Source: Malacoraja senta
Taxonomy: Eukaryota
Assembly: GCA_038087875.1 (NCBI GenBank)
Contig: CM075996.1
Location: 5,644,001 to 5,708,000 of the forward strand
Reading direction: 5' to 3'
Length of the DNA stretch: 64,000 nt
The translations under genes were made by a program, and so were the position numbers. The notes beneath the pieces are model-generated. The model did not search any database. It was not told the DNA's origin and saw nothing but the letters and a program-made list of their open reading frames with translations. Below are positions 1-64,000 of this stretch, piece by piece. The first letter of the stretch is position 1; each line of letters starts with the position of its first letter.

Positions 1-177
1 TCAGTGTGGACAAGTTGGGCCGAAGGGCCTGTTTCCACACTGCATGACTATGAATCTATCTGTCTAAGTGTCTTTGAAATGCTGTTATAATACTTGCCTC
101 CACTGATATTGGACTTCAATGCTTGGTGACCAATTCCTCCTGCTTCTACAACCACCTGTTTTGTTTTCTTTCCGCAG

Positions 178-242
178 ACTCGCGAGTTCTTTCAGTTCTG
201 GCCTGGTGCGGTAGCTTCCGAGGATGCGAGCTCCTGCCCAGA
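178..242 (+). CDS. TEAD2: TEAD2-like exon (TREFFQFWPGAVASEDASSCP-D)
   Basis: Polypyrimidine-CAG acceptor and GTAGGT donor. FQFW matches human TEAD2 ASELFQFWSGG. Phase fits the next exon. Confidence 0.8.
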
Positions 243-923
243 GTAGGTACAGATGCACAGGAGGACAGGGGTGCACAGCGCCACACACACAATGCTCTTT
301 TTTTTTATAAACTCCAGCTCAATACTCACACTCTTTAAATGTGTAAGGAGGAACTGCAGATGCTGGTTTAAACCGAAGATAGGCACAAAAAAGCTGGAGT
401 AACTCAGCGGGACAGGCAGCGTCTCCGGAGAGAAGGAATGGGTGACGTTTCGGGTGACCCGAAACGTCACCCATTCCTTCTCTCCGGAGACGCTGCCTGT
501 CCCGCTGGGTTGCTCCAGCTTTTTTGTGTCTATCTTCGCACAGTTTAAGCTTGGTGGCCACACTGGGGTACAGTCTGCAACTAGTCTTTTCTGGATGTGT
601 TCCCTATTGTTATAGAGTCGGAGAGAGAAACAGCATGGACACAGACCATTCGGCCCATCAAGTCCGCCACCGAGGGGAAACGATTTAATAGGAATCCGAA
701 GGGGAACTTTTTCGCACAGAGGGTGGTGGGCGTATGGAACAATCTGCCGGAGTTGGGGCTGGGACTATCCCAACATTTATGAAACAATTAGACTGGTACA
801 TGGATAGGACAGGTTTGGAGGGATATGGGGCAACTGCAGGAAGGTGGGATAGTATATCTTGGACATGTTGGGCTGAAGGGCCTGTTTCCAGGCTGTATGA
901 CTATGAATATATTTTCCTTGCAG

Positions 924-976
924 CATGAAACCCTTCATCCAACAGTCCTTTAATCTTCACCACACTGCTATCTCAG
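924..976 (+). CDS. TEAD2: TEAD2-like exon (MKPFIQQSFNLHHTAIS-G)
   Basis: ttgcag acceptor and gtaag donor. Carries the TEAD D(V/M)KPF motif; phase 2 to 1. Confidence 0.85.
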
Positions 977-1292
977 GTAAGAAAGATCTTTATATATCTG
1001 GAGACTTGTTCTTAGGCCCCCCCTTCGGCCGTGGCTGACCATGGGTGTCTCCAGGGTGCTATTCCCTATATGGAGGACGCCTGTGCGTGACTTTGTTTAA
1101 CGTGGGGGAGACTGGTGCACAGACAGCCACCACCCACGGTCCTTGACGGATCTGGGTCAGGATCCAGTGGCATGGAGTCCTGGCACAGGAATTGTACGGT
1201 GATCCTGTGAACTGAGTTGGCACTGCCATGTTGGACAATTGCATTGTGCCAGCCATCATCAGTGGCCATTTGGATCTGCATGTGTGTGAAAA

Positions 1293-1815
1293 AATTTGAG
1301 GAAGGACATTCTTGCTATAGAGGGAGTGCAGCGTAGGTTAATTCCCGGGATGGCGGGACTGTCGTATGCTGAGAGAATGGAGTACAGCTGGGCTTGTACA
1401 CTCTGGAGTTTAGAAGGATGAGAGGGAATCTCATTGAAACGTATAAGATTGTTAAGGGTTTGGACACGCTAGAGGCAGGAAACATGTTCCCGATGTTGGG
1501 GGAGTCCAGAACCAGGGGCCACAGTTTAAGAATAAGGAGTAAGCCATTTAGAACGGAGACAAGGAGACACTTTTTCTCACAGAGAGTAGTGAGTCTGTGG
1601 AATTCTCTGCCTCAGAGGGCAGTCGAGGCCGGTTCTTTGGATGTTTTCAAGAGAGAGCTAGATAGGGCTCTTAAAAATAGGGGGAGTCGGGGGATATGGG
1701 GAGAAGGCAGGAACGGGGTACTGATTGGGGATGATCAGCCATGATCACATTGAATGGCGGTGCTGGCTCGAAGGGCCGAATGGCCTACTCCTGCACCTAT
1801 TGTCTATTGTCCATT
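1293..1815 (+). mobile_element. CR1 LINE 3' fragment
   Basis: LEFRRMRG...RTRGH...LWNSLP, 3'UTR and ctattgt tail. Confidence 0.9.
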
Positions 1816-1974
1816 GTGCAGGGGTAGGTTGGCGCTGATGTGGGGCAGACCTAGACTGATGTTGTCGTGCAGTAAGGTTGGCAACAATATTTTGCAGTGA
1901 TCCTTGGTCAACATGGTTAGGTTGGCACTGGGTATTCCTCCTGTAAATGGTGGTGAGATAGCCCTGGCTACTAC

Positions 1975-2243
1975 AGCACGGTGGTGCAGCGGTAGAGTTG
2001 CTGCCTCACAGCGCCAGAGATCCGGGTTCCATCCTGACCGCGGCTGCTGTGTCTGTACGGAGTTTGTACCTTCTCCCCGTGACCTCGTGGGTTTTCTCCA
2101 GGTGTGCCCGTTTCCTCCCACACTCCAAAGAGTGTAGGTTTATTGTCCTCTGTAAAATTGTCCCCAGTGCGTGTAGGATGGAACTAGTGAAAGGGGTGAT
2201 CGCTGGTCGGCGAGGCCTCGGTGGGCCGATGGGGCCTGTTTCA
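1975..2243 (+). mobile_element. tRNA-derived V-SINE (HE1-like); representative of many copies in the window
   Basis: A/B-box head ggtggtgcagcggtagagttgctgcctcacagc...gggttc, V-domain, CR1-like tail. Other copies near 11590-11870, 14493-14790 and 34370-34580. Confidence 0.8.
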
Positions 2244-2244
2244 G

Positions 2245-2705
2245 TCAAGTCAAGTCAAGTCAAGTTTATTCGTCACATACGCATACGAGATGTGCAGTGA
2301 AATGGATGTGCAGTGAAATGAAAAGTGGCAATGCTCGCGGATTGTGCAAAAAACTACAAACAGAATGGAACAGAATCACATATTCACATATTATATATTT
2401 GAGGGAGGAAAAAAAAGAAAAACCAGCAATTGAAAAAAGACACAACACAACAGTAGAATGGTTCAGTAAAGTTAGTCCCTGGAGAGATAGGAGTTTACAG
2501 TCCTAATGGCCTCTGGGAAGAAACTCCTTCTCATCCTCTCCGTTTTCACAGCATGGCAACGGAGGCGTTTGCCTGACCGTAGCAACTGGAACAGTCTGTT
2601 GCTGGGGTGGAAGGGGTCCCCCATGATCTTGTTGGCTCTGGATTTGCACCTTCTGATGTATAGTTCCTGCAGGGGGGCGAGTGTAGTTCCCATAGTGCGT
2701 TCGGC
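2245..2705 (-). mobile_element. Rex1/Babar LINE 3' fragment
   Basis: KIMGDPFHPS..LFQLLRSGKR...SFFPEAIR and (CTTGA)n tail. Confidence 0.8.
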
Positions 2706-2868
2706 CGTATCTCTAAACTAAACTAAACACTGGCAGTGTGTGCAGTCCATGTGAACAGTGTTAGGTTGGAGCTGGAAATATGCGGTGATCCTGTACATGG
2801 TGTTCATATATCATTGACCCTACACTGCAGTGTACAGTCTAGCACCACCATGTTGCTGAACAGAGTTA

Positions 2869-3414
2869 AGCCCCTGTCCCACTTAGGCGTTTTTTTAGGC
2901 GACTACAGGCGACTAGGCTGTCGCCACATGGTCGCGGGGTGACGCCTGTATGGTCGTGAGTCGTCTCCTCAAGTCGCCCAAAAGAGTCGTAGCGTTTTTC
3001 TGGTCATTGCTGGATTTTGAAATGTTCAAAACAAGACAGTGGGCTTGGCGCCAATGAGCGTAGCTTGACTTCTCCTGACGTAGGTGCTGTCGTAGGTTGT
3101 CGCCAGGTTAACGTAGGTTGTCGCCTGTGCTGTCTTCGGTGAATTCCATTGGCGACTACCTACGTCAACCGGCGACTGAGTTGTCTTACCTTGTCGTGGC
3201 TTGTCACGGGTGGGCGTAGGTTGCCGTAAGTGTGGTCGCAGGTGGACGTCCTAATGGGTCGCCGTTGGTCGGTAGCTTTCCGTAGCTTGACGTCAACTAG
3301 GCGGTAGGTTGTTGTAGACATTGTCGAAGGGGGGGGGGTCCAGTCGCCGGTTGTTCGGCGACCTGCTACGACTATGACAGTGGCCGAAAAAATCGCCTAA
3401 GTGGGACAGGCCCA
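2869..3414. mobile_element. PIF/Harbinger-type MITE
   Basis: TIRs CCTGTCCCACTTAGGCG / CGCCTAAGTGGGACAGG with TTA target duplication. Confidence 0.85.
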
Positions 3415-4269
3415 TTAGACTTTAGACTTTAGAGATACAGAACGAAACAGGCGACCGGGACACCCGGAGAAAACCTACGCAGGTCACGGGGAGAACGTAC
3501 AAGCTCCGTACAGACAGCGCCCGTAATCTGAATCGATCCCGGGTCTCTGGCGCTGTGAGGCAGCAACTCTACCGCTGCGCCACCGTGCCGCCCAGTTATG
3601 TTGGCAGTGCAATTGTGGTGATCTTGGCGGATGATGCTACTGGAGTTGTGTTCAGTGTGTTTAGATATTGAGTGAGGCAGATTAAAGACCCCCCATTTCA
3701 ACTGGCTGTGATTGCTCTCATCATGAGTAACGTAAGATGAAGTTCTCACCCAGCAAAGACTGAGTGGCTGCAGGAGGTTGGTGTCGTTTTCCCAAGCACT
3801 GTCTGCAACAGGTTATGTGTGAAAAGAAAACAAACTGCTGACGCTGGTTTAATTTGGGGAAGGACATCCTTGTGATTGGGGCAGTGCAGCATAGGTTCAC
3901 GAGATTGATCCCTGGGATGGCGGGACTGTCATATGAGGAAAGATTGAAAAGACTAGGTACACAAAAATGCTGGAGAAACTCAGCGGGTGCAGCAGCATCT
4001 ATGGAGCGAAGGAAATAGGCAACGTTTCGGGCTGAAACCCTTCTTCAGACTGATAGGGGGTGGGGGGGCGGGGAGAAGAAAGGAAACTGACTCCGGAGAG
4101 AGGAGGAGAATTTCTTCAAAGTAGGCATACCTTGAGGAGATTTCGCAGTGGAGTAGACAAAGTGTTTCCGTTGCCTATTTCCTTCGCTGCATAGATGCTG
4201 CCGCACCCGCTGAGTTTCTCCAGCATTTTTGTGTACCTTCGATTTTCCAGCATCTGCAGTTCCTTCTTG

Positions 4270-4700
4270 AAAAGACTAGGCTTGTGTTCACTGGAGTTTA
4301 GAAGGATGAGGGGGGATCTTATAGAAACATATAAAATTATAAAAGGACTGGACAAGCTAGATGCAGGAAAAATGTTCCCAATGTTGGGCGAGTCCAGAAC
4401 CAGGGGCCACAGTCTTAGAATAAAGGGGAGGCCATTTAAGACTGAGGTGAGAAAAAACTTCTTCACCCAGAGAGTTGTGAATTTGTGGAATTCCCTGCCA
4501 CAGAGGGCAGTGGAGGCCAAATCACTGGATGGATTTAAGAGAGAGTTAGATAGAACTCTAGGCGCTAGTGGAGTCAAGGGATATGGGGAGAAGGCAGGCA
4601 CAGGTTATTGATTTGGGACGATCAGCCATGATCACAATGAATGGCGGTGCAGGCTCGAAGGGCTGAATGGCCTCCTCTGGCACCTAGTTTCTATGTTTCT
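4270..4700 (+). mobile_element. CR1 LINE 3' fragment
   Basis: Same ORF2 C-terminus and 3'UTR. Confidence 0.9.
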
Positions 4701-4920
4701 ATAGACGCAAGGGGCCGGAGTAACTCAGCGGGTCAGGCAGCATTTCTGCAGGACATGGATAGGTAACGTTCTTGACCCGAAACGTCACCTCTCTATGTTC
4801 TCCAGGGGTGGTTCTGCCTGACCCGCTGAGTTCCTCCAGCACTGTGTGTGCATCCTCTGCAGCAGGATAGTCATTGTTGGCGTGGATGGACATTCGTTGA
4901 GCTGTGGTCCTCCCATCCAG

Positions 4921-5054
4921 GTTACCACGAGGCCTCCCTCGGCCACTCGCCAGCCGGCTCCCACCCGCCGTGGCAGGGCCGGTGTATCGGGACTCCGAAG
5001 ATCCGCCTCGTCGAATTCTCGGCGTTTGCAGAACACCAGCGGGATCCAGCAACT
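4921..5054 (+). CDS. TEAD2: TEAD exon, start of YAP-binding domain (PPWQGRCIGTPKIRLVEFSAF)
   Basis: ccag acceptor and gtgagt donor. WQGR..GT.K.RLVEFSAF is a TEAD hallmark. Confidence 0.95.
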
Positions 5055-6495
5055 GTGAGTGCGCCAGAGGCAGACACAAAAAAGCTGCAGCCACTCAGCG
5101 GGTCAGGCAGGCTGCGTCTCTGGAGAGAAGGAATGGGTGACGTTTCGGGTCGAGACCCTTCGACAGGTCACCCGTTCCTTCTCTCCAGAGATGCTGCCTG
5201 TCCCGCTGAGTTGCTCCAGCTTTTTGTGTCTCTCTTTGGTTTAAACCAGCATCTGCCGTTCCTTCCTACACAGTGTGAGTGGGCCATGTGGGGATCAACC
5301 AAGTATAGACATCAGTGTGACGTTTCCGGTCGAGACCCTCCTTCCTGGTCGACCCCAGGCCCGGATCACCAACACCGCCTCTCTGGTGCCACTGCCGACC
5401 TTTGCCGCTTCCCCTCCCGTCCGCTGACCGGGGCTACCGAAGCTTTGGCCGCTGACCCGTACCATAATCTAGCCCCCCTCCCACCCGCAGGCCTACACCA
5501 GCGACTCCGCCAACACTCGCCTCCCCACCCCTCACTCACCTCTCCCGTAACTGCCCGCTGTAAGTCTGAAGAAGGGTCTCGACCCAAAACGTCACCCATC
5601 CCTTCTCTCCAGAGATGCTGCCTGTCCCGCTGAGTTACTCCAGCATTTTGTGTCTATCTTTGGTTTAAACCAGCATCTGCAATTCCTTCCTACGCACTCA
5701 ATAAACTATGCCTATGACTGAGATTGGTTTTGCTCTGTCCACACTCCCCCCATTTTTAGGTGCCCAGATACAAACACGTCCCGTACATGAAACCCGTGAT
5801 GGTGGGTGTTTAAAAAAAAAATGTTAACAATTTATTTTAGAGATACAGCGTGGAATCTGACCCTTTGTCCCACTGAGTCCGCGCCGACCTGTGATCACCC
5901 CGTACGCTATCGTACAACACTAGGGACAATTTACAGAAGGCAATTAATAGACAATAGTCAATAGGTGCAGGAGTAGGCCATTTGGCCCTTCGAGCCAGCA
6001 CCGCCATTCAATGTGATCATGGCTGATCATCCCCAATCAGTACCCCGTTCCTGCCTTCTCCCCATAACCCATGACTCCACTATTTTTAAGAGCCCTATCT
6101 CGCTCTCTCTTGAAAGTATCCAGAGAACCGGCCTCCACCGCCCTCCGAGGCAGAGAATTCCACAGACTCACCACTCTCGGTGAGAAAAAGTGTTTCCTCG
6201 TCTCCGTTCTAAATGGCTTACCCCTTATTCTTAAACTGTGTGTGGCCCCTGGTTCTGGACTCCCCCAACATCGGGAACATGTTTCCTGCCTCCAGTGTGT
6301 CCAACCCTGACTACAAACCTGCACGTCTTTGGAGTGTGGGAGAAAACCGGAGCAAACCCTTGTGGTCACAGGGGGAATGTACAAACTCCGTACAGACAGC
6401 ACCCATGGTCAGGATCGAACCCGGGGTCTCCGGCGCTGTGAGGCAGCAACTCTACCGGCGTGCCGCTCTAATCTTGCTCTGATCTTCTCTTGCAG

Positions 6496-6669
6496 TATAA
6501 CAAACACCTCTTTGTCCACATCGGCCAGTCGTCTCCTTCTTACGGTGAGACACTTCTTGAATCAGTCGACATTCGCCAAATCTACGATAAATTTCCAGAG
6601 AAGAAGGGAGGCTTGAAGGAGCTGTTTGAGAAAGGGACACCAAACACCTTCTTCTTGGTCAAGTTCTGG
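6496..6669 (+). CDS. TEAD2: TEAD exon ([10 protein letters not shown]...FFLVKFW)
   Basis: 174-nt AG/GT-bounded exon with conserved YAP-binding domain sequence. Confidence 0.97.
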
Positions 6670-7797
6670 GTCGGTATGATTGATCCTGCCCACCTATCTG
6701 TCCTGTGTGTGAATCTGTGGCTCTTCCTAGACAATCAGTATAAGATGGCTAAAATAGCGGGACGTAACTCAGCGGGTCGGGCAACATCTCTGGAGAACAT
6801 AGATCGGTGACGTCTGAAGAAGGGTCTCGACTAGAAACGTCACCCATTCCTTCCCTCTAGAGATGCTGCCTGTCCCGCTGAGTTACTCCAGCTTTTTGTG
6901 TCTGTCTGTGGACAGGTGACATTTCAGGTTGGGGCCCTTCTTCAGACATTTGTGTAAACCATTATCTGCAGTTCCATGTATCCGCAAAGTAGAATTCTAG
7001 AGCCATACAGCTTGGAAACAGGCCCTTCGGCCCAACTTGCCCATGCTGACCAAGATGCTCCCTCTACACTAGTCCCGCCAGCCCATGTTTGGCCCATTTG
7101 CCTCTAAACTGTCTGTACGAAGTTTGTACCTTCTCCCTGTGACCTTGAGGGTTTTCTCCGGGTGCTCCGGTTTCCTCCCACACTCCAAAGACGTGCAGGT
7201 TTGCAGGTTGATTGGCTTCTGTCAAATTATAAATTGTCCCGAGTGTGTAGGATAGTGTTAGTGAATGGGGGATCACTGGTCGGCGCGGACTCAGTGGGCC
7301 GAATGGCCTGTTTCCACGCCATGTCTCAAAAGGCTACAGCCCAAACTGGGAAACAGAGGAGGTGGTTTGGAAAGAAGGGAGCGTGTGAGAGGACAGGAGA
7401 GAGAGAGAGAGAGAAAGGAGCAGAGGGACACAAAAAGCTGGACTAACTCAGCGGGTCAGGCAGCATCTCTGGAGAAAAGGAATAGGTGACGTGTCGGGTC
7501 GAGACCCTTCTTCAGACTGAGAGTCAGGGGAGAGAGAAACGAGAGATATAGACGGTGATGTAGAGAGATATAGAACAAATGAATGAACGATATGTAAAAA
7601 AGTAGCGATGATAATGAGAACAGGCCATTGTTCGCTGTGTACTGGGTGAGAACAGGGTACAGACAATGAGACTCAACAAGACGACTTGGGTGGGGGAGGG
7701 ACGGAGAGGGGGAGGATGCAAGGGTTATTGAAGTTAAATAAATCAATATTCATACCACTGGGTTACAGTAAGCATCTGCAGTTCCTTCCTACACAGG

Positions 7798-8437
7798 AAA
7801 CATAGAAACACAGAAAATAGGTGCAGGAGGAGGCCATTCGGCCCTTCGAGCCAGCACCGCCATTCATTGTGATCATGGCTGATCGTCCCCAATCAATAAC
7901 CCTTGCCTGCCTTCTCCCCATATCCCTTGACTCCACTAGCCCCTAGAGCTCTATCTAACTCTCTCTTAAATCCATCCAGTGACTTGGCCTCCACTGCCCT
8001 CTGTGGCAGGGAATTCCATAAATTCACAACTCTCTGGGTGAAAGGGTTTTTCTCACCTCAGTTTTAAATGACCTCCCCTTTATTCTAAGACTGTGGCCCC
8101 TGGTTCTGGACTCGCCCAACATTGGGAACATTTTTCCTGCATCTAGCTTGTCCAGTCCATTTATAATTTTATATGTTTCTATAAGATACCCCCTCATCCT
8201 TCTAAACTCCAGTGAATACAAGCCTAGTCTTTTCAATCTTTCCTCATATGACAGTCCCGCCATCCCAGGGATCAATCTCGTGAACCTACGCTGCACTGCC
8301 TCAATCACAAGGATGTCCTTCCTCAAATTAGGAGACCAAAACTGTACACAATACTCCAGATGTGGTCTCACCAGAGCCCTATACAACTGCAGAAGAACGT
8401 CTTTACTCCTATACTGAAACCCTCTTGTTATGAAGGC
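7798..8437 (-). mobile_element. CR1 LINE 3' fragment
   Basis: LVRPHLEYCVQFWSP motif and 3'UTR. Confidence 0.9.
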
Positions 8438-8673
8438 TGGTTGTGGAACAGAGGGATGGATGTAGGTTACCCAACAGTGGAGGCTGGGTTGTACACAACC
8501 TAGGTGGGATTTGAGATGCAGTTCATAGTTATATTCCACAGAGTCTGTGGAATGGGCTGATCGGACGGACAAAGGCGACCTCTCCGACAGGCAGAGGTGG
8601 GGATCGCCGGGCTGTGTGTGTGTTTTGAGTTCAAGGCCCTTCCACCTCGAATGTTTGTTCCTTTGTCTTGCAG

Positions 8674-8814
8674 GCTGACCTCAGTCTTGATATTCGGGAT
8701 GGGGCTGGTATGTTCTACGGGGTGACCAGCCAGTATGAAGGCATTGAAAACATGACCATCACCTGCTCCTCCAAGGTCTGCTCCTTTGGGAAACAAGTTG
8801 TGGAGAAGGTCGAA
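8674..8814 (+). CDS. TEAD2: TEAD exon (ADLSL...[12 protein letters not shown])
   Basis: 141-nt AG/GT-bounded exon, conserved sequence. Confidence 0.97.
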
Positions 8815-9744
8815 GTAAGTTCCTATTTTCGTACCTTGCCCCCACTCCTGGTCCAACATGGCCTAGTCCAGTTTCTTGCCACCTGTACCGAAGAGCTTTT
8901 GTTGCGTGCTAACCAGTCAGCGGAAGGACAACGCATGATTACGAGGCAACGCGAAGTGTAGGTGGAGTCAATGGGTGGGAAGTCTAGTGTAGAAACAGAA
9001 AATAGGTGCCGGAGTAGGCCATTCGGCCCAGCACCCCCATTCAATATGATCATGGCTGATCATCCAAATTCAGTACTCCATTCCAGCTTTTTCCCCATAT
9101 CCCTTGATTCCGTTAGCCTTAAGAGTTAAATCTAACTCTCTCTTGAAAACATCCAGTGAATTGGCCTCCACTGCCTTCTGTGGCAGAGAATTCCACAGAT
9201 TCTCAACTCTCCGGGTGAAAACGTTTTTCCTCATCTCAATCCTAAATTACCTCAGTCCTAAATGGCCTACCCCTTATTCTTAAACTGTGACCCCCTAGTT
9301 CTGGACTTCCCCCAACATCGGGAATTTTTTTCCTGCATCTCGCCTGGCCACTCCCTTAAGACTTATATATTACATCAGTGTGATAGATCTACTCTCTGCG
9401 AGTTCTTGGTCAGAGCCGTCCGCATGCCGAGCGATTATTACCTGTTCAGTGTTTTTTAGTTTTAGAGATACAGCGCGGAAACAGGCCCTTCGGCCCACCG
9501 AGTCCGCATCGACCAGCGATCCCCGCACACTAACACTATCCGACACACATACATCTACGCCAAGCCGATTAACCTCCACACCCAAACGTCTTTGGAGTGC
9601 GGGAGGAAACCAACGATCGCGGGGTATAACCCACGCAGGTCACGGGGAGAACGTGCAGGCAAGCGCCCGTAGTCGGGATCGAACCCGGGTCCCTGGCGCT
9701 GCGCCACCGTGTTGAAGATTGCCTCTCCCTTGCCCCCTCTGCAG

Positions 9745-9897
9745 ACAGAGTACGCCCGGTTTGAGAACGGTCGCTTTGCCTACCGCATCCAGAGCTCCCC
9801 CATGTGCGAGTACCTGGTCAACTTCATCCACAAGCTCAAGCAACTGCCGGAGAAATACATGATGAACAGCGTGCTGGAGAACTTCACTATTCTGCAG
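9745..9897 (+). CDS. TEAD2: TEAD exon (TEYARFE...[10 protein letters not shown]...FTILQ)
   Basis: 153-nt exon containing the PMCEY palmitoylation cysteine. YLVNF is TEAD2-type. Confidence 0.97.
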
Positions 9898-10916
9898 GTA
9901 CAGTCGTGGACAAAGAATGACACTGGATTAAAATGGAAAGATTCCATTCTCAGCCATGCATGATCCATGCACGGGTGGTTGCTGCAATGTCACCTGCAAA
10001 ATCTTAGATACACATAGACAATAGGTGCAGGAATAGGCCATTCGGCCCTTCGAGCCAGCACCGCCATTCAATGTGATCATGGCTGATCATCCACAATCAG
10101 TACCCCGTTCCTGCCTTCTCCCCAAATCCCCTTTATTCTGCTAGCCCGAAGAGCTATACCTAACTCTCTTTTGAGAGTTCACACTTCACACTTATTATTA
10201 GTCTTAAGTAAGTTCATAAGTGATAGGAGCAGAATTAGGCCATTCGGCCCATCAAGTCTACTCCGCCATTCAATCATGGCTGATCTATCTCTCCCTCCTA
10301 ACCCCATTCTCCTGCCTTCTCCCCATAACCTCTGACACCTGTACCAATCAAGAATCTATCTATCTCTGCCTTAAAAATATCCATTGCTTGGCCTCCACAT
10401 TAGCCTTCTGTGGCAAAGAATTCCATTGAAATATTCCAATGAAATATATATTTGTTATTAAAAGTTTATCAGATAATAGAAGCGATTGTCTAGAAATCAA
10501 ATTACCAAGTCATTGGGTATTTTTAAAGCGGAGAGTGACAGGTTCTTGATTAATAGGTTTGACAACATTTAAGAAATTGTTTTAGTCAGAGGGTGGTGAA
10601 TCTGTGGAATTAACTGCCACAGAAGGCTGTGGAGGCCTAGTCAATGGATATTTCGAAGGTGGAGATAGATAGATTCTTGACCAGTGAGGGGGTGTTGGGG
10701 GTTATGGGGAGAAGGCAGGAGAATGGGGTTAGGAGGGAGTGGTAGATCAGCCATGATTGAAATGTGCAATAGACGGGCTGAATGGCCTAATTCTGTTGTG
10801 TGACATGAACTTTTGAACTTACCATCTTTTCTTTTGCTGCATGCTAACAAAATGTAGTACTTTGTCAAATGCAAGAGATTTGATGCAATTTGAGTGATCG
10901 AATGCTAGGAGTCTAA

Positions 10917-11133
10917 AGGGCCTGTCCCACTTTCACAACCTAATTCACGACCTCTGCCGAGTTTGCCCTTGACTCATACTCGCAGCATGGTCGTCACGAG
11001 ATCGTGACAGGTTGTGATGCTAGTCGTAGGTACTCGTGGCATCAAGTAGGTCGGGGCGTTTTTTTAGCCTGATGAAAAATGTCCACGAGTAAAAAAAGGT
11101 CGTGAATTAGGTCGTGAAAGTGGGACAGGTCCT
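10917..11133. mobile_element. PIF/Harbinger-type MITE
   Basis: 36-bp TIRs with 2 mismatches; TAA target duplication. Confidence 0.88.
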
Positions 11134-11993
11134 TAAGTCCTCCCTTATTGCATCCTGTTGCAAACGTATCACTGTACATTAGTGCAATCTTAGTTAAGTA
11201 CAAGTGTGTAGGAATAATACACTGAGGCAGTATACAAGAGTCGCCATGTGTTGGACCCATTTTACAAGATTCAAGACTGAACATTTTTATGAATGTAGGG
11301 TTCTTGACTTGGGCCAGAGAGGTGTCCTGGCTGTGTTGCAGGGTCGGCCTGGCCAAGCGCAGCTGTTTGTGTCCTCCACCACACTGTGGCGCTGCAGGGG
11401 TCTCTGATCCATGAGCTCGGCCACTTGGAGCGGCTCCCGATCCAACTGAGCCCCAGGCTGCTGTGAGGCCTCCAGTGGCCCACTCCACCCACTCCCAGAA
11501 TCCCACTCGGAGTTTCCACCGACGGCTTCTCGGAGCACAGACCTAAGCTGTCCAACCCACTAGTTTAGTTTAGTTTTAGTTTAGTTTAATTTCGTTTAGA
11601 GATACAGCCCTTCGGCCCACCGTGTCCGCGCCGACCAGCGATCACCCCGTACACTAGCACTATCCTACACACACTAGGGACAACTTACAATTTTACCGAA
11701 GCCAATTAACCTGCAAACCTACACGTATTTGGAGTGTGTGAGGAAACCGGAGCACCCGGAGAAAACCCACGCGGTCACGGGGAGAACGTACAAACTCCCG
11801 TAGTCAGGATGGAACCCGTGTCTCTGGCGCTGTGAGGCAGCAACTCTACCGCTGCGTCATCGTGCCGCCATTAAATCTTCCTCCCCCTCAGTTGTTGATC
11901 CCACAAGTGAATTATCTCCAAGCCTTGCTCTCTGCCTCTCTGCCTCCTGTGTTGATTTGAATAACTACCCTGGCTTTCTCTGCTCTTTTCCAG

Positions 11994-12107
11994 GTGGTAA
12001 CCAACAGAGACACGCAGGAACTACTCTTGTGTGTTGCCTACGTCTTTGAGGTCTCAACGAGTCAACACGGAGCCCAGCACCACATCTACAGACTCGTGAA
12101 AGACTAG
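11994..12107 (+). CDS. TEAD2: TEAD last coding exon ([37 protein letters not shown])
   Basis: CAG acceptor and TAG stop, with AATAAA at 12252-12257. QELLLC is TEAD2-type. Confidence 0.97.
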
Positions 12108-13544
12108 ACGAAGGCCTTGCTCTAAACGACTCTAATAGACATCCAAGAGGTTGGCTTAGATCAACATAGCACCGCCTTTCCATTCTGATGTACCTCCAGC
12201 TGGAATCCCAGGCAGGTCTCGTTGGCGAGGCCAGATTTCTCTCACGACACGAATAAAGCCTCACGCCTGGATGTGTACGGACAACAGTTGTTCTCCAAGA
12301 CTTTCCACCCCTCTTTGTGAGAACCACAGCAACATTTAGCTTAACCAAATCACGGCCACGACTTAAACGGGTTGACAAAGAGGCCAGGCGTTGTGTGTCT
12401 TTGTATGAAGGTCAATCTGCTTACGGGGCATTTGTTGTTGATAAACGGGGCGGCACGGTGGCGCAGTTGTTGCCTCACGGCGCCAGAGACCCGGGTTCGA
12501 TCCTGACTACGGGCGCTGTCTGTACTGAGTTTGTACGTTCACCCCTGTGACCACGTGGGTTTTCTCCGGGTGCTCGGGTTTCCTCCCACACTCAAGTCCT
12601 GCAGGTCCGTAGGTCAATTGGCTTTGGTACCAAAAAAATATATATAAATTGCCCCTAGTGTGTAGGATAGTGCTGGTGTATGGGGTGATCGCTGGTCGGC
12701 ACGGACTTGATGGGCCGAAGGGCCCGTTTCTGTGTTGTATCTCCAAAGTCTAAATGTTTTCTTTATCCTCATTGCTGATTGGAAATGATGGCAATTATGT
12801 CAAGGACTTGAACTTTAAACCGAAGCTGCCTGAGCCCGTGAGAATGGAGGGTTAAGCAGACGTTGACCTTGTGTGCGGGAGACTTTGTGTGTGTTTGACT
12901 CTTCCGCACTCTGAAGCTGGTGTGGGGAAGATAAATAAACGGAGCGACAATGATGCCACAATCAACATCCTTCTACCTCGCCCATCTGTGCCCAGATACG
13001 CCTCGCACTACACGATGGACCCTTGGCCCCAGTAAATGTGTGTGGGGGGCTTGGTGCGCAGCGGTAGAGTCGTTGCCTCACAGCACCAGTCAGAGACCCG
13101 GGTTCGATCCTGACGACGGGCGCTGTCCGTATGGAGTTTGAATGTTCTCCCCGTGACCTGCGTGGGTTTTCTCCAGTTTCCCCTGGTTTGGTATAATTGT
13201 AAATTGTCCCCCAGTGTGTGTGGGATAGTGTTAATGTGCGGGGGTCGCAGGTCGGCGCGGACTCGGTGGGCCGAAGGGTCTGTTTCCGCGCTGTATCTCT
13301 AAACTAAACCAAACTAAATCACTGATACTGGGATGATTATCCTGACACATGCAGACTTCTCTTTGTCCTTTGAACGCACCGGGGCAGAGTATTTGTGTTC
13401 AGGCTCTCCCAACTTACGTAAACACGCACTTATGTAAGCATTTCCCTTACACCCCGTGGTCTCCACGTTGGAGCTTGTATATTTGCTCTCTCTCCCAGTT
13501 GACTATTGCAGACATTAACCTCTTGTTAACTAGATTGAGATAAG

Positions 13545-14020
13545 ACAATAGACAATAGGTGCCGGAGTAGGCCATTCGGCCCTTCGAGCCAGCAGCGCCA
13601 TTCAATGTGATCATGGCTGATCATCCCCAATCAGTACCCCGTTCCTGCCTTCTCCCCATATCCCCTGACTCCGCTATCTTTAAGAGCCCTATCTAGCTCT
13701 CTCTTGAAAGCATCCAGAGAACCGGCTTCCACCGCCCTCTGAGGCAGAGAATTCCACAGACTCACCACTCTGTGAGAAAAGTGTTTCCTCGTCTCCGCTC
13801 TAAATGGCTTACTCCTTATTCTTAAACTGTGGCCCCTGGTTCTGGACTCCCCCAACATCGGGAACTTGTTTCCTGCCTCCAGTGTGTCCAAGCCCTTAAC
13901 AATCTTATATGTTTCAATGAGAATTCCCTCTCATCCTTCTAAAACTCCAGAGTGTACAAGCCCAGCTGCTCCATTCTCTCAGCTTATGACAGTCCCGCCA
14001 TCCTGGGAATTAACCTTGTA
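13545..14020 (-). mobile_element. CR1 LINE 3' fragment
   Basis: ORF2 C-terminus and tail. Confidence 0.88.
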
Positions 14021-14309
14021 AGGGTAAGATGTGCGGGAAGGAACTGCAGATGCTGGTTAATACCACAGATGAAAACAAAGTGCTGGAGTAACTCAGTGGG
14101 ACAGGCGCCGTCTCTGGAGAAAATGGATAAGTGACATCTCGGGTCAGGACCCTTCCTTTGGCTCTGAACGTCCTCCATCCTTGTTCTCCAGAGATGCTGC
14201 CCGACCCACTGAGATTTTCCAAGGATCTATAGTTTTGGGCAGATGCTGGTTTAAACCGAAGATGGACACAAATAGCTGGAGTAACACATCTCTGGAGGGA
14301 AGGAACAGG

Positions 14310-14338
14310 TGACGTTTCGGGTCGAGACCCTTCTTCAG
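14310..14338 (-). ncRNA. Minimal hammerhead-ribozyme-like motif in a Penelope-derived repeat (representative copy)
   Basis: CTGAAGA-A-GGGTCTCGACCC-GAAAC-GTCA. Activity is unproven. Confidence 0.5.
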
Positions 14339-15487
14339 ACTGAAAGGAACATTGGATTTGGGATGGAGGAGGGGTCGTGGGAGGGATAGGGAGAGGGAAC
14401 CGGGTAAGGGATGAGGAACAGGGCTGGGAGGCGGAAAGAGGGATAGGGAGCGGGAGAAGGGATGGAACGAAGGAACAGGCAGGAACAGGACGTGGTGGCT
14501 CGGTGGCACAGCGGTAGAGTTGCTGCCTCACAGCGCCAGAGACCCGGGTTCGATCCTGACTACGGGTGCTGACTGTATGGAGTTTGTACGTTCTCCCCGT
14601 GACCGTGTGGGTTTTCTCCGGGTGCTCCGGTTTCCTCCCGCACTCCAAAAAAGACGTTTTGTAGGTTGATTGGCTTTGGTAAAAATTGTTCCTCGTGTGT
14701 GTAGTAGGATAGTCCTAGTGTACGGGATGATCGCTGGTCGGCGCGGGCTCGGTGGGCCGAAGGGCCTGTTTCCACGCAGTATCTCAAATTCCATGCAAAT
14801 TCTTATGGGGTTGGACAGGCTAGATGCAGGAAGATTGTTCCCGATGTTGGGGAAGTCCAGGACAAGGGGTCACAGCTTAAGGATAAGGGGGAAATCCTTT
14901 AAGACCGAGATGAGAAAAACATTTTTCACACAGAGAGTGGTGAATCTCTGGAACTCTCTGCCACAGAGGGTAGTTGAGGCCAGTTCATTGGCTATCTTTA
15001 AGAGGGAGTTAGATGTGGCCCTTGTGGCTAAAGGGATCAGGGGGTATGGAGAGAAGGCAGGTACAGGATACTGAGTTGGATGATCAGCCATGATCATATT
15101 GAATGGCGGTGCAGGCTCGAAGGGCCGAATGGCCTACTCCTGCACCTATTTTCTATGTATCTATGTATCTCGAAAGCCTCTAAAGTCTAAAGCCTTGGCA
15201 GTGTGGGAGGAAACCGGAGCACCACGGAGAAAACCCACGCGGTCACCGGGAGATCGTACAAACTCCGTACAGACGGCATCCGAGGTCAGGATCGAACCCG
15301 GGTCTCCGGCGTTGCGAGGCGGGCGCTCTACTCCTGCGCCACCTGTTGGATGTTTCCTGCATATTCAGTCTTTGTCTCAGATTTCCAGCGTCCTGCAGGA
15401 TGTTTTGAGTTCAATGGGACACGAATATCAGCTACAGAGCTTCAGAAGGTGCAAAGACCCCTTCAGTAATGCAATAAGGGGGAGGGG

Positions 15488-15881
15488 CACACGCACACAC
15501 ACACACACACACACATGCATACGCGCACGCACACGCACACACACACATGCATACACGCACGCACACACACACATGCATGCACACACACGCACACATACAC
15601 GCACACACACACATGCATGCACACACGCACACATACACACACTCACACGCACACACACACACACACTCACACATGCATACACGCACACACACACATGCAT
15701 GCGCACACATACACGCACTCACACACACACATGCATACACACGCACGCACACACACACATGCATACACGCACGCACACACATGCATGCACGCACGCACAC
15801 ACACACATGCACGCACACACACACACATGCATGCACACACACGCACACATACACACACTCACACGCACGCACACACACACC
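15488..15881. repeat. CA-rich complex microsatellite
   Basis: Directly visible. Confidence 0.95.
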
Positions 15882-16339
15882 AGGTAGGCTTGGATAGAGT
15901 GGATGTGGAGAAGATGTTTCCACCAGTGGGAGAGTCTAGGACCAGAGGTCACAGCCTCAGAATTAAAGGAGGTTCCTTTCGGAAGATGAGTCGGCATTTC
16001 TATAGTCAGCGGGTGGTGAATCTGTGGAATTCTTTGCCGCAGACAGCGGTGGAGGCCAAGTGAATGGATATTTTTAAGGCAGAGATAGATCAACAGATTC
16101 TTGATTAGTACGGGTGTCGGGGGTTATGGGGAGAAGGCAGGAGAATGGGGTTAGAAGGGAGAGATGATTGAATGGCGGAGTAGACTTGATGGGCTGAATG
16201 GCCTAATTCTGCTCCTATCAGGTATGAACTCCAGCAACACAGGACCAAGTGATGTATATGAAGTGATTTTATTTCGAGTTTAGCATTGGAGTGAGCGGAC
16301 ACTCTGGGGGAGAGAGAGGAGGCCGGTCGGTGTCAGGGC

Positions 16340-16498
16340 TCAGCAGGGAAACGCTGGGCGTTGGAGGAAGTGCCACAGGGTGTACGGCCACCTGGTCTTG
16401 GAATTCAGTTGCCGCTTCAGGATGTACGGCAACCTTTGGCGAACGGACCTGTTCAGCCTTCGTTTCCCGTTGTGTCTCCAAGCTTCACACAGCAGGAC
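16340..16498 (-). CDS. Neurotensin/neuromedin N-like precursor, terminal exon (VLLCEAWRHNGKRRLNRSVRQRLPYILKRQLNSKTRWPYTLWHFLQRPAFPC*)
   Basis: Strong (CT)n...CAG acceptor. LPYIL-KR-QL.....R.PY.L mirrors NTS KIPYIL-KR-QLYENKPRRPYIL. AATAAA on the minus strand at 16268-16273. Confidence 0.85.
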   Translation of the reverse strand, partial: VLLCEAWRHNGKRRLNRSVRQRLPYILKRQLNSKTRWPYTLWHFLQRPAFPC

Positions 16499-16974
16499 CT
16501 GAGGAGATGGACAGAGAGAGAGAGAGAGAGTGAGAGCATAAGACACAGCAGCAGAATTAGGCCATTCAGCCCATCGAGTGTGTGTGTTCCGCCATTCAAT
16601 CATGGCCGATCTACCTTTCTGCCGGTTCTCTCTCCGCCACACTCCGCACCCTCTCCCTCCCCACACTCCTCCCCCTTTCTCTCAACCCCCTTCTCCCCAT
16701 AACCCCTGACACCCTTATTGATCAAGAATCTGTTAACCTCCGCTTTAAATAATCCCCATGACTAGGCCTCCGCAGCCTCCACAGATTCACCGCCCTCTGG
16801 CTAAAGAAATTCCTCCTCATCTGCTTTCTAAAGGTACGTCCTTTAATTCTGAGGCTTTGCCCTCTGGTCCTAGACTCTCCCACTGGTGGAAACATCCTCT
16901 CCACTGTACCCAGGCCTTTCATGATTCAGTAGGTTTGGATGAGACCCCCGTGAGGGGGGGAGGGTGGTCAATAC

Positions 16975-17006
16975 GCGGAGCATGTCCCCCCGCAGCAGCC
17001 ACGTAA
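16975..17006 (-). CDS. Candidate 32-nt exon of the NTS-like gene (L-TWLLRGDMLR)
   Basis: ctccctttctctcag acceptor, weaker GTATTG donor. Needed only in splice model B. Confidence 0.4.
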
Positions 17007-17069
17007 CTGAGAGAAAGGGAGATCTGTGTGAGGGGTTAACGTGGATGTTTGGCAACGTAACGGGGAGCT

Positions 17070-18710
17070 AACTGGGGAACGGGTCACACACACACACACA
17101 CGCACACACACTGGGGAACGGGTCACACACACACACACACACTGGGGAACGGGTCACACACACACACACACACTGGGGAACGGGTCACACACACACACTG
17201 GGGAACGGGTCACACACTCGCACACGCACGCACACACACACTGGGGGAAGGAACACACACTCGCACACACACACACACGGGGAAGGAACACACACGTGCA
17301 CACACACACGCACACACACTGGGGGAAGGAACACACACTCGCACACACACACACACTGGGGGAAGGAACGCACACACACACACACTGGGGGAAGGAACAC
17401 ACACGCACGCACACACACACACTGGGGGAAGGAACGCACACTCGCGCACACACACACACTGGGGGAAGGGAACGCACACTCGCACACACACACACACACA
17501 TGGGGAAGGAACACACACACACACACACTGGGGGAAGGAACACACAATCGCACACTCACACGCGCGCGCACACGCACACAAACACACGGGGAGGGAACAC
17601 ACACTCGCACACTCACACTCGCTCAAAGACTCACACTCAAACACTCGCACACACACTTAAACATACACACACACTTGCACACTCAAACACTCGCACACAC
17701 ACACTTAAACACATACACTCACACACACTCAAACACACACACTCTCAAACATATACATTCACACAAACACACACTCAAACACACACACTCAAACACATAT
17801 GCACGCTCACACACACTCAAACACACACACACACACACTCAAACACACACACACTCAAACACACACTCACACACAAACAAGTCAAGTCACTTTTATTTCT
17901 ATAGCACATTTACAAAACAACTCTCGTTGACCAAAGTGCTTTACATTGGTGGAGGTACTAACGTTATACAACAGTGGTTCATAGATTAAGTACATACATA
18001 AATACATACATACAGCCCTCCCTCAGAGGACGTCAAGAAAGGCTTGAGAGTAAAGATGAGTTTTTAGTCTCGACTTAAAGGAGTCGATGGAGGGGCAGTT
18101 CTGATGGGAAGGGGGATGCTGTTCCACAGTCTAGGAGCTGCAACCGCAAAGGCGCGGTCGTCCCTGAGCTTATGCCTAGACGGATGTTCAGTAACCCACA
18201 CAAACGCACACACAAACACACACACTCAAACACACACACACTAACACTCACACACTCAAACACACACACACACACACTCACACACTCAAACACACACACA
18301 CTCAAACACACACACACACACACTCACACACTCAAACACACACACACTCAAACACACACACTCACACACTCAAACACACACACACACACTCACACACTCA
18401 CACACTCAAACACACACACACACACTCACACACTCACACACTCAAACACACACACACACACACTCACACACTCAAACACACACACACTAACACTCACACA
18501 CTCAAACACACACACACACACACTCACACACTCAAACACACACACACACTCAAACACACACACTCACACACTCAAACACACACACACACACACTCACACA
18601 CTCACACACTCAAACACACACACACACACACTCACACACTCAAACACACACACACACACTCACACACTCACACACTCAAACACACACACAAACACATACA
18701 CACACTCACT
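17070..18710. repeat. CA-rich compound arrays, interrupted by an L2 fragment
   Basis: Units ctggggaacgggtca(ca)n, ctgggggaagga(ac)n and ctcaaa(ca)n. Confidence 0.93.
17880..18183 (-). mobile_element. L2 LINE 3' fragment, same family as 31321
   Basis: Reverse complement matches about 31438-31745. Confidence 0.8.
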
Positions 18711-18855
18711 GGGGTCCAACAGTGTTTGTGTGTGTGCGGGGATCGCTGGTCGTCGTGGACCCGTTGGGCCGAAGGGCCTGTTTCCGCACTGTTTCTCTAA
18801 ACTAAACAAAATTACATTCTTCCACAGAGAGGTAAAGTAGTGAAAGTGTACTCAC

Positions 18856-18914
18856 GCGTGTGTTTTGCAAACCCTCGCTGGCAACGCGTGTCAGCCCTGT
18901 GGGAATCTGGAGCT
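18856..18914 (-). CDS. 59-nt internal exon of the NTS-like gene
   Basis: ttgtttttccccag acceptor and gtgagt donor, in an island of unique sequence between repeats. Confidence 0.7.
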
Positions 18915-19382
18915 CTGGGGAAAAACAAGGAGAGGCCATCAGCCAGTGGAAGTGAAGGTGTCCTCGCACACTTTAGTTTAGAGAAACAGGCCCTTCGGCC
19001 CACCGACTCCGCGCCGACCAGCGATCACCCCGTACACTAACATTATCCTACACACACTAGGGGCAATTTACAACTTTACCGAAGCCAATTAGCCTACAAG
19101 TCTGTATGTCTTTGGAGGAAACTGGCACACCCAGAGAAAAACCCATGCGGGTCATGGGGAGAACGTACAAACTTCGTACAGACAGCACCCGTGGTCAGGA
19201 TCGAACCTGGGTCTCTGGCGCTGTGAGGCAGCAACTCTACCGCTGCGTCACCGTGCCGCCCACATACGGTGGCAATACACTCACAAGTTCATAAGACATA
19301 GCAGCAGAGTTAGGCCACTCGGCCCATTGAGTCCATTCCGCCATTCAATTTTTCCCCTGATCTATCTTTCCCCTCTCAACTC

Positions 19383-22110
19383 ATAGATACATAGATACAT
19401 AGAAAATAGGTGCAGGAGTAGGCCATTCGGCCCTTCGAGCCTGCACCGCCATTCAATACGATCATGGCTGATCATCCAACTCAGTATCCCGTACCTGCCT
19501 TCTCTCCATACCCCCTGATCCCTTTAGCCACAAGGGCCACATCTAATTCCCTCTTAAATATAGCCAATGAACTGGCCTCAACTACCCTCTGTGGCAGAGA
19601 GTTCCAGAGATTCACCACTCTCTGTGTGAAAAAGTTTTTCCTCATCTCGGTCTTAAAGGATTTCCCCCTTATCCTTAAGCTGTGACCCCTTGTCCTGGAC
19701 TTCCCCAACATCGGGAACAATCTTCCTGCATCTAGCCTGTCCAACCCCATAAGAATTTTGTACGTTTCTATAAGATCCCCTCTCAATCTCCTAAATTCTA
19801 GCGAGTATAAGCCAAGTCTATCCAGTCTTTCTTCATATGAAAGTCCTGACATCCCAGGAATCAGTCTGGTGAACCTTCTCTGCACTCCCTCTATGGCTAT
19901 AATGTCCTTCCTCAGATTTGGAGACCAAAACTGTACGCAATACTCCAGGTGTGGTCTCACCAAGACCCTGTACAACTGCAGTAGAACCTCCCTGCTCCTA
20001 TACTCAAATCCTCTTGCTATGAAGGCCAACATACCATTCGCTTTCTTCACTGCCTGCTGCACCTGCATGCCTACTTTCAATGACTGGTGTACCATGACAC
20101 CCAGGTCTCGCTGCATCTCCCCATTTCCTAATCGGCCACCATTTAGATAATAGTCTGCCTTCCCGTTTTTGCTACCAAAGTGGATAACCTCACATTTATC
20201 CACATTATACTGCATCTGCCAAACATTTGCCCACTCACCCAGCCTATCCAGGTCACCTTGCAGTCTCCTAGCATCCTCCTCACAGCTAACACTGCCCCCC
20301 AGCTTAGTGTCATCCGCAAACTTGGAGATGTTGCTTTCAATTCCCTCGTCCAGATCATTAATATAAATTGTAAATAGCTGGGGTCCCAGCACTGAGCCTT
20401 GCGGTACCCCACTAGTCACTGCCTGCCATTGTGAAAAGGACCCGTTTACTCCTACTCTTTGCTTCCTGTTTGCCAGCCAGTTCTCTATCCACATCAATAC
20501 TGAACCCCCAATACCGTGTGATTTAAGTTTGTATCCTAATCTCTTATGTGGTACCTTGTCGAAAGCCTTCTGAAAGTCCAGATACAACACATCCACTGGT
20601 TCTCCCCTATCCACTCTACTAGTTACATCCTCGAAAAATTCTATAAGATTCGTCAGACACGATTTACCTTTCGTAAATCCATGCTGACTTTGTCCAATGA
20701 TTTCACCACTTTCCAAATGTGCTGCTATCCCATCTTTAATAACTGACTCTAGCAGTTTCCCCACTACCGATGTTAGACTAACTGGTCTGTAATTCCCCGT
20801 TTTCTCTCTCCCTCCCTTCTTAAAAAGTGGGGTTACGTTTGCTACCCTCCAATCCTCAGGAACTACTCCAGAATCTAAAGAGTTTTGAAAAATTATCACT
20901 AATGCATCCACTATTTCTGGAGCTACTTCCTTAAGTACTCTGGGATGCAGCCTATCTGGCCCTGGTGATTTATCGGCCTTTAATCCATTCAATTTACCCA
21001 ACACCACTTCCCGACTAACCTGGATTTCACTCAGTTCCTCCATCTCCTTTGACCCGCGGCCCCCTGCTATTTCCGGCAGATTATTTATGTCTTCCTTAGT
21101 GAAGACGGAACCAAAGTAGTTATTCAATTGGTCTGCCATATCCTTGTTCCCCATGATCAATTCACCTGTTTCTGACTGCAAGGGACCTACATTTGATTTA
21201 ACTAATCTCTTTCTCTTCACATATCTATAAAAACTTTTGCAGTCAGTTTTTATGTTCCCTGCCAGTTTCCTTTCATAATCTATTTTCCCTTTCCTAATTA
21301 AGCCCTTTGTCCTCCTCTGCTGGTCTCTGAATTTCTCCCAGTCCTCTGGTATGCTGCTTTTTCTGGCTAATTTGTACGCATCATCTTTTGCTTTGATACT
21401 ATCCCTGATTTCCCTTGTTATCCACGGATGCACTACCTTCCTTGATTTATTCTTTTGCCAAACTGGGATGAACAATTTTTGTAGTTCATCCATGCAGTCT
21501 TTAAATGCCTTCCATTGCATATCCACCGTCAACCCTTTTAGAACTAATTGCCAGTCAATCTTGGCCAATTCACGTCTCATACCCTCAAAGTTACCTTTCT
21601 TTAAGTTCAGAACCGTTGTTTCTGAATTAACAATGTCACTCTCCATCCTAATGAAGAACTCAACCATATTATGATCACTCTTGCCCAAGGGGGCACGCAC
21701 AACAAGTCTGCTAACTAACCCTTCCTCATTACTCAATACCAAGTCTAGAATAGCCTGCTCTCTCGTTGGTTCCTCTACATGTTGGTTTAGATAACTATCC
21801 CTCATACATTCCAAGAAATCCTCTTCCTCAGCACCCCTGCCAATTTGATTCACCCAATCTATATGTAGATTGAAGTCACCCATTATAACTGTTTTGCCTT
21901 TGTTGCACGCATTTCTAATTTCCTGTTTGATGCCATCCCCAACTTCACTACTACTGCTAGGTGGCCTGTACACAACACCCACCAGCGTTTTCTGCCCCTT
22001 AGTGTTTCGCAGCTCTACCCATAACGATTCCACATCCTCCAAGCTAATGTCCTTCCTTTCCACTGCGTTAATCTCCTCTCTAACCAGCAACGCTACCCCA
22101 CCTCCTTTTC
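19383..22110 (-). mobile_element. 5'-truncated young CR1 LINE with uninterrupted ORF2 (partial APE endonuclease + RT)
   Basis: 887-aa ORF with GDFN, SDH, PQGSVLGP and FADD motifs. CR1 3'UTR and (CTATGTAT)n tail. Splits an older CR1 3' fragment. Confidence 0.95.
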
Positions 22111-22327
22111 CATTCTCCTGCCTTCCCTCCGTAAGATTTGGCACCCTTACAAATCAAGAAACTGTCAATCTCCACTTTAAAAACACTCACTGACTTGGCC
22201 TCCACAGCTGTCTGTGGTGACGAGTCCCACAGATTCACCACCCTGTGACTAAATAAATTCCTCCTCATCTCCTTTCTAAAGGTTTATTCTGAGGCTGCGC
22301 CCTCTGGTCCTAGACTCTCCCACTCAC

Positions 22328-22344
22328 TCAGGGAAAAAAGCTGT
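22328..22344 (-). CDS. Candidate 17-nt micro-exon of the NTS-like gene
   Basis: tttgtttccccag acceptor and gtgagt donor; phase-compatible with the flanking exons. Confidence 0.5.
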
Positions 22345-22589
22345 CTGGGGAAACAAAGTCTAAGGGAGGAAAAACTGTTTCCACGTAACATTCCTTCAGT
22401 ATCCAGACACTGTTATCCCTTAAGAAGGCAGTCTGTCCTTTTTGTCATGGGAGGCCATTGAAAACGGCAAATAATCACTTCTATTGACACTCGTAAAAAT
22501 GATGCTCTGTTAAATAATATAAAAGGCCGCATTTTGTAAATTTTGGTAACAAAACTAAATTTAAGGCTATTAAAAGTCACTTTTTTTTC

Positions 22590-23250
22590 CTTTAAAAAAA
22601 TATATATATTTATTAGAAGTACATTACATTACAACCACATACATTAGTACTCGTCACTTATGTCTTCTTACAATTAATGTACTCCATTTATTTTTTACAC
22701 TAGAAAAGGAAAAGATTGAAAGAAAGAAGAAAGTGAAGGAAAAAGTGAGAGTGTAGAAAATGTGACAACAAGAAAGGACGAAGACCCTATAAGAGCAAAA
22801 TTAAAAACAAAAGAAAAAGAGTTAAGAAATAGACCCTAGAAAAGAAAGAGAAAGAGAAAGAGGAAAAAAAGAGAAACAAATATTTTTATGAGCATTACGT
22901 AAATGGGACATACCAACTCTTCAACTAGCATCCCCCCTTACCTGACCTCAATTTTTTTTTAAGGTACCTTTGCACCCTATATTTGTAATAATTCTATAAA
23001 TGCAGACCACGTCAGGTGGAAGTGATCTGGTTTACCTGCCAGGAGGAGTCTTATCTCTTCTAGGTGTAATGTTTCGAACATATTTGAAATCCACATGTTT
23101 ATGGTTGGTATTGGAGCCTTCTTCCAAAATTTTAGAATTAGCTTTTTTCCAGTTATTAACCCATAGTCTATTAGTTTCTTTTGAAACACATTTAGTTCTG
23201 GACCATCTTCCGTTATTCCGAAGATACTTCGGATTAAAAGTTACTTTAAA
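22590..23250 (-). mobile_element. L1-like LINE 3' fragment
   Basis: KKLILKFWKK..PTINMWI...LHLE resembles an L1 ORF2 C-terminus; pyrimidine-rich UTR and A-rich tail. A related fragment lies at about 56870-57395. Confidence 0.6.
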
Positions 23251-25001
23251 AAGCTGCAGCACCCGCTGGGTTTCTCCAGCACTTTTGTCTACCTTCGATT
23301 TTCCAGCATCTGCAGTTCCATCTTGAACACTTTATTTTTGAACCGCTTTGTTATTGCGAGTCCACAACTCTCTCGCCCTGAACCCCCTTTTTCACCATCG
23401 GTTACACACAGCCCAGACCATCACGCACACCAACCTCCCTTCCATCCACTCCATCTACACCTAACGCTGCCTCGGCAAGGCCAGCAGCATAATCAAGGAC
23501 CAGTCTCATCCCGGTCACTCCCTCTTCTCCCCTCTCCCATCAGGCTAGAGGTGCAGAAGTGTGAAAACGCATACCTCCAGAGTCAGGGGCAGTCTGAAGA
23601 AGGGTTTCGGCCCGAAACGTTGCCTATTTCCTTCGCTCCATAGATGCTGCTTCACCCGCTGAGTTTCTCCAGCACTTTTGTCTACATCCTATTACCAGCT
23701 AGAGTGCGGTCCTGACCTCCCATCTACCTCATTGGAGACCTACAAACTATCTTTAATCGGACTTTATCTTGCAATAAATGTTGTGTCCTTTATCCTTTAT
23801 CTGTACACTGTGGACGGCTCGATTATAATCATGTATTATAGTCTTTTCTTTGACTGGGCAGCAGGTAACAAAAAGCTTTTAATTCTACCTTGGTACACAT
23901 GACAATTATAAACCAGACTGAAGAAGGGTCTCGAACTGAAACGCCACCTATTCCTTTTCTCTCGAGAAGCTGCCTAACCTGCTGAGTTAGACAACACACA
24001 ATAGGTTCAGGAGTAGGCCATTCGGCCCCTTGAGCCAGCACCGCCATTCAATGTGATCATGGCTGATCATCCCCAATCAGTGCCCCGTTCCTGCCTTCTC
24101 CCCATAGCCCCATAACCCCGCTATCCCTAAGAGCTCTGTCTAACTCTCTCTTGAAAGCATCCAAAGAACCAGCCTCCACCGCCCTCTGAGGCAGAGAATT
24201 CCACAGAACCAGGGGCCACAGTTTAAGAATAAGGGTAAGCCATTTAGAACGGAGACGAGGAAACACTTTTTCTCACAGAGAGTTGTGAGTCTGTGGAATT
24301 CTCTGCCTCAGAGGGCGGTGGAGGCAGGTTCTCTGGATACTTTCAAGAGAGAGCTAGATAGGGCTCTTAAAAATAGTGGAGTCAGGGGATATGGGGAGAA
24401 GGCAGGAATGGGGTGTTAAAGAAGGAACTGCAGATGCTGGAAAATCGAAGGTACACAAAAATGCTGGAGAAACTCAGCGGGTGCAGCAGCATCTATGGAG
24501 CGAAGGAAATAGGTAACATTTCGGGCCGAAACCCTTCTTCAGACGCAGTCTTAAGCAGGAACGGGGTACTGATTGGAGATGATCAGCCATGATCACATTG
24601 AATGGCGGTGCTGGCTCAAAGGGCCAAATGGCCTAATCCTGCACCTATTGTCTATTGTCTATTGTCACACACCTACAACTCTCTGTGTGAAAAAGTGTTT
24701 CCTTATCTGCGTTCTATCACGTGCAGGCAGAGGAGATCAGTTTAACTTGGCATGGTGTTCGGCCCAGACATTGTGGGCCAAGGGCCCTGTTGTGCTGTAC
24801 TGTCCAGCATTCTGTGTATGCAGTTTCTAGATCATCCCAGAATGCTGCATCAATGAAGTGTGTGCCTCTTACTCAGAGAACATAGAATAAACATAGAACA
24901 GTCCAGTACACGATGTTTGTGCCCAACGAGTTACTCCAACTATTTATGTCCATCTTAAACTAAACTAATCACATAATTTTCTACAACATGAGATTTCTTA
25001 C

Positions 25002-25044
25002 CGGGCACAACTGTCGTGCCATAGCAGAGTAAATAGCCTGCACC
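25002..25044 (-). CDS. 43-nt internal exon of the NTS-like gene
   Basis: ttccag acceptor and gtaaga donor. One frame reads VQAIYSAMARQLCP. Confidence 0.6.
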
Positions 25045-25152
25045 CTGGAACCAGTCAAGCAGGCTTCATTGCACAAGGTGCAAAGTGCGTCAGGCAGTAT
25101 CTGTGGAGGAAATGGACTGACAACTTTTCTGTTTGGTATCCTTCTTCAGAGT

Positions 25153-25225
25153 GGCTCCATAGCTCAGGGGTTAGAGCACTGGTCTTGTAAACCAGGGGTC
25201 GTGAGTTCAAATCTCACTGGAGCCT
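25153..25225 (+). tRNA. tRNA-Thr(TGT)
   Basis: 73-nt cloverleaf with all stems paired: GGCTCCA/TGGAGCC, GCTC/GAGC, CTGGT/ACCAG, GTGAG/CTCAC. Anticodon loop CTTGTAA; TTTT at 25231-25234. Confidence 0.95.
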
Positions 25226-25843
25226 GAATCTTTTCTGCCTGGATCTGTTCCATTATGTCGGGGACTGATCAATTGGCGACGTTTGAGACACCAAGGAAAG
25301 GGTGTGTGTATCTGTATACCTTCACTCCACCCCTTTGTCATTCCCTCGTTCCTCTCTATCTCCTTTTGTGGATGCCTCAAGGGCCTGTCCCACTTGGGCC
25401 ACGTTTCCGGCGACAGCCTGAAAAGAGGTTGTCGCGGGGTGACACGGGGTGACACAGGGGTGACACGGGGTGACACAGGGTGACGCATTTAATGACTGGA
25501 TTTTGGAATGTTCAAAATCTTGATTTGGGATTTTTCTGGATTCGGGAAATCTGGATTTTGGAATGTTCAAAAATATTTCCGTGCCACCTGCGTGTCTCAT
25601 CATGTCGTGGGCTGAAAAAAATCGCAACAGAAATCATTCTCTCTTTCTCAATGAGTTTGAAGAAAGGTCTGACCCAAATCGGCACCTCTTCATTCCCTCC
25701 ACGGATGCCACCTGACGCGCTGAGTTTCTCAGCAGTTGGACAGAGATGGCCATGGTGGGGCTACCCAGTTGCCCAGAGAGTGGACAGTGAGTACGAGGGG
25801 AGTGCCAGTGATTTACGCAGAAACGTGGAGAGTGCCCCGTCAC

Positions 25844-25868
25844 CGAATGACAACTCCCATCCCCCCGT
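25844..25868 (-). CDS. Candidate 25-nt exon of the NTS-like gene (D-GGMGVVI-R)
   Basis: tgtgtgcag acceptor and gtgacg donor. Needed only in splice model B. Confidence 0.4.
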
Positions 25869-25899
25869 CTGCACACACACCCTCGACACACTGCATCCG

Positions 25900-27410
25900 C
25901 ACTGGCTCACTGTCCCCACACTGGGCCCAACTTGCCCACACTGGGCCCAACACGTCCCCACACTGGGCCCAACACGTCCCCACACTGGGCCCAACACGTC
26001 CCCACACTGGGCCCAACACGTCCCCACACTGGGCCAAACACGTCCCCACACTGGGCCAAACACGTCCCCACACTGGGCCCAACATGTCCCCACACTGGGC
26101 CCAACACGTCCCCACACTGGGCCCAACACGTCCCCACACTGGGCCCAACATGTCCCCACACTGGGCCCAACACGTCCCCACACTGGGCCCAACATGTCCC
26201 CACACTGGGCCCAACACGTCCCCACACTGGGCCCAACATGTCCCCACACTGGGCCCAACACGTCCCCACACTGGGCCCAACATGTCCCCACACTGGGCCC
26301 AACATGTCCCCACACTGGGCCCAACACGTCCCCACACTGGGCCCAACATGTCCCCACACTGGGCCCAACTTGCCCACACTGGGCCCAACACGTCCCCACA
26401 CTGGGCCAAACACGTCCCCACACTGGGCCCAACATGTCCCCACACTGGGCCCAACTTGCCCACACTGGGCCCAACACGTCCCCACACTGGGCCCAACATG
26501 TCCCCACACTGGGCCAAACACGTCCCCACACTGGGCCCAACATGTCCCCACACTGGGCCAAACACGTCCCCACACTGGGCCCAACACGTCCCCACACTGG
26601 GCCCAACACGTCCCCACACTGGGCCCAACATGTCCCCACACTGGGCCCAACTTGCCCACACTGGGCCCAACACGTCCCCACACTGGGCCCAACATGTCCC
26701 CACACTGGGCCCAACTTGCCCACACTGGGCCCAACACGTCCCCACACTGGGCCCAACATGTCCCCACACTGGGCCCAACTTGCCCACACTGGGCCCAACA
26801 CGTCCCCACACTGGGCCAAACACGTCCCCACACTGGGCCCAACATGTCCCCACACTGGGCCAAACACGTCCCCACACTGGGCCCAACACGTCCCCACACT
26901 GGGCCCAACACGTCCCCACACTGGGCCCAACATGTCCCCACACTGGGCCAAACACGTCCCCACACTGGGCCCAACATGTCCCCACACTGGGCCCAACACG
27001 TCCCCACACTGGGCCCAACATGTCCCCACACTGGGCCCAACACGTCCCCACACTGGGCCCAACATGTCCCCACACTGGGCCCAACACGTCCCCACACTGG
27101 GCCCAACATGTCCCCACACTGGGCCCAACTTGCCCACACTGGGCCCAACACGTCCCCACACTGGGCCCAACTTGCCCACACTGGGCCCAACATGTCCCCA
27201 CACTGGGCCCAACTTGCCCACACTGGGCCCAACACATCCCCACACTGGGCCCAACTTGCCCACACTGGGCCCAACACGTCCCCACACTGGCTCACTGTCC
27301 CCACACTGGGCCCAACTTGCCCACACTGGGCCCAACACGTCCCCACACTGAGCCCAACTTGCCCACACTGGGCCCAACACGTCCCCACACTGGGCCCAAC
27401 ATGTCCCACA
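25900..27410. repeat. 20/22-bp minisatellite (CCCCACACTGGGCCCAACAYGT)
   Basis: Direct tandem array of about 1.5 kb. Confidence 0.97.
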
Positions 27411-27948
27411 CACTAGTCCCACCTGCTTGCTCTTGGTTCATATCCCTCCACACTTGTCCTATCCATGCACCTGTCTAACTGTTTCTTAAACATTTGGACA
27501 GTCCCAGTCTCTGGCAGCTTGTTCCATACACCCACCACCCTTTGTGTGAAAAAGTTACCCCCTCAGATTCCTGTTAAATCTTTTCCCCTTCACCTTGAAC
27601 CTATGTCCTCTGGTCCTCGATTCCCCTACCCTGGGCAAGAGACTCTGTGCATCTACCCGATCTGCTCCTCTCATGATTTCGTACACCTGCTTTTAAGGCA
27701 GAGATAGATAGATTCTTGATCACTACGGGTGTCAGGGATTATGGGGAGAATGGGGTTAGGAGGGAGACATACTGTAGATCAGCCATGATTGAATGGCGGA
27801 GTAGACTCGATGGGCCGAACGGCCTAATTCTATTCCCATTCCTTGTGACATTATGACCTTACGACTCGCTGGGTTACTCCAGCATTTTGTGTCTGTTTCC
27901 TGCCTTCTCTCTGTTCCCCCCACTCTGACTGAATATTCCCATTCCCAC

Positions 27949-28009
27949 CTGTGCAAACTCCAAACGTTCCGACCAGGATTCCGATCAACCACAGTGTCTG
28001 CAGCTTCAT
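27949..28009 (-). CDS. Signal-peptide exon of the NTS-like gene (MKLQTLWLIGILVGTFGVCT)
   Basis: gccATG context, basic n-region, hydrophobic core and small-residue end. Phase-1 gtggga donor; upstream acceptor at 28020. Confidence 0.8.
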
Positions 28010-28256
28010 GGCTCCGACCCCTGGAATGCAAACACAAACCGCAGTTTAGTTTAGTTGTATTGAGTTTAGTTTATTGTCACTTGTACCGAGGTACAGTGAA
28101 AGGCTTTTGTTGCGTGCTAACTAGTCAGCGGAGAGACAATACGTGGTTGTAATCGAGCCATTTACGGCGTGTAGAGGTATGATAAGGGAATAACGTTTAG
28201 TGCAAGGTAAAGCCAGCAAAGTCCAATTAAAGGAAAGTCCGAGTGTTTAAGAAAGA

Positions 28257-28845
28257 ACCTGCAGTTGTACAGGGCCCTAGTGAGACCACACCTCGAATAT
28301 TGTGTGCAGTTTTGGTCCCCTAATTTGAGGAAGGACATTCTTGCTATTGAGGGAGTGCAGTGTAGGTTTACAAGGTTAATTCCCGGGATGGCGGGACTGT
28401 CATATGCTGAGAGAATGGAGCGGCTGGGCTTGTACACTCTGGAGTTTAGAAGGATGAGAGGATATCTCATTGAAACATATAAGATTGTTAAGGGCTTGGA
28501 CACGCTAGAGGCAGGAAACATGTTCCCGATGTTGGGGGAGTCCAGAACCAGGGGCCACAGTTTAAGAATAAGGAGTAAGCCATTTAGAACGGAGACGAGG
28601 AAACACTTTTTCTCACAGAGAGTGGTGAGTCTGTGGAATTCTCTGCCTCAGTGGGCGGTGGAGGCCGGTTCTCTGGATGCTTTCAAGAGCGAGCTGGATA
28701 GGGCTCTTAAAAATAGTCTGGGGATATGGGGAGAAGGCAGGAACGGGGTACTGATTGGGGATGATCAGCCATGATCATATTGAATGGCGGTGCTGGCTCG
28801 AAGGGCCAAATGGCCTACTCCTGCACCTATTGTCTATTGTCTATT
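28257..28845 (+). mobile_element. CR1 LINE 3' fragment
   Basis: LVRPHLEYCVQFWSP motif and 3'UTR. Confidence 0.9.
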
Positions 28846-31320
28846 AACTGCAGATGCTGAAAAAATCGAAGGTGGACAAAAATGCTGGAGAAACTCAGCG
28901 GGTGAGGCAGCATCTATGGAGCGAAGGAATAGGTGACGTTTCAGGTCGAGACCCTTCCTCAGACTGACATGGGGGTGGGGCGGGGGGCGGCAGGAAGAAG
29001 AAAGGAAGAGGCGGAGACAGTGGGCTGTGGGAGAGCTGGGAAGGGGAGGGGAAAGAGGGAGAAAGCAGGGACTACCTGAAATTGGAGAAGTCAATGTTCA
29101 TACCGCTGGGGTGTAGTCCGAGGGTCACCCTTGAGGTAGATAGCAGATGGAAATGTGTAGGAAGGAACTGCAGACGCTGGTTTACAGCGAAGATAGACTC
29201 AAAATGCTGGAGGAACTCGATGGGACAGGCAGCACCTCTGGAGAGAGGGAGTGGGTGACGTTTCGGGTCGAGACCCTACTCCAGATAGCAGTGCAGGACC
29301 ACAAACAGGGGGCAGTCCTGAACTACTATCTACCTCAAGGTTTAAGGGGTTTCCGGAGTTAGACTTGGGTCTGTCGTGGTGGGCATCTGCTGTGTGAAAT
29401 CAAGGATGGAAGTCCTTGTCTGCCGAAGAGGATGACCCAACATCCAAGACTCATTGGCCAGAAACCTTTAGGATTTCATTAGAGTTCATACACGATAGAC
29501 TGGAGCTGCTGACGACAGCATTTCCCACCCGAGCCATCTTTTTTTATTGTTTAGTTTAGAGATACAGCGAGGAAAGAATAAGGAGTAAGCCATTTAGAAC
29601 GGAGACGAGGAAACACTTTTTCTCCCAGAGAGTGGTGAGTCTGTGGAATTCTCTGCCTCAGAGGGTGGTGGAGGCAGATTCTCTGGATGCTTTCAAGAGA
29701 GAGCTAGATAGGGCTCTTGAAGATAGCGGAGTCAGGGGATATGGGGAGAAGGCAGGAACGGGGTACTGATTGGGGATGATCAGCCATGATCACATTGAAT
29801 GGCGGTGCTGGCTCGAAGGGCCGAATGGCCTAGTCCTGCACCTATTGTCTATTGAAACTGGTCCTTCGGCCCATCGAGTGCACCCCGACCAGCGATCATC
29901 CCGTACACTAGTTCTATCCTACGCACTTGGGACAATTTTACAGAGGTCCCAGACCAGCGATCGCCTGTACACTAGCACTATCCTATACACCAGGGACAAT
30001 GTACAGAAGTCAATTAACCTACAATTCTGATAGACACAAAAAGCTGGAGTAACTCAGCGGGACAGGCAGTATCTCTGCAGAGAAGGGATGGGTGGTGTTT
30101 CAGGTCGAGACCGTTCTTCAGACCCGAAACGTCACCCATTCCTTCTCTCCACAGATGCCGCCTGTCCCGCTGAGTTACGCCAGCCTTTTGTGCCCGTCTT
30201 CAGTTTAAACCAGCGTCTGCAGTTCCCTCCTAAACAACCTGTACGTCTTTGGAGTGTGGGAGGAAACCAGAGCACCAGGAGAAAACCCACGCGGACAACA
30301 AACAAACTCCGTACAGACAGCACCCGTAGTCGGGATCGAACCTGGGTCTCTGGCGCTGTGAGGCAGCAACTCTACTGCTGCCCCACCGTGCCAATAGATA
30401 CTGCCTTGTGTCTATCAACCAGCCAACCAGCACATCTTTGGGATTCCCGGATGAAACAGGAGCACCCGGGGGAACAGGGAGAACATGCGAACTCCACACA
30501 ACCAGCACCAGTGGTCAGGATTGAACCTGGCTCGCTGGAGCTGTGAGGCAGCGGCTGCATTAGAGTGTGTAATAGAGTCACAGAGTGATACAGCATGGAA
30601 ACAGGCCCTTCGGCCCAACTTGCCCATACTGGCCAACATGTCCCAGCTACACTCGTCCCACCTGCCCGCGTTTGGTCCATAACCCTCCAAACCTGTCCTA
30701 TCCATGTACCTGTCTGACTGTTTCTTAAATGTTGGGATAGTCCCAGCCTCAACTACCTCATCTGCCAGCTCGTTCCATACACCCACCACCCTCGGTGTGA
30801 AAAAATTACCCCTCGGATTCCTATTAAATCATTTCCCCTTCACCGTGAACCTATGTCCCCTCTGGTCCTCGATTCCTCTACTCTGGGCAAGAGACTCTGT
30901 GCATCTACCCGATCTATTCCCCTCATGATGTTGTACACCTGCCGCTGTCCTGCAGCAGGCAATGTGCATGAACTCAGGAACTCACATTCATATCAAGAAT
31001 GTGATTTGGTGATTTGTTCCTTTAATGTTTTCTTTCTCCGGACTATACAGCTAGTGTTTCATCCTGTGTCGGCAGGAACTGCAGATGCTGGTTTAAACCG
31101 AAAGCAGACATAACAAGCTAGAGTAACTGAGTGGGTCAGGCAGCATCTCTGGAGGACATGGATAGGTGACGTTTCCGGTCGGGACCCTTCCTCCGACTGA
31201 GATGCTGCCTGAGCCACTGAGTTACTCCAGCACTTTGTGTCTCGTTTTTTTGTGAACCAGCATCTGCAGTTCCTATTTCGCTTGGGGAGCTTACACCACA
31301 GCAGTATGAACATTGAGGGC

Positions 31321-31751
31321 TTTGTCTACAAAGCCCTCAATGGGCTCGCCCCCACCTACATAAAAAGTCTTCTCACCCACCACACCACCTCCAGGCCCCT
31401 CAGATCGGCCGACTTGGGGTTGCTGAATATCCCGCGGTCTAGGCATAAGCTCAGGGGCGACCGCGCCTTTACGGTTGCAGCTCCTAGACTGTGGAACAGC
31501 ATCCCCCTTCCCATCAGAACTGCCCCCTCCATCGACTCCTTTAAGTCAAGACTAAAGACTTATCTCTAGTCCCAAGCCTTTCTTGACGTCCTCTGAGCGA
31601 GGGCTGTATGTATGTAGTGATGTTTGTATTTAATCTATGAACCACTGTTGTTTGTTATACTATTCTTATACCAATCTAAAGCACTTTGGCCAACGAGAGT
31701 TGTTTTTTAAATATGCTATATAAATAAAAGTGACTTGACTTGACTTGACTC
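31321..31751 (+). mobile_element. L2 LINE 3' fragment
   Basis: YKALNGLAP.Y...GDRAF..AAPRLWNS...FKSRLKTYL and (GACTT)n tail. Confidence 0.85.
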
Positions 31752-32243
31752 TAACTTCAAGTAACCCTTGCTTTTCCTCTCTATCCCTCCCCCTTCCCTG
31801 TTCTCCGACCAGTCTTGCTGTCTCCGACTACATTTTATCACATTGAATGGCGGTGCTGGCTCGGAGGGCCGAATGGCCTACTCCTGCACCTATATTCTAT
31901 TGAATCTCTGTTAGTTTTGTTGTTACCTTCTCCCAGCTAACAATGGTCTCTTCTCCATTTTCCTTTGATCTCCATTCCCTTTGTCCTATTTTCACACCTT
32001 ACACTTCCTTATCTACCTATATATCTCCCTTTCCCCTGACATCAGTCTCGACCCGAAACGTCACCCGTTCCTTCTCTCCAGAGATGCTGCCTGTCCCAGC
32101 TGAGTTCCTTGTTTCCCCAACCCGACAAGTAATCGAGGTTCACGTGAAACGAGGGCTTGGGTTGGACGTTAGAAGGACCTTGTGTGAAGAGATCCCTGTT
32201 ACAGTAAGAGGCGGCAATGGGGAAGAGGACAAAGGGGCCTTAC

Positions 32244-32404
32244 CTTTGTGAGTTGAAGATGCTGAGGGTCTTGGACAATGGTCTTGGTTCCTCCACTGCG
32301 ATTCGTTGGTCTTGGACTGGTGCAGCAGTATTTATTGAGAGATCTCTCAGGGGGGTGGGGACAACATGGCCAGGGGCGGCTCCCTCAGCACCGACGATGC
32401 AAAT
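32244..32404 (-). promoter_or_regulatory. Candidate promoter and non-coding first exon of the NTS-like gene
   Basis: AAG|GTAAGG donor at 32244, ATAAATA at 32329-32335, octamer ATTTGCAT at 32397-32404. Inference only. Confidence 0.35.
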
Positions 32405-33346
32405 TGTCTCAGCCCTTTTACGCCTCCCACACCCCTCTGTGTGGAGGAAGGAACGGCAGATGCCGGTTTTAAAACGGCCAGTTTCCTTCATCATCGTTAC
32501 ATTTTTGCACATCTTTCAATCACCTGTTCTACATCATCGTCTATTCCTCTCGTTTCCCTTTAGAAAATAGGTGCAGGTCGGAGGCCATTCGGCCCTTCGA
32601 ACCAGCACCGCCTTCCCCTGACTCTCGGTCCAAGGAAGGGTCTGGACATGAAACGTCACCTATTCCTTCTCTCCATAGATGCTGTCTGGCCCGCTGAGTT
32701 ACTCCAGCACTTTGAGTCTAGGAATCCTCCTCTCTTTCCTATCCATGTACTTGTACAAATGTCTTTTCATCTTAATGAAGGACACTGGTTCTCGAGTTCA
32801 AGTTCACGTTATTCATAAATTCATAGGTTTTAGGAGCAGAATTAAACCATTCGGCCCATCGAGTCTAATCCACCATTCAATCATGGCTGATCTATCTTTC
32901 CCTCCCAACCCCATTCTCCTGCCTTCTCCCCATAACCCCTGACACCCGTACTAATCAAGAATCTATCTATCTCTGCCTTAAAAAAACATTGACTTGGCCT
33001 CCACAGCCGTCTGTGGCAATGAGTTCCATTGAAATCTTCAGATGAAATATATATTTGTTATTAAAAATTCATCAAATAATAGAAGCGATTGAATAGAAAT
33101 CTAATTACCAAGTCATTGGGTATTTTTAAAGTGGAGATTGACAGGTTCTTGATTAGTACGAGCATCAGGGGTAATGGGGGAAGGCAGGAGAATGGGGTTG
33201 AGAGGGAGAGATAGATCAGCCGTGATTGAATTGTGGAGTAGACACGAAGGGCTGAATGCTCCTAGCACTTATGAACTTGTGAAGGTACTACCTTTTATAG
33301 CGCTGAATTCTAACAAAAGGTAGTACTATATCAAATGCAAAAGATT

Positions 33347-33828
33347 TGATGCATGTTGCATGCTGCATGTTGCATGTGCATGTTGTGTGATGCATGTTGT
33401 GATGTATGTTGCATGTTGCATGATGCATGTTGTGTAATGCATGTTGCATGTTGTGTGATGCATGTTGTGTGATGCATGTTGTGTGATGCATGTTGCATGC
33501 TGCATGTTGTGTGATGCATGTTGTGATGTATGTTGCATGTTGCATGTTGCATGATGCATGTTGTGTAATGCATGTTGCATGTTGCATGATGCATGTTGTG
33601 TAATGCATGTTGCATGTTGTGTGATGCATGTTGTGTGATGCATGTTGCATGATGCATGTTGTGCAATGCATGTTGCATGATGCATGTTGTGTAATGCATG
33701 TTGCATGTTGTGTGATGCATGTTGTGTGATGTATGTTGCATGATGCATGTTGTGCAATGCATGTTGTGTGATGCATGTTGCATGTTGCATGATGCATGTT
33801 GTGTGATGCGTGTTGCATGTTGCATGCA
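33347..33828. repeat. TGCATGT-based tandem repeat
   Basis: Directly visible. Confidence 0.95.
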
Positions 33829-35169
33829 CTAACCCCATTCTCCTCCCTTCTCCCCATAACCCCCTGACACCCGTACTAATCAAGAATCTATCTATCTCTG
33901 CCTTAAAAATATCTGAAAATAGACTCAAAACGCTGGAGTAACTCAGCGGGACAGGCAGCATCTCTGGAGAGAAGGAATGGGTGACGTTTCGGGTTGAGAC
34001 CCTTCTTCAGACCAGAAACCTATCATTCAAAAATATCCATTGACTTGGCCTCCACGGCCGTCTGTGGCAATGAATTCCACAGATTCACCACCCTGTGACT
34101 GAAGGTTTATCACCGTGTAGTCGAGCACAGTGAGGTACAGGTACAACATGGCACCAACACCGACATATAGACTCAGACAAACCGGGAACAACAAATCACA
34201 CTTAACCCTCTAAACAAAAGAGAGCTGTGATAAAAGAAGACACTCGTGCTGAAATAGAATTAGAAAATAAACCAACAGAGGAAACAAGAACTGGTTTAGT
34301 TTAGATTAGTTTAGAGATACGGCGCAGAAGCAACCCGGTTTCGATCCTGACCACGGGTGGTGTCTGTACGGAGTTTGCACGTTCTCCCTGTGACCTGCGT
34401 GGGTTTTCTCCGGGTGCTCCGGTTTCCTCCCACACTCCAAAGACGTGCAGGTTTGTAGGTTAATTGGCTTCTGTAAAATTGTCCCTCATGTGTAGAATAG
34501 AACTCGTGGGTGTAGGGTGATCGTTGGTCGGTGTGGACTCGGTGGGCCAAAGGACTTCCATGCTGTATCACTGATCTAAACTAAACAGATTAATGTGTAA
34601 ATAGGAACTACAGATGTTGGTTTACCCCAAAGATAGACACAGAGTGTTGGAATAACTCAGCGGGTCAGGCAGCATCTCTGAAGATAGGGAATAGGTGATG
34701 TTTCGGATCTGATGAAGGGTCTCGACCCGAAACGCCACCCATTCCTTCTCTCCAGAGATGCTGCCTGTCCCGCCGAGTTACTCCAGCATTTTGTGTCTAT
34801 CTGTGGTCTAAACAAATACATGGATGTGAAGTCCCACCTTGATACTGGGGTCATGGAAAGAGAGTTTTTATGTTTTATAGATGTTTTTATGTTTATTGTT
34901 AAATTCTTTAATGTTGCATCTTATCTTAATTTGTATGCTGCAATGGCAAGTCAAATTTCACTACACCAATTTGGTGTTTGTGATAATAAATGTCCTTAGT
35001 ATCCTTTGAGTTCACGTTGGGGCCCTGTTCCCACCAATCTTTCCACCACCACACACAAGAAGCGACAAGACAGACACCATTGTATGCAGATGCCGAGAAG
35101 TGCGTTCAGCTCTGGCTGGACAACTTCTAATCTTGTTTGTGGACTCGATAAGAAGAAGAACAACCACGA

Positions 35170-35838
35170 CGTGAAGAAAGTGAAGAAAGCGAATGGTATG
35201 TTAGCATTCATAGCAAAAGGATTTGAGTATAGGAGCAGGGAGGTTCTACTGCAGTTGTACAGGATCTTGGTGAGACCACACCTGGAGTATTGCGTACAGT
35301 TTTGGTCTCCTAATCTGAGGAAAGACATTCTTGCCATAGAGGGAGTACAGAGAAGGTTCACCAGACTGATTCCTGGGATGTCAGGACTTTCATATGAAGA
35401 AAGACTGGATAGACTCGGCTTGTACTCGCTAGAATTTAGAAGATTGAGGGGGGGATCTTATAGAAACTTACAAAATTCTTAAGGGGTTGGACAGGCTAGA
35501 TGCAGGAAGATTGTTCCCGATGTTGGGGAAGTCCAGGACAAGGGGTCACAGTTTAAGGATAAAGGGGAAATCTTTTAGGACCGAGATGAGAAAAACATTT
35601 TTCACACAGAGAGTGGTGAATCTGTGGAATTCTCTGCCACAGAAGGTAGTCGAGGCCAGTTCATTGGCTATATTTAAGAGGGAGTTAGATGTGGCCCTTG
35701 TGGCTAAAGGGATCAGGGGGTATGGAGAGAAGGCAGGTACAGGATACTGAGTTGGATGATCATATTGAATGGCGGTGCAGGCTCGAAGGGCCGAATGGCC
35801 TACTCCTGCACCTATTTTCTATGTTTCTATGTTTCTAT
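35170..35838 (+). mobile_element. CR1 LINE 3' fragment, same subfamily as 19383-22110
   Basis: Near-identical peptide with one frameshift in a G run. Confidence 0.9.
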
Positions 35839-38414
35839 GACAGTGGGAACTTTCTGAGCACGGCACATGAATGGTTAAAGCCTTCCTTTGCATCTCGATG
35901 TGGCTTCAAAGACGGCCCTTGTGGAGGAGATGTGTGACACAAGGCCGTGCATCTGAGTGGTGCCACAGCTGTGCCAAATGAACTGAATAGTCCACTCGGT
36001 TACCAGCGGGCCTCTTGAGCCGGCTGCCTCCACCTGGGTCCCGTGGCCTCTCAATGCACGCTCATACATTTCAAAGGCTGTGATTCTCTCTCCAACACTT
36101 TGTCATTTCGTCAGCGGCCCTGCCACTCGGGTAAACTGGAGGCGAGACATCGCCACCCAGAGCCACTCAGAACAAAGTGCGGTGCCTCTTCATGTGGTCA
36201 CGGCAGCTGCTCCATGCTTCACTGAGAGAGTCTGCCGCTAAATCATCCTCTCGTCAAATAAATGGTGGCCAATCCTCATACTCAAGGAGTAAAGAGATCA
36301 TTCCTTAATCAACTCCAGTCCCCCATTCATCTAAATATTAGATTGTGTTGCACTTACTAAATCAGGAGTAGAACACACAAACCAGTTGCAGAAATGTGGA
36401 TGCGTATATATCCACTATTCTTACAACCTTCTACATATTGTACAATTGTGCCTCTGTATAATATTGTACTGCATTGCCCACAAGAAAAAAGACTTTCAAT
36501 AGATAATAGACAATAGGTGCAGGAGTAGGTCATTCTGCCCTTCGAGCCAGCACCGCCATTCAATGTGATCACTTTCACTATACCTAGGGACATGTTTAGT
36601 TTAGTTTAGAGATTCACTCATCATCGTTGAAAACATCAGCGACGCAGTGGTGCTGGTTTCCGCCGGGAACGGTGACGGGTACGCACCACACATCTCTGTC
36701 CTCCAGTTCCTGCGGACTTCCACCGCTGGAAGTCTAGTATGTTGGTGTGTGTGTGTGTGTGTGTGTGTGTGCTTTGTCATCGTTCCTTACAATGCCCTGT
36801 ACGACAGTGATCGCAACTTCTACTGAAGTGTGGATGGCCGTTGGCTCGCTAGGAGCTCATCCGCCCTTTGACAGGTCTTGTTTTTGGTCCTGCTGGGGGT
36901 CCACAGCCCCCTCCCTCACCTGGCAAACCAGGTGGGGGAGACTGTTCAGTCGCCGACTATCCGACCATGGAGGGGGTAGCACGGGATTACATGGTACCCG
37001 TGGCATGGGGAACTCCCCCCCGACCTGACCATATAGTTTAGAGATATAGCGTGGAAACAGGCCATTCGGCCCACCAAGTCCATGCCGACCGGTGATCCAT
37101 GCACACTAACACTATCCTACACACACTTGGGACAATTTACAATTATACCAAGCCCAATTAACCTTCAAACCTGTACGTCTTTGGAGTGTGGGAGGAAACC
37201 GAAGATCCCAGAGTAAACTCACGCAGGTCACGGGGAGCACGTGCAAACTCCGTATAGACAAGCACCCGTAGTCAGGATCGAACCCGGGTCTCTGGCGCTG
37301 TGAGGCAGCAACTCTACCGTGCCGCCTACTCATGTACATCAGTCTGATTGTGCCTACGTATAATGAGATTTTACTGAATTATATGCAAAAAAAAGAATGT
37401 CACTGTCCCTGGGTACATTTAGTTTAGGTTTGTTTAGCGATACAGCATGGAAACAGGCCCTTCGGCCCACCGAGCCAACGCCAACCAAAATGTCCTATCG
37501 CCACTAGTCCCACCTGCATGTGTTTTTACGATGACAAATTCTAGTTATGACACCGGGTGGCGCCAGCAATGGCTGCCTCGCCAACAGTCTGTCTGTCCTT
37601 TTCCTTCTTTGTGTGTTTTAAATGCGATAAATGTATGTTTCTTCGTGTACTTTAGTTTGTTTTGTGTGGGGGCGGGGGGGGGGGGAAGTTGGGGGAAACT
37701 TTTTCTAATCTCTGACCTCGACGGGTTGCGATTTTCCCCGTATCGTAACTCCGTCCGTACTGCGGCCTAACATCGAGGAGTTGGCGGCCTTTGCTGGAGA
37801 TCGACCCGGGGGCTCCGACTGTGGGAGCCTGCGGGACCTTAGCATCGCGGAAACCGTGGTCTCTGGTTAGAGACCGACTTCGGGGACTACAAGCCTCAGG
37901 AGCTTTGACCGCCCCGACGTGGGGGTTTCGACCCCCCCCCCCCGACACTGGGGGCTTCGACCGCCGGCTGCGGGAGCTACGATCGCCCCGCCGGATGATT
38001 CGACTGCCCCGACCGCTGGAGAATGAAGAGGAAGATGTGCCTTCCATCACAGTGAGGAACGGGGGGATTCACCACTCTAGTGAATGTTTATGTTTACTTC
38101 TATGTAGTTGTGTGTCTTGTTGCTTTTTTTTCACCAGTATGGCCGTATGGTAATTCGAATTTCACATGTGACAATAAACTGACCTTGAACCCTTGAACCC
38201 AAACGCCTCTGCTCAAAAAGAAAAGAAAACAGCAAGCATTGATGTAACCATTAAACCTTTATTGAAGATATGATTCAGACATGAACATGTCCTGGAACAT
38301 ATACCATAATACTGATAGAGCTTCTAGGTCAGACAACATAGTAAAAAGAGATCAGAAATTATCACAAGGTATGCCGCGCCATTACAGCATTGAATAGACA
38401 AGGAATTATTCAGT

Positions 38415-38745
38415 GTCAGAATTCAGGGTCAGAATTCAGAATCCAGAATCAGAATTCAGGGTCAGAATTCAGAACCAGAATTCAGGGTCAGAATTCATAA
38501 TCAGATTTCAGATTCAGAATTCAGATTCAGAATTCAGATTCAGAATTCAGGGTCAGGATCCAGAATCAGAATTCAGGGTCAGAATTCATAATCAGATTTC
38601 AGAATTCAGAATTCAGAATCCAGAATCTGAATTTGGGGTCAGAAGTCAGAGTAGATCAGAAATTCTTACAAAGTCGACATTGCTACGGCATTCAAAAGAC
38701 CTCAGAATTATTCAGAATCAGAATTCACAAGCAGAATTCAGAAAA
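38415..38745. repeat. CAGAATT-based tandem repeat
   Basis: Directly visible. Confidence 0.9.
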
Positions 38746-39227
38746 GATAAGAAATTGTCACAAAGTATTTCTTACTGCTACGGCATTCAATGGACTTGAG
38801 AATTAGGCGACACTGTACTTGGTGGTCGAGGTTTTTATTGCATTAAGGGTCCACTGCTCACTGTATTGAGCAGTGGACCCTTAACCACTCCCTCTCCTTC
38901 ATATCAGATGGGAGTTGACCACAGGGGCCATCAGAGGCAGGTACATCACTAATTTAGTCAGCAGACATAAAGTATTTACCACAGGATTTACTGGGCATCC
39001 CATGCATCAGTGCCACGGAAGTGACGATTACAGTCAAGGGAAGGAATTATTTTCACAGGTCATGGACTGCATTTCAAGTCACCTTATTCCATGGGATTCC
39101 ACACAAAGTTAATAAATTATTAGCCGCAAGTACTAGTACTTCTTTAAACACTCACATGGGAATTTTGAGGGGCAGTATCTCATCATAATTACTAAACCTC
39201 TGATAATCCTCACAACTCTGCAGTGCA

Positions 39228-39626
39228 GCCCCACCCACTTGTGTGGCCCCACCCACAGTATGGCCCCACCCACAGTATGGCCCCTCCCACAGTCTGGCCC
39301 CTCCCACCGTGGCCCCTCCCACATAATGGCCCCCCTCCCACAATGTGACCTCCCATTTCATGGCCCATCCCAACAGGCGACTCCTCCCACTTCATGGCCC
39401 CCCCCACCGTGTGACTACACCCACTTCATGGCCCCCCCACCGTGTGACCACCCACTTCATGGCCCCTCCCACCGTGTGACTCCACCCACTTCATGGCCCC
39501 TCCCACCGTGTGACTCCACCCACTTCATGGCCCCTCCCACCGCATGGCCCCTCCCATCGCGTGACTCCTCCCACTTCATGGCCCCTTCCACACTGTGAGT
39601 CCTCCCACGCCATGGCCCCTCCCACA
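39228..39626. repeat. C-rich minisatellite (CATGGCCCCTCCCAC...)
   Basis: Directly visible. Confidence 0.9.
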
Positions 39627-40326
39627 GGAATGGGTGACGTTTCGGGTCGAGACCCTTCCCCCACAGAGAATGGAGGGTTGTGGATTATGAGCAGGAAGAT
39701 AAGAGTCTGAAGAAGGGTCTTGACCCAAAACGTCACCCATCCCTTCTCTCCAGAGAAGCTGCCTGTCCCCGCTGAGTTACTCCGGCGTTTTGTGTCTATC
39801 TTGGGTTTGAACCAGCATCTGCAGTTCCTTGTTACACAGATAATGTTCGGCACGGATGTTGTGGGCCGAAGGGCCTTCTCCTGTTCCATGTTCTAAGTGC
39901 CAAGCGAAACCAAACCACATCCAAGACGCCGTCCGATGTCCTGCATGGGACGGGCTTCTATGAACGGGAGTTCTTCACCTTTCACAACTTCTTCTGGTTT
40001 CCAATATGGAATATTCCACCACTGCCCAGTACACATACATCGGGCCGAGTCCACTCCCGGCTAAAATCCAGGGAATGCCAGGGCCCCGTGGATTGAATCG
40101 ACTGTTGAATTACTCTGTGAAATAGGTTGGATTAAGGTTGGCAGTGGGTGCGTGTGTCCTGTTCATCAGATGGTACAGCATCTGAACCGTAGATCGCGGT
40201 CAAATCCATGGAGAGGGATTTAAAACGTGGACTTAGAAGTAAAATTATGGCAGGAAGACATAAAAAAAGAAAAAGAAACTCGCTGGTTTTTCAACCCCAT
40301 CCACACCAGCCCTCGGGCTCTCCAGT

Positions 40327-40404
40327 TTACTGAAAGCGGATGAGTTTGTCGTAGTCTGGGTCGATATTCCTACACAATAACATCGATAGGGACATCCCAA
40401 GGAG
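40327..40404 (-). CDS. CD37: Tetraspanin CD37 last coding exon (LLGMSLSMLLCRNIDPDYDKLIRFQ*)
   Basis: Polypyrimidine-CAG acceptor. The 25 aa align with the human CD37 C-terminus [25 protein letters not shown]. Convergent with TEAD2 as in human. AATAAA candidates at 38834-38839 and 38258-38263. Confidence 0.85.
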   Translation of the reverse strand, partial: LLGMSLSMLLCRNIDPDYDKLIRFQ

Positions 40405-40642
40405 CTGCCGGAAAAGGGAGAGAGAATGTGAACATAACGTTACATGTAAAGACTCTCAACAGCATTGGTGTACAGAGGGATCCTGGGGTCCCTGAAGTTG
40501 GCAGCACAGGTAAAGCAGGCGCCAGGTACATTTGGCGTCATTGTTTGGACTATTAAGTAGAAGAGTCAGCAACAATATCTAAACACTGCCCAGTCCATCA
40601 TCGGCTCTGACCTCCCTACCATCGAGGGGATCTATCGCAGTC

Positions 40643-40842
40643 NNNNNNNNNNNNNNNNNNNNNNNNNNNNNNNNNNNNNNNNNNNNNNNNNNNNNNNNNN
40701 NNNNNNNNNNNNNNNNNNNNNNNNNNNNNNNNNNNNNNNNNNNNNNNNNNNNNNNNNNNNNNNNNNNNNNNNNNNNNNNNNNNNNNNNNNNNNNNNNNNN
40801 NNNNNNNNNNNNNNNNNNNNNNNNNNNNNNNNNNNNNNNNNN
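40643..40842. other. Assembly gap (200 N)
   Basis: Run of N. Confidence 1.
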
Positions 40843-43800
40843 CCCTTTGTCCTGTGCACCCCATACAGTCCACCAAACCTAAGACCCCATAGCGAGCAAG
40901 ATCGATCACGCGACGAAAAGACGTAGTACGGTCAAGGGCAGATTCATGGGTAATTTTCGGCCCCATTTCCGTAACCGGCTTCCGTCTCCGCACCAAACAT
41001 CCCATAGCGGAGCAAAGATACTAGTGCGGAGACGGAAGCCGGTTACGGAAACATCCTCGTAAAAATAAAAGTTATTTGGAAAAATCTTCTCATTTTTTTC
41101 TTCTGCCGTGAAACTGGGCCGCTGGTTCAATGGATCTTTACTATCACATGTACAGGCGTAGAGTGAAATTGTTGCATATATTTTTCCCGTAGAGTTCAGT
41201 GAAGTATTGCCATGCCCAAGCACAATCCTTTAGAGAAGGATGTGTAAGAAGGAACTGCAGGTGCTGGTTTAAAATCAAAGATAGACACAAAATGCTGGAG
41301 TAACTCAGCGGGACAGGCAGCATCCCTGAGAGAAGAAATGGGTGACGTTTCAGGTCGAGACCCTTCTTCAGACTTCTTCATCAGTCTGAAGGGTCTCGAC
41401 CCGAAACGTCACCCATTCCTTCTCTCCAGAGATGCTGCCTGTCCGCTGAGTTACTCCAGCATTTTGTCTATCTTCCCTTCAGTCAGAGATCTGGTTTTCG
41501 CCCACACAATCCTTAATTTCCCCTGCCTGTAACGGTGTAGCAAGTTACATGCCGTAATGTCTCAACCATCCTTCTGCCCCCGCAGATGCTGCTTGACCAA
41601 CTGAGTTTAGCTTAGTGATACAGCGTGGAAACAGGCCCTTCAGTCCACTGAGTCCACGCCAACCATCGATCACCTGTTCACACTAGTCCTCTGTTATCTC
41701 ACCTTTTCTACCCGGAGTAATTTACAGAGGGCCAATAAACCTACAAACCTGCATTTCTTTGGGATGTGGAAGGAAACGGTACACCCAGAGAAAGCCCACG
41801 CGGTCACACAGGGAAAACGTGCAAATTCCACACAGGCTGCACCCGAGGTCAGGATCGAACCCGGGTCTCTGCTGCTTTGAGCAAGTTTTACCATGTTCTT
41901 TCCAGGAGTTTAGTGTTTTCCTGTAGATTCCAGCATCTGCAGTCTCTTGTATCTCAACACAACGGTTTACATCCACCTGCTCAAGAGGCAATGGTCACAA
42001 GGGGTTTTCAGATAACTTGTCACTAGGTAGCATTAACATTACAAATGGGAGGGTTTAAGGACTTAAGGGGACCGTATATGCCAGCAGTATGTGCTTGCCT
42101 CTACTCAGATTACATCTCGACACAGTTGTACAGGCAGGCAGTTACAATCCCTCACCTCCCCTCTCCCCACCAGTGTGAAAACACAAAACACCTTTTAATT
42201 ATTTATTGCAGAATGAAGGAATATAGAGCTATTAATGGTGCAAGCGAGTTTGACAACCTTTGTAAAGAAAAAAAGACATTTATAAATAGCACTTGGGAAT
42301 GAAAGACATAATTCATAGGTGTATAAATATACTGTTGGATGAACAAAAATACAGCTTGCAGGTAAAGATCAAAGCCAAATGAACGCTGCCAGACACATTA
42401 AATAGGTTGTTTCAATGTTGGCCACGCAGCAAACCAGAATAAGGCGAAGTGCAGCCTCCATAGAGTTTACTGGAAGCATTTATAATTAACCTCCCAAAGG
42501 AATGTTTTGGAGATGGGATTCTTTGCAAGTTCACTGATATTTTGTTGACAGTCAGGATTCAGCCCAAACAGCTCCAATCTGTTAACCTCCCTCAGAACCA
42601 TGACATGACATTTCATGAGTTAGAGATAGTGGGACAAGGCCACTGTAAAAGCCCTTGTAAGGCCACATGTGGTGTAGGTTCCTGATTTTGCCAAGATCCT
42701 TCAGACAGCACGGATGCTGGTGGTCTGGTAAAGACTTTGACTGTTAGTCAAGATGACCCCCAATAAAGAACGACACAAAGTGCTGAAGTCAGGTTGGTAG
42801 CATCTCTGGAGAAAAAGGGTGGATGACATTTTGGGTCGGGACCCTTCTTCAGTTTGATACTGACTACGGAATGTCTGTCCGTACCAAGGGCTTTTACAGT
42901 GTGACATGGACCAAACAGGCAAAATGGCTCGTTCAGGAAGCCACCTTGCTCGGTATTGTCTCCATACCTTTGTCATTCCCGTTTCCATGCAGTGACTCCT
43001 CTGACAGGCACTCCCTGCAGCTCCATGCCTGCCTCCCCTAACTCCAAACCGAGCATGTCGCCGTGTGAATCACCATTCTTCGTCTAGTCATCGAATCGTA
43101 CAGCACAGAAACAGGCCATTCGGCCCACCAAGTCTGTGCACTGCTTTATAGCTTTATAGCTGCTGTGCACTGCTTTACACCCAATCCCATTTTATTCCCC
43201 CCCCCCCCCACATTCCTGTCAACTCCCACAGATTCTACCACTCCCTGTGCACTTCAGGCAATTTAACAGTGGCCAACCTTTGCACGCCAACAGTGGCACG
43301 CCTTTGTTGTGTGGGAGGAAAATGGAGCACCCGGGGTGACGCACTCTGTCACAGGTGGGTAATGGGCAAACTCCACACAGACAGCACCCAAGGTCAGGAT
43401 TGAACCCGCGAGGCAGCTGCTCTACCAGCTGCGCCACTGCGCCCACCCTAACGAGCACATTACCTAACCTGAAGACAGACACAAAAAGTAACTCAGCGGG
43501 ACAGGCAGTGTCTCTGGGAGAAGGAAGGAATGGGTGATGTTTCGGGTTGAGACCCTTCTTCAGACTAACCCAGCAGGTAATGAGAACTGGAATTTGGTGA
43601 TTTGTCTCTTTGCTGGGTAAAACAGTGCCGAAGATGAATTAAAGGATGGGTTTACTATGCAGCTTATCGAGGACATAACTGGCACAGTTATTTCTGAGTT
43701 GACCCAGTTTGACTCCTTCAGTTACTGACACGGCTAAATCCAGAATACCTAGTTGTCCCAAGCTGCAGTTTGTCAAACCACACTGCCTCATCCAAGGATT

Positions 43801-46788
43801 AAGTGAAAATTGGCATCCTGCTACAGGGTCTCGGAGATCAGCTTGTTACACTACGGCTGTTAATCTGTACCCAGGTGGTCAGAGAAACCAATAACCATTT
43901 GAGTGGAGAAGCACATTGATGCAGCCTGTTTTAGATGCAATGGTTCAGAGGTTTCTCAATGGACACATAGAAACGCATACACACACACACACACTCCCAC
44001 ATTTGCACCCTCACATATACACACACACACACATCCACTTACACACAGACCCACATACACACACACATATACACAGATACACCACATACACACACAAACC
44101 CATAGAGGTCATGCAATGAAATGCAGATAAGTTTTAGTTTTAGAGATACAGAAATAAGGCTCCTCGGTCTACCGATTCCACACCGACCATCAATCACCCA
44201 TTCACAGCAGTTCTTTATTCTCCCACCTGCACACTAGGGGCAATTTACAGAGGCCAATTAACCTACAAACCTTTGGAATGTGGGAGGAAACAGGAGCACC
44301 TGGAGAAAACCCATGTGGTCAAAGGGAGAACATACAAACTCCACACAGACAGCTCCCGAGGTCAGGATGGAACCTGGGTCTGGCGCTGTGAAGCAGTGGC
44401 TCCTCCAGCTGTTCCATTGTGCTGCCTAACTAACATCGACTTACTGCAACACTGGTGTTCACCTACGCTCAGAGACAGACTGACATAAATGGACGTGCAG
44501 CGGTGAAGTTGACTATGAATGCGGACTCCCTCAATCAACTAAATGCCTCCTCAGAAAGCAGCCCATGAACCACAAAGGGAAGGCGGCCACAAGACTGCCT
44601 CTCGCAGATTGAGGTTGCGGAAGGGCAATCTCAGAGTTTCCTCAACACAGGGCTGCTGGATGGGGCTAACTGCATGGAGGGCTAGAGATGCTGTCTTAGT
44701 AACGTCTGCTGCTCATCAGTGGGGTTATGTGGCTGCAGTCTCATTCTTCTCAGTCTATCGGCCAAGTCAACTGTTAAACAAACAGGGAAAGCACTGAAAA
44801 TGCTCTTGTGGCAGTGGAACAAGAAAGGCCAGATTCTTGACTGGGGGAAGACTCCACACTGACCATGAAACAGATGAAACATTTCTGCCATCATTAACCT
44901 ATTGGCCTCCTTCAGCACTACAGAAGTGCAGCCGTTGTGTGTTTGTCTGTTCCCTAACCCGTGTCCTTGGGGCAATCACTGCACCGGTGCCGAGGACAGG
45001 GATACTGACGTTATTACAGGTTGCTATGGATTAGCGAGCAAGAGGAGGGCAGGTTCTACAATGCACTTGAAGCAGCTTGGACATAAAACAAACTCACAAT
45101 GGGAGATGCAGTGTAGTGTAGATGTAGCCCCATCAACAAGCTATTAGCACCACCACTAGTCACAGTAACACGTGCAAATGTGCAGCATTAAAAGAAGTGC
45201 GATAAGTTTTTTAAAAACTATCATAGAATGCAGCACTGTACATATAAAGACTGATTTGCTCCAATTTTGCGCCACTCAGAAAAAAATACAACTTGTTTTG
45301 TGCGTTCTGACCATTCTGTACAAAAAGATATGCTTGTAACAGTGGTTGAATTAACTAGTGCGCTGGAGGCCTGGGCTAAACCCAGAGAGACCCGAGTTCA
45401 AATCCTACTTGGGTGGGATTTAAATTCTTTGCAATGATGACCACGAAGCTACTGGATTGTGGAAGAGACCCACCTGGTTCACTAGTGATCTTTGGGAAAG
45501 GAATCCGTCATGATTACACAGTCTGGTCTGTGTGTGAGTCCAGCCTATTGCAAAGTGACTGACTCGACAGTGACCTAAGGAGCCTCTTAGTTCAGGGAAA
45601 TTAATGCTGCAATCAATCTTGTCAGCAATGTCCAGATCCCAAATAAAATTACATTCAAAAGATAATTTGCCATAGTGACATTCGGATGTTCTTAGAGGCA
45701 AGGGGATTTTTAGTGACATACAGTCAGGCTGTTTAACTCAGGGGAATGGATCCTCAATGTGCCTGACCTCTACTCCCATCCCCAACCGGTCCACGACTCT
45801 GACCTAGCAGAGCCAAGAGATTCAGGGACATATCTTCGTACTGCATGGAAACAGGCCCTTCAGCCCACCGAGTCCATGTTGACCCTCAGACACTGTAACA
45901 TTACACCCACATCAATCCCATTTTTTATTCTCCCTACATTCTCATCAACTCCCTGCCCGAGATTCTACTACTCCACTACACACTAGGGGCAATTCACTGT
46001 GTTAATTCACCCACCAACACGCTCGTACTAGGGACATGGGAAGAAGCCGGAGCTCCAATCGGTAAGAGAGGGAGAACGTGCAATTCCACGCAAACAGCGT
46101 CTGTGCTCAGGATTGAACCCGGGTCTCTGGTGCCGTGAGGCAGCGTCTCTACCAGCTGCTCCACTCCTTTTGATTCAGACGGCTCTAGTTGATGTCCTCT
46201 GCGAGAACTGAAATGAAAAGCTGAAGAGCTTCAACAAGGCGGCTGTTCAAATGTCGGCAGTTGACAGGTGGCTGAAGGAACGGCAACGTTAAACCAATCG
46301 GTTCAACAGCACAGATCAAAGCAATTAATTGGTCTTTCCCGTTTTTGAGTCTCCTTCCGATTCCCAGCATTTCCTGATCGTCAGAAGCAGCAAACAGGAG
46401 CTGAGGACTTCTTCCAGCACGACCGATTTCCTCCATATCGTCAGCTTTTCACTTCAAAGCCACAACCAACTCCGAGTCCTAGGGGTCTCAAGAGCATTTG
46501 GAGAGTCACTGATACCGATTATAGTTTAAGTTGCAACAAGTTCCATCCCTATAAAGCGCAGCAATTCACTTGATAAGCAATTAAAGGCTACTACGGCAGA
46601 CCAAAGAATCTAGAACAAGATAGCACGGCTGAATCCACTTTCCGGACTAATTCTACAACCAGACAAGATTAATAAAGTCTCCAAGAGATTCCCTTGAGAA
46701 TCCACACAAAGCATTGAAAGCATTCCCAGTACAGACCGAGCTGCCTCTGGCTTAGGGTTGTGTGGAATGGAAACCAGATATCCATTAT

Positions 46789-46830
46789 TCAGATGACCAG
46801 CTTTGTCCACTCGCTGGAGGTCCGACCGTA
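46789..46830 (-). CDS. BCAT2: BCAT2 last exon (YGRTSSEWTKLVI*)
   Basis: ttccag acceptor; YG....EW terminal motif of BCAT. Confidence 0.9.
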   Translation of the reverse strand, partial: YGRTSSEWTKLVI

Positions 46831-47651
46831 CTGGAATTAAAATAGAAACAATATCTTTACCATGCACATTTGTGTTAAGAACAAACCCCAACATTACATA
46901 GCTCTTCCCAGTTATACTGTGGACACAGACAAATAAACAGTAAAGGACTCCACTATTGAATGTAGTATTAATGTAGTCTTGAAATGCTACTTTCCAACAG
47001 TAGTGTAAACTGATCCGCTCAAACAGTGCGGAAGGCTGTCAAACTGTACAACGGGATATAGGTCAGGTACATGAATGGCAGATGGGAGTTTAATCTCGGC
47101 AAGTGGGAGGTCAAATGCGAGGGAAAAGTGTGGCATTAATGGCATTTTGTTAATGGCAAGATTGACGTACGGAGGGGTCGTATGGTCCAAGCCCATAGCT
47201 CTCTGAAGGAGGTGACACAAGTAGATAGAGTGGTAAAGATGGCGTATGGTATGCCTGCCTTAATCGGTCGGGGCATTGAGTATAAGAGTCATGAAGATAT
47301 GTTGCTTTGGTTAGACTGCATTAGACTTGTTTCCTGCATTTCTGGTCGCCCCATTTCATGAAGAATGTGGACTCTTTCGAGAGGGTGCAGAAGAGGTTTA
47401 CCAGAATGCTGCCTGGATTTGAAGGTATTAGCTATAGGAGAGGCTGGACAAACTTGGACACTAGTTCTATCCTACACATTAGGGACAATTTACAGAAGCC
47501 AATTAGCCTACAAACTTGCACGTCTTTGGGATGTGGGAGGAAACTGGAGCACACAAAGAAAAACCCAGCACCAGTAGTCAGGATTGAACCCGGGTCTGCG
47601 GCGCTGTAAGGTAGCAACTCTACCGCTGCGCCATGGTGCCGCGCTTAAATA

Positions 47652-48029
47652 TCATATTATTATTAAAAGTCTGATCTTGTACGTGTGTATATGTGTGTGT
47701 ATATGTGATTGTCTTTACATCTTCGCAAAAACACTACCCGGTAACGATTACATTTTTACATATTCTGATTCACATTTTTCCCCTCTAGGCAGAGAGCACC
47801 TTCACTGAACATTTTATGCTTTATTTCTCAACTTATTACTGATTAAAAGTTTTTAAAAATCAAGACTTTAAATTTAAAATGACCAGCTTCAACTGATGAC
47901 GTCACAATGGCTCGGCAAGCAGTGATCAGCTTACGTTCAGGAGTTGGAGGACCACGCCTCCCATGGGAGCTACGGGTAGGGAGCGGGTGCTTTGAGGGAG
48001 CAGACCCAACGGGTCTGCACTTGGTCTAG
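47652..48029 (+). mobile_element. Non-autonomous Helitron
   Basis: A|TC start, GCAGACCC-aac-GGGTCTGC hairpin, CTAG|T end, no target duplication. Confidence 0.75.
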
Positions 48030-48251
48030 TATATTTTAAAAGTTTACTTCAAATCAAAACATTGCCTGATCTTCACCTCCTCTTTCAGGGAATATTTTAT
48101 AACACGCTGTGGTGCATAATATCACAAGATTCTCTTCACTGAAATTCTACCCACGAATTGGTATGAAGATATGAGCCATCATTAGCTTCAGCTGACACGT
48201 GCCAATAGGATTCATGCAAGCTGCTGTACATATAATAGTCCAAAGTTTTAC

Positions 48252-48326
48252 CTGAATGTCTGTCAATTCTTTCAAGAACCTTTTAGCTAGCTCGGGGCCA
48301 TTCTCCATGGTGGGAATGTGATAGTT
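48252..48326 (-). CDS. BCAT2: BCAT2 exon 10 (NYHIPTMENGPELAKRFLKELTDIQ)
   Basis: 75 nt, AG/GT-bounded, conserved HIPTMENGP. Confidence 0.95.
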
Positions 48327-49748
48327 CTAAATAAAGAAAAAAGACCAACACAAGAACTGTGTTATTTTACAATATTCCACCGTCATTAAAAACAAGTTTT
48401 GTAGCATAAGAACTATTTTAATCACATTCAGTATTGCAACTCTCAAATTTCTAATGGTTTTTTTTCTCCTTCTATGTATTTGGGCTTGATTGATTAGTAT
48501 TGATTATTGACTATGTATTGATTAGTACAGGTGTCAGAGATTATGTGGAGTGAGCAGGAGATTGGGATTAGGAGAGATAGATCAGCCATGATTGAATGGC
48601 AGAGTAGACTTAATGGGCCGAATGGCCTAATTCTACTCCTATTCCTCATGAGCCCTGGTCATTGGCATTTGGTTCTTTGACTTTCTTTATCGTTGGTGCT
48701 TAATTCCTGAGCATTTAAAAAAAAACGTAATATACTTATGTTGACAAACTAACTGCATGGATAAGCCAAGCAAAGTCAGTGCATGCTTCTGCCCAGCAGC
48801 TCTAATTATATTCAATCAGTTGCGATGGGCAAGTCGTATCGTTCACTTGAATGACTGCAGACTCCTGAAATAGACACTCCATTCCAAGCGCTGTTACAGG
48901 GAGAGTTACCAAGTAGACAGAGGAATGGGGCTAAAACCTCCACGAAGAAATGCAAGTCCCCACTTACGGCTGGGGAACACAGACCCTGTGAGCACACAAG
49001 GGATGGAAAAGGATAGCTTTGTGAAGACTTTGGGAGTGCACAGAAGCCGAGTGTTAACTGCTCACAACTGACAACTGCTCAGCTGACCTGGCAGCTCGTT
49101 CCATACACCCACCACCCTGTGTATAAAAAAAAACTTACCCCTAAGGTTCCTATTAAATCTTGACCCCCTCACCTTAAACACATGTCCTCTATGTGTAAAC
49201 AGTGCGAGTGGGGGAATAATAGGAGATATCATAACAATCAGCACCTTGCATGGGACAATATGTTTGCATCGGACACTCCCCAGTCCAGGAAAGAAGATGA
49301 TTAACGCAAAGTAGACCTTCTTTTGGGATCAAAGGTTAACCAACCTGGCCTGAATCAGTTATAAAGAGTTAAAGAAGGAACTGCAAAAGGGTTTCGGCCC
49401 GAAACGTTGCCTATTTCCTTCGCTCCATAGATGCTGCTGCACCCGTTGAGTTTCTCCAGCATTTTTGTGTATCCTGGATCAGTTATAATCTGGTTTAAAA
49501 TGTCAGATATTTGTCATTGGAATCAGCTGAACCATGCGCTTCTGTCTGAAGGAGGGTCCCGACCCAAAAAGTTACCCATCCTTTATCTCCAGAGATGCAG
49601 AGTTATTCCAGCTCTTTTTGTCTATCATGGGCTTTCGTCCGTCTGCTTGCTGGGTGGAGTTTCAGTTTCTTACTCCGCTTTTCAACCCGTTAGCTTTAAT
49701 GATGCCACACAGCATTTCAGAGAGTGGGGTTCCATCAAATGGACTCAC

Positions 49749-49889
49749 CTGGTTCATGTAAAGGACTCGATCGACTGGACACACAACACACGCTGTGCCT
49801 GCACCAAAGATTTCCTTCACTCGATTCTCTTGCAGTGCTTTGACTAGTTCAGGCATTGTCACCCCTCGCTCCGAAATTTTAAACTCTCC
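49749..49889 (-). CDS. BCAT2: BCAT2 exon 9 (GEFKISER...[12 protein letters not shown])
   Basis: 141 nt, carries the CXXC redox motif. Confidence 0.96.
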
Positions 49890-51241
49890 CTGGAAATAAA
49901 CAGTGTGTAATTATATACTATCAGTGGATATTTTTAAAGCAGAGATAGGTAGATTCTTGAATAGTACGGGTGTCAGATGTTATAGGGAGAAGGCAGGAGA
50001 ATGGGGATAGGAGGGAGAGATAAATCAGCCATGATTGAATGGCATAGACCTGATGGGTCGAATGGCCTAATTCTACTCATATTCGTTATGACCTTATCCA
50101 TTCTGGCTCATGACTGCTTGTTAATCTGCATTCATCCTCCTCCAGCCACACAATGACAATCCCCAAAATGCTCCTACTTATGTCATTGAATTTAGTTTAG
50201 TTTAGTTTAGAGATACAGCATGGAAACAGGCCCTTCGGCCCACTGAATCCATGCCGACCATTGTTCACCTGTTCACACTAGTTCTACGTTATCCCACTTT
50301 CGTTCACATCAGGGGTAATTTACAGAGGCCAATTAACCGACAAACGCACACGTCTTCTGGGATGTGGGAGAAATCCGGAGCACACAGTGGAGTGAACGTT
50401 GAAGCTCCACACCGACAGCTCCCAAGTTCACGATCAAATCCAGGTCTCTGGCGCCGTGAGGCTGCACCACCGTGTGGTATTCACTCATAAAAACCAACAC
50501 CAGGGCATGTAGGGTTGGCAGGAACCATGAACGTTGCCTGACATCTACAATTATAACTGAGACCGCTAAAAACATCTTCACAAGTCATAAAAGGCACGTT
50601 ATCAAAGCAGGCAAGAGAATTTGTGATTCCCCCTTTCCCTGGCCAAGAAATAAAGTCTTCAGTGGGTCTTATTTTGTAACAGTAAGGACACAGGTCGGTT
50701 CCAGTCTGTGCCACAACACATGTTAAGTCTACAATTTTGAAAGCACCCATTGTCGTGAAGTTATTGGTGTTCACTGATATTTCTGATGAAATAACCCAAT
50801 TTGTTGAGTTACAGCTGCGTGCAATGCCTCACTAAAGCTTTCTTCAGGAGATGGGAAGTGTACATGAGAGGGCCACATGCAGTTTACAACATGATGGCCA
50901 GACTGCAACACTGCACCAGTGTGCACCATGCATCCGGTGCACAACTCCACACCGGTGTGCAACTAGGCATTCATTCCACGCAAAAGATCCCATTGTTCAC
51001 ACTCCTGAATCACACAATTGCTTATTCAGGTATTGGGCAGCGAATTACACTGGATACAAAGCCTGCTTTCTGGACTGACTGGAATAAACATTTGACACAC
51101 GCTGCCTCGTACTTTGACTCGACCTATTATCTTATTATGACACAGATATTCCTCAGCGGGGCAGCGGTGGAGTTGCTGCCTTACAGCACCAGACATCCAG
51201 GTTCGATCCTGATTACGGGTGCAGGTTTGTAGGTTAATTGG

Positions 51242-51571
51242 TGTAAAGAGTCTATAAGGCATTGTTACTTTACTATCTTTATTCATACTGGAGCATTACA
51301 TATTGCACTAGCTGTACGTGGTGTGTCACAGGAACTAGAGAGCGATCTGTTCGAATCCCACTTCTGACACCATGTAAAGAGTCTATAAGGCATCGTTACT
51401 ACTATCTTTATTCATACTGGAGCATTACATATTGCACTAGCTGTACGTGGTCTGTCGCAGGAACTAGAGAGCGATCTGTGGGTGGGGAGGTTGTAGTTAT
51501 ACTTGTGATATGGGGAGTGGTTAGTAGGTATGAGGTCGCTAAGTTAAAGGCACATGCATGTATCATCTACA
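51242..51571 (-). mobile_element. Internally deleted Gypsy-type LTR element (LTR-PBS-partial LTR)
   Basis: TGT...ACA ends, ATTGG 5-bp target duplication, tRNA-Leu primer binding site at 51349-51372. Confidence 0.85.
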
Positions 51572-52256
51572 ATTGGCCTCTGTAAAATTTGCCTCCAGTG
51601 TGTGGTGTGTGCGGATGATCGTTGGTCGGCGCGGACTCAGTGGGCTGTGGGACCTACTTCCATTCTGTACCTCTATACTAAACTAACTGCTTGAATTCAA
51701 TGGCAACAACTCCGTTATCCAATCTATCAGGCAGTGTGTGACAGAGGCAGAACTTAAAGCAACACAGAACTAGCTAGCTTGGGAGGGTGATGGGATTTTA
51801 TTAGAGAAATCCCACCCAAGGTGGAGACAGGGCTGCACCCTGGGGGAGTTACGGGACCGCTGGGCTCCGCAGGGTGTTGAATGCATCCTTGACAAGGAGT
51901 GTAAGATAATTGTACAGTCGTTTATTAAGGATATATGTTTGTATTGTATTATGGTGGTGGGATCTGGTTTGTTTTATTGTAGTGTAATTTTATTTTTTAA
52001 TAATTTAATACATTTTTTGAATTTAAAAAAAAAGAAGAAAAAAAAAGGAGGCAGTGAGAGTGCATGATATCACAGTGAAGACTTCATATGAAGGAAAGCT
52101 TCACCCTTCCTTGGTCTTCTGTTGCCAGCTCTGATTTGTTCTGGCCTTTTCCTACCTCCAGTCACCCCTCCTCTGCTTTCAATCTCAAGAAGGGTTCCGA
52201 CCCGAAACATCACCTCCCCAGACGCATGAAGATTTATTGCTGAAATGCCAACATAC

Positions 52257-52342
52257 CCATTGCCGTGCCAGGTCCAGCAAGCTCTGCCTCGTGGTACCCG
52301 GAAGGATTGTACCGTCCAGTGGAGGAGTGAGCAATTCAACCT
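52257..52342 (-). CDS. BCAT2: BCAT2 exon 8 ([27 protein letters not shown])
   Basis: 86 nt, AG/GT-bounded. Confidence 0.96.
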
Positions 52343-53258
52343 CTGGAGGAGGAAGCCTAGAATTACTCAACAAGAAACCAAAACATCATCACCTCTAGCC
52401 GGGCATACCTCCCCAACCATTCGCTTAACAGGGATGAACGACAGCTTTGGGAACTGACACACTTAAAATCCACAACCTGTTATCTACAAGTGCAGATGAA
52501 AAGGCAGACCCTGCATGGGAGAGGCAAGTAGGATGGAGGGAATGTAGGAGGGAGAGAATTAGGCCAGGGCTCTACACTACAGGAGGGAGGTAAGGCAGGT
52601 CAGGCTTCACAGTGAGTGAGAGACAGGCAAGGAAGACCGCACAGGACATGCAGGAGAATCAGTTCCTGGCCACATACTGCAGGATGGAGACAGGGCAGGG
52701 CCAGGTCTCAGCACACGGGAAAGGAAAACAGCCTGGTTCCACAGGGCTGGAGAGATACATAGGCCGTGCCAGGCTTCACAATGAGGGAGAGGCAGATGGG
52801 CCAGACCAGACAGGGAAGGAGAATCGGCGGTAGGTGGGAGACAGGCCAGGGCTCACAGTGCAGGGGAGAGGCAGCTTTGGCCCCACAGGGATGGAGAGGC
52901 AGGCAATACATGCCAGGCCTTGCAGTAAGGGGGAGAGAGGTAGACCTGGCCACACAGGTCAGGAGGGGGCAACAGGTCAGCACCTGGACTGCAAGAGGGG
53001 CAGAGGCCAGGCCTGGTCTCACAGTGAAGGAGAGATATGCAAGTAATGCTCACAGGACAACAAAGGCAGGAAGACACAAGAGGAATGCAACAGGAGGAAG
53101 ACAAGATTAAAATAATCTGGAACTGTGGCCATTAGGCTTGTAAAGTGTGGGCTTGGAAGGTGTATATAAAAGCAGCAGTGTGTATGAGTGCATTGGATAA
53201 GGGCTTGCACTGATACTAGCGGGCTGGCTGTGCAGCTGGCATTGCCTGCAATACTCAC

Positions 53259-53401
53259 CACCTTGCTCGTTCTTCCAATAGATGAAGATGTTCATGGTCC
53301 CCACTTCTGTGATCGCATGATCGTCTCCATAGAGCCACAGCACCTGCTGGCAGCCTTGCTTCTGAGCTTCATTCTGAACATAGATCGTGGGGCCGTAATT
53401 T
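53259..53401 (-). CDS. BCAT2: BCAT2 exon 7 (NYGPTIYVQ...TEVGTMNIF)
   Basis: 143 nt, AG/GT-bounded. Confidence 0.96.
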
Positions 53402-55111
53402 CTACACGGCAAGGAAGTGAGAGGAGAATTCAGTCCGATTTTACACAAAATAACCTTTAGTGTAGTTTAGTGTAGAGATACAGCGCGGAAACAGTCCCTT
53501 CGGCCCACTGAGTCAGCGCCAACCAGTGATCCCTGCACACTAACACTATCCTACACACACTAGGGACAATTTACAATTATACCAAGCCAATCAGCCTACA
53601 AACCTGTACGTCTTTGGAGTGCGGTAGAGTTGCTGCCTTACAGATTGCGGGCGCTTGTCTGTACGGAGTTTGTACGTTCCCCGCCAGGGTTTTCTCCGAG
53701 ATCTTCAGTTTCCTGCCACAATCCAGACATACAGGTATGTAGGTAATTTGGCTTGTTGTTTGTGTAAATTGTCCCTAGTGTGTGTGGGATAGTGTTAATG
53801 TGTGGGGATCGTTAGTTGGTGCGGACTCAGTGGGCCGAAGGGCCTGTTTCCTCGCTGTATCTCTAAACTAAACTAATGTTCAGTGGCTGCACCACGTAGA
53901 AAGGGTTGAGATATGTGGGGTAATGGGATCATATTGCGTGCACTAATAACAAGGGAAGCAAATATAAGGTTGACAAGGTCAGAGAAAATTATCTGCTTCA
54001 ATGGAATCCATCTGAATTCTGTGATATCTTGATTGAAGCAGTTACACTGTCTTTTATTTATTTCAACTGCACACTTTTGTTTTAGTTTTTAGTTTTAAAG
54101 ATACAGCAACGGAAACAGGACCGGGTCCGTGCCAATTAGAGATCCCCTACACTAGCGCTATCCTACATACTAGGGACAATTTGCAATTTTACTGAAGTCA
54201 ATTAACCTACAAACCAGTACGTCTTTGGAGAGTGGTAGGAAGCTGGGACTCCCGGAGAAAACCAATGCAAGTCACGAGGAGAACCTACAAACTCCATGAT
54301 CCAGTAGTCAGGATCATACCCAGGAAACCGGAGCACCCGGAGAAAACCCACGCAGGTCACGGGGAGAACGTTCAAACTCCGTACAGACAAGCACCCGTAG
54401 TCAGGATGGAACCCGGGTCTCTGGCGCTGTAAGGCAACAACTCTACCGCTGCTCCACCGTGCTGCCTTTAACCTAATGATTCTCTTGTACATCATTCTAG
54501 ACACTGCCTGACGAGGATCTTGCACTGGAGATTTACAAAACTGGGATAATTTAAGCACAAGCAAGTTAATAATTTAAATGAATGTGCTAAGTCCTCAAAT
54601 TGCCCTCCCGTGCTGCTTGGATAGATTTTTTGCTGATTGGATAGCACGCAACAAACATGCTTTTCACTGTACCTCGGTACATGTGACAATAATAATAAGC
54701 TAAACTAAACTAAATTCCACTCATCACAAGTCATTTTGGTCACAACACATCCCGACACACCCAAAATGTTGGAATATCTCAGTGGGTCAGGCAACATCTC
54801 TGGAGAAAACAGGTCACGTTTTGGGTCAAGACCCTTCTACAGACCGAGAGTCAGGGGAAAGGGAAACTATTGGGACAAAGAGGTTTAGAACAAAATCCGA
54901 GCCGGCACTGATGACCAAGGGAAGGTGGAGCCCACAATGGTCCATTGTTGGCTGTGGGAGATGCTTTTCACGGCCCAGTGCTGGGAGTTTCCGATCCCGA
55001 TGCTCCAGTGCTGTGGGTTCCCAATCCCCATGGCCCAGTGCCAGAAACCCCCTGATTTTGACATTAAAGTGTCATCTGAACATGGACCTTGTTGGTTTTG
55101 AGCTCACTCAC

Positions 55112-55275
55112 CCTCCCATTTTGCAGTCACCCACGCCTCCTTTCCAAGCACGCACAAACTTTGGATCAGCAAGCAGCGAGACGGGGTTGAAACCTCCTGT
55201 CGCAAAATAGGGTCCAACGGGCCCAATGATAACAAAGAGTAGGGCGTGGTTAGTCCGAGACACTCCGAGAGAAGG
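55112..55275 (-). CDS. BCAT2: BCAT2 exon 6 (PSLGVS...GVGDCKMGG), contains the PLP lysine
   Basis: 164 nt, AG/GT-bounded. Confidence 0.96.
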
Positions 55276-55508
55276 CTGGGGAGAGAAAGCAAATGTGCAA
55301 CGGTGAATGTTTGGTCCACACCGGTTGCTTCTTACCGAGCGTTTAACTGGCACCACTTGCTGTGGTACAAACTGTCCCATCTTCTCAAAGGAAAGCTAAA
55401 TAACCCAGTGATCAGCACAATATCTGGGGGCAGAATCCGCAGAATGGGCGGCCACAGTGGTGCAGCGGTAGAGTTGCTGCCTTACAGATTGCAGGCGCTT
55501 GTCTGTAC

Positions 55509-55853
55509 GGACGACAGATGGCGCAATGGGCTAAGTGTTCGGCTGGCAACCGGAAGGTAGCCGGTTCAAATCCCGCTTGGAGTGCATACTGTCGTTGTGT
55601 CCTTGGGAAAGACACTTCACCCACCTTTGCCTGCGTGTGAATGCGTGTGAATGTGTGTGAGTGATTGGTGGTGGTCGGAGGGGACGTAGGCGCAAATTAG
55701 CAGCCACGCTTCCGTCAGTCTGCCCCAGGGCAGCTGTGGCTACAGAAGTAGCTCACCACCACCGAGTGTGACTGAGGAGTGAATGAATAATGCGATGTAA
55801 AGCGCCTTGAGTATTAGAAAGGCGCTATATAAATCCCATCCATTATTATTATT
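55509..55853 (+). mobile_element. CORE-type SINE with L2-like tail
   Basis: tRNA head, CORE-like gtgtccttggg.aagacactt, and tgtaaagcg...aggcgctatataaat(ATT)n tail. Confidence 0.8.
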
Positions 55854-56702
55854 ACGGAGTTTGTACGTTCCCCACCAGGGTTTTCTCTGAGATCTTCAGT
55901 TTCCTGCCACAATCCAGACATACAGGTATGTAGGTAATTTGGCTTGTTGTTTGTGTAAATTGTCCCTAGTGTGTGTGGGATAGTGTTAATGTGTGGGGAT
56001 CGCTAGTTGGTGCGGACTCAGTGGGCCGAAGGGCCCGTTTCCTCGCTGTATCTCTAAACTAAACTAATGTTCAGTGGCTGCACCACGTAGAAAGGGTTGA
56101 GATATGTGGGGGAATGGGATCATATTGCGTGCACTAATAACAAGGGAAGCAAATATAAAGTTGACAAGGTCAGAGAAAATTATCTGCTTCAATGGAATCC
56201 ATCTGAATTCTGTGATATCTTGATTGAAGCAGTTACACTGTCTTTTATTTATTTCAACTGCACACTTTTGTTTTAGTTTTTAGTTTTAGAGATACAGCAA
56301 CGGAAACAGGACCGAGTCCGTGCCAATTAGAGATCCCCTACACTAGCGCTAAGCGACTTTGAGTCCTGAAAAGCGCTATATAAATAAAATCTATTATTAT
56401 TATTATTATTATCCTACACACTAGGGACAATTTGCAATTTTACTGAAGTCAATTAACCTACAAACCAGTACGTCTTTGGAGAGTGGTAGGAAGCTGGAAC
56501 TCCCGGAGAAAACCAATGCAAGTCACGATGAGAACCTACAAACTCCATGATCCTGTAGTCAGGATCATACCCAGGTTGCTGGCGCTGTAAGGCAGCAACT
56601 CTACCACTGATGGTGGTTTAATACATTTTTGTTTAAATAAGCAACTGGCAGGCAAATCTCTTAACACACACGGCACCGACATGCCAAACGGAGGCCTCCT
56701 AC

Positions 56703-56822
56703 CTCAGTGCCAATGAAGGTGGGTCGGATGTAGAGACTTGCTTTATCAGAATAAGGGACCCATTCTCTGTCAACTTCAATCAGTTTTCGAATACACTCCG
56801 CCAACTCTCCTTTGTCAAATTC
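56703..56822 (-). CDS. BCAT2: BCAT2 exon 5 ([11 protein letters not shown]...[12 protein letters not shown])
   Basis: 120 nt, AG/GT-bounded. Confidence 0.95.
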
Positions 56823-57853
56823 CTATAAACACAGGCAAATAGGCAGCAATTCCCAGAAGTTCTGGCAAACGTTTCATTTTCTTCTATTTATCTATTTATC
56901 TATTTATTTTATTTTATTCTATTTTGTTTATTTAAAAAAAAAAATTATTAGAAGCAAATGTACAAAAATAGAACCAACGGCATATGAAATAATACAGTTA
57001 TTGTACAGCTTTAATTTTAACTTGTAGCTATAGTTGGAAGAAAAGAAAGGAGAAAAAGCAAGAAAGAGAAAAAGCGAGATGTGCAAAGATAGAACCCCCT
57101 AGACTACCAAAGTGGAGTAGCCAAAGAGTGAGTAAATGAAAGAAAGAAGAGAGGGATAGAAAAAATAAGAAAAATAAAAGGACAAAAAGAGAAAGAAAGA
57201 AAAAAGTGGTGATATACCTGCCTCACATCCCTCCCCACCCACCTCACCCAACCCGTAATTAGATTTAAATCCAAAGTTGTGTTGTACCATACTATCCTTG
57301 TAATAAATCAATGAATGGTATCCATGTCTTCGAAAAACGATCTGGTTTTTCTGCCGACAAGTCTAATATTTTCAAGATGTAGCGTCTCGGACATGTAAGA
57401 AAGTTTCATGTTCTAAAGGGCAGCAAAGGGTGTTGCATTGCAATAAAAATGTCAAATTATACCATGAGCAGCTTCAAACACATGGTGACAAAGAGGACAC
57501 AATGATGCAACCTGCTGGAAATGGAAATTCAGCAGGTGGGGCAATAGAGAGCTGTGATTTGAATGAAGTGGCTTTGTCACTTTTGAGTTTGTGTAGTTGA
57601 ACCAGGTAGGATTTGGCAAACAAACCAGCAGGGTTTTAATTGAATGTATTATTTAAATAGTGACATCTTGGACAATGCGACACACTCTCGGTACTGGATT
57701 GAATGTCCTAGCGTGGGAGCGGAACACTGGAACATCGCTCTCCACATCCGGCCTCGTAACTGACCACGTCATCCCTTGCGAGCACTTTGAGTTGTTGCGT
57801 ATCTTTGTTTTACTCTCTTCAACGAGGAGAATGTAAGCGAGTGCCCAACGTAC

Positions 57854-57964
57854 CGGCAGACAGGCTCTGACCGCTGACCGGTGCATCCGCTCCATGTTCA
57901 AGTCCGGTCGGAACATGCGAATCTTGTTGTCCACACCACGGAAAGCCTTCATGCCTTCAAACAG
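57854..57964 (-). CDS. BCAT2: BCAT2 exon 4 (LFEGMKAF...RACLP)
   Basis: 111 nt, AG/GT-bounded. Confidence 0.96.
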
Positions 57965-58245
57965 CTGTTGGGGGAAAACGGGAGAAGAAAAAATGTTTTG
58001 TCTTCAAATTGTCCCACGTGCCACGCAGCCCCCCACCCCACACATTCGATGACAAAAGGACACTTTCATCAACCATTCCTTCCATCCTCACCAAACCTCC
58101 CTCCAGGACCAACATCCAAAGTGGGGTTGATTGGTGTAGGTTTAATGGAGCCGATGTCAGGACATCTAACCCTTGTGTATAAGGGTTCACAATGCATCTG
58201 CTGGCCAATTTTTTCAACTGATTGTGTAAGATACAGCATGGAAAC

Positions 58246-58596
58246 AATAATAATAATAATAATGGATGGGATTTATATAGCGCCTTTCTAATACTTAAGG
58301 CGCTTTACATCGCATTATTCATTCACTCCTCAGTCACACTCGGTGGTGGTGAGCTACTTCTGTAGCCACAGCTGCCCTGGGGCAGACTGACGGAAGCGTG
58401 GCTGCTAATCTGCGCCTACGGCCCCTCCGACCACCACCAATCACTCACACACATTCACACGCATTCACACGCAGGCAAAGGTGGGTGAAGTGTCTTGCCC
58501 AAGGACACAACGACAGTATGCACTCCAAGCGGGATTCGAACCGGCTACCTTCCGGTTGCCAGCCGAACACTTAGCCCATTGCGCCATCTGTCGTCC
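58246..58596 (-). mobile_element. Second copy of the CORE-type SINE
   Basis: Near-identical reverse complement of 55509-55853. Confidence 0.8.
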
Positions 58597-59192
58597 ACCC
58601 GCATACACTAACACTATCCTACACACTAGGGACAATTTACAATTATAACCTAAGCCAATTAATTTACAAATCTGTACGTCTTTGGAGTGTGGGAGGAAAC
58701 CGGAGCACGTGGTCACGGGGAGAACATACAAACTCCATGCAGACAGCACCTGTACTCAGGATCAAACCCAGGATTCTGGCTCTGTAAGGCAGCAACTCTA
58801 CCGCTGCACCACTGTGCCACCCCAAAGTTCTGACACAGAAAGGAATGAATGGTTGTGGATGGAATAAATGAGGAGTGGGATTTCCGAATCATGGTTCAGA
58901 GAACTGCAGGATGCCATGGGATGGGTGAGTTCAGTCAGGTTTATGGTTACATGTACCGAGGTTCAGTGAAAAGCTTTTGTTGCATGCTGTCCAGTCAGCA
59001 GAATACACTCGAGCCATTTACAGTGTACAGATACATGATGAGGGAATAACGTTTAGTGCAAGGTAAAGCCAGCAAAGTCAGATCAAGGATAGTCCGAGGG
59101 TCACCAATGAGGTAGATAGTAGTTCAGCACTGAGGCATTGGCCCTGGTGTTTGAAAGTATTAATTCTTGGATCTTGTAAGGAAATTGGTTAC

Positions 59193-59393
59193 CTCTATAG
59201 AGTAGTGCAGAACTGAAGATGCAGGATGAACAGAGAGGTTCTGCAGAGGTTTAATATGGGGTTTGCTCCAGCCCTTCTCTGCGTCCCATTCCACTGTCAA
59301 CATATGGTCTGAAAACGACTTGCCGAACACCAGGGTGTTGATGTCGGGCTTCTCTCTGGGTTGTTTAGTGAGTTCAATCTGCAAATCAGCAGC
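59193..59393 (-). CDS. BCAT2: BCAT2 exon 3 (AADLQIE...LHYSIE)
   Basis: 201 nt, contains LVFGK.F.DHML. Confidence 0.96.
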
Positions 59394-61006
59394 CTGTTCA
59401 AACCAGGAAGACAAAGAGTATTGTGTTATTGAAGACAACTGCATGTCATAATGACCAGTGCAGCATCAACTCTGCCTAGTATACCCGTGATTCCCTTTCC
59501 TCTGCTGGTGAAAGGTCATCAAACTCGAACATAGACTCTACACATAAGGCCATAAGTGATAGGAGCAGAATTAGGCCATTAGGCCCATCAAGTCTATTCC
59601 GCCATTCAATCATGCCTGATCTATCTCTCCCTCCTAAACCCATTCCCCTGTCTTCTTCCCATAACCCTGACCCCTTAGCTTTTCCATTTCCCAAAACGTT
59701 CTCTAGAGATGCTGCATGAACCACTGAGTTACTCCAGCACTTTGGATCTATTTTTGTATTCTGATCTGATCTGCTGTGTATACCTAGCATTTTCTGTTTA
59801 TATTTCCAATATTAGAGATTGTTTTTGTATAATATTAGTTGTCTGGCAAGCATGCTCTGCTCCTTTGCGACTTCATATCCTATTTTGTGAATAACATTGT
59901 GGACCATCATCTTCTCAAATGTTTTCATTTTTCCACCAGTTTCCTTTCCCAATGCCATGACCACCTCTGAATAGTCTTCCCACTAATTTCTCGCCAGTGC
60001 GAGGAAACTGGAGCTTGGGTCCTGGGCTTGGCTTCTTTCCAAACGTTTCTAGCTCCGCTAATCACTCCTTGCTGATCCTTACCTCCCCTAAGGATCTCTG
60101 ACTGGCCATTGAAGCCATACAAGGTATTCCTGGATTTGTCTCCAGAACAGTTTAGGTGAAGATGCTGAAGGTAAGGAGGTGATGTGGACCTTTCTTCCAT
60201 TCATTCTGAATCAGAACCTGACTGTTACATTCCCCAGATAGACACAAAATGCTGGAGTAACTCAGAGGGACAGGCAACATCTCTGGAGAGAAGGAATGGG
60301 TGACGTTTCGGGTTGAGACTCTTCTTCAGACTGGGAGTCAAGGGAAAGGGAAACAAGAGATATAGACGGCGATATAAAGAAATATAGAACAAAGAAATGA
60401 AAGATATGCAAAAAAGTAATGATGATAAAGGAAACAGGCCATTGTTTATCATCGTTATATCACCCTTATCATCATTACTTTTTTGCATATCGTTTATTTA
60501 TTGTTCTTTATCTCTCTACATCATCGTCTATATCTCTTGTTTCCCTTAACTCGAACCAATCTGAAGAAGGGACACAACCCGAAACGTCACCCATTCCTTC
60601 TCACCAGAGATGCTGCCTGTCCTGCTGAGTTACTCCAGCAATTCGTGTCTATCTTTATCTTCAATAGATGCTCAATCACATAGCTGGATCACTTCAAACC
60701 TGATCCTCTGCATACATCGTATCCTTCAGTAGGAAGGTGATCAAGGGCATGGATGTGGGTGATTGACCCTGGCACTCCAAGCCCCCTGATGCTGTCAAGG
60801 GTGATATTAGCAAACACTGCACCAAGCAGGGCCACAACCTAGGTTTTTTACCAGGAGAATAACTGTGGTACATCACTGTGTGTTTAGCCTGTAAGGTGGC
60901 CATGTGTTGCCACCTGCACTATATTGAGAACAAGCTGTAAATATCGCAAAGCTACAAGAACCAGTGGCAAGGTACCGTTAAAACACAATGCAACATTTTA
61001 GGTCAC

Positions 61007-61081
61007 CTTAAATGCCGTGCAAACAGATCTCCGGGATCCATTGGATAAACGATGAGGATGGGTCAACTGCCTCAGCAAAAC
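61007..61081 (-). CDS. BCAT2: BCAT2 exon 2, mitochondrial transit peptide-like (VLLRQLTHPHRLSNGSRRSVCTAFK)
   Basis: 75 nt, AG/GT-bounded, Arg-rich with no acidic residues, ends FK as in human BCAT2. Exon 1 was not located. Confidence 0.85.
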
Positions 61082-61939
61082 CTGCAAAAGAGAAAATTGA
61101 CATGAGATTAATTTGGGTGAAACAGTGCCACAGGTGGTAGAGCTGCTGCTTCACAGCTTGAGAGAGCTGGGTTCAATCCTGACGTCAAGTGCTGTCTGTG
61201 TAGAGTTCGCAAGTTTTCCCTGAGTGTGTAGGCTTTCTCCCACATGCCAAATACATATGGGTTTATAGGTTAATTGGCCTCTGTAAATTGACCCTAGTGT
61301 GTGGGGAGTGGATGAGAAAGTGGGATAACATACAACGAGTGTGATCGATGGTCAGCGTGGACTCCGTGGGCCGAAGGGCCTATTTCCATGCTGTTTCTAA
61401 AACTAAAAACAAAATATGAAGTTACTGCTGAATGAGAAAACTGCACTGAAAACTGCTCTCAATTTTCAGGCATTTCTACGCAAGCTCTATTAATTGCCAT
61501 TTAAATAATCACCAAACGGCTAATAGTTCCCCAAAAAAATTCTTTAACCTGATTTGTGCTGTCAGCCCAGCTACAACAGATTACATATTTTAACAGTTAA
61601 ATAGTTATAGGTTTATCTTATTTATCTGAATGAGTAACGTCTGACTAATTGTAAGACTGTGGCAAGCCTAAAAACTAAGCTAAAATGATGTGTTCAGTTC
61701 GGATACAGACTGAAAGAAACAGTGAGTTCTTAATGTTGAAGAATTCTCTGTTGAGCACTGCAGACTGCAACATATGCAGATGTAAGATGGTGGTGAATCT
61801 GTGGAATTCATTACCACAGATGGCTGTGGAGGCCAAGTCAATGGATATTTTTAATGCGGTGATTGACAGATTCTTGATTAGTAAGGGTGTCGGGGTTATG
61901 GGGCAAAGGCAGGAGAATGGGGTTGAGAGGGAAAGATAG

Positions 61940-62262
61940 ATACGATACGATAGAACTTCATTTATCCCAGGAGGGAAATTGGTCTGCCAACAGTCATAAA
62001 ACAGAACAAGATACATGAAATTAAAGTGATGAGTGGAAAGCCCAGGATTTGGGATGTGCAAAGATTGGGGGCGGGGGGGAGAGGAGTCAGTCTACCCCAT
62101 GACAGAAGGGGGAAGAGCTGTACAGTTTGATAGCCACAGGGAAGAAGGATCCCCTGTGGTGTTCTGTGCTGCATCTTGGTGGAACCAGTCTGTTGCTGAA
62201 GGTGTTTCTCAGGTAGACCAGTTTGTCACGGAGGGGATGAGCTGTATTGTCCAAGATGCTCC
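61940..62262 (-). mobile_element. Rex1-like LINE 3' fragment
   Basis: Peptide includes CSTEHHRGSFFPVAIKLY; (TATCG)n tail. Confidence 0.7.
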
Positions 62263-62409
62263 AGCCATGATTGAATGGCAGAGTACACTTGATGGGCCAA
62301 ATGGCCTAATTCTGCTCCTGGAACTTATGAATGATGTCAAACTTGCAGCGGGCGCCACTATAACAGTGCAGGAGGTCACGGACAGACGCGATGGTGAATT
62401 AAAGCCGTC

Positions 62410-62740
62410 GTCAATGAGAAGCTGTGGGTCACTCCTGTGAACCAAGTGCACTGGCATCGCAAAGAAACCATTCAGCCTGCATTTGATTTCCCCTCCGTGG
62501 AGAAGGTCACAATGCGACCAAATGCAGCACACAAGACTGGAAGTGCAGGTGAATTGCTGCTTCACCTGGAAAGATACTTTTGTGTTCCTGTACAGGGGTG
62601 AAAGGATATACATGGAGAAGTCCCATAAGATGGTGATTGAGGGGCATAGATCCAGGGAATGGCAAAGCCAGCTTACGGTATCTGACTCTTTCATTCTGTA
62701 AGGTCAGAACTGCTCCTTTCTGCTCCTCATCACTTCGCAG
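62410..62740 (-). mobile_element. Degenerate Penelope-like GIY-YIG fragment
   Basis: FQVKQQFTCTSSLVCCI...CDLLHGGE.KCRL resembles the PLE endonuclease. Confidence 0.6.
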
Positions 62741-64000
62741 ATACACACAAAATGCTGGAGTAGCTCAGCGGGACAGGCAGCATCTCTGGATGGAAGGAAT
62801 GGGTGATGTCACGGATCCATGTTCTCCAGCGATGCTGCCTAATCCGCTGACTTACTCCAGAACTTTGTGCCTACCTTTGGTACAAACCAACATCTGCGGT
62901 TCCTTGTTTCTGCACAGTCTATTACAGGTTACAACTTATTTTTCAGAATGCGCCAATCAAGGCAATAGTTATTGGTCACCCCAATCTGCCTTTTTATCTT
63001 GCACTAAATGTTATTCCCTTTAGAAATGTATCTGTACACTGTTTGCAATCATTTATAGTCTTTCCGCTGACTGGTTAGCACGCAACAAAAGATTTTCACT
63101 GTACCTCGATACACATGACAATAAACTGAGCTAAACTACCCCACAGGATGCCCTGTCAGCATTGAGGACGGAGATGTCCTTGCTCCTCCTTCTCATGTTA
63201 ACAACTATTTTATTAATAGACATGCAGTGGATATCAGTCCTAGATTCACTGAAGCACTTGTTATATTTCTTTTAGTCTGTCTGGGAAACAAGGTGAAATC
63301 CGAATGAACAGATGTGATCTTCCTGCGAGTCTAGCAAAGAAACCACTGAGTATGTGTAGGAAGGAACTGCAGATGCTAGTTTACTCTGAAGATAGACACA
63401 AAATGCTGGAGTAACTCAGCGGGACAGGCAGCATCTCTGGATAGAAGGAATGGGTGACGTTTCGGGTTGAGACCCTTCTTTAGACTTCTCGACCCGAATC
63501 ACCTATTCCTTCAATCCAGAGATGCTGCCTGTTCCTCTGCGTGTTCCTCTATCTTCAAAGAAACCAACTGATTCACCTACATAAGGACAAAAATCCTCAG
63601 ATCCACTCCCTAAATGCAGTCTTGAACCTGAAATGTTAGGCGTTTCCCCACAGATACCGACTGACTTGCCGTGTATTTCCAGCATTTCCTGTTTTTATTT
63701 AGGATAAACCCAGTTTTGTACAATGCAAACTTCAATTGAATTGTGTTATTCACATCAAGTATTGGTATCCGTGCACTATATCTGGCGATAATACTCCCAT
63801 TCCCACATTTTTGGGAATTTGGGACTGGTTCGCACGCAACTAAAGCCCCTGTCCCACTTACGTGTCCTTGGCACGCTAATTACGCAACCTCGTGGTCGCG
63901 TTGAGGCGCGACGGTCCCGTGAAGGTCGCGCGCGACTTCATGCGCACGCACAGCCGTCTGGAGCGCGTGACGTCATTTGAAGATGGACACAAAATGCAGG

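Follow-up and report, generated by a model that had tools for sequence, protein, structure and literature searches.

In most vertebrates, neurotensin is regarded as a family of one gene, and the question raised by this locus is whether the skate carries a second, divergent neurotensin precursor beside the canonical gene (NTS). An earlier note on the 64,000-nucleotide stretch of DNA analyzed here (the window) had claimed a divergent paralogue of NTS, derived from genome duplication, kept in cartilaginous fish and lost in mammals. The analysis below indicates that the locus is probably an intact second neurotensin-family gene ('NTS2'), a paralogue of NTS that predates the shark–ray split and is most likely an early-vertebrate genome-duplication ohnologue, in which the first repeat, rather than the second, would now give the active peptide.

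Gene model in the window

Three coding exons on the minus strand, with compatible phases (1, 0), join into a stop-free 279-nt frame encoding a 92-aa prepropeptide. The features are as follows:

32329..32336, minus strand: TATA-like element (AATAAATA), seen in the sequence about 25 nt above the inferred first-exon start; function putative
32244..32310, minus strand: non-coding first exon, 5' end approximate, with a strong donor (AAG/GTAAGG) at 32244
27949..28020, minus strand: signal-peptide exon; acceptor 28020, ATG 28009 (GCCATG context), 61 coding nt, phase-1 donor 27949
18856..18914, minus strand: internal coding exon (pro-region), 59 nt, phase 1 to phase 0
16340..16498, minus strand: terminal coding exon, phase 0, 52 aa plus TGA, with both neurotensin-like repeats; reads GKRR...RLPYILKRQLNSKTRWPYTL
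16418..16459, minus strand: predicted peptide 1, 14 residues between GKR and KR, ending RLPYIL; processing predicted
16343..16411, minus strand: second repeat, 23 residues, starting with Q and containing RWPYTL, without a dibasic site after it
16268..16273, minus strand: AATAAA polyadenylation signal, 67 nt past the stop

Splice sites are canonical at all three introns, and the exons fall within non-repeat islands. The signal-peptide exon stands as the earlier note had described it (ATG 28009, phase-1 donor 27949); hydropathy reaches 2.5 across residues 3–20, which predicts a signal peptide, and this is kept in two orthologues. The gene does not start there, as had been proposed, since a non-coding exon lies further up. 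Its frame ending at donor 32244 scored 37 against the 15 residues that precede the signal exon in a sawfish protein model, making this donor the first of 4430 minus-strand GT sites for those residues (runner-up, 15). Small AG/GT exons in unique islands had also been proposed; the islands are indeed non-repeat, but support was found for the internal exon alone, which ranked first of 4430 donor-anchored frames for both the sawfish (54 versus 15) and the shark (20 versus 18). An AG/GT candidate at 25100–25002 was rejected as out of phase and adjoining a tRNA-Thr gene, and the island at 16905–17070, the lower part of which we take to be LINE sequence, was discarded as an exon because it has no in-phase reading. 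The terminal exon does read in phase 0 from 16498 and is followed by AATAAA at 16273–16268, but PYTL is not its end: 11 more residues lead to the stop at 16340, and no KR follows the second motif.

An HMM built from 75 long NTS proteins found no fourth coding exon, like exon 3 of bony vertebrates, in the window or at the canonical locus. The middle segment of the sawfish model had no match genome-wide, and in the window 64 of 500 shuffles scored as well. Compared with skate intron 2, the sawfish and shark middle segments were equaled by 30 and 36 of 47 control stretches, respectively, and they did not resemble each other (P 0.22). A 290-nt contig from run X1, RNA by guess only and from another organism, lies on 16311–16495; in this comparison, which took in 16200–17075 alone, its remaining 102 letters were found nowhere, the repeat at 16501–16543 was skipped in matching and the loose end was not printed. 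This pattern would agree with splicing at 16498 but is given no weight in the gene model. The second-motif T codon (PYTL in the reference) is I in runs X1 and X2.

Orthologues and relationship to canonical NTS

A search of 1.84 billion library proteins with the last exon gave matches to two independent elasmobranch models (E 2.8e-8 and 1.5e-4). Orthologous models are found in a ray, the sawfish Pristis pectinata (LOC127585424; XP_051898809, 'uncharacterized'), and in a shark, the bamboo shark Chiloscyllium punctatum (chiPu_0019899; GCC21428, 'hypothetical'), and are 58% and 50% identical, respectively, over the three shared exons. The three best tblastn matches of the sawfish model in the window are the three coding exons, in order. 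Because two independent models match and the sawfish matches keep exon order, the gene model is not a chance pattern. The signal exon matches sawfish (E 8.8e-4) and bamboo shark (E 0.007), and the internal exon matches sawfish at 67% (E 0.006). Conservation of PYIL-KR in relatives, which the earlier note had required, was borne out, with PYILKRQ invariant across all four aligned rows. Both models are unnamed, lack a Pfam label and contain middle segments without counterpart in the skate; the sawfish model also has a repeat-derived N-terminal extension that matches more than 100 repeat copies in the skate genome. A first word-based homologue search gave no match, ESM Atlas matches were all below 0.9, and a repetitive 671-aa metagenomic protein (P0003) and the matches L002, L003 and L085 were dismissed as chance.

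The canonical NTS gene lies apart, on contig C3 (59.50–59.51 Mb), and is 97% identical to little-skate nts; its upstream exons were missed by an ab initio scan and recovered by tblastn. A canonical nts (P0012) is present in the bamboo shark as well. A pattern search with PYILKRQ for a third paralogue gave three matches, the two genes and one chance match (control, 1). The divergent gene is 26% identical to the canonical NTS of its own genome and does not group with it. In an unrooted tree of about 100 columns, with no outgroup, a branch with 100/100 support sets apart the three divergent sequences, which are 22–28% identical to all 17 canonical rows; with these limits the tree cannot date the duplication. 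The last exon alone scored 19.8 bits (E 8.8e-4) against Pfam PF07421 (Pro-NT_NN), below the curated cut-off of 25.3 bits, and a profile search of the genome for this family did not recover the locus.

Like NTS, the divergent gene has a signal peptide, phase-1 and phase-0 introns, the short three-coding-exon form of cartilaginous fish, tandem PYIL-type repeats with KR-Q between them and a length of about 92–96 aa (cartilaginous NTS proteins, 95–96 aa). Coding-exon phases (1, 0) are the same in both skate genes, whereas the first two lengths are 58 and 68 nt in the canonical and 61 and 59 nt in the divergent gene. The latter further differs in its extra non-coding first exon, its chromosome, a basic rather than acidic stretch ahead of the repeats, and RW for RR and W for KR around the second motif. 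KR immediately precedes the first (neuromedin N) hexapeptide in 120 of 120 canonical proteins, compared with RQ in all three paralogues. A dibasic pair follows the second motif in 119 of the 120, compared with W in both paralogues with a complete end. Where the canonical form is RRPYIL plus a dibasic site, the skate has RWPY(T/I)L-W and the sawfish KWPYIL-W.

The threonine that replaces isoleucine in the second motif and the loss of two processing sites could be read as signs that the copy in this skate is decaying or silent. We consider this very unlikely: the 279 nt contain neither stop nor frameshift, the three introns keep canonical splice sites, a poly(A) signal is present, the non-coding exon is conserved, and identity to the ray and shark orthologues is 50–58%.

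Genomic neighborhood and origin

The divergent gene is flanked by an RPEL gene, a TEAD, a BCAT, a sacsin-domain gene and a TULP. The earlier note had named TEAD2 and CD37 as neighbors. A TEAD gene is present, but the TEAD2 label rests on synteny: among PDB entries it matches TEAD1 and TEAD4 best and TEAD2 least, and the genome yielded only three TEAD loci. CD37 was not found; a tetraspanin search gave 34 matches genome-wide, none on contig C20, and a scan of 150 of the 209 island ORFs at 28–48 kb gave none either. There was no tetraspanin-like motif context, the matches listed in one further search were to repeats, and the next identifiable gene upstream is instead BCAT2. The BCAT exon in the window scored 64 bits against human BCAT2, compared with 51–54 for the C9 paralogue; the C9 copy, 4 Mb from NT-3, scored 96 to BCAT1, against 81. 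TULP has four loci besides C18, one of them on the NTS contig, and the window copy is a fourth paralogue. Since C3 is a fused chromosome, the presence of TULP and NTS on it is weak synteny, and there was no TEAD4 within 140 kb of the TULP at C3:88.4 Mb. SLC6 genes form an expanded cluster, which swamped an SLC6 search. By human map positions, the divergent gene sits in a segment of the TEAD/TULP/BCAT paralogon, as fits the genome-duplication origin proposed in the earlier note; the support is indirect, as the genes closest to NTS itself were not paired one to one.

A real paralogue could also have arisen without genome duplication, by a duplication that was local or confined to chondrichthyans, after which the copy diverged fast and relocated. 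Loss in mammals, as the earlier note proposed, may have occurred, judged by protein searches, which are blind to genes without annotation. The divergent gene turned up in elasmobranchs only across three protein searches, the short three-exon form is common to cartilaginous NTS, and the unrooted tree is compatible with a stem-chondrichthyan origin. However, the gene lies among BCAT2, TEAD and the fourth TULP, paralogues of genes in the NTS-type segments; the divergent sequences are no nearer to cartilaginous NTS (22–27%) than to bony NTS (24–28%), nesting in neither group; and short isoforms are annotated in bony vertebrates too. We therefore regard such an origin as quite unlikely and favor the genome-duplication ohnologue.

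Predicted processing and significance

Pro-NT is processed by convertases (PMC10218060), and NT8-13 is the pharmacophore and requires a free carboxylate (PMC11726378). The 92-aa precursor would enter the secretory pathway via its signal peptide, and prohormone convertases would cleave at two KR sites, one about 14 residues ahead of the first PYIL and the other following it. Carboxypeptidase would then remove the basic residues, leaving one 13–14-residue peptide whose free C-terminus reads R-L-P-Y-I-L; the shorter length applies if the third basic residue goes as well. This peptide may behave as an N-extended neuromedin N on a neurotensin-type GPCR. Its length differs among orthologues, since the upstream KR is KQ in sawfish, with a nearer KK. 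The second repeat corresponds to neurotensin proper in NTS; here it would be released with an extension at its C-terminus, in a form unlikely to activate NTSR1. As this repeat lacks RR and the closing KR while the first would have a free PYIL end, the active peptide appears to have moved from second to first. Judged from the sequence, the likely products are one 13–14-residue peptide ending in PYIL and a C-terminally extended second peptide. PYTL in the skate reference and a shark model that ends ahead of the second repeat suggest decay of that repeat.

Alternatively, a functional secreted gene might yield peptides that act off NTSR1/2 on another receptor, possibly through the extended second peptide or a conserved pro-region. 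The signal, pro-region and LL(C/S)E(A/T)W block are common to the three orthologues, unlike NTS, PYIL-W and a hydrophobic tail of equal length are kept in skate and sawfish, and a non-mammalian orphan clade near NTSR and GPR39 has been reported (PMC6504862). Yet the sole invariant block, PYILKRQ, yields a classic free C-terminus, and the tail is absent from the shark model; we find this reading unlikely. A bolder proposal, to which we give a low chance, is an undescribed genome-duplication sister of neurotensin in sharks and rays with swapped repeat roles, the first giving the 13–14-residue agonist, while a C-terminally extended peptide from the second serves a different, possibly orphan, receptor in the NTSR/GPR39 neighborhood. 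If true, it would represent a new ligand–receptor pair lost from mammals.

The hormone genes CRH2, KISS3 and SPX2, ohnologues lost in mammals or teleosts, are likewise duplicates kept in cartilaginous fish, although they belong to other peptide families. In the sources covered, our literature searches found no paper describing the divergent skate gene. The earlier note had thought it possibly unannotated; RefSeq contains a sawfish model, though it is unnamed and in part wrong, and novelty is limited, as Table 1 of a 2017 review by Furlong and Seong (PMC5207463) already lists 'NTS2', without species, locus or sequence. By that table entry alone (source study, Yun et al. 2015), it resembles the skate gene as a second post-2R neurotensin precursor beside NTS.

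A second intact precursor in rays and sharks alters the reconstruction of the ancestral jawed-vertebrate neurotensin system and gives a name to two unnamed database models. Standard family searches miss such genes, as the Pfam search of the skate genome did. The gene also supplies a defined natural peptide with which the neurotensin receptors of skates, and related orphans, can be tested.

Structure of the hormone gene

The genome analysed comprises 1.94 Gb, and the window is G000:C20:5644001-5708000. The hormone gene has the following features.

Features of the hormone gene (window positions)
32244 (donor), minus strand: upstream first exon, non-coding here, with a TATA-like element above it
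28009 (ATG) to 27949 (phase-1 donor), minus strand: signal-peptide exon with a hydrophobic 20-residue stretch
18914-18856, minus strand: internal coding exon of 59 nt, phase 1 to 0, joining the signal and last exons
16498 (phase-0 acceptor) to 16340 (TGA), minus strand: 52-codon terminal exon
16273, minus strand: polyadenylation signal AATAAA

Joined, the coding exons form a 279-nt frame of 92 aa with zero internal stops. The signal exon proposed in the earlier note is borne out, and all coding exons do lie in non-repeat islands, as that note had described. Of the small internal exons it envisaged, only one, 18914-18856, is supported; it fits the phases and links the signal and last exons. The terminal exon carries the GKRR...KR stretch claimed for it and is followed by the AATAAA, but 11 residues come after the second motif: the order is GKRR, then ...RLPYIL-KR-QLNSKTRWPYTL, 11 more residues and the TGA. 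Pro-NT_NN is the only Pfam family matched by this exon (E 8.8e-4, under the cut-off). For the residues directly preceding the sawfish signal exon, donor 32244 ranked first among 4430 donor-anchored sites (37 versus 15), showing a conserved first exon that is non-coding in the skate.

The intron after the signal exon holds a 22-bp minisatellite (25912-27421, about 70 copies, 89% matches) and a reverse-transcriptase-like open stretch (20052-22100, minus strand), presumably LINE-type. A tRNA-Thr(TGT) gene lies within intron 2 at 25153-25225 on the plus strand, opposite to the hormone gene. CA-rich arrays occupy 17071-18709 and a 14/35-bp array 33347-33826. Between the hormone gene and BCAT2 is an assembly gap of 200 N (40643-40842), in which a small gene may be missing.

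Orthologues and the canonical NTS gene

A HMMER search of 1.84 billion representative proteins with the last exon gave three matches: a RefSeq entry of the sawfish Pristis pectinata ('uncharacterized LOC127585424'), a 'hypothetical protein' from the bamboo shark Chiloscyllium punctatum, and a repetitive protein dropped as unrelated. The predicted conservation in related species was thus recovered in one ray and one shark model. The window's three best matches to the sawfish model are the three coding exons, in order (E 3e-13, 9e-4 and 6e-3), and the exon at 18856 ranked first for both orthologues among the 4430 donor-anchored sites. No further family member appeared among 490 candidates in a profile search. 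We consider it almost certain that this is a conserved gene.

The last exon is also present in two sequencing runs, X1 and X2, each from a different organism. X1 carries additional changes, with GKR, PYIL and KR kept among the rows listed. At window 16380, in the second motif, the assembly has Thr and both runs have Ile, reflecting either an allele, a species difference or an assembly error.

An NTS-family search of the genome missed the window gene and returned one locus, on contig C3 at 59.5 Mb. This is canonical NTS, and its 97% identity to little-skate nts puts the genome within the skates.

Canonical skate NTS
G000:C3:59499776-59514153 (L006:5776 to L004:1653): three coding exons, 96 aa, phases same as in the hormone gene

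A separate canonical NTS, which the earlier note had left to be checked, therefore exists. A genome pattern search for PYILKRQ found no third locus. In an unrooted tree of 20 rows and 100 columns, built without the middle segments of the two orthologue models, a 100/100 branch separates the three divergent sequences from the 17 canonical rows. Identities are 58% and 50% inside the divergent group, compared with 22-28% to the canonical rows. Bamboo shark carries both genes (P0002, divergent; P0012, canonical). Searches for a long middle exon were negative, and the introns of canonical skate NTS held no relic of one. Annotated cartilaginous NTS proteins measure 95-96 aa, so no long middle exon is absent from these skate genes. 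Besides the skate protein, six cartilaginous NTS proteins were listed; every one is of this length and lacks the middle exon, 75 aa long, that bony vertebrates have.

Neighbourhood and origin

The 224 kb surveyed around the hormone gene contain RPEL (myocardin-family), TEAD, BCAT, sacsin-domain and TULP genes.

Flanking genes in the window
near 12 kb: end of the TEAD gene
about 48-61 kb: BCAT gene

The BCAT gene is BCAT2 by reciprocal scores against its C9 paralogue, which sits near NT-3. The earlier note had placed the hormone gene between TEAD2 and CD37. A TEAD gene is indeed adjacent, but its top matches are TEAD1 and TEAD4; CD37 was not found: none of 34 genome-wide tetraspanin matches fell on contig C20, nor did any of the 150 (of 209) island ORFs examined at 28-48 kb match, and the next gene that could be identified upstream is BCAT2. 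TEAD loci lie on C20, C3 and C5, and TULP loci on C20, C5 (beside TEAD), C3 (twice) and C18. An L27-domain gene, possibly LIN7A, lies 2.8 Mb from canonical NTS; C3 is evidently a fused chromosome, a caveat for synteny with NTS. In human, BCAT2, TULP2, TEAD2 and MAMSTR are on 19q13 and their families mark the 1/6-11-12-19 paralogon, so that descent as an ohnologue is the most economical account. The hormone gene probably arose as an ohnologue of NTS. It is a familiar pattern for cartilaginous fish to keep hormone ohnologues that mammals or teleosts have lost.

Several neighbours are of separate interest. The myocardin-family gene, with an RPEL repeat, lies directly upstream of TEAD on the plus strand, 10-55 kb before the window start (L024:6908 to L021); it may represent a full-length ancestor of human MAMSTR, which lacks RPEL. 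A large plus-strand gene encoding two or more SACS domains lies between BCAT2 and the TULP gene, about 37-65 kb past the window end (L028:7049 to L031:5000); we know of no sacsin-domain gene at the human counterpart. Two tRNA-Ala-like copies (55511 and 58520) fall within BCAT2 introns. Genome-wide, the queries used recovered only three loci for TEAD and two for neurotrophins. They did not detect TEAD4, NGF or NT-4, which are either lost, divergent or absent from the assembly. A large tandem cluster of SLC6 (SNF family) transporters occupies G000:C7:1.7-5.0 Mb (more than 20 matches to one exon region).

Our literature search, to which most subscription papers were closed, found no publication that describes an additional neurotensin gene for elasmobranchs. 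In their accessible parts, the zebrafish (PMC12714231) and skate-genome (PMC10115646) papers mention none, and neither does supplementary material to a database of ohnologues (PMC13450315). The available text of Furlong and Seong 2017 tabulates 'NTS' and 'NTS2' as post-2R members, giving no species or locus (PMC5207463); the window gene, or else another ohnologue, may already be described in the study underlying the 'NTS2' entry or in the supplement to that study. Excerpts of other papers report an NTS in lamprey (PMC10555824), one NTS in a cichlid survey (PMC4992253) and an orphan receptor clade near NTSR (PMC6504862).

Processing sites and predicted peptides

Pro-NT is cleaved by prohormone convertases (PMC10218060, available text), and the NTSR1 pharmacophore is NT8-13 with a free C-terminal carboxylate (PMC11726378, available text). 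Among 120 canonical proteins listed from 484 matches, KR precedes the first hexapeptide in all 120 and a dibasic pair follows the second motif in 119. In contrast, the divergent paralogues have RQ in place of KR (three of three) and W after the second motif (both sequences with a complete end). In skate and bamboo shark, a KR lies 14 residues ahead of the point where the first PYIL ends; sawfish has KQ at that position and KK closer to PYIL.

These sites suggest that one 13-14-residue peptide ending basic-x-PYIL would be released and would act at a receptor of the neurotensin type. The second repeat would leave as an extended peptide, predicted not to fit the NTSR1 pocket. We regard this single-agonist mechanism as likely. 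We conclude that the window gene is a real, intact, divergent NTS paralogue with altered processing sites: a homologue of the NTS family, yet one that lacks the processing features by which canonical pro-NT/NN is defined.

Follow-up and report, generated by a model that had tools for sequence, protein, structure and literature searches.

The neurotensin (NTS) precursors used for comparison, seven canonical sequences from monotremes and teleosts, all carry KR-KSPYIL-KR followed by a 13-residue copy ending in RRPYIL-KR, and this double motif was almost invariant from catfish to echidna (7/7). Neuromedin N is described as an NTSR1 agonist in the available part of PMC7840143, where the Leu carboxylate is also named as the anchor that holds agonists at the receptor. 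According to excerpts of the respective papers, affinity for NTS1 benefits from Arg-Arg, or positive charge, at neurotensin positions 8 and 9 (PMC7291367), large neuromedin N signals via the receptor (PMC5573281), and bony fishes and amphibians have been proposed to possess an orphan receptor clade adjoining NTSR and GPR39 (PMC6504862). A ligand table in PMC5207463 names "NTS2", a second vertebrate neurotensin gene, with no sequence, species or locus in the part of the paper that was available.

The DNA analyzed here, referred to as the window, is a stretch of 64,000 nucleotides from Malacoraja senta (assembly GCA_038087875.1, contig CM075996.1, positions 5,644,001 to 5,708,000 of the forward strand). 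Based on its sequence, it carries an unannotated hormone gene of the neurotensin family, one peptide of which has been rewritten and conserved in that form; expression and activity of the gene are predictions. No published description of this gene or of a W-PYIL-W peptide was found in a literature search that covered main texts rather than supplements, and mostly papers open without subscription.

Identification of the last coding exon

The last coding exon, of 52 codons and a stop, was located at 16340..16498 on the minus strand, with its AG acceptor at 16500-16499 and the stop at 16342-16340, and is colinear with the sawfish protein XP_051898809.1. Pro-NT_NN (PF07421) was its sole Pfam family match (E=8.8e-4), with 19.8 bits against a cut-off of 25.3. 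A first-pass annotation had read this region as a neurotensin-family precursor and had left the strand unstated. The letters that it quoted were all present, on the minus strand, and the family assignment is borne out by the sub-cut-off Pfam match together with the elasmobranch protein matches; judged from these sequence comparisons, the neurotensin-family identity of the exon exceeds chance.

The exon encodes N10-G11-K12-R13-R14 (16471-16457; minus strand here and below), of which G-K-R-R at 16457..16468 forms an upstream site whose third basic residue is lineage-specific among the paralogue sequences compared. This is followed by the first copy, the 13-mer L15-L27 ending in PYIL (16418..16456), and by the cleavage site K28-R29 (16412..16417), which is the same in 7/7 paralogue and 7/7 canonical sequences. 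The remaining 23 residues (16343..16411) form a C-terminal peptide of the same length as in the sawfish, with few non-synonymous events, and consist of the former neurotensin copy (12 residues to Leu, W-P-Y-x-L) and an 11-residue tail starting W-x-F-L-x-x-P. The core of this peptide is encoded by AGG TGG CCG TAC ACC CTG TGG CAC (16393-16370), in which ACC (16379..16381, base 16380) is a Thr40 codon private to the window. No dibasic site was found anywhere after the second copy in this exon. A polyadenylation signal, AATAAA at 16268..16273, is the sole AATAAA or ATTAAA within 460 bases downstream of the stop.

Elasmobranch homologues

A search of 1.84 billion protein representatives with the last exon gave three matches. 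Two of these, Pristis pectinata (sawfish) LOC127585424 (XP_051898809.1, annotated as "uncharacterized", E=2.8e-8) and Chiloscyllium punctatum (bamboo shark) chiPu_0019899 (GCC21428.1, annotated as "hypothetical", E=1.5e-4), are probably orthologues of the window gene, as judged from their alignments. The third was an unrelated repeat protein, sharing only the word LPYT with the exon, and was discarded. The last 52 residues of the sawfish protein align gaplessly with the exon and have the same end point; in codons 1-22, identity was 13/22 to the bamboo shark and 11/22 to the sawfish. The two orthologues scored 18.9 and 19.6 bits against Pro-NT_NN (cut-off 25.3).

The Pristis pectinata protein matches the signal exon, exon 2 and last exon of the window gene, including the W-PYIL-W tail, and is without the upstream KR. 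That of Chiloscyllium punctatum, whose model ends where W37 stands, has matches to the signal and last exons. The middle parts of the two models are mutually unlike and have no match in the window. Residues 155-168 of the sawfish model resemble a repeat of which the window contains many copies, so prediction artefacts may account for the middle exon and long N-terminus of that model. A word-based protein search with the last exon gave no candidate among longer proteins, one with the sawfish region returned only itself among 134 candidates, the ESM Atlas held no usable match and the PDB sequence search none.

Further DNA sequences came from four sequencing runs (4 of 14 listed), one each from organisms A-D, each of which gave one contig across 16230-16520. 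These runs were found by exact shared 31-mers, a filter that favours conserved stretches.

Structure of the gene

Both upstream coding exons were located using the sawfish and bamboo-shark proteins as queries. The signal-peptide exon (27949..28020, minus strand) has its ATG at 28009, 20 codons plus one base, AG/GT contexts and a phase-1 donor; by inspection and homology, its 20 hydrophobic codons followed by a GT donor are predicted to encode a signal peptide on an exon of its own. Its identity was 13/20 to the sawfish and 12/20 to the bamboo shark, scores that 0/200 shuffles reached in either case. The second coding exon (59 nt, 18856..18914, minus strand), placed by AG/GT contexts, phase and homology, showed 12/19 identity to the sawfish (0/200 shuffles) and 4/19 to the bamboo shark (17/200 shuffles). 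This contrast points to a cartilaginous fish that is probably a batoid, even though last-exon codons 1-22 lie slightly nearer to the shark. The 61 and 59 coding nucleotides of these exons put the last exon in frame and result in a predicted precursor of ~92 residues. The splice sites of the model are all canonical and in frame, and the ATG lies in a good context.

An exon at 32244..32320 (minus strand, donor GTAAGG, 5' end uncertain) is likely to be a non-coding first exon. It was noticed as a weak tblastn match to residues 86-110 of the sawfish model (E=0.52) in the correct order, and a TATA-like AATAAATA lies near it at 32336-32329 (minus strand). No equivalent of exon 3, the long NTS middle exon, was detected by Pfam Pro-NT_NN in the 60 frames scanned out of 70 candidates below 34 kb. 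When four queries were aligned locally to the introns, 9-66 of 100 shuffles did as well as the best match, so a very diverged exon is possible. A candidate at ~17020-16940 was rejected, as it required a frame change and its scores were reached in 23-98 of 100 shuffles.

The intron that separates the signal exon from exon 2 contains a recent-looking LINE (19484-22153, minus strand) with an 890-residue frame bearing endonuclease and reverse-transcriptase domains, a tRNA-Thr(TGT) gene (25153-25225, plus strand) and a minisatellite (25912-27421, period 22, ~70 copies, 89% matches). Two tRNA-Ala-like calls, one at 55511-55585 and one at 58520-58594, could represent SINE heads. The sole assembly gap (200 N, 40643-40842) lies outside the gene.

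First copy: a proposed extended neuromedin N

The first copy aligns gaplessly with KSPYIL of all seven canonical precursors and is, on this alignment, a neuromedin N homologue; it is without the two basic residues that precede PYIL in neurotensin. A swap of roles, by which the first copy had been proposed to have taken the place of neurotensin, is contradicted by these two features. As the first copy is the neuromedin N homologue, nothing was swapped: one ligand was apparently kept and the other remodelled. The likeness of the 13-mer to neurotensin in length proved incidental. KRR with 13 residues occurs in 2/7 paralogue sequences (the window, the four runs and the two proteins) and 14 residues in 4/7 (three runs and the bamboo shark), while the sawfish has no upstream dibasic site; with 13 residues in only 2/7, the agreement is put down to chance. 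R14 is Ser in 3/4 runs, and the corresponding site reads K-Q in the sawfish and Q-K-R in the bamboo shark.

PYIL-KR-QL was invariant in 7/7 paralogue sequences. The claim that only the first peptide may be an active ligand held to the extent that, in all seven, only the first copy is followed by a KR that could expose a free PYIL carboxyl end. The predicted amidation of a peptide upstream fared less evenly. The G-K-R signal is complete in 5/7 sequences and absent in the sawfish and bamboo shark, so an amidated N-terminal peptide is possible in the window's clade only. The region of this putative peptide is weakly constrained (codons 4-29, omega 0.47-0.63), with L-L-x-E-x-W invariant in the three aligned proteins.

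Conservation of the second copy

W37, W42, F44, L45, P48 and the stop position were kept in all six sequences that reach them, H43 in five, with Pro in the sawfish, which retains W-P-Y-I-L-W, F44, L45 and P48. PYIL of this copy is intact in 5/6, and the residue before W37 is basic in 7/7. The four runs showed no change at W37, W42, H43 or the tail; apart from codon 40, the two differences in codons 36-52 were synonymous. No internal stop or frameshift was seen in 4/4 runs, and all six listed indels fall outside the coding exon.

At codon 40, all four runs, from four organisms, read Ile, as does the sawfish, in agreement with the proposal that Ile is ancestral there. The closest run differs from the window by three substitutions and one insertion in 291 bases and still has Ile. 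With Ile in 4/4 runs, Thr40 would be allelic, private to the species or an artefact of assembly; if real, it would be a tolerated change in the core.

Based on minimal events in five DNA sequences, codons 30-52 showed 2 non-synonymous events against 7.1-9.6 expected (omega 0.21-0.28; Poisson P 0.004-0.027; Fisher P 0.011-0.052), and codons 42-52 no amino-acid change against 4.6 expected. The synonymous rate (0.178) was close to that of the 3' UTR (0.175). Taken singly, the three more distant runs gave P 0.011-0.027, values that are not independent, since the window's branch is common to all. Counts were small (13 coding events), the strictest test was borderline (Fisher P=0.052), and the difference in constraint between the tail and the front of the exon was not significant (P=0.27). 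In a neutral simulation (600 replicates, 0.2-0.6 substitutions/site), six core residues, picked post hoc after inspection, were kept jointly with the stop in at most 1.7%. As the window stands, identity of the 23-residue peptide to the sawfish was 10/23, which falls within the neutral expectation at 0.2-0.3 substitutions/site, and 3/10 in codons 43-52. The tail is among the long exact stretches in two of the three more distant runs, so the choice of runs by 31-mers favoured conservation.

The ongoing decay that the first-pass annotation had seen in this copy is at odds with W37 and W42 in 6/6, H43 in 5/6 and the deficit of amino-acid changes. RRPYILKR or RRPYILRR, which it had expected in orthologues, occurred in 0/6 sequences, none of them from a chimaera. 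Its CpG route to W42 needs an Arg that was not observed; Lys stands there in 7/7 canonical precursors, two base changes from TGG. In the bamboo shark the peptide was apparently lost: the model ends at W37 and, if it is right, the 23 residues are dispensable there. A neuromedin U-like reading of the tail was rejected, since the sawfish is without the Arg and an amidation signal is absent. An antimicrobial role is unlikely with a net charge of +2 to +3 and unconserved hydropathy.

Probable paralogy with NTS and genomic neighbours

The signal exon, exon 2 and last-exon codons 1-22 matched the canonical precursors poorly (scores reached by 3-200 of 200 shuffles), whereas for the signal exon and codons 1-22 0/200 shuffles reached the match scores against the sawfish and/or bamboo shark. 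The simplest reading of these comparisons is that the window gene is a paralogue of NTS and not the ordinary gene. Yun et al. 2015 is presumably the source of the NTS2 listing.

One neighbour is a TEAD gene, the YAP-binding-domain exons of which lie at 6472-12150 (6.5-12.2 kb) on the plus strand. Its whole exons scored best against TEF-1, and two 21-residue pieces, picked by diagnostic residues, scored best against TEF-4 by 0.1-0.8 bit; given its TEF-4-type residues, the gene may be a TEAD2 that evolves slowly. A branched-chain aminotransferase (BCAT) gene (~49700-59400, minus strand) lies upstream of the neurotensin-like gene and in the same orientation; one of its exons, near 59.3 kb, scored 89.9 bits against the cytosolic and 82.2 against the mitochondrial enzyme. 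From human positions, an NTS paralogue that arose by whole-genome duplication would be expected in the TEAD2/BCAT2 block rather than the TEAD4/BCAT1 one, and the TEAD and BCAT scores are mixed on this point; human BCAT1 lies on chromosome 12, as does NTS.

Proposed function and alternative explanations

On balance, it appears probable, if far from secure, that the window carries an old second elasmobranch neurotensin gene providing an extended neuromedin N and a kept 23-residue W-PYIL-W peptide with another use. The precursor of ~92 residues would enter the secretory pathway via the predicted signal peptide and, as in the rest of the family, would be cut by a convertase, here at the single invariant KR, and then trimmed by a carboxypeptidase. 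This cut would free the first copy, with PYIL at its carboxyl end, as a neuromedin N with an N-terminal extension, and this would be the neurotensin-receptor ligand of the gene. Its length would be 13-14 residues with cleavage at the upstream KR, 7 with cleavage at the invariant Arg20 and ~47 with neither. The same cut would release the Gln-starting C-terminal peptide of 23 residues. In the former neurotensin copy, Arg9 and the release site would have disappeared long before the present, ahead of the branching of the sawfish lineage, the W-PYIL-W form being held since, and Thr40 would be a private allele or an assembly error. Uncut, the 23-mer cannot present the Leu carboxylate and should thus not be a classical agonist; its likeliest role would be that of an independent peptide, co-secreted and acting on a target of its own, with a part in packaging or folding about as likely. 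More tentatively, rays and skates may have made a new hormone of it, either a Trp-framed 23-mer with its own receptor of the neurotensin/ghrelin/motilin group or an agonist unmasked by an acid protease, which we regard as conceivable and rather doubtful.

Conservation of the second copy could also be only apparent. It is unlikely, though it deserves weight, that this copy is an old relic in slow decay, its function lost once in an elasmobranch ancestor, perhaps when CpG changes struck the Arg9 codon, and its sequence drifting at present, so that slow fish evolution would account for the seeming conservation and only the first copy would matter. A single CpG transition separates TGG from CGG, and likewise CAC from CGC, which makes an ancient CpG origin of W37 possible; His in the window's clade and Pro in the sawfish are each one step from CGC, and the bamboo-shark model (a protein model only) ends at W37 as CGA-to-TGA or TGG-to-stop would give. 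Thr40, the low identity to the sawfish and the conservative P=0.052 point the same way. These are countered by the 2 non-synonymous events against 7-10 expected at a synonymous rate equal to that of the 3' UTR, by the identical length and stop in the sawfish, and by the Lys that follows PYIL in all canonical precursors (7/7). Aspartic proteases such as those of the cathepsin type prefer bonds between bulky hydrophobic residues. A cut of such an enzyme at Leu-Trp would free a 12-residue W-PYIL-COOH, as xenin is freed from coatomer alpha, and two neurotensin-receptor ligands would then come from one gene, each under its own switch. The PYIL intact in 5/6 sequences, where no convertase could free it, and the basic residue before W in 7/7 would be accounted for, yet F44, L45, P48 and the length beyond the cut are kept as well, which would be needless in a throw-away tail, and position 9, where charge (as at position 8) matters for NTS1 affinity according to the excerpt of PMC7291367, is Trp; a latent second ligand of this kind is accordingly improbable.

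The two remaining readings concern the gene as a whole. That it is the only, ordinary NTS of the species, much diverged and shortened, would fit the cytosolic leaning of the BCAT exon, the location of human BCAT1 on the NTS chromosome and the fact that no further NTS gene of the species came into view, but it is set against a canonical double motif that is almost invariant from catfish to echidna and against the TEF-4 (TEAD2)-type residues of the TEAD neighbour, and we consider it very unlikely. Least credible of all is an unexpressed pseudogene in the window's lineage. Such a loss would agree with the failure to find an exon-3 equivalent, with Thr40 and with the weak constraint on codons 4-29; it is opposed by in-frame canonical splice sites, an ATG in good context and a poly(A) signal, and by a coding exon that is free of stops and frameshifts in all four runs, with the six indels outside it.

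Comparison with known systems

From fish to mammals, the last six residues of neurotensin and their flanking basic sites have hardly changed, and here a duplicate precursor appears to have rewritten them, the rewrite being retained across ray lineages. The gene would be a natural case of tandem peptide copies diverging after gene duplication, lost in one lineage and remodelled in another, and it defines two peptides that are cheap to synthesise and test. If the 23-mer were a new hormone or a masked agonist, one precursor would combine a convertase-released ligand with a second ligand on a different switch.

With canonical NTS, the window gene shares a predicted signal peptide, a last exon with two tandem PYIL copies separated by KR (the second reading PYTL in the window only) and the order of the copies, neuromedin N, KR and then a copy starting with Gln-Leu. 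It differs in the length of its predicted precursor, ~92 residues against 151-168 in the full-length canonical proteins compared; a platypus NTS entry of 93 residues, without the middle exon in frame, has the same short architecture as the window gene model. The KR before the neuromedin N hexapeptide in all seven canonical precursors is R-Q in 6/7 paralogue sequences and R-H in one run. The second copy has 12 residues instead of 13, with Trp for the second Arg, and its Leu is followed by an 11-residue tail beginning with Trp (6/6) where canonical NTS has KR. Xenin, part of coatomer alpha, resembles the 23-mer in that its neurotensin-like end lies buried in a protein that offers no dibasic site, and is reported in the available part of PMC5965858 to be freed by an aspartic protease; its precursor is unrelated to the window gene and offers an analogy for the latent-ligand mechanism only.
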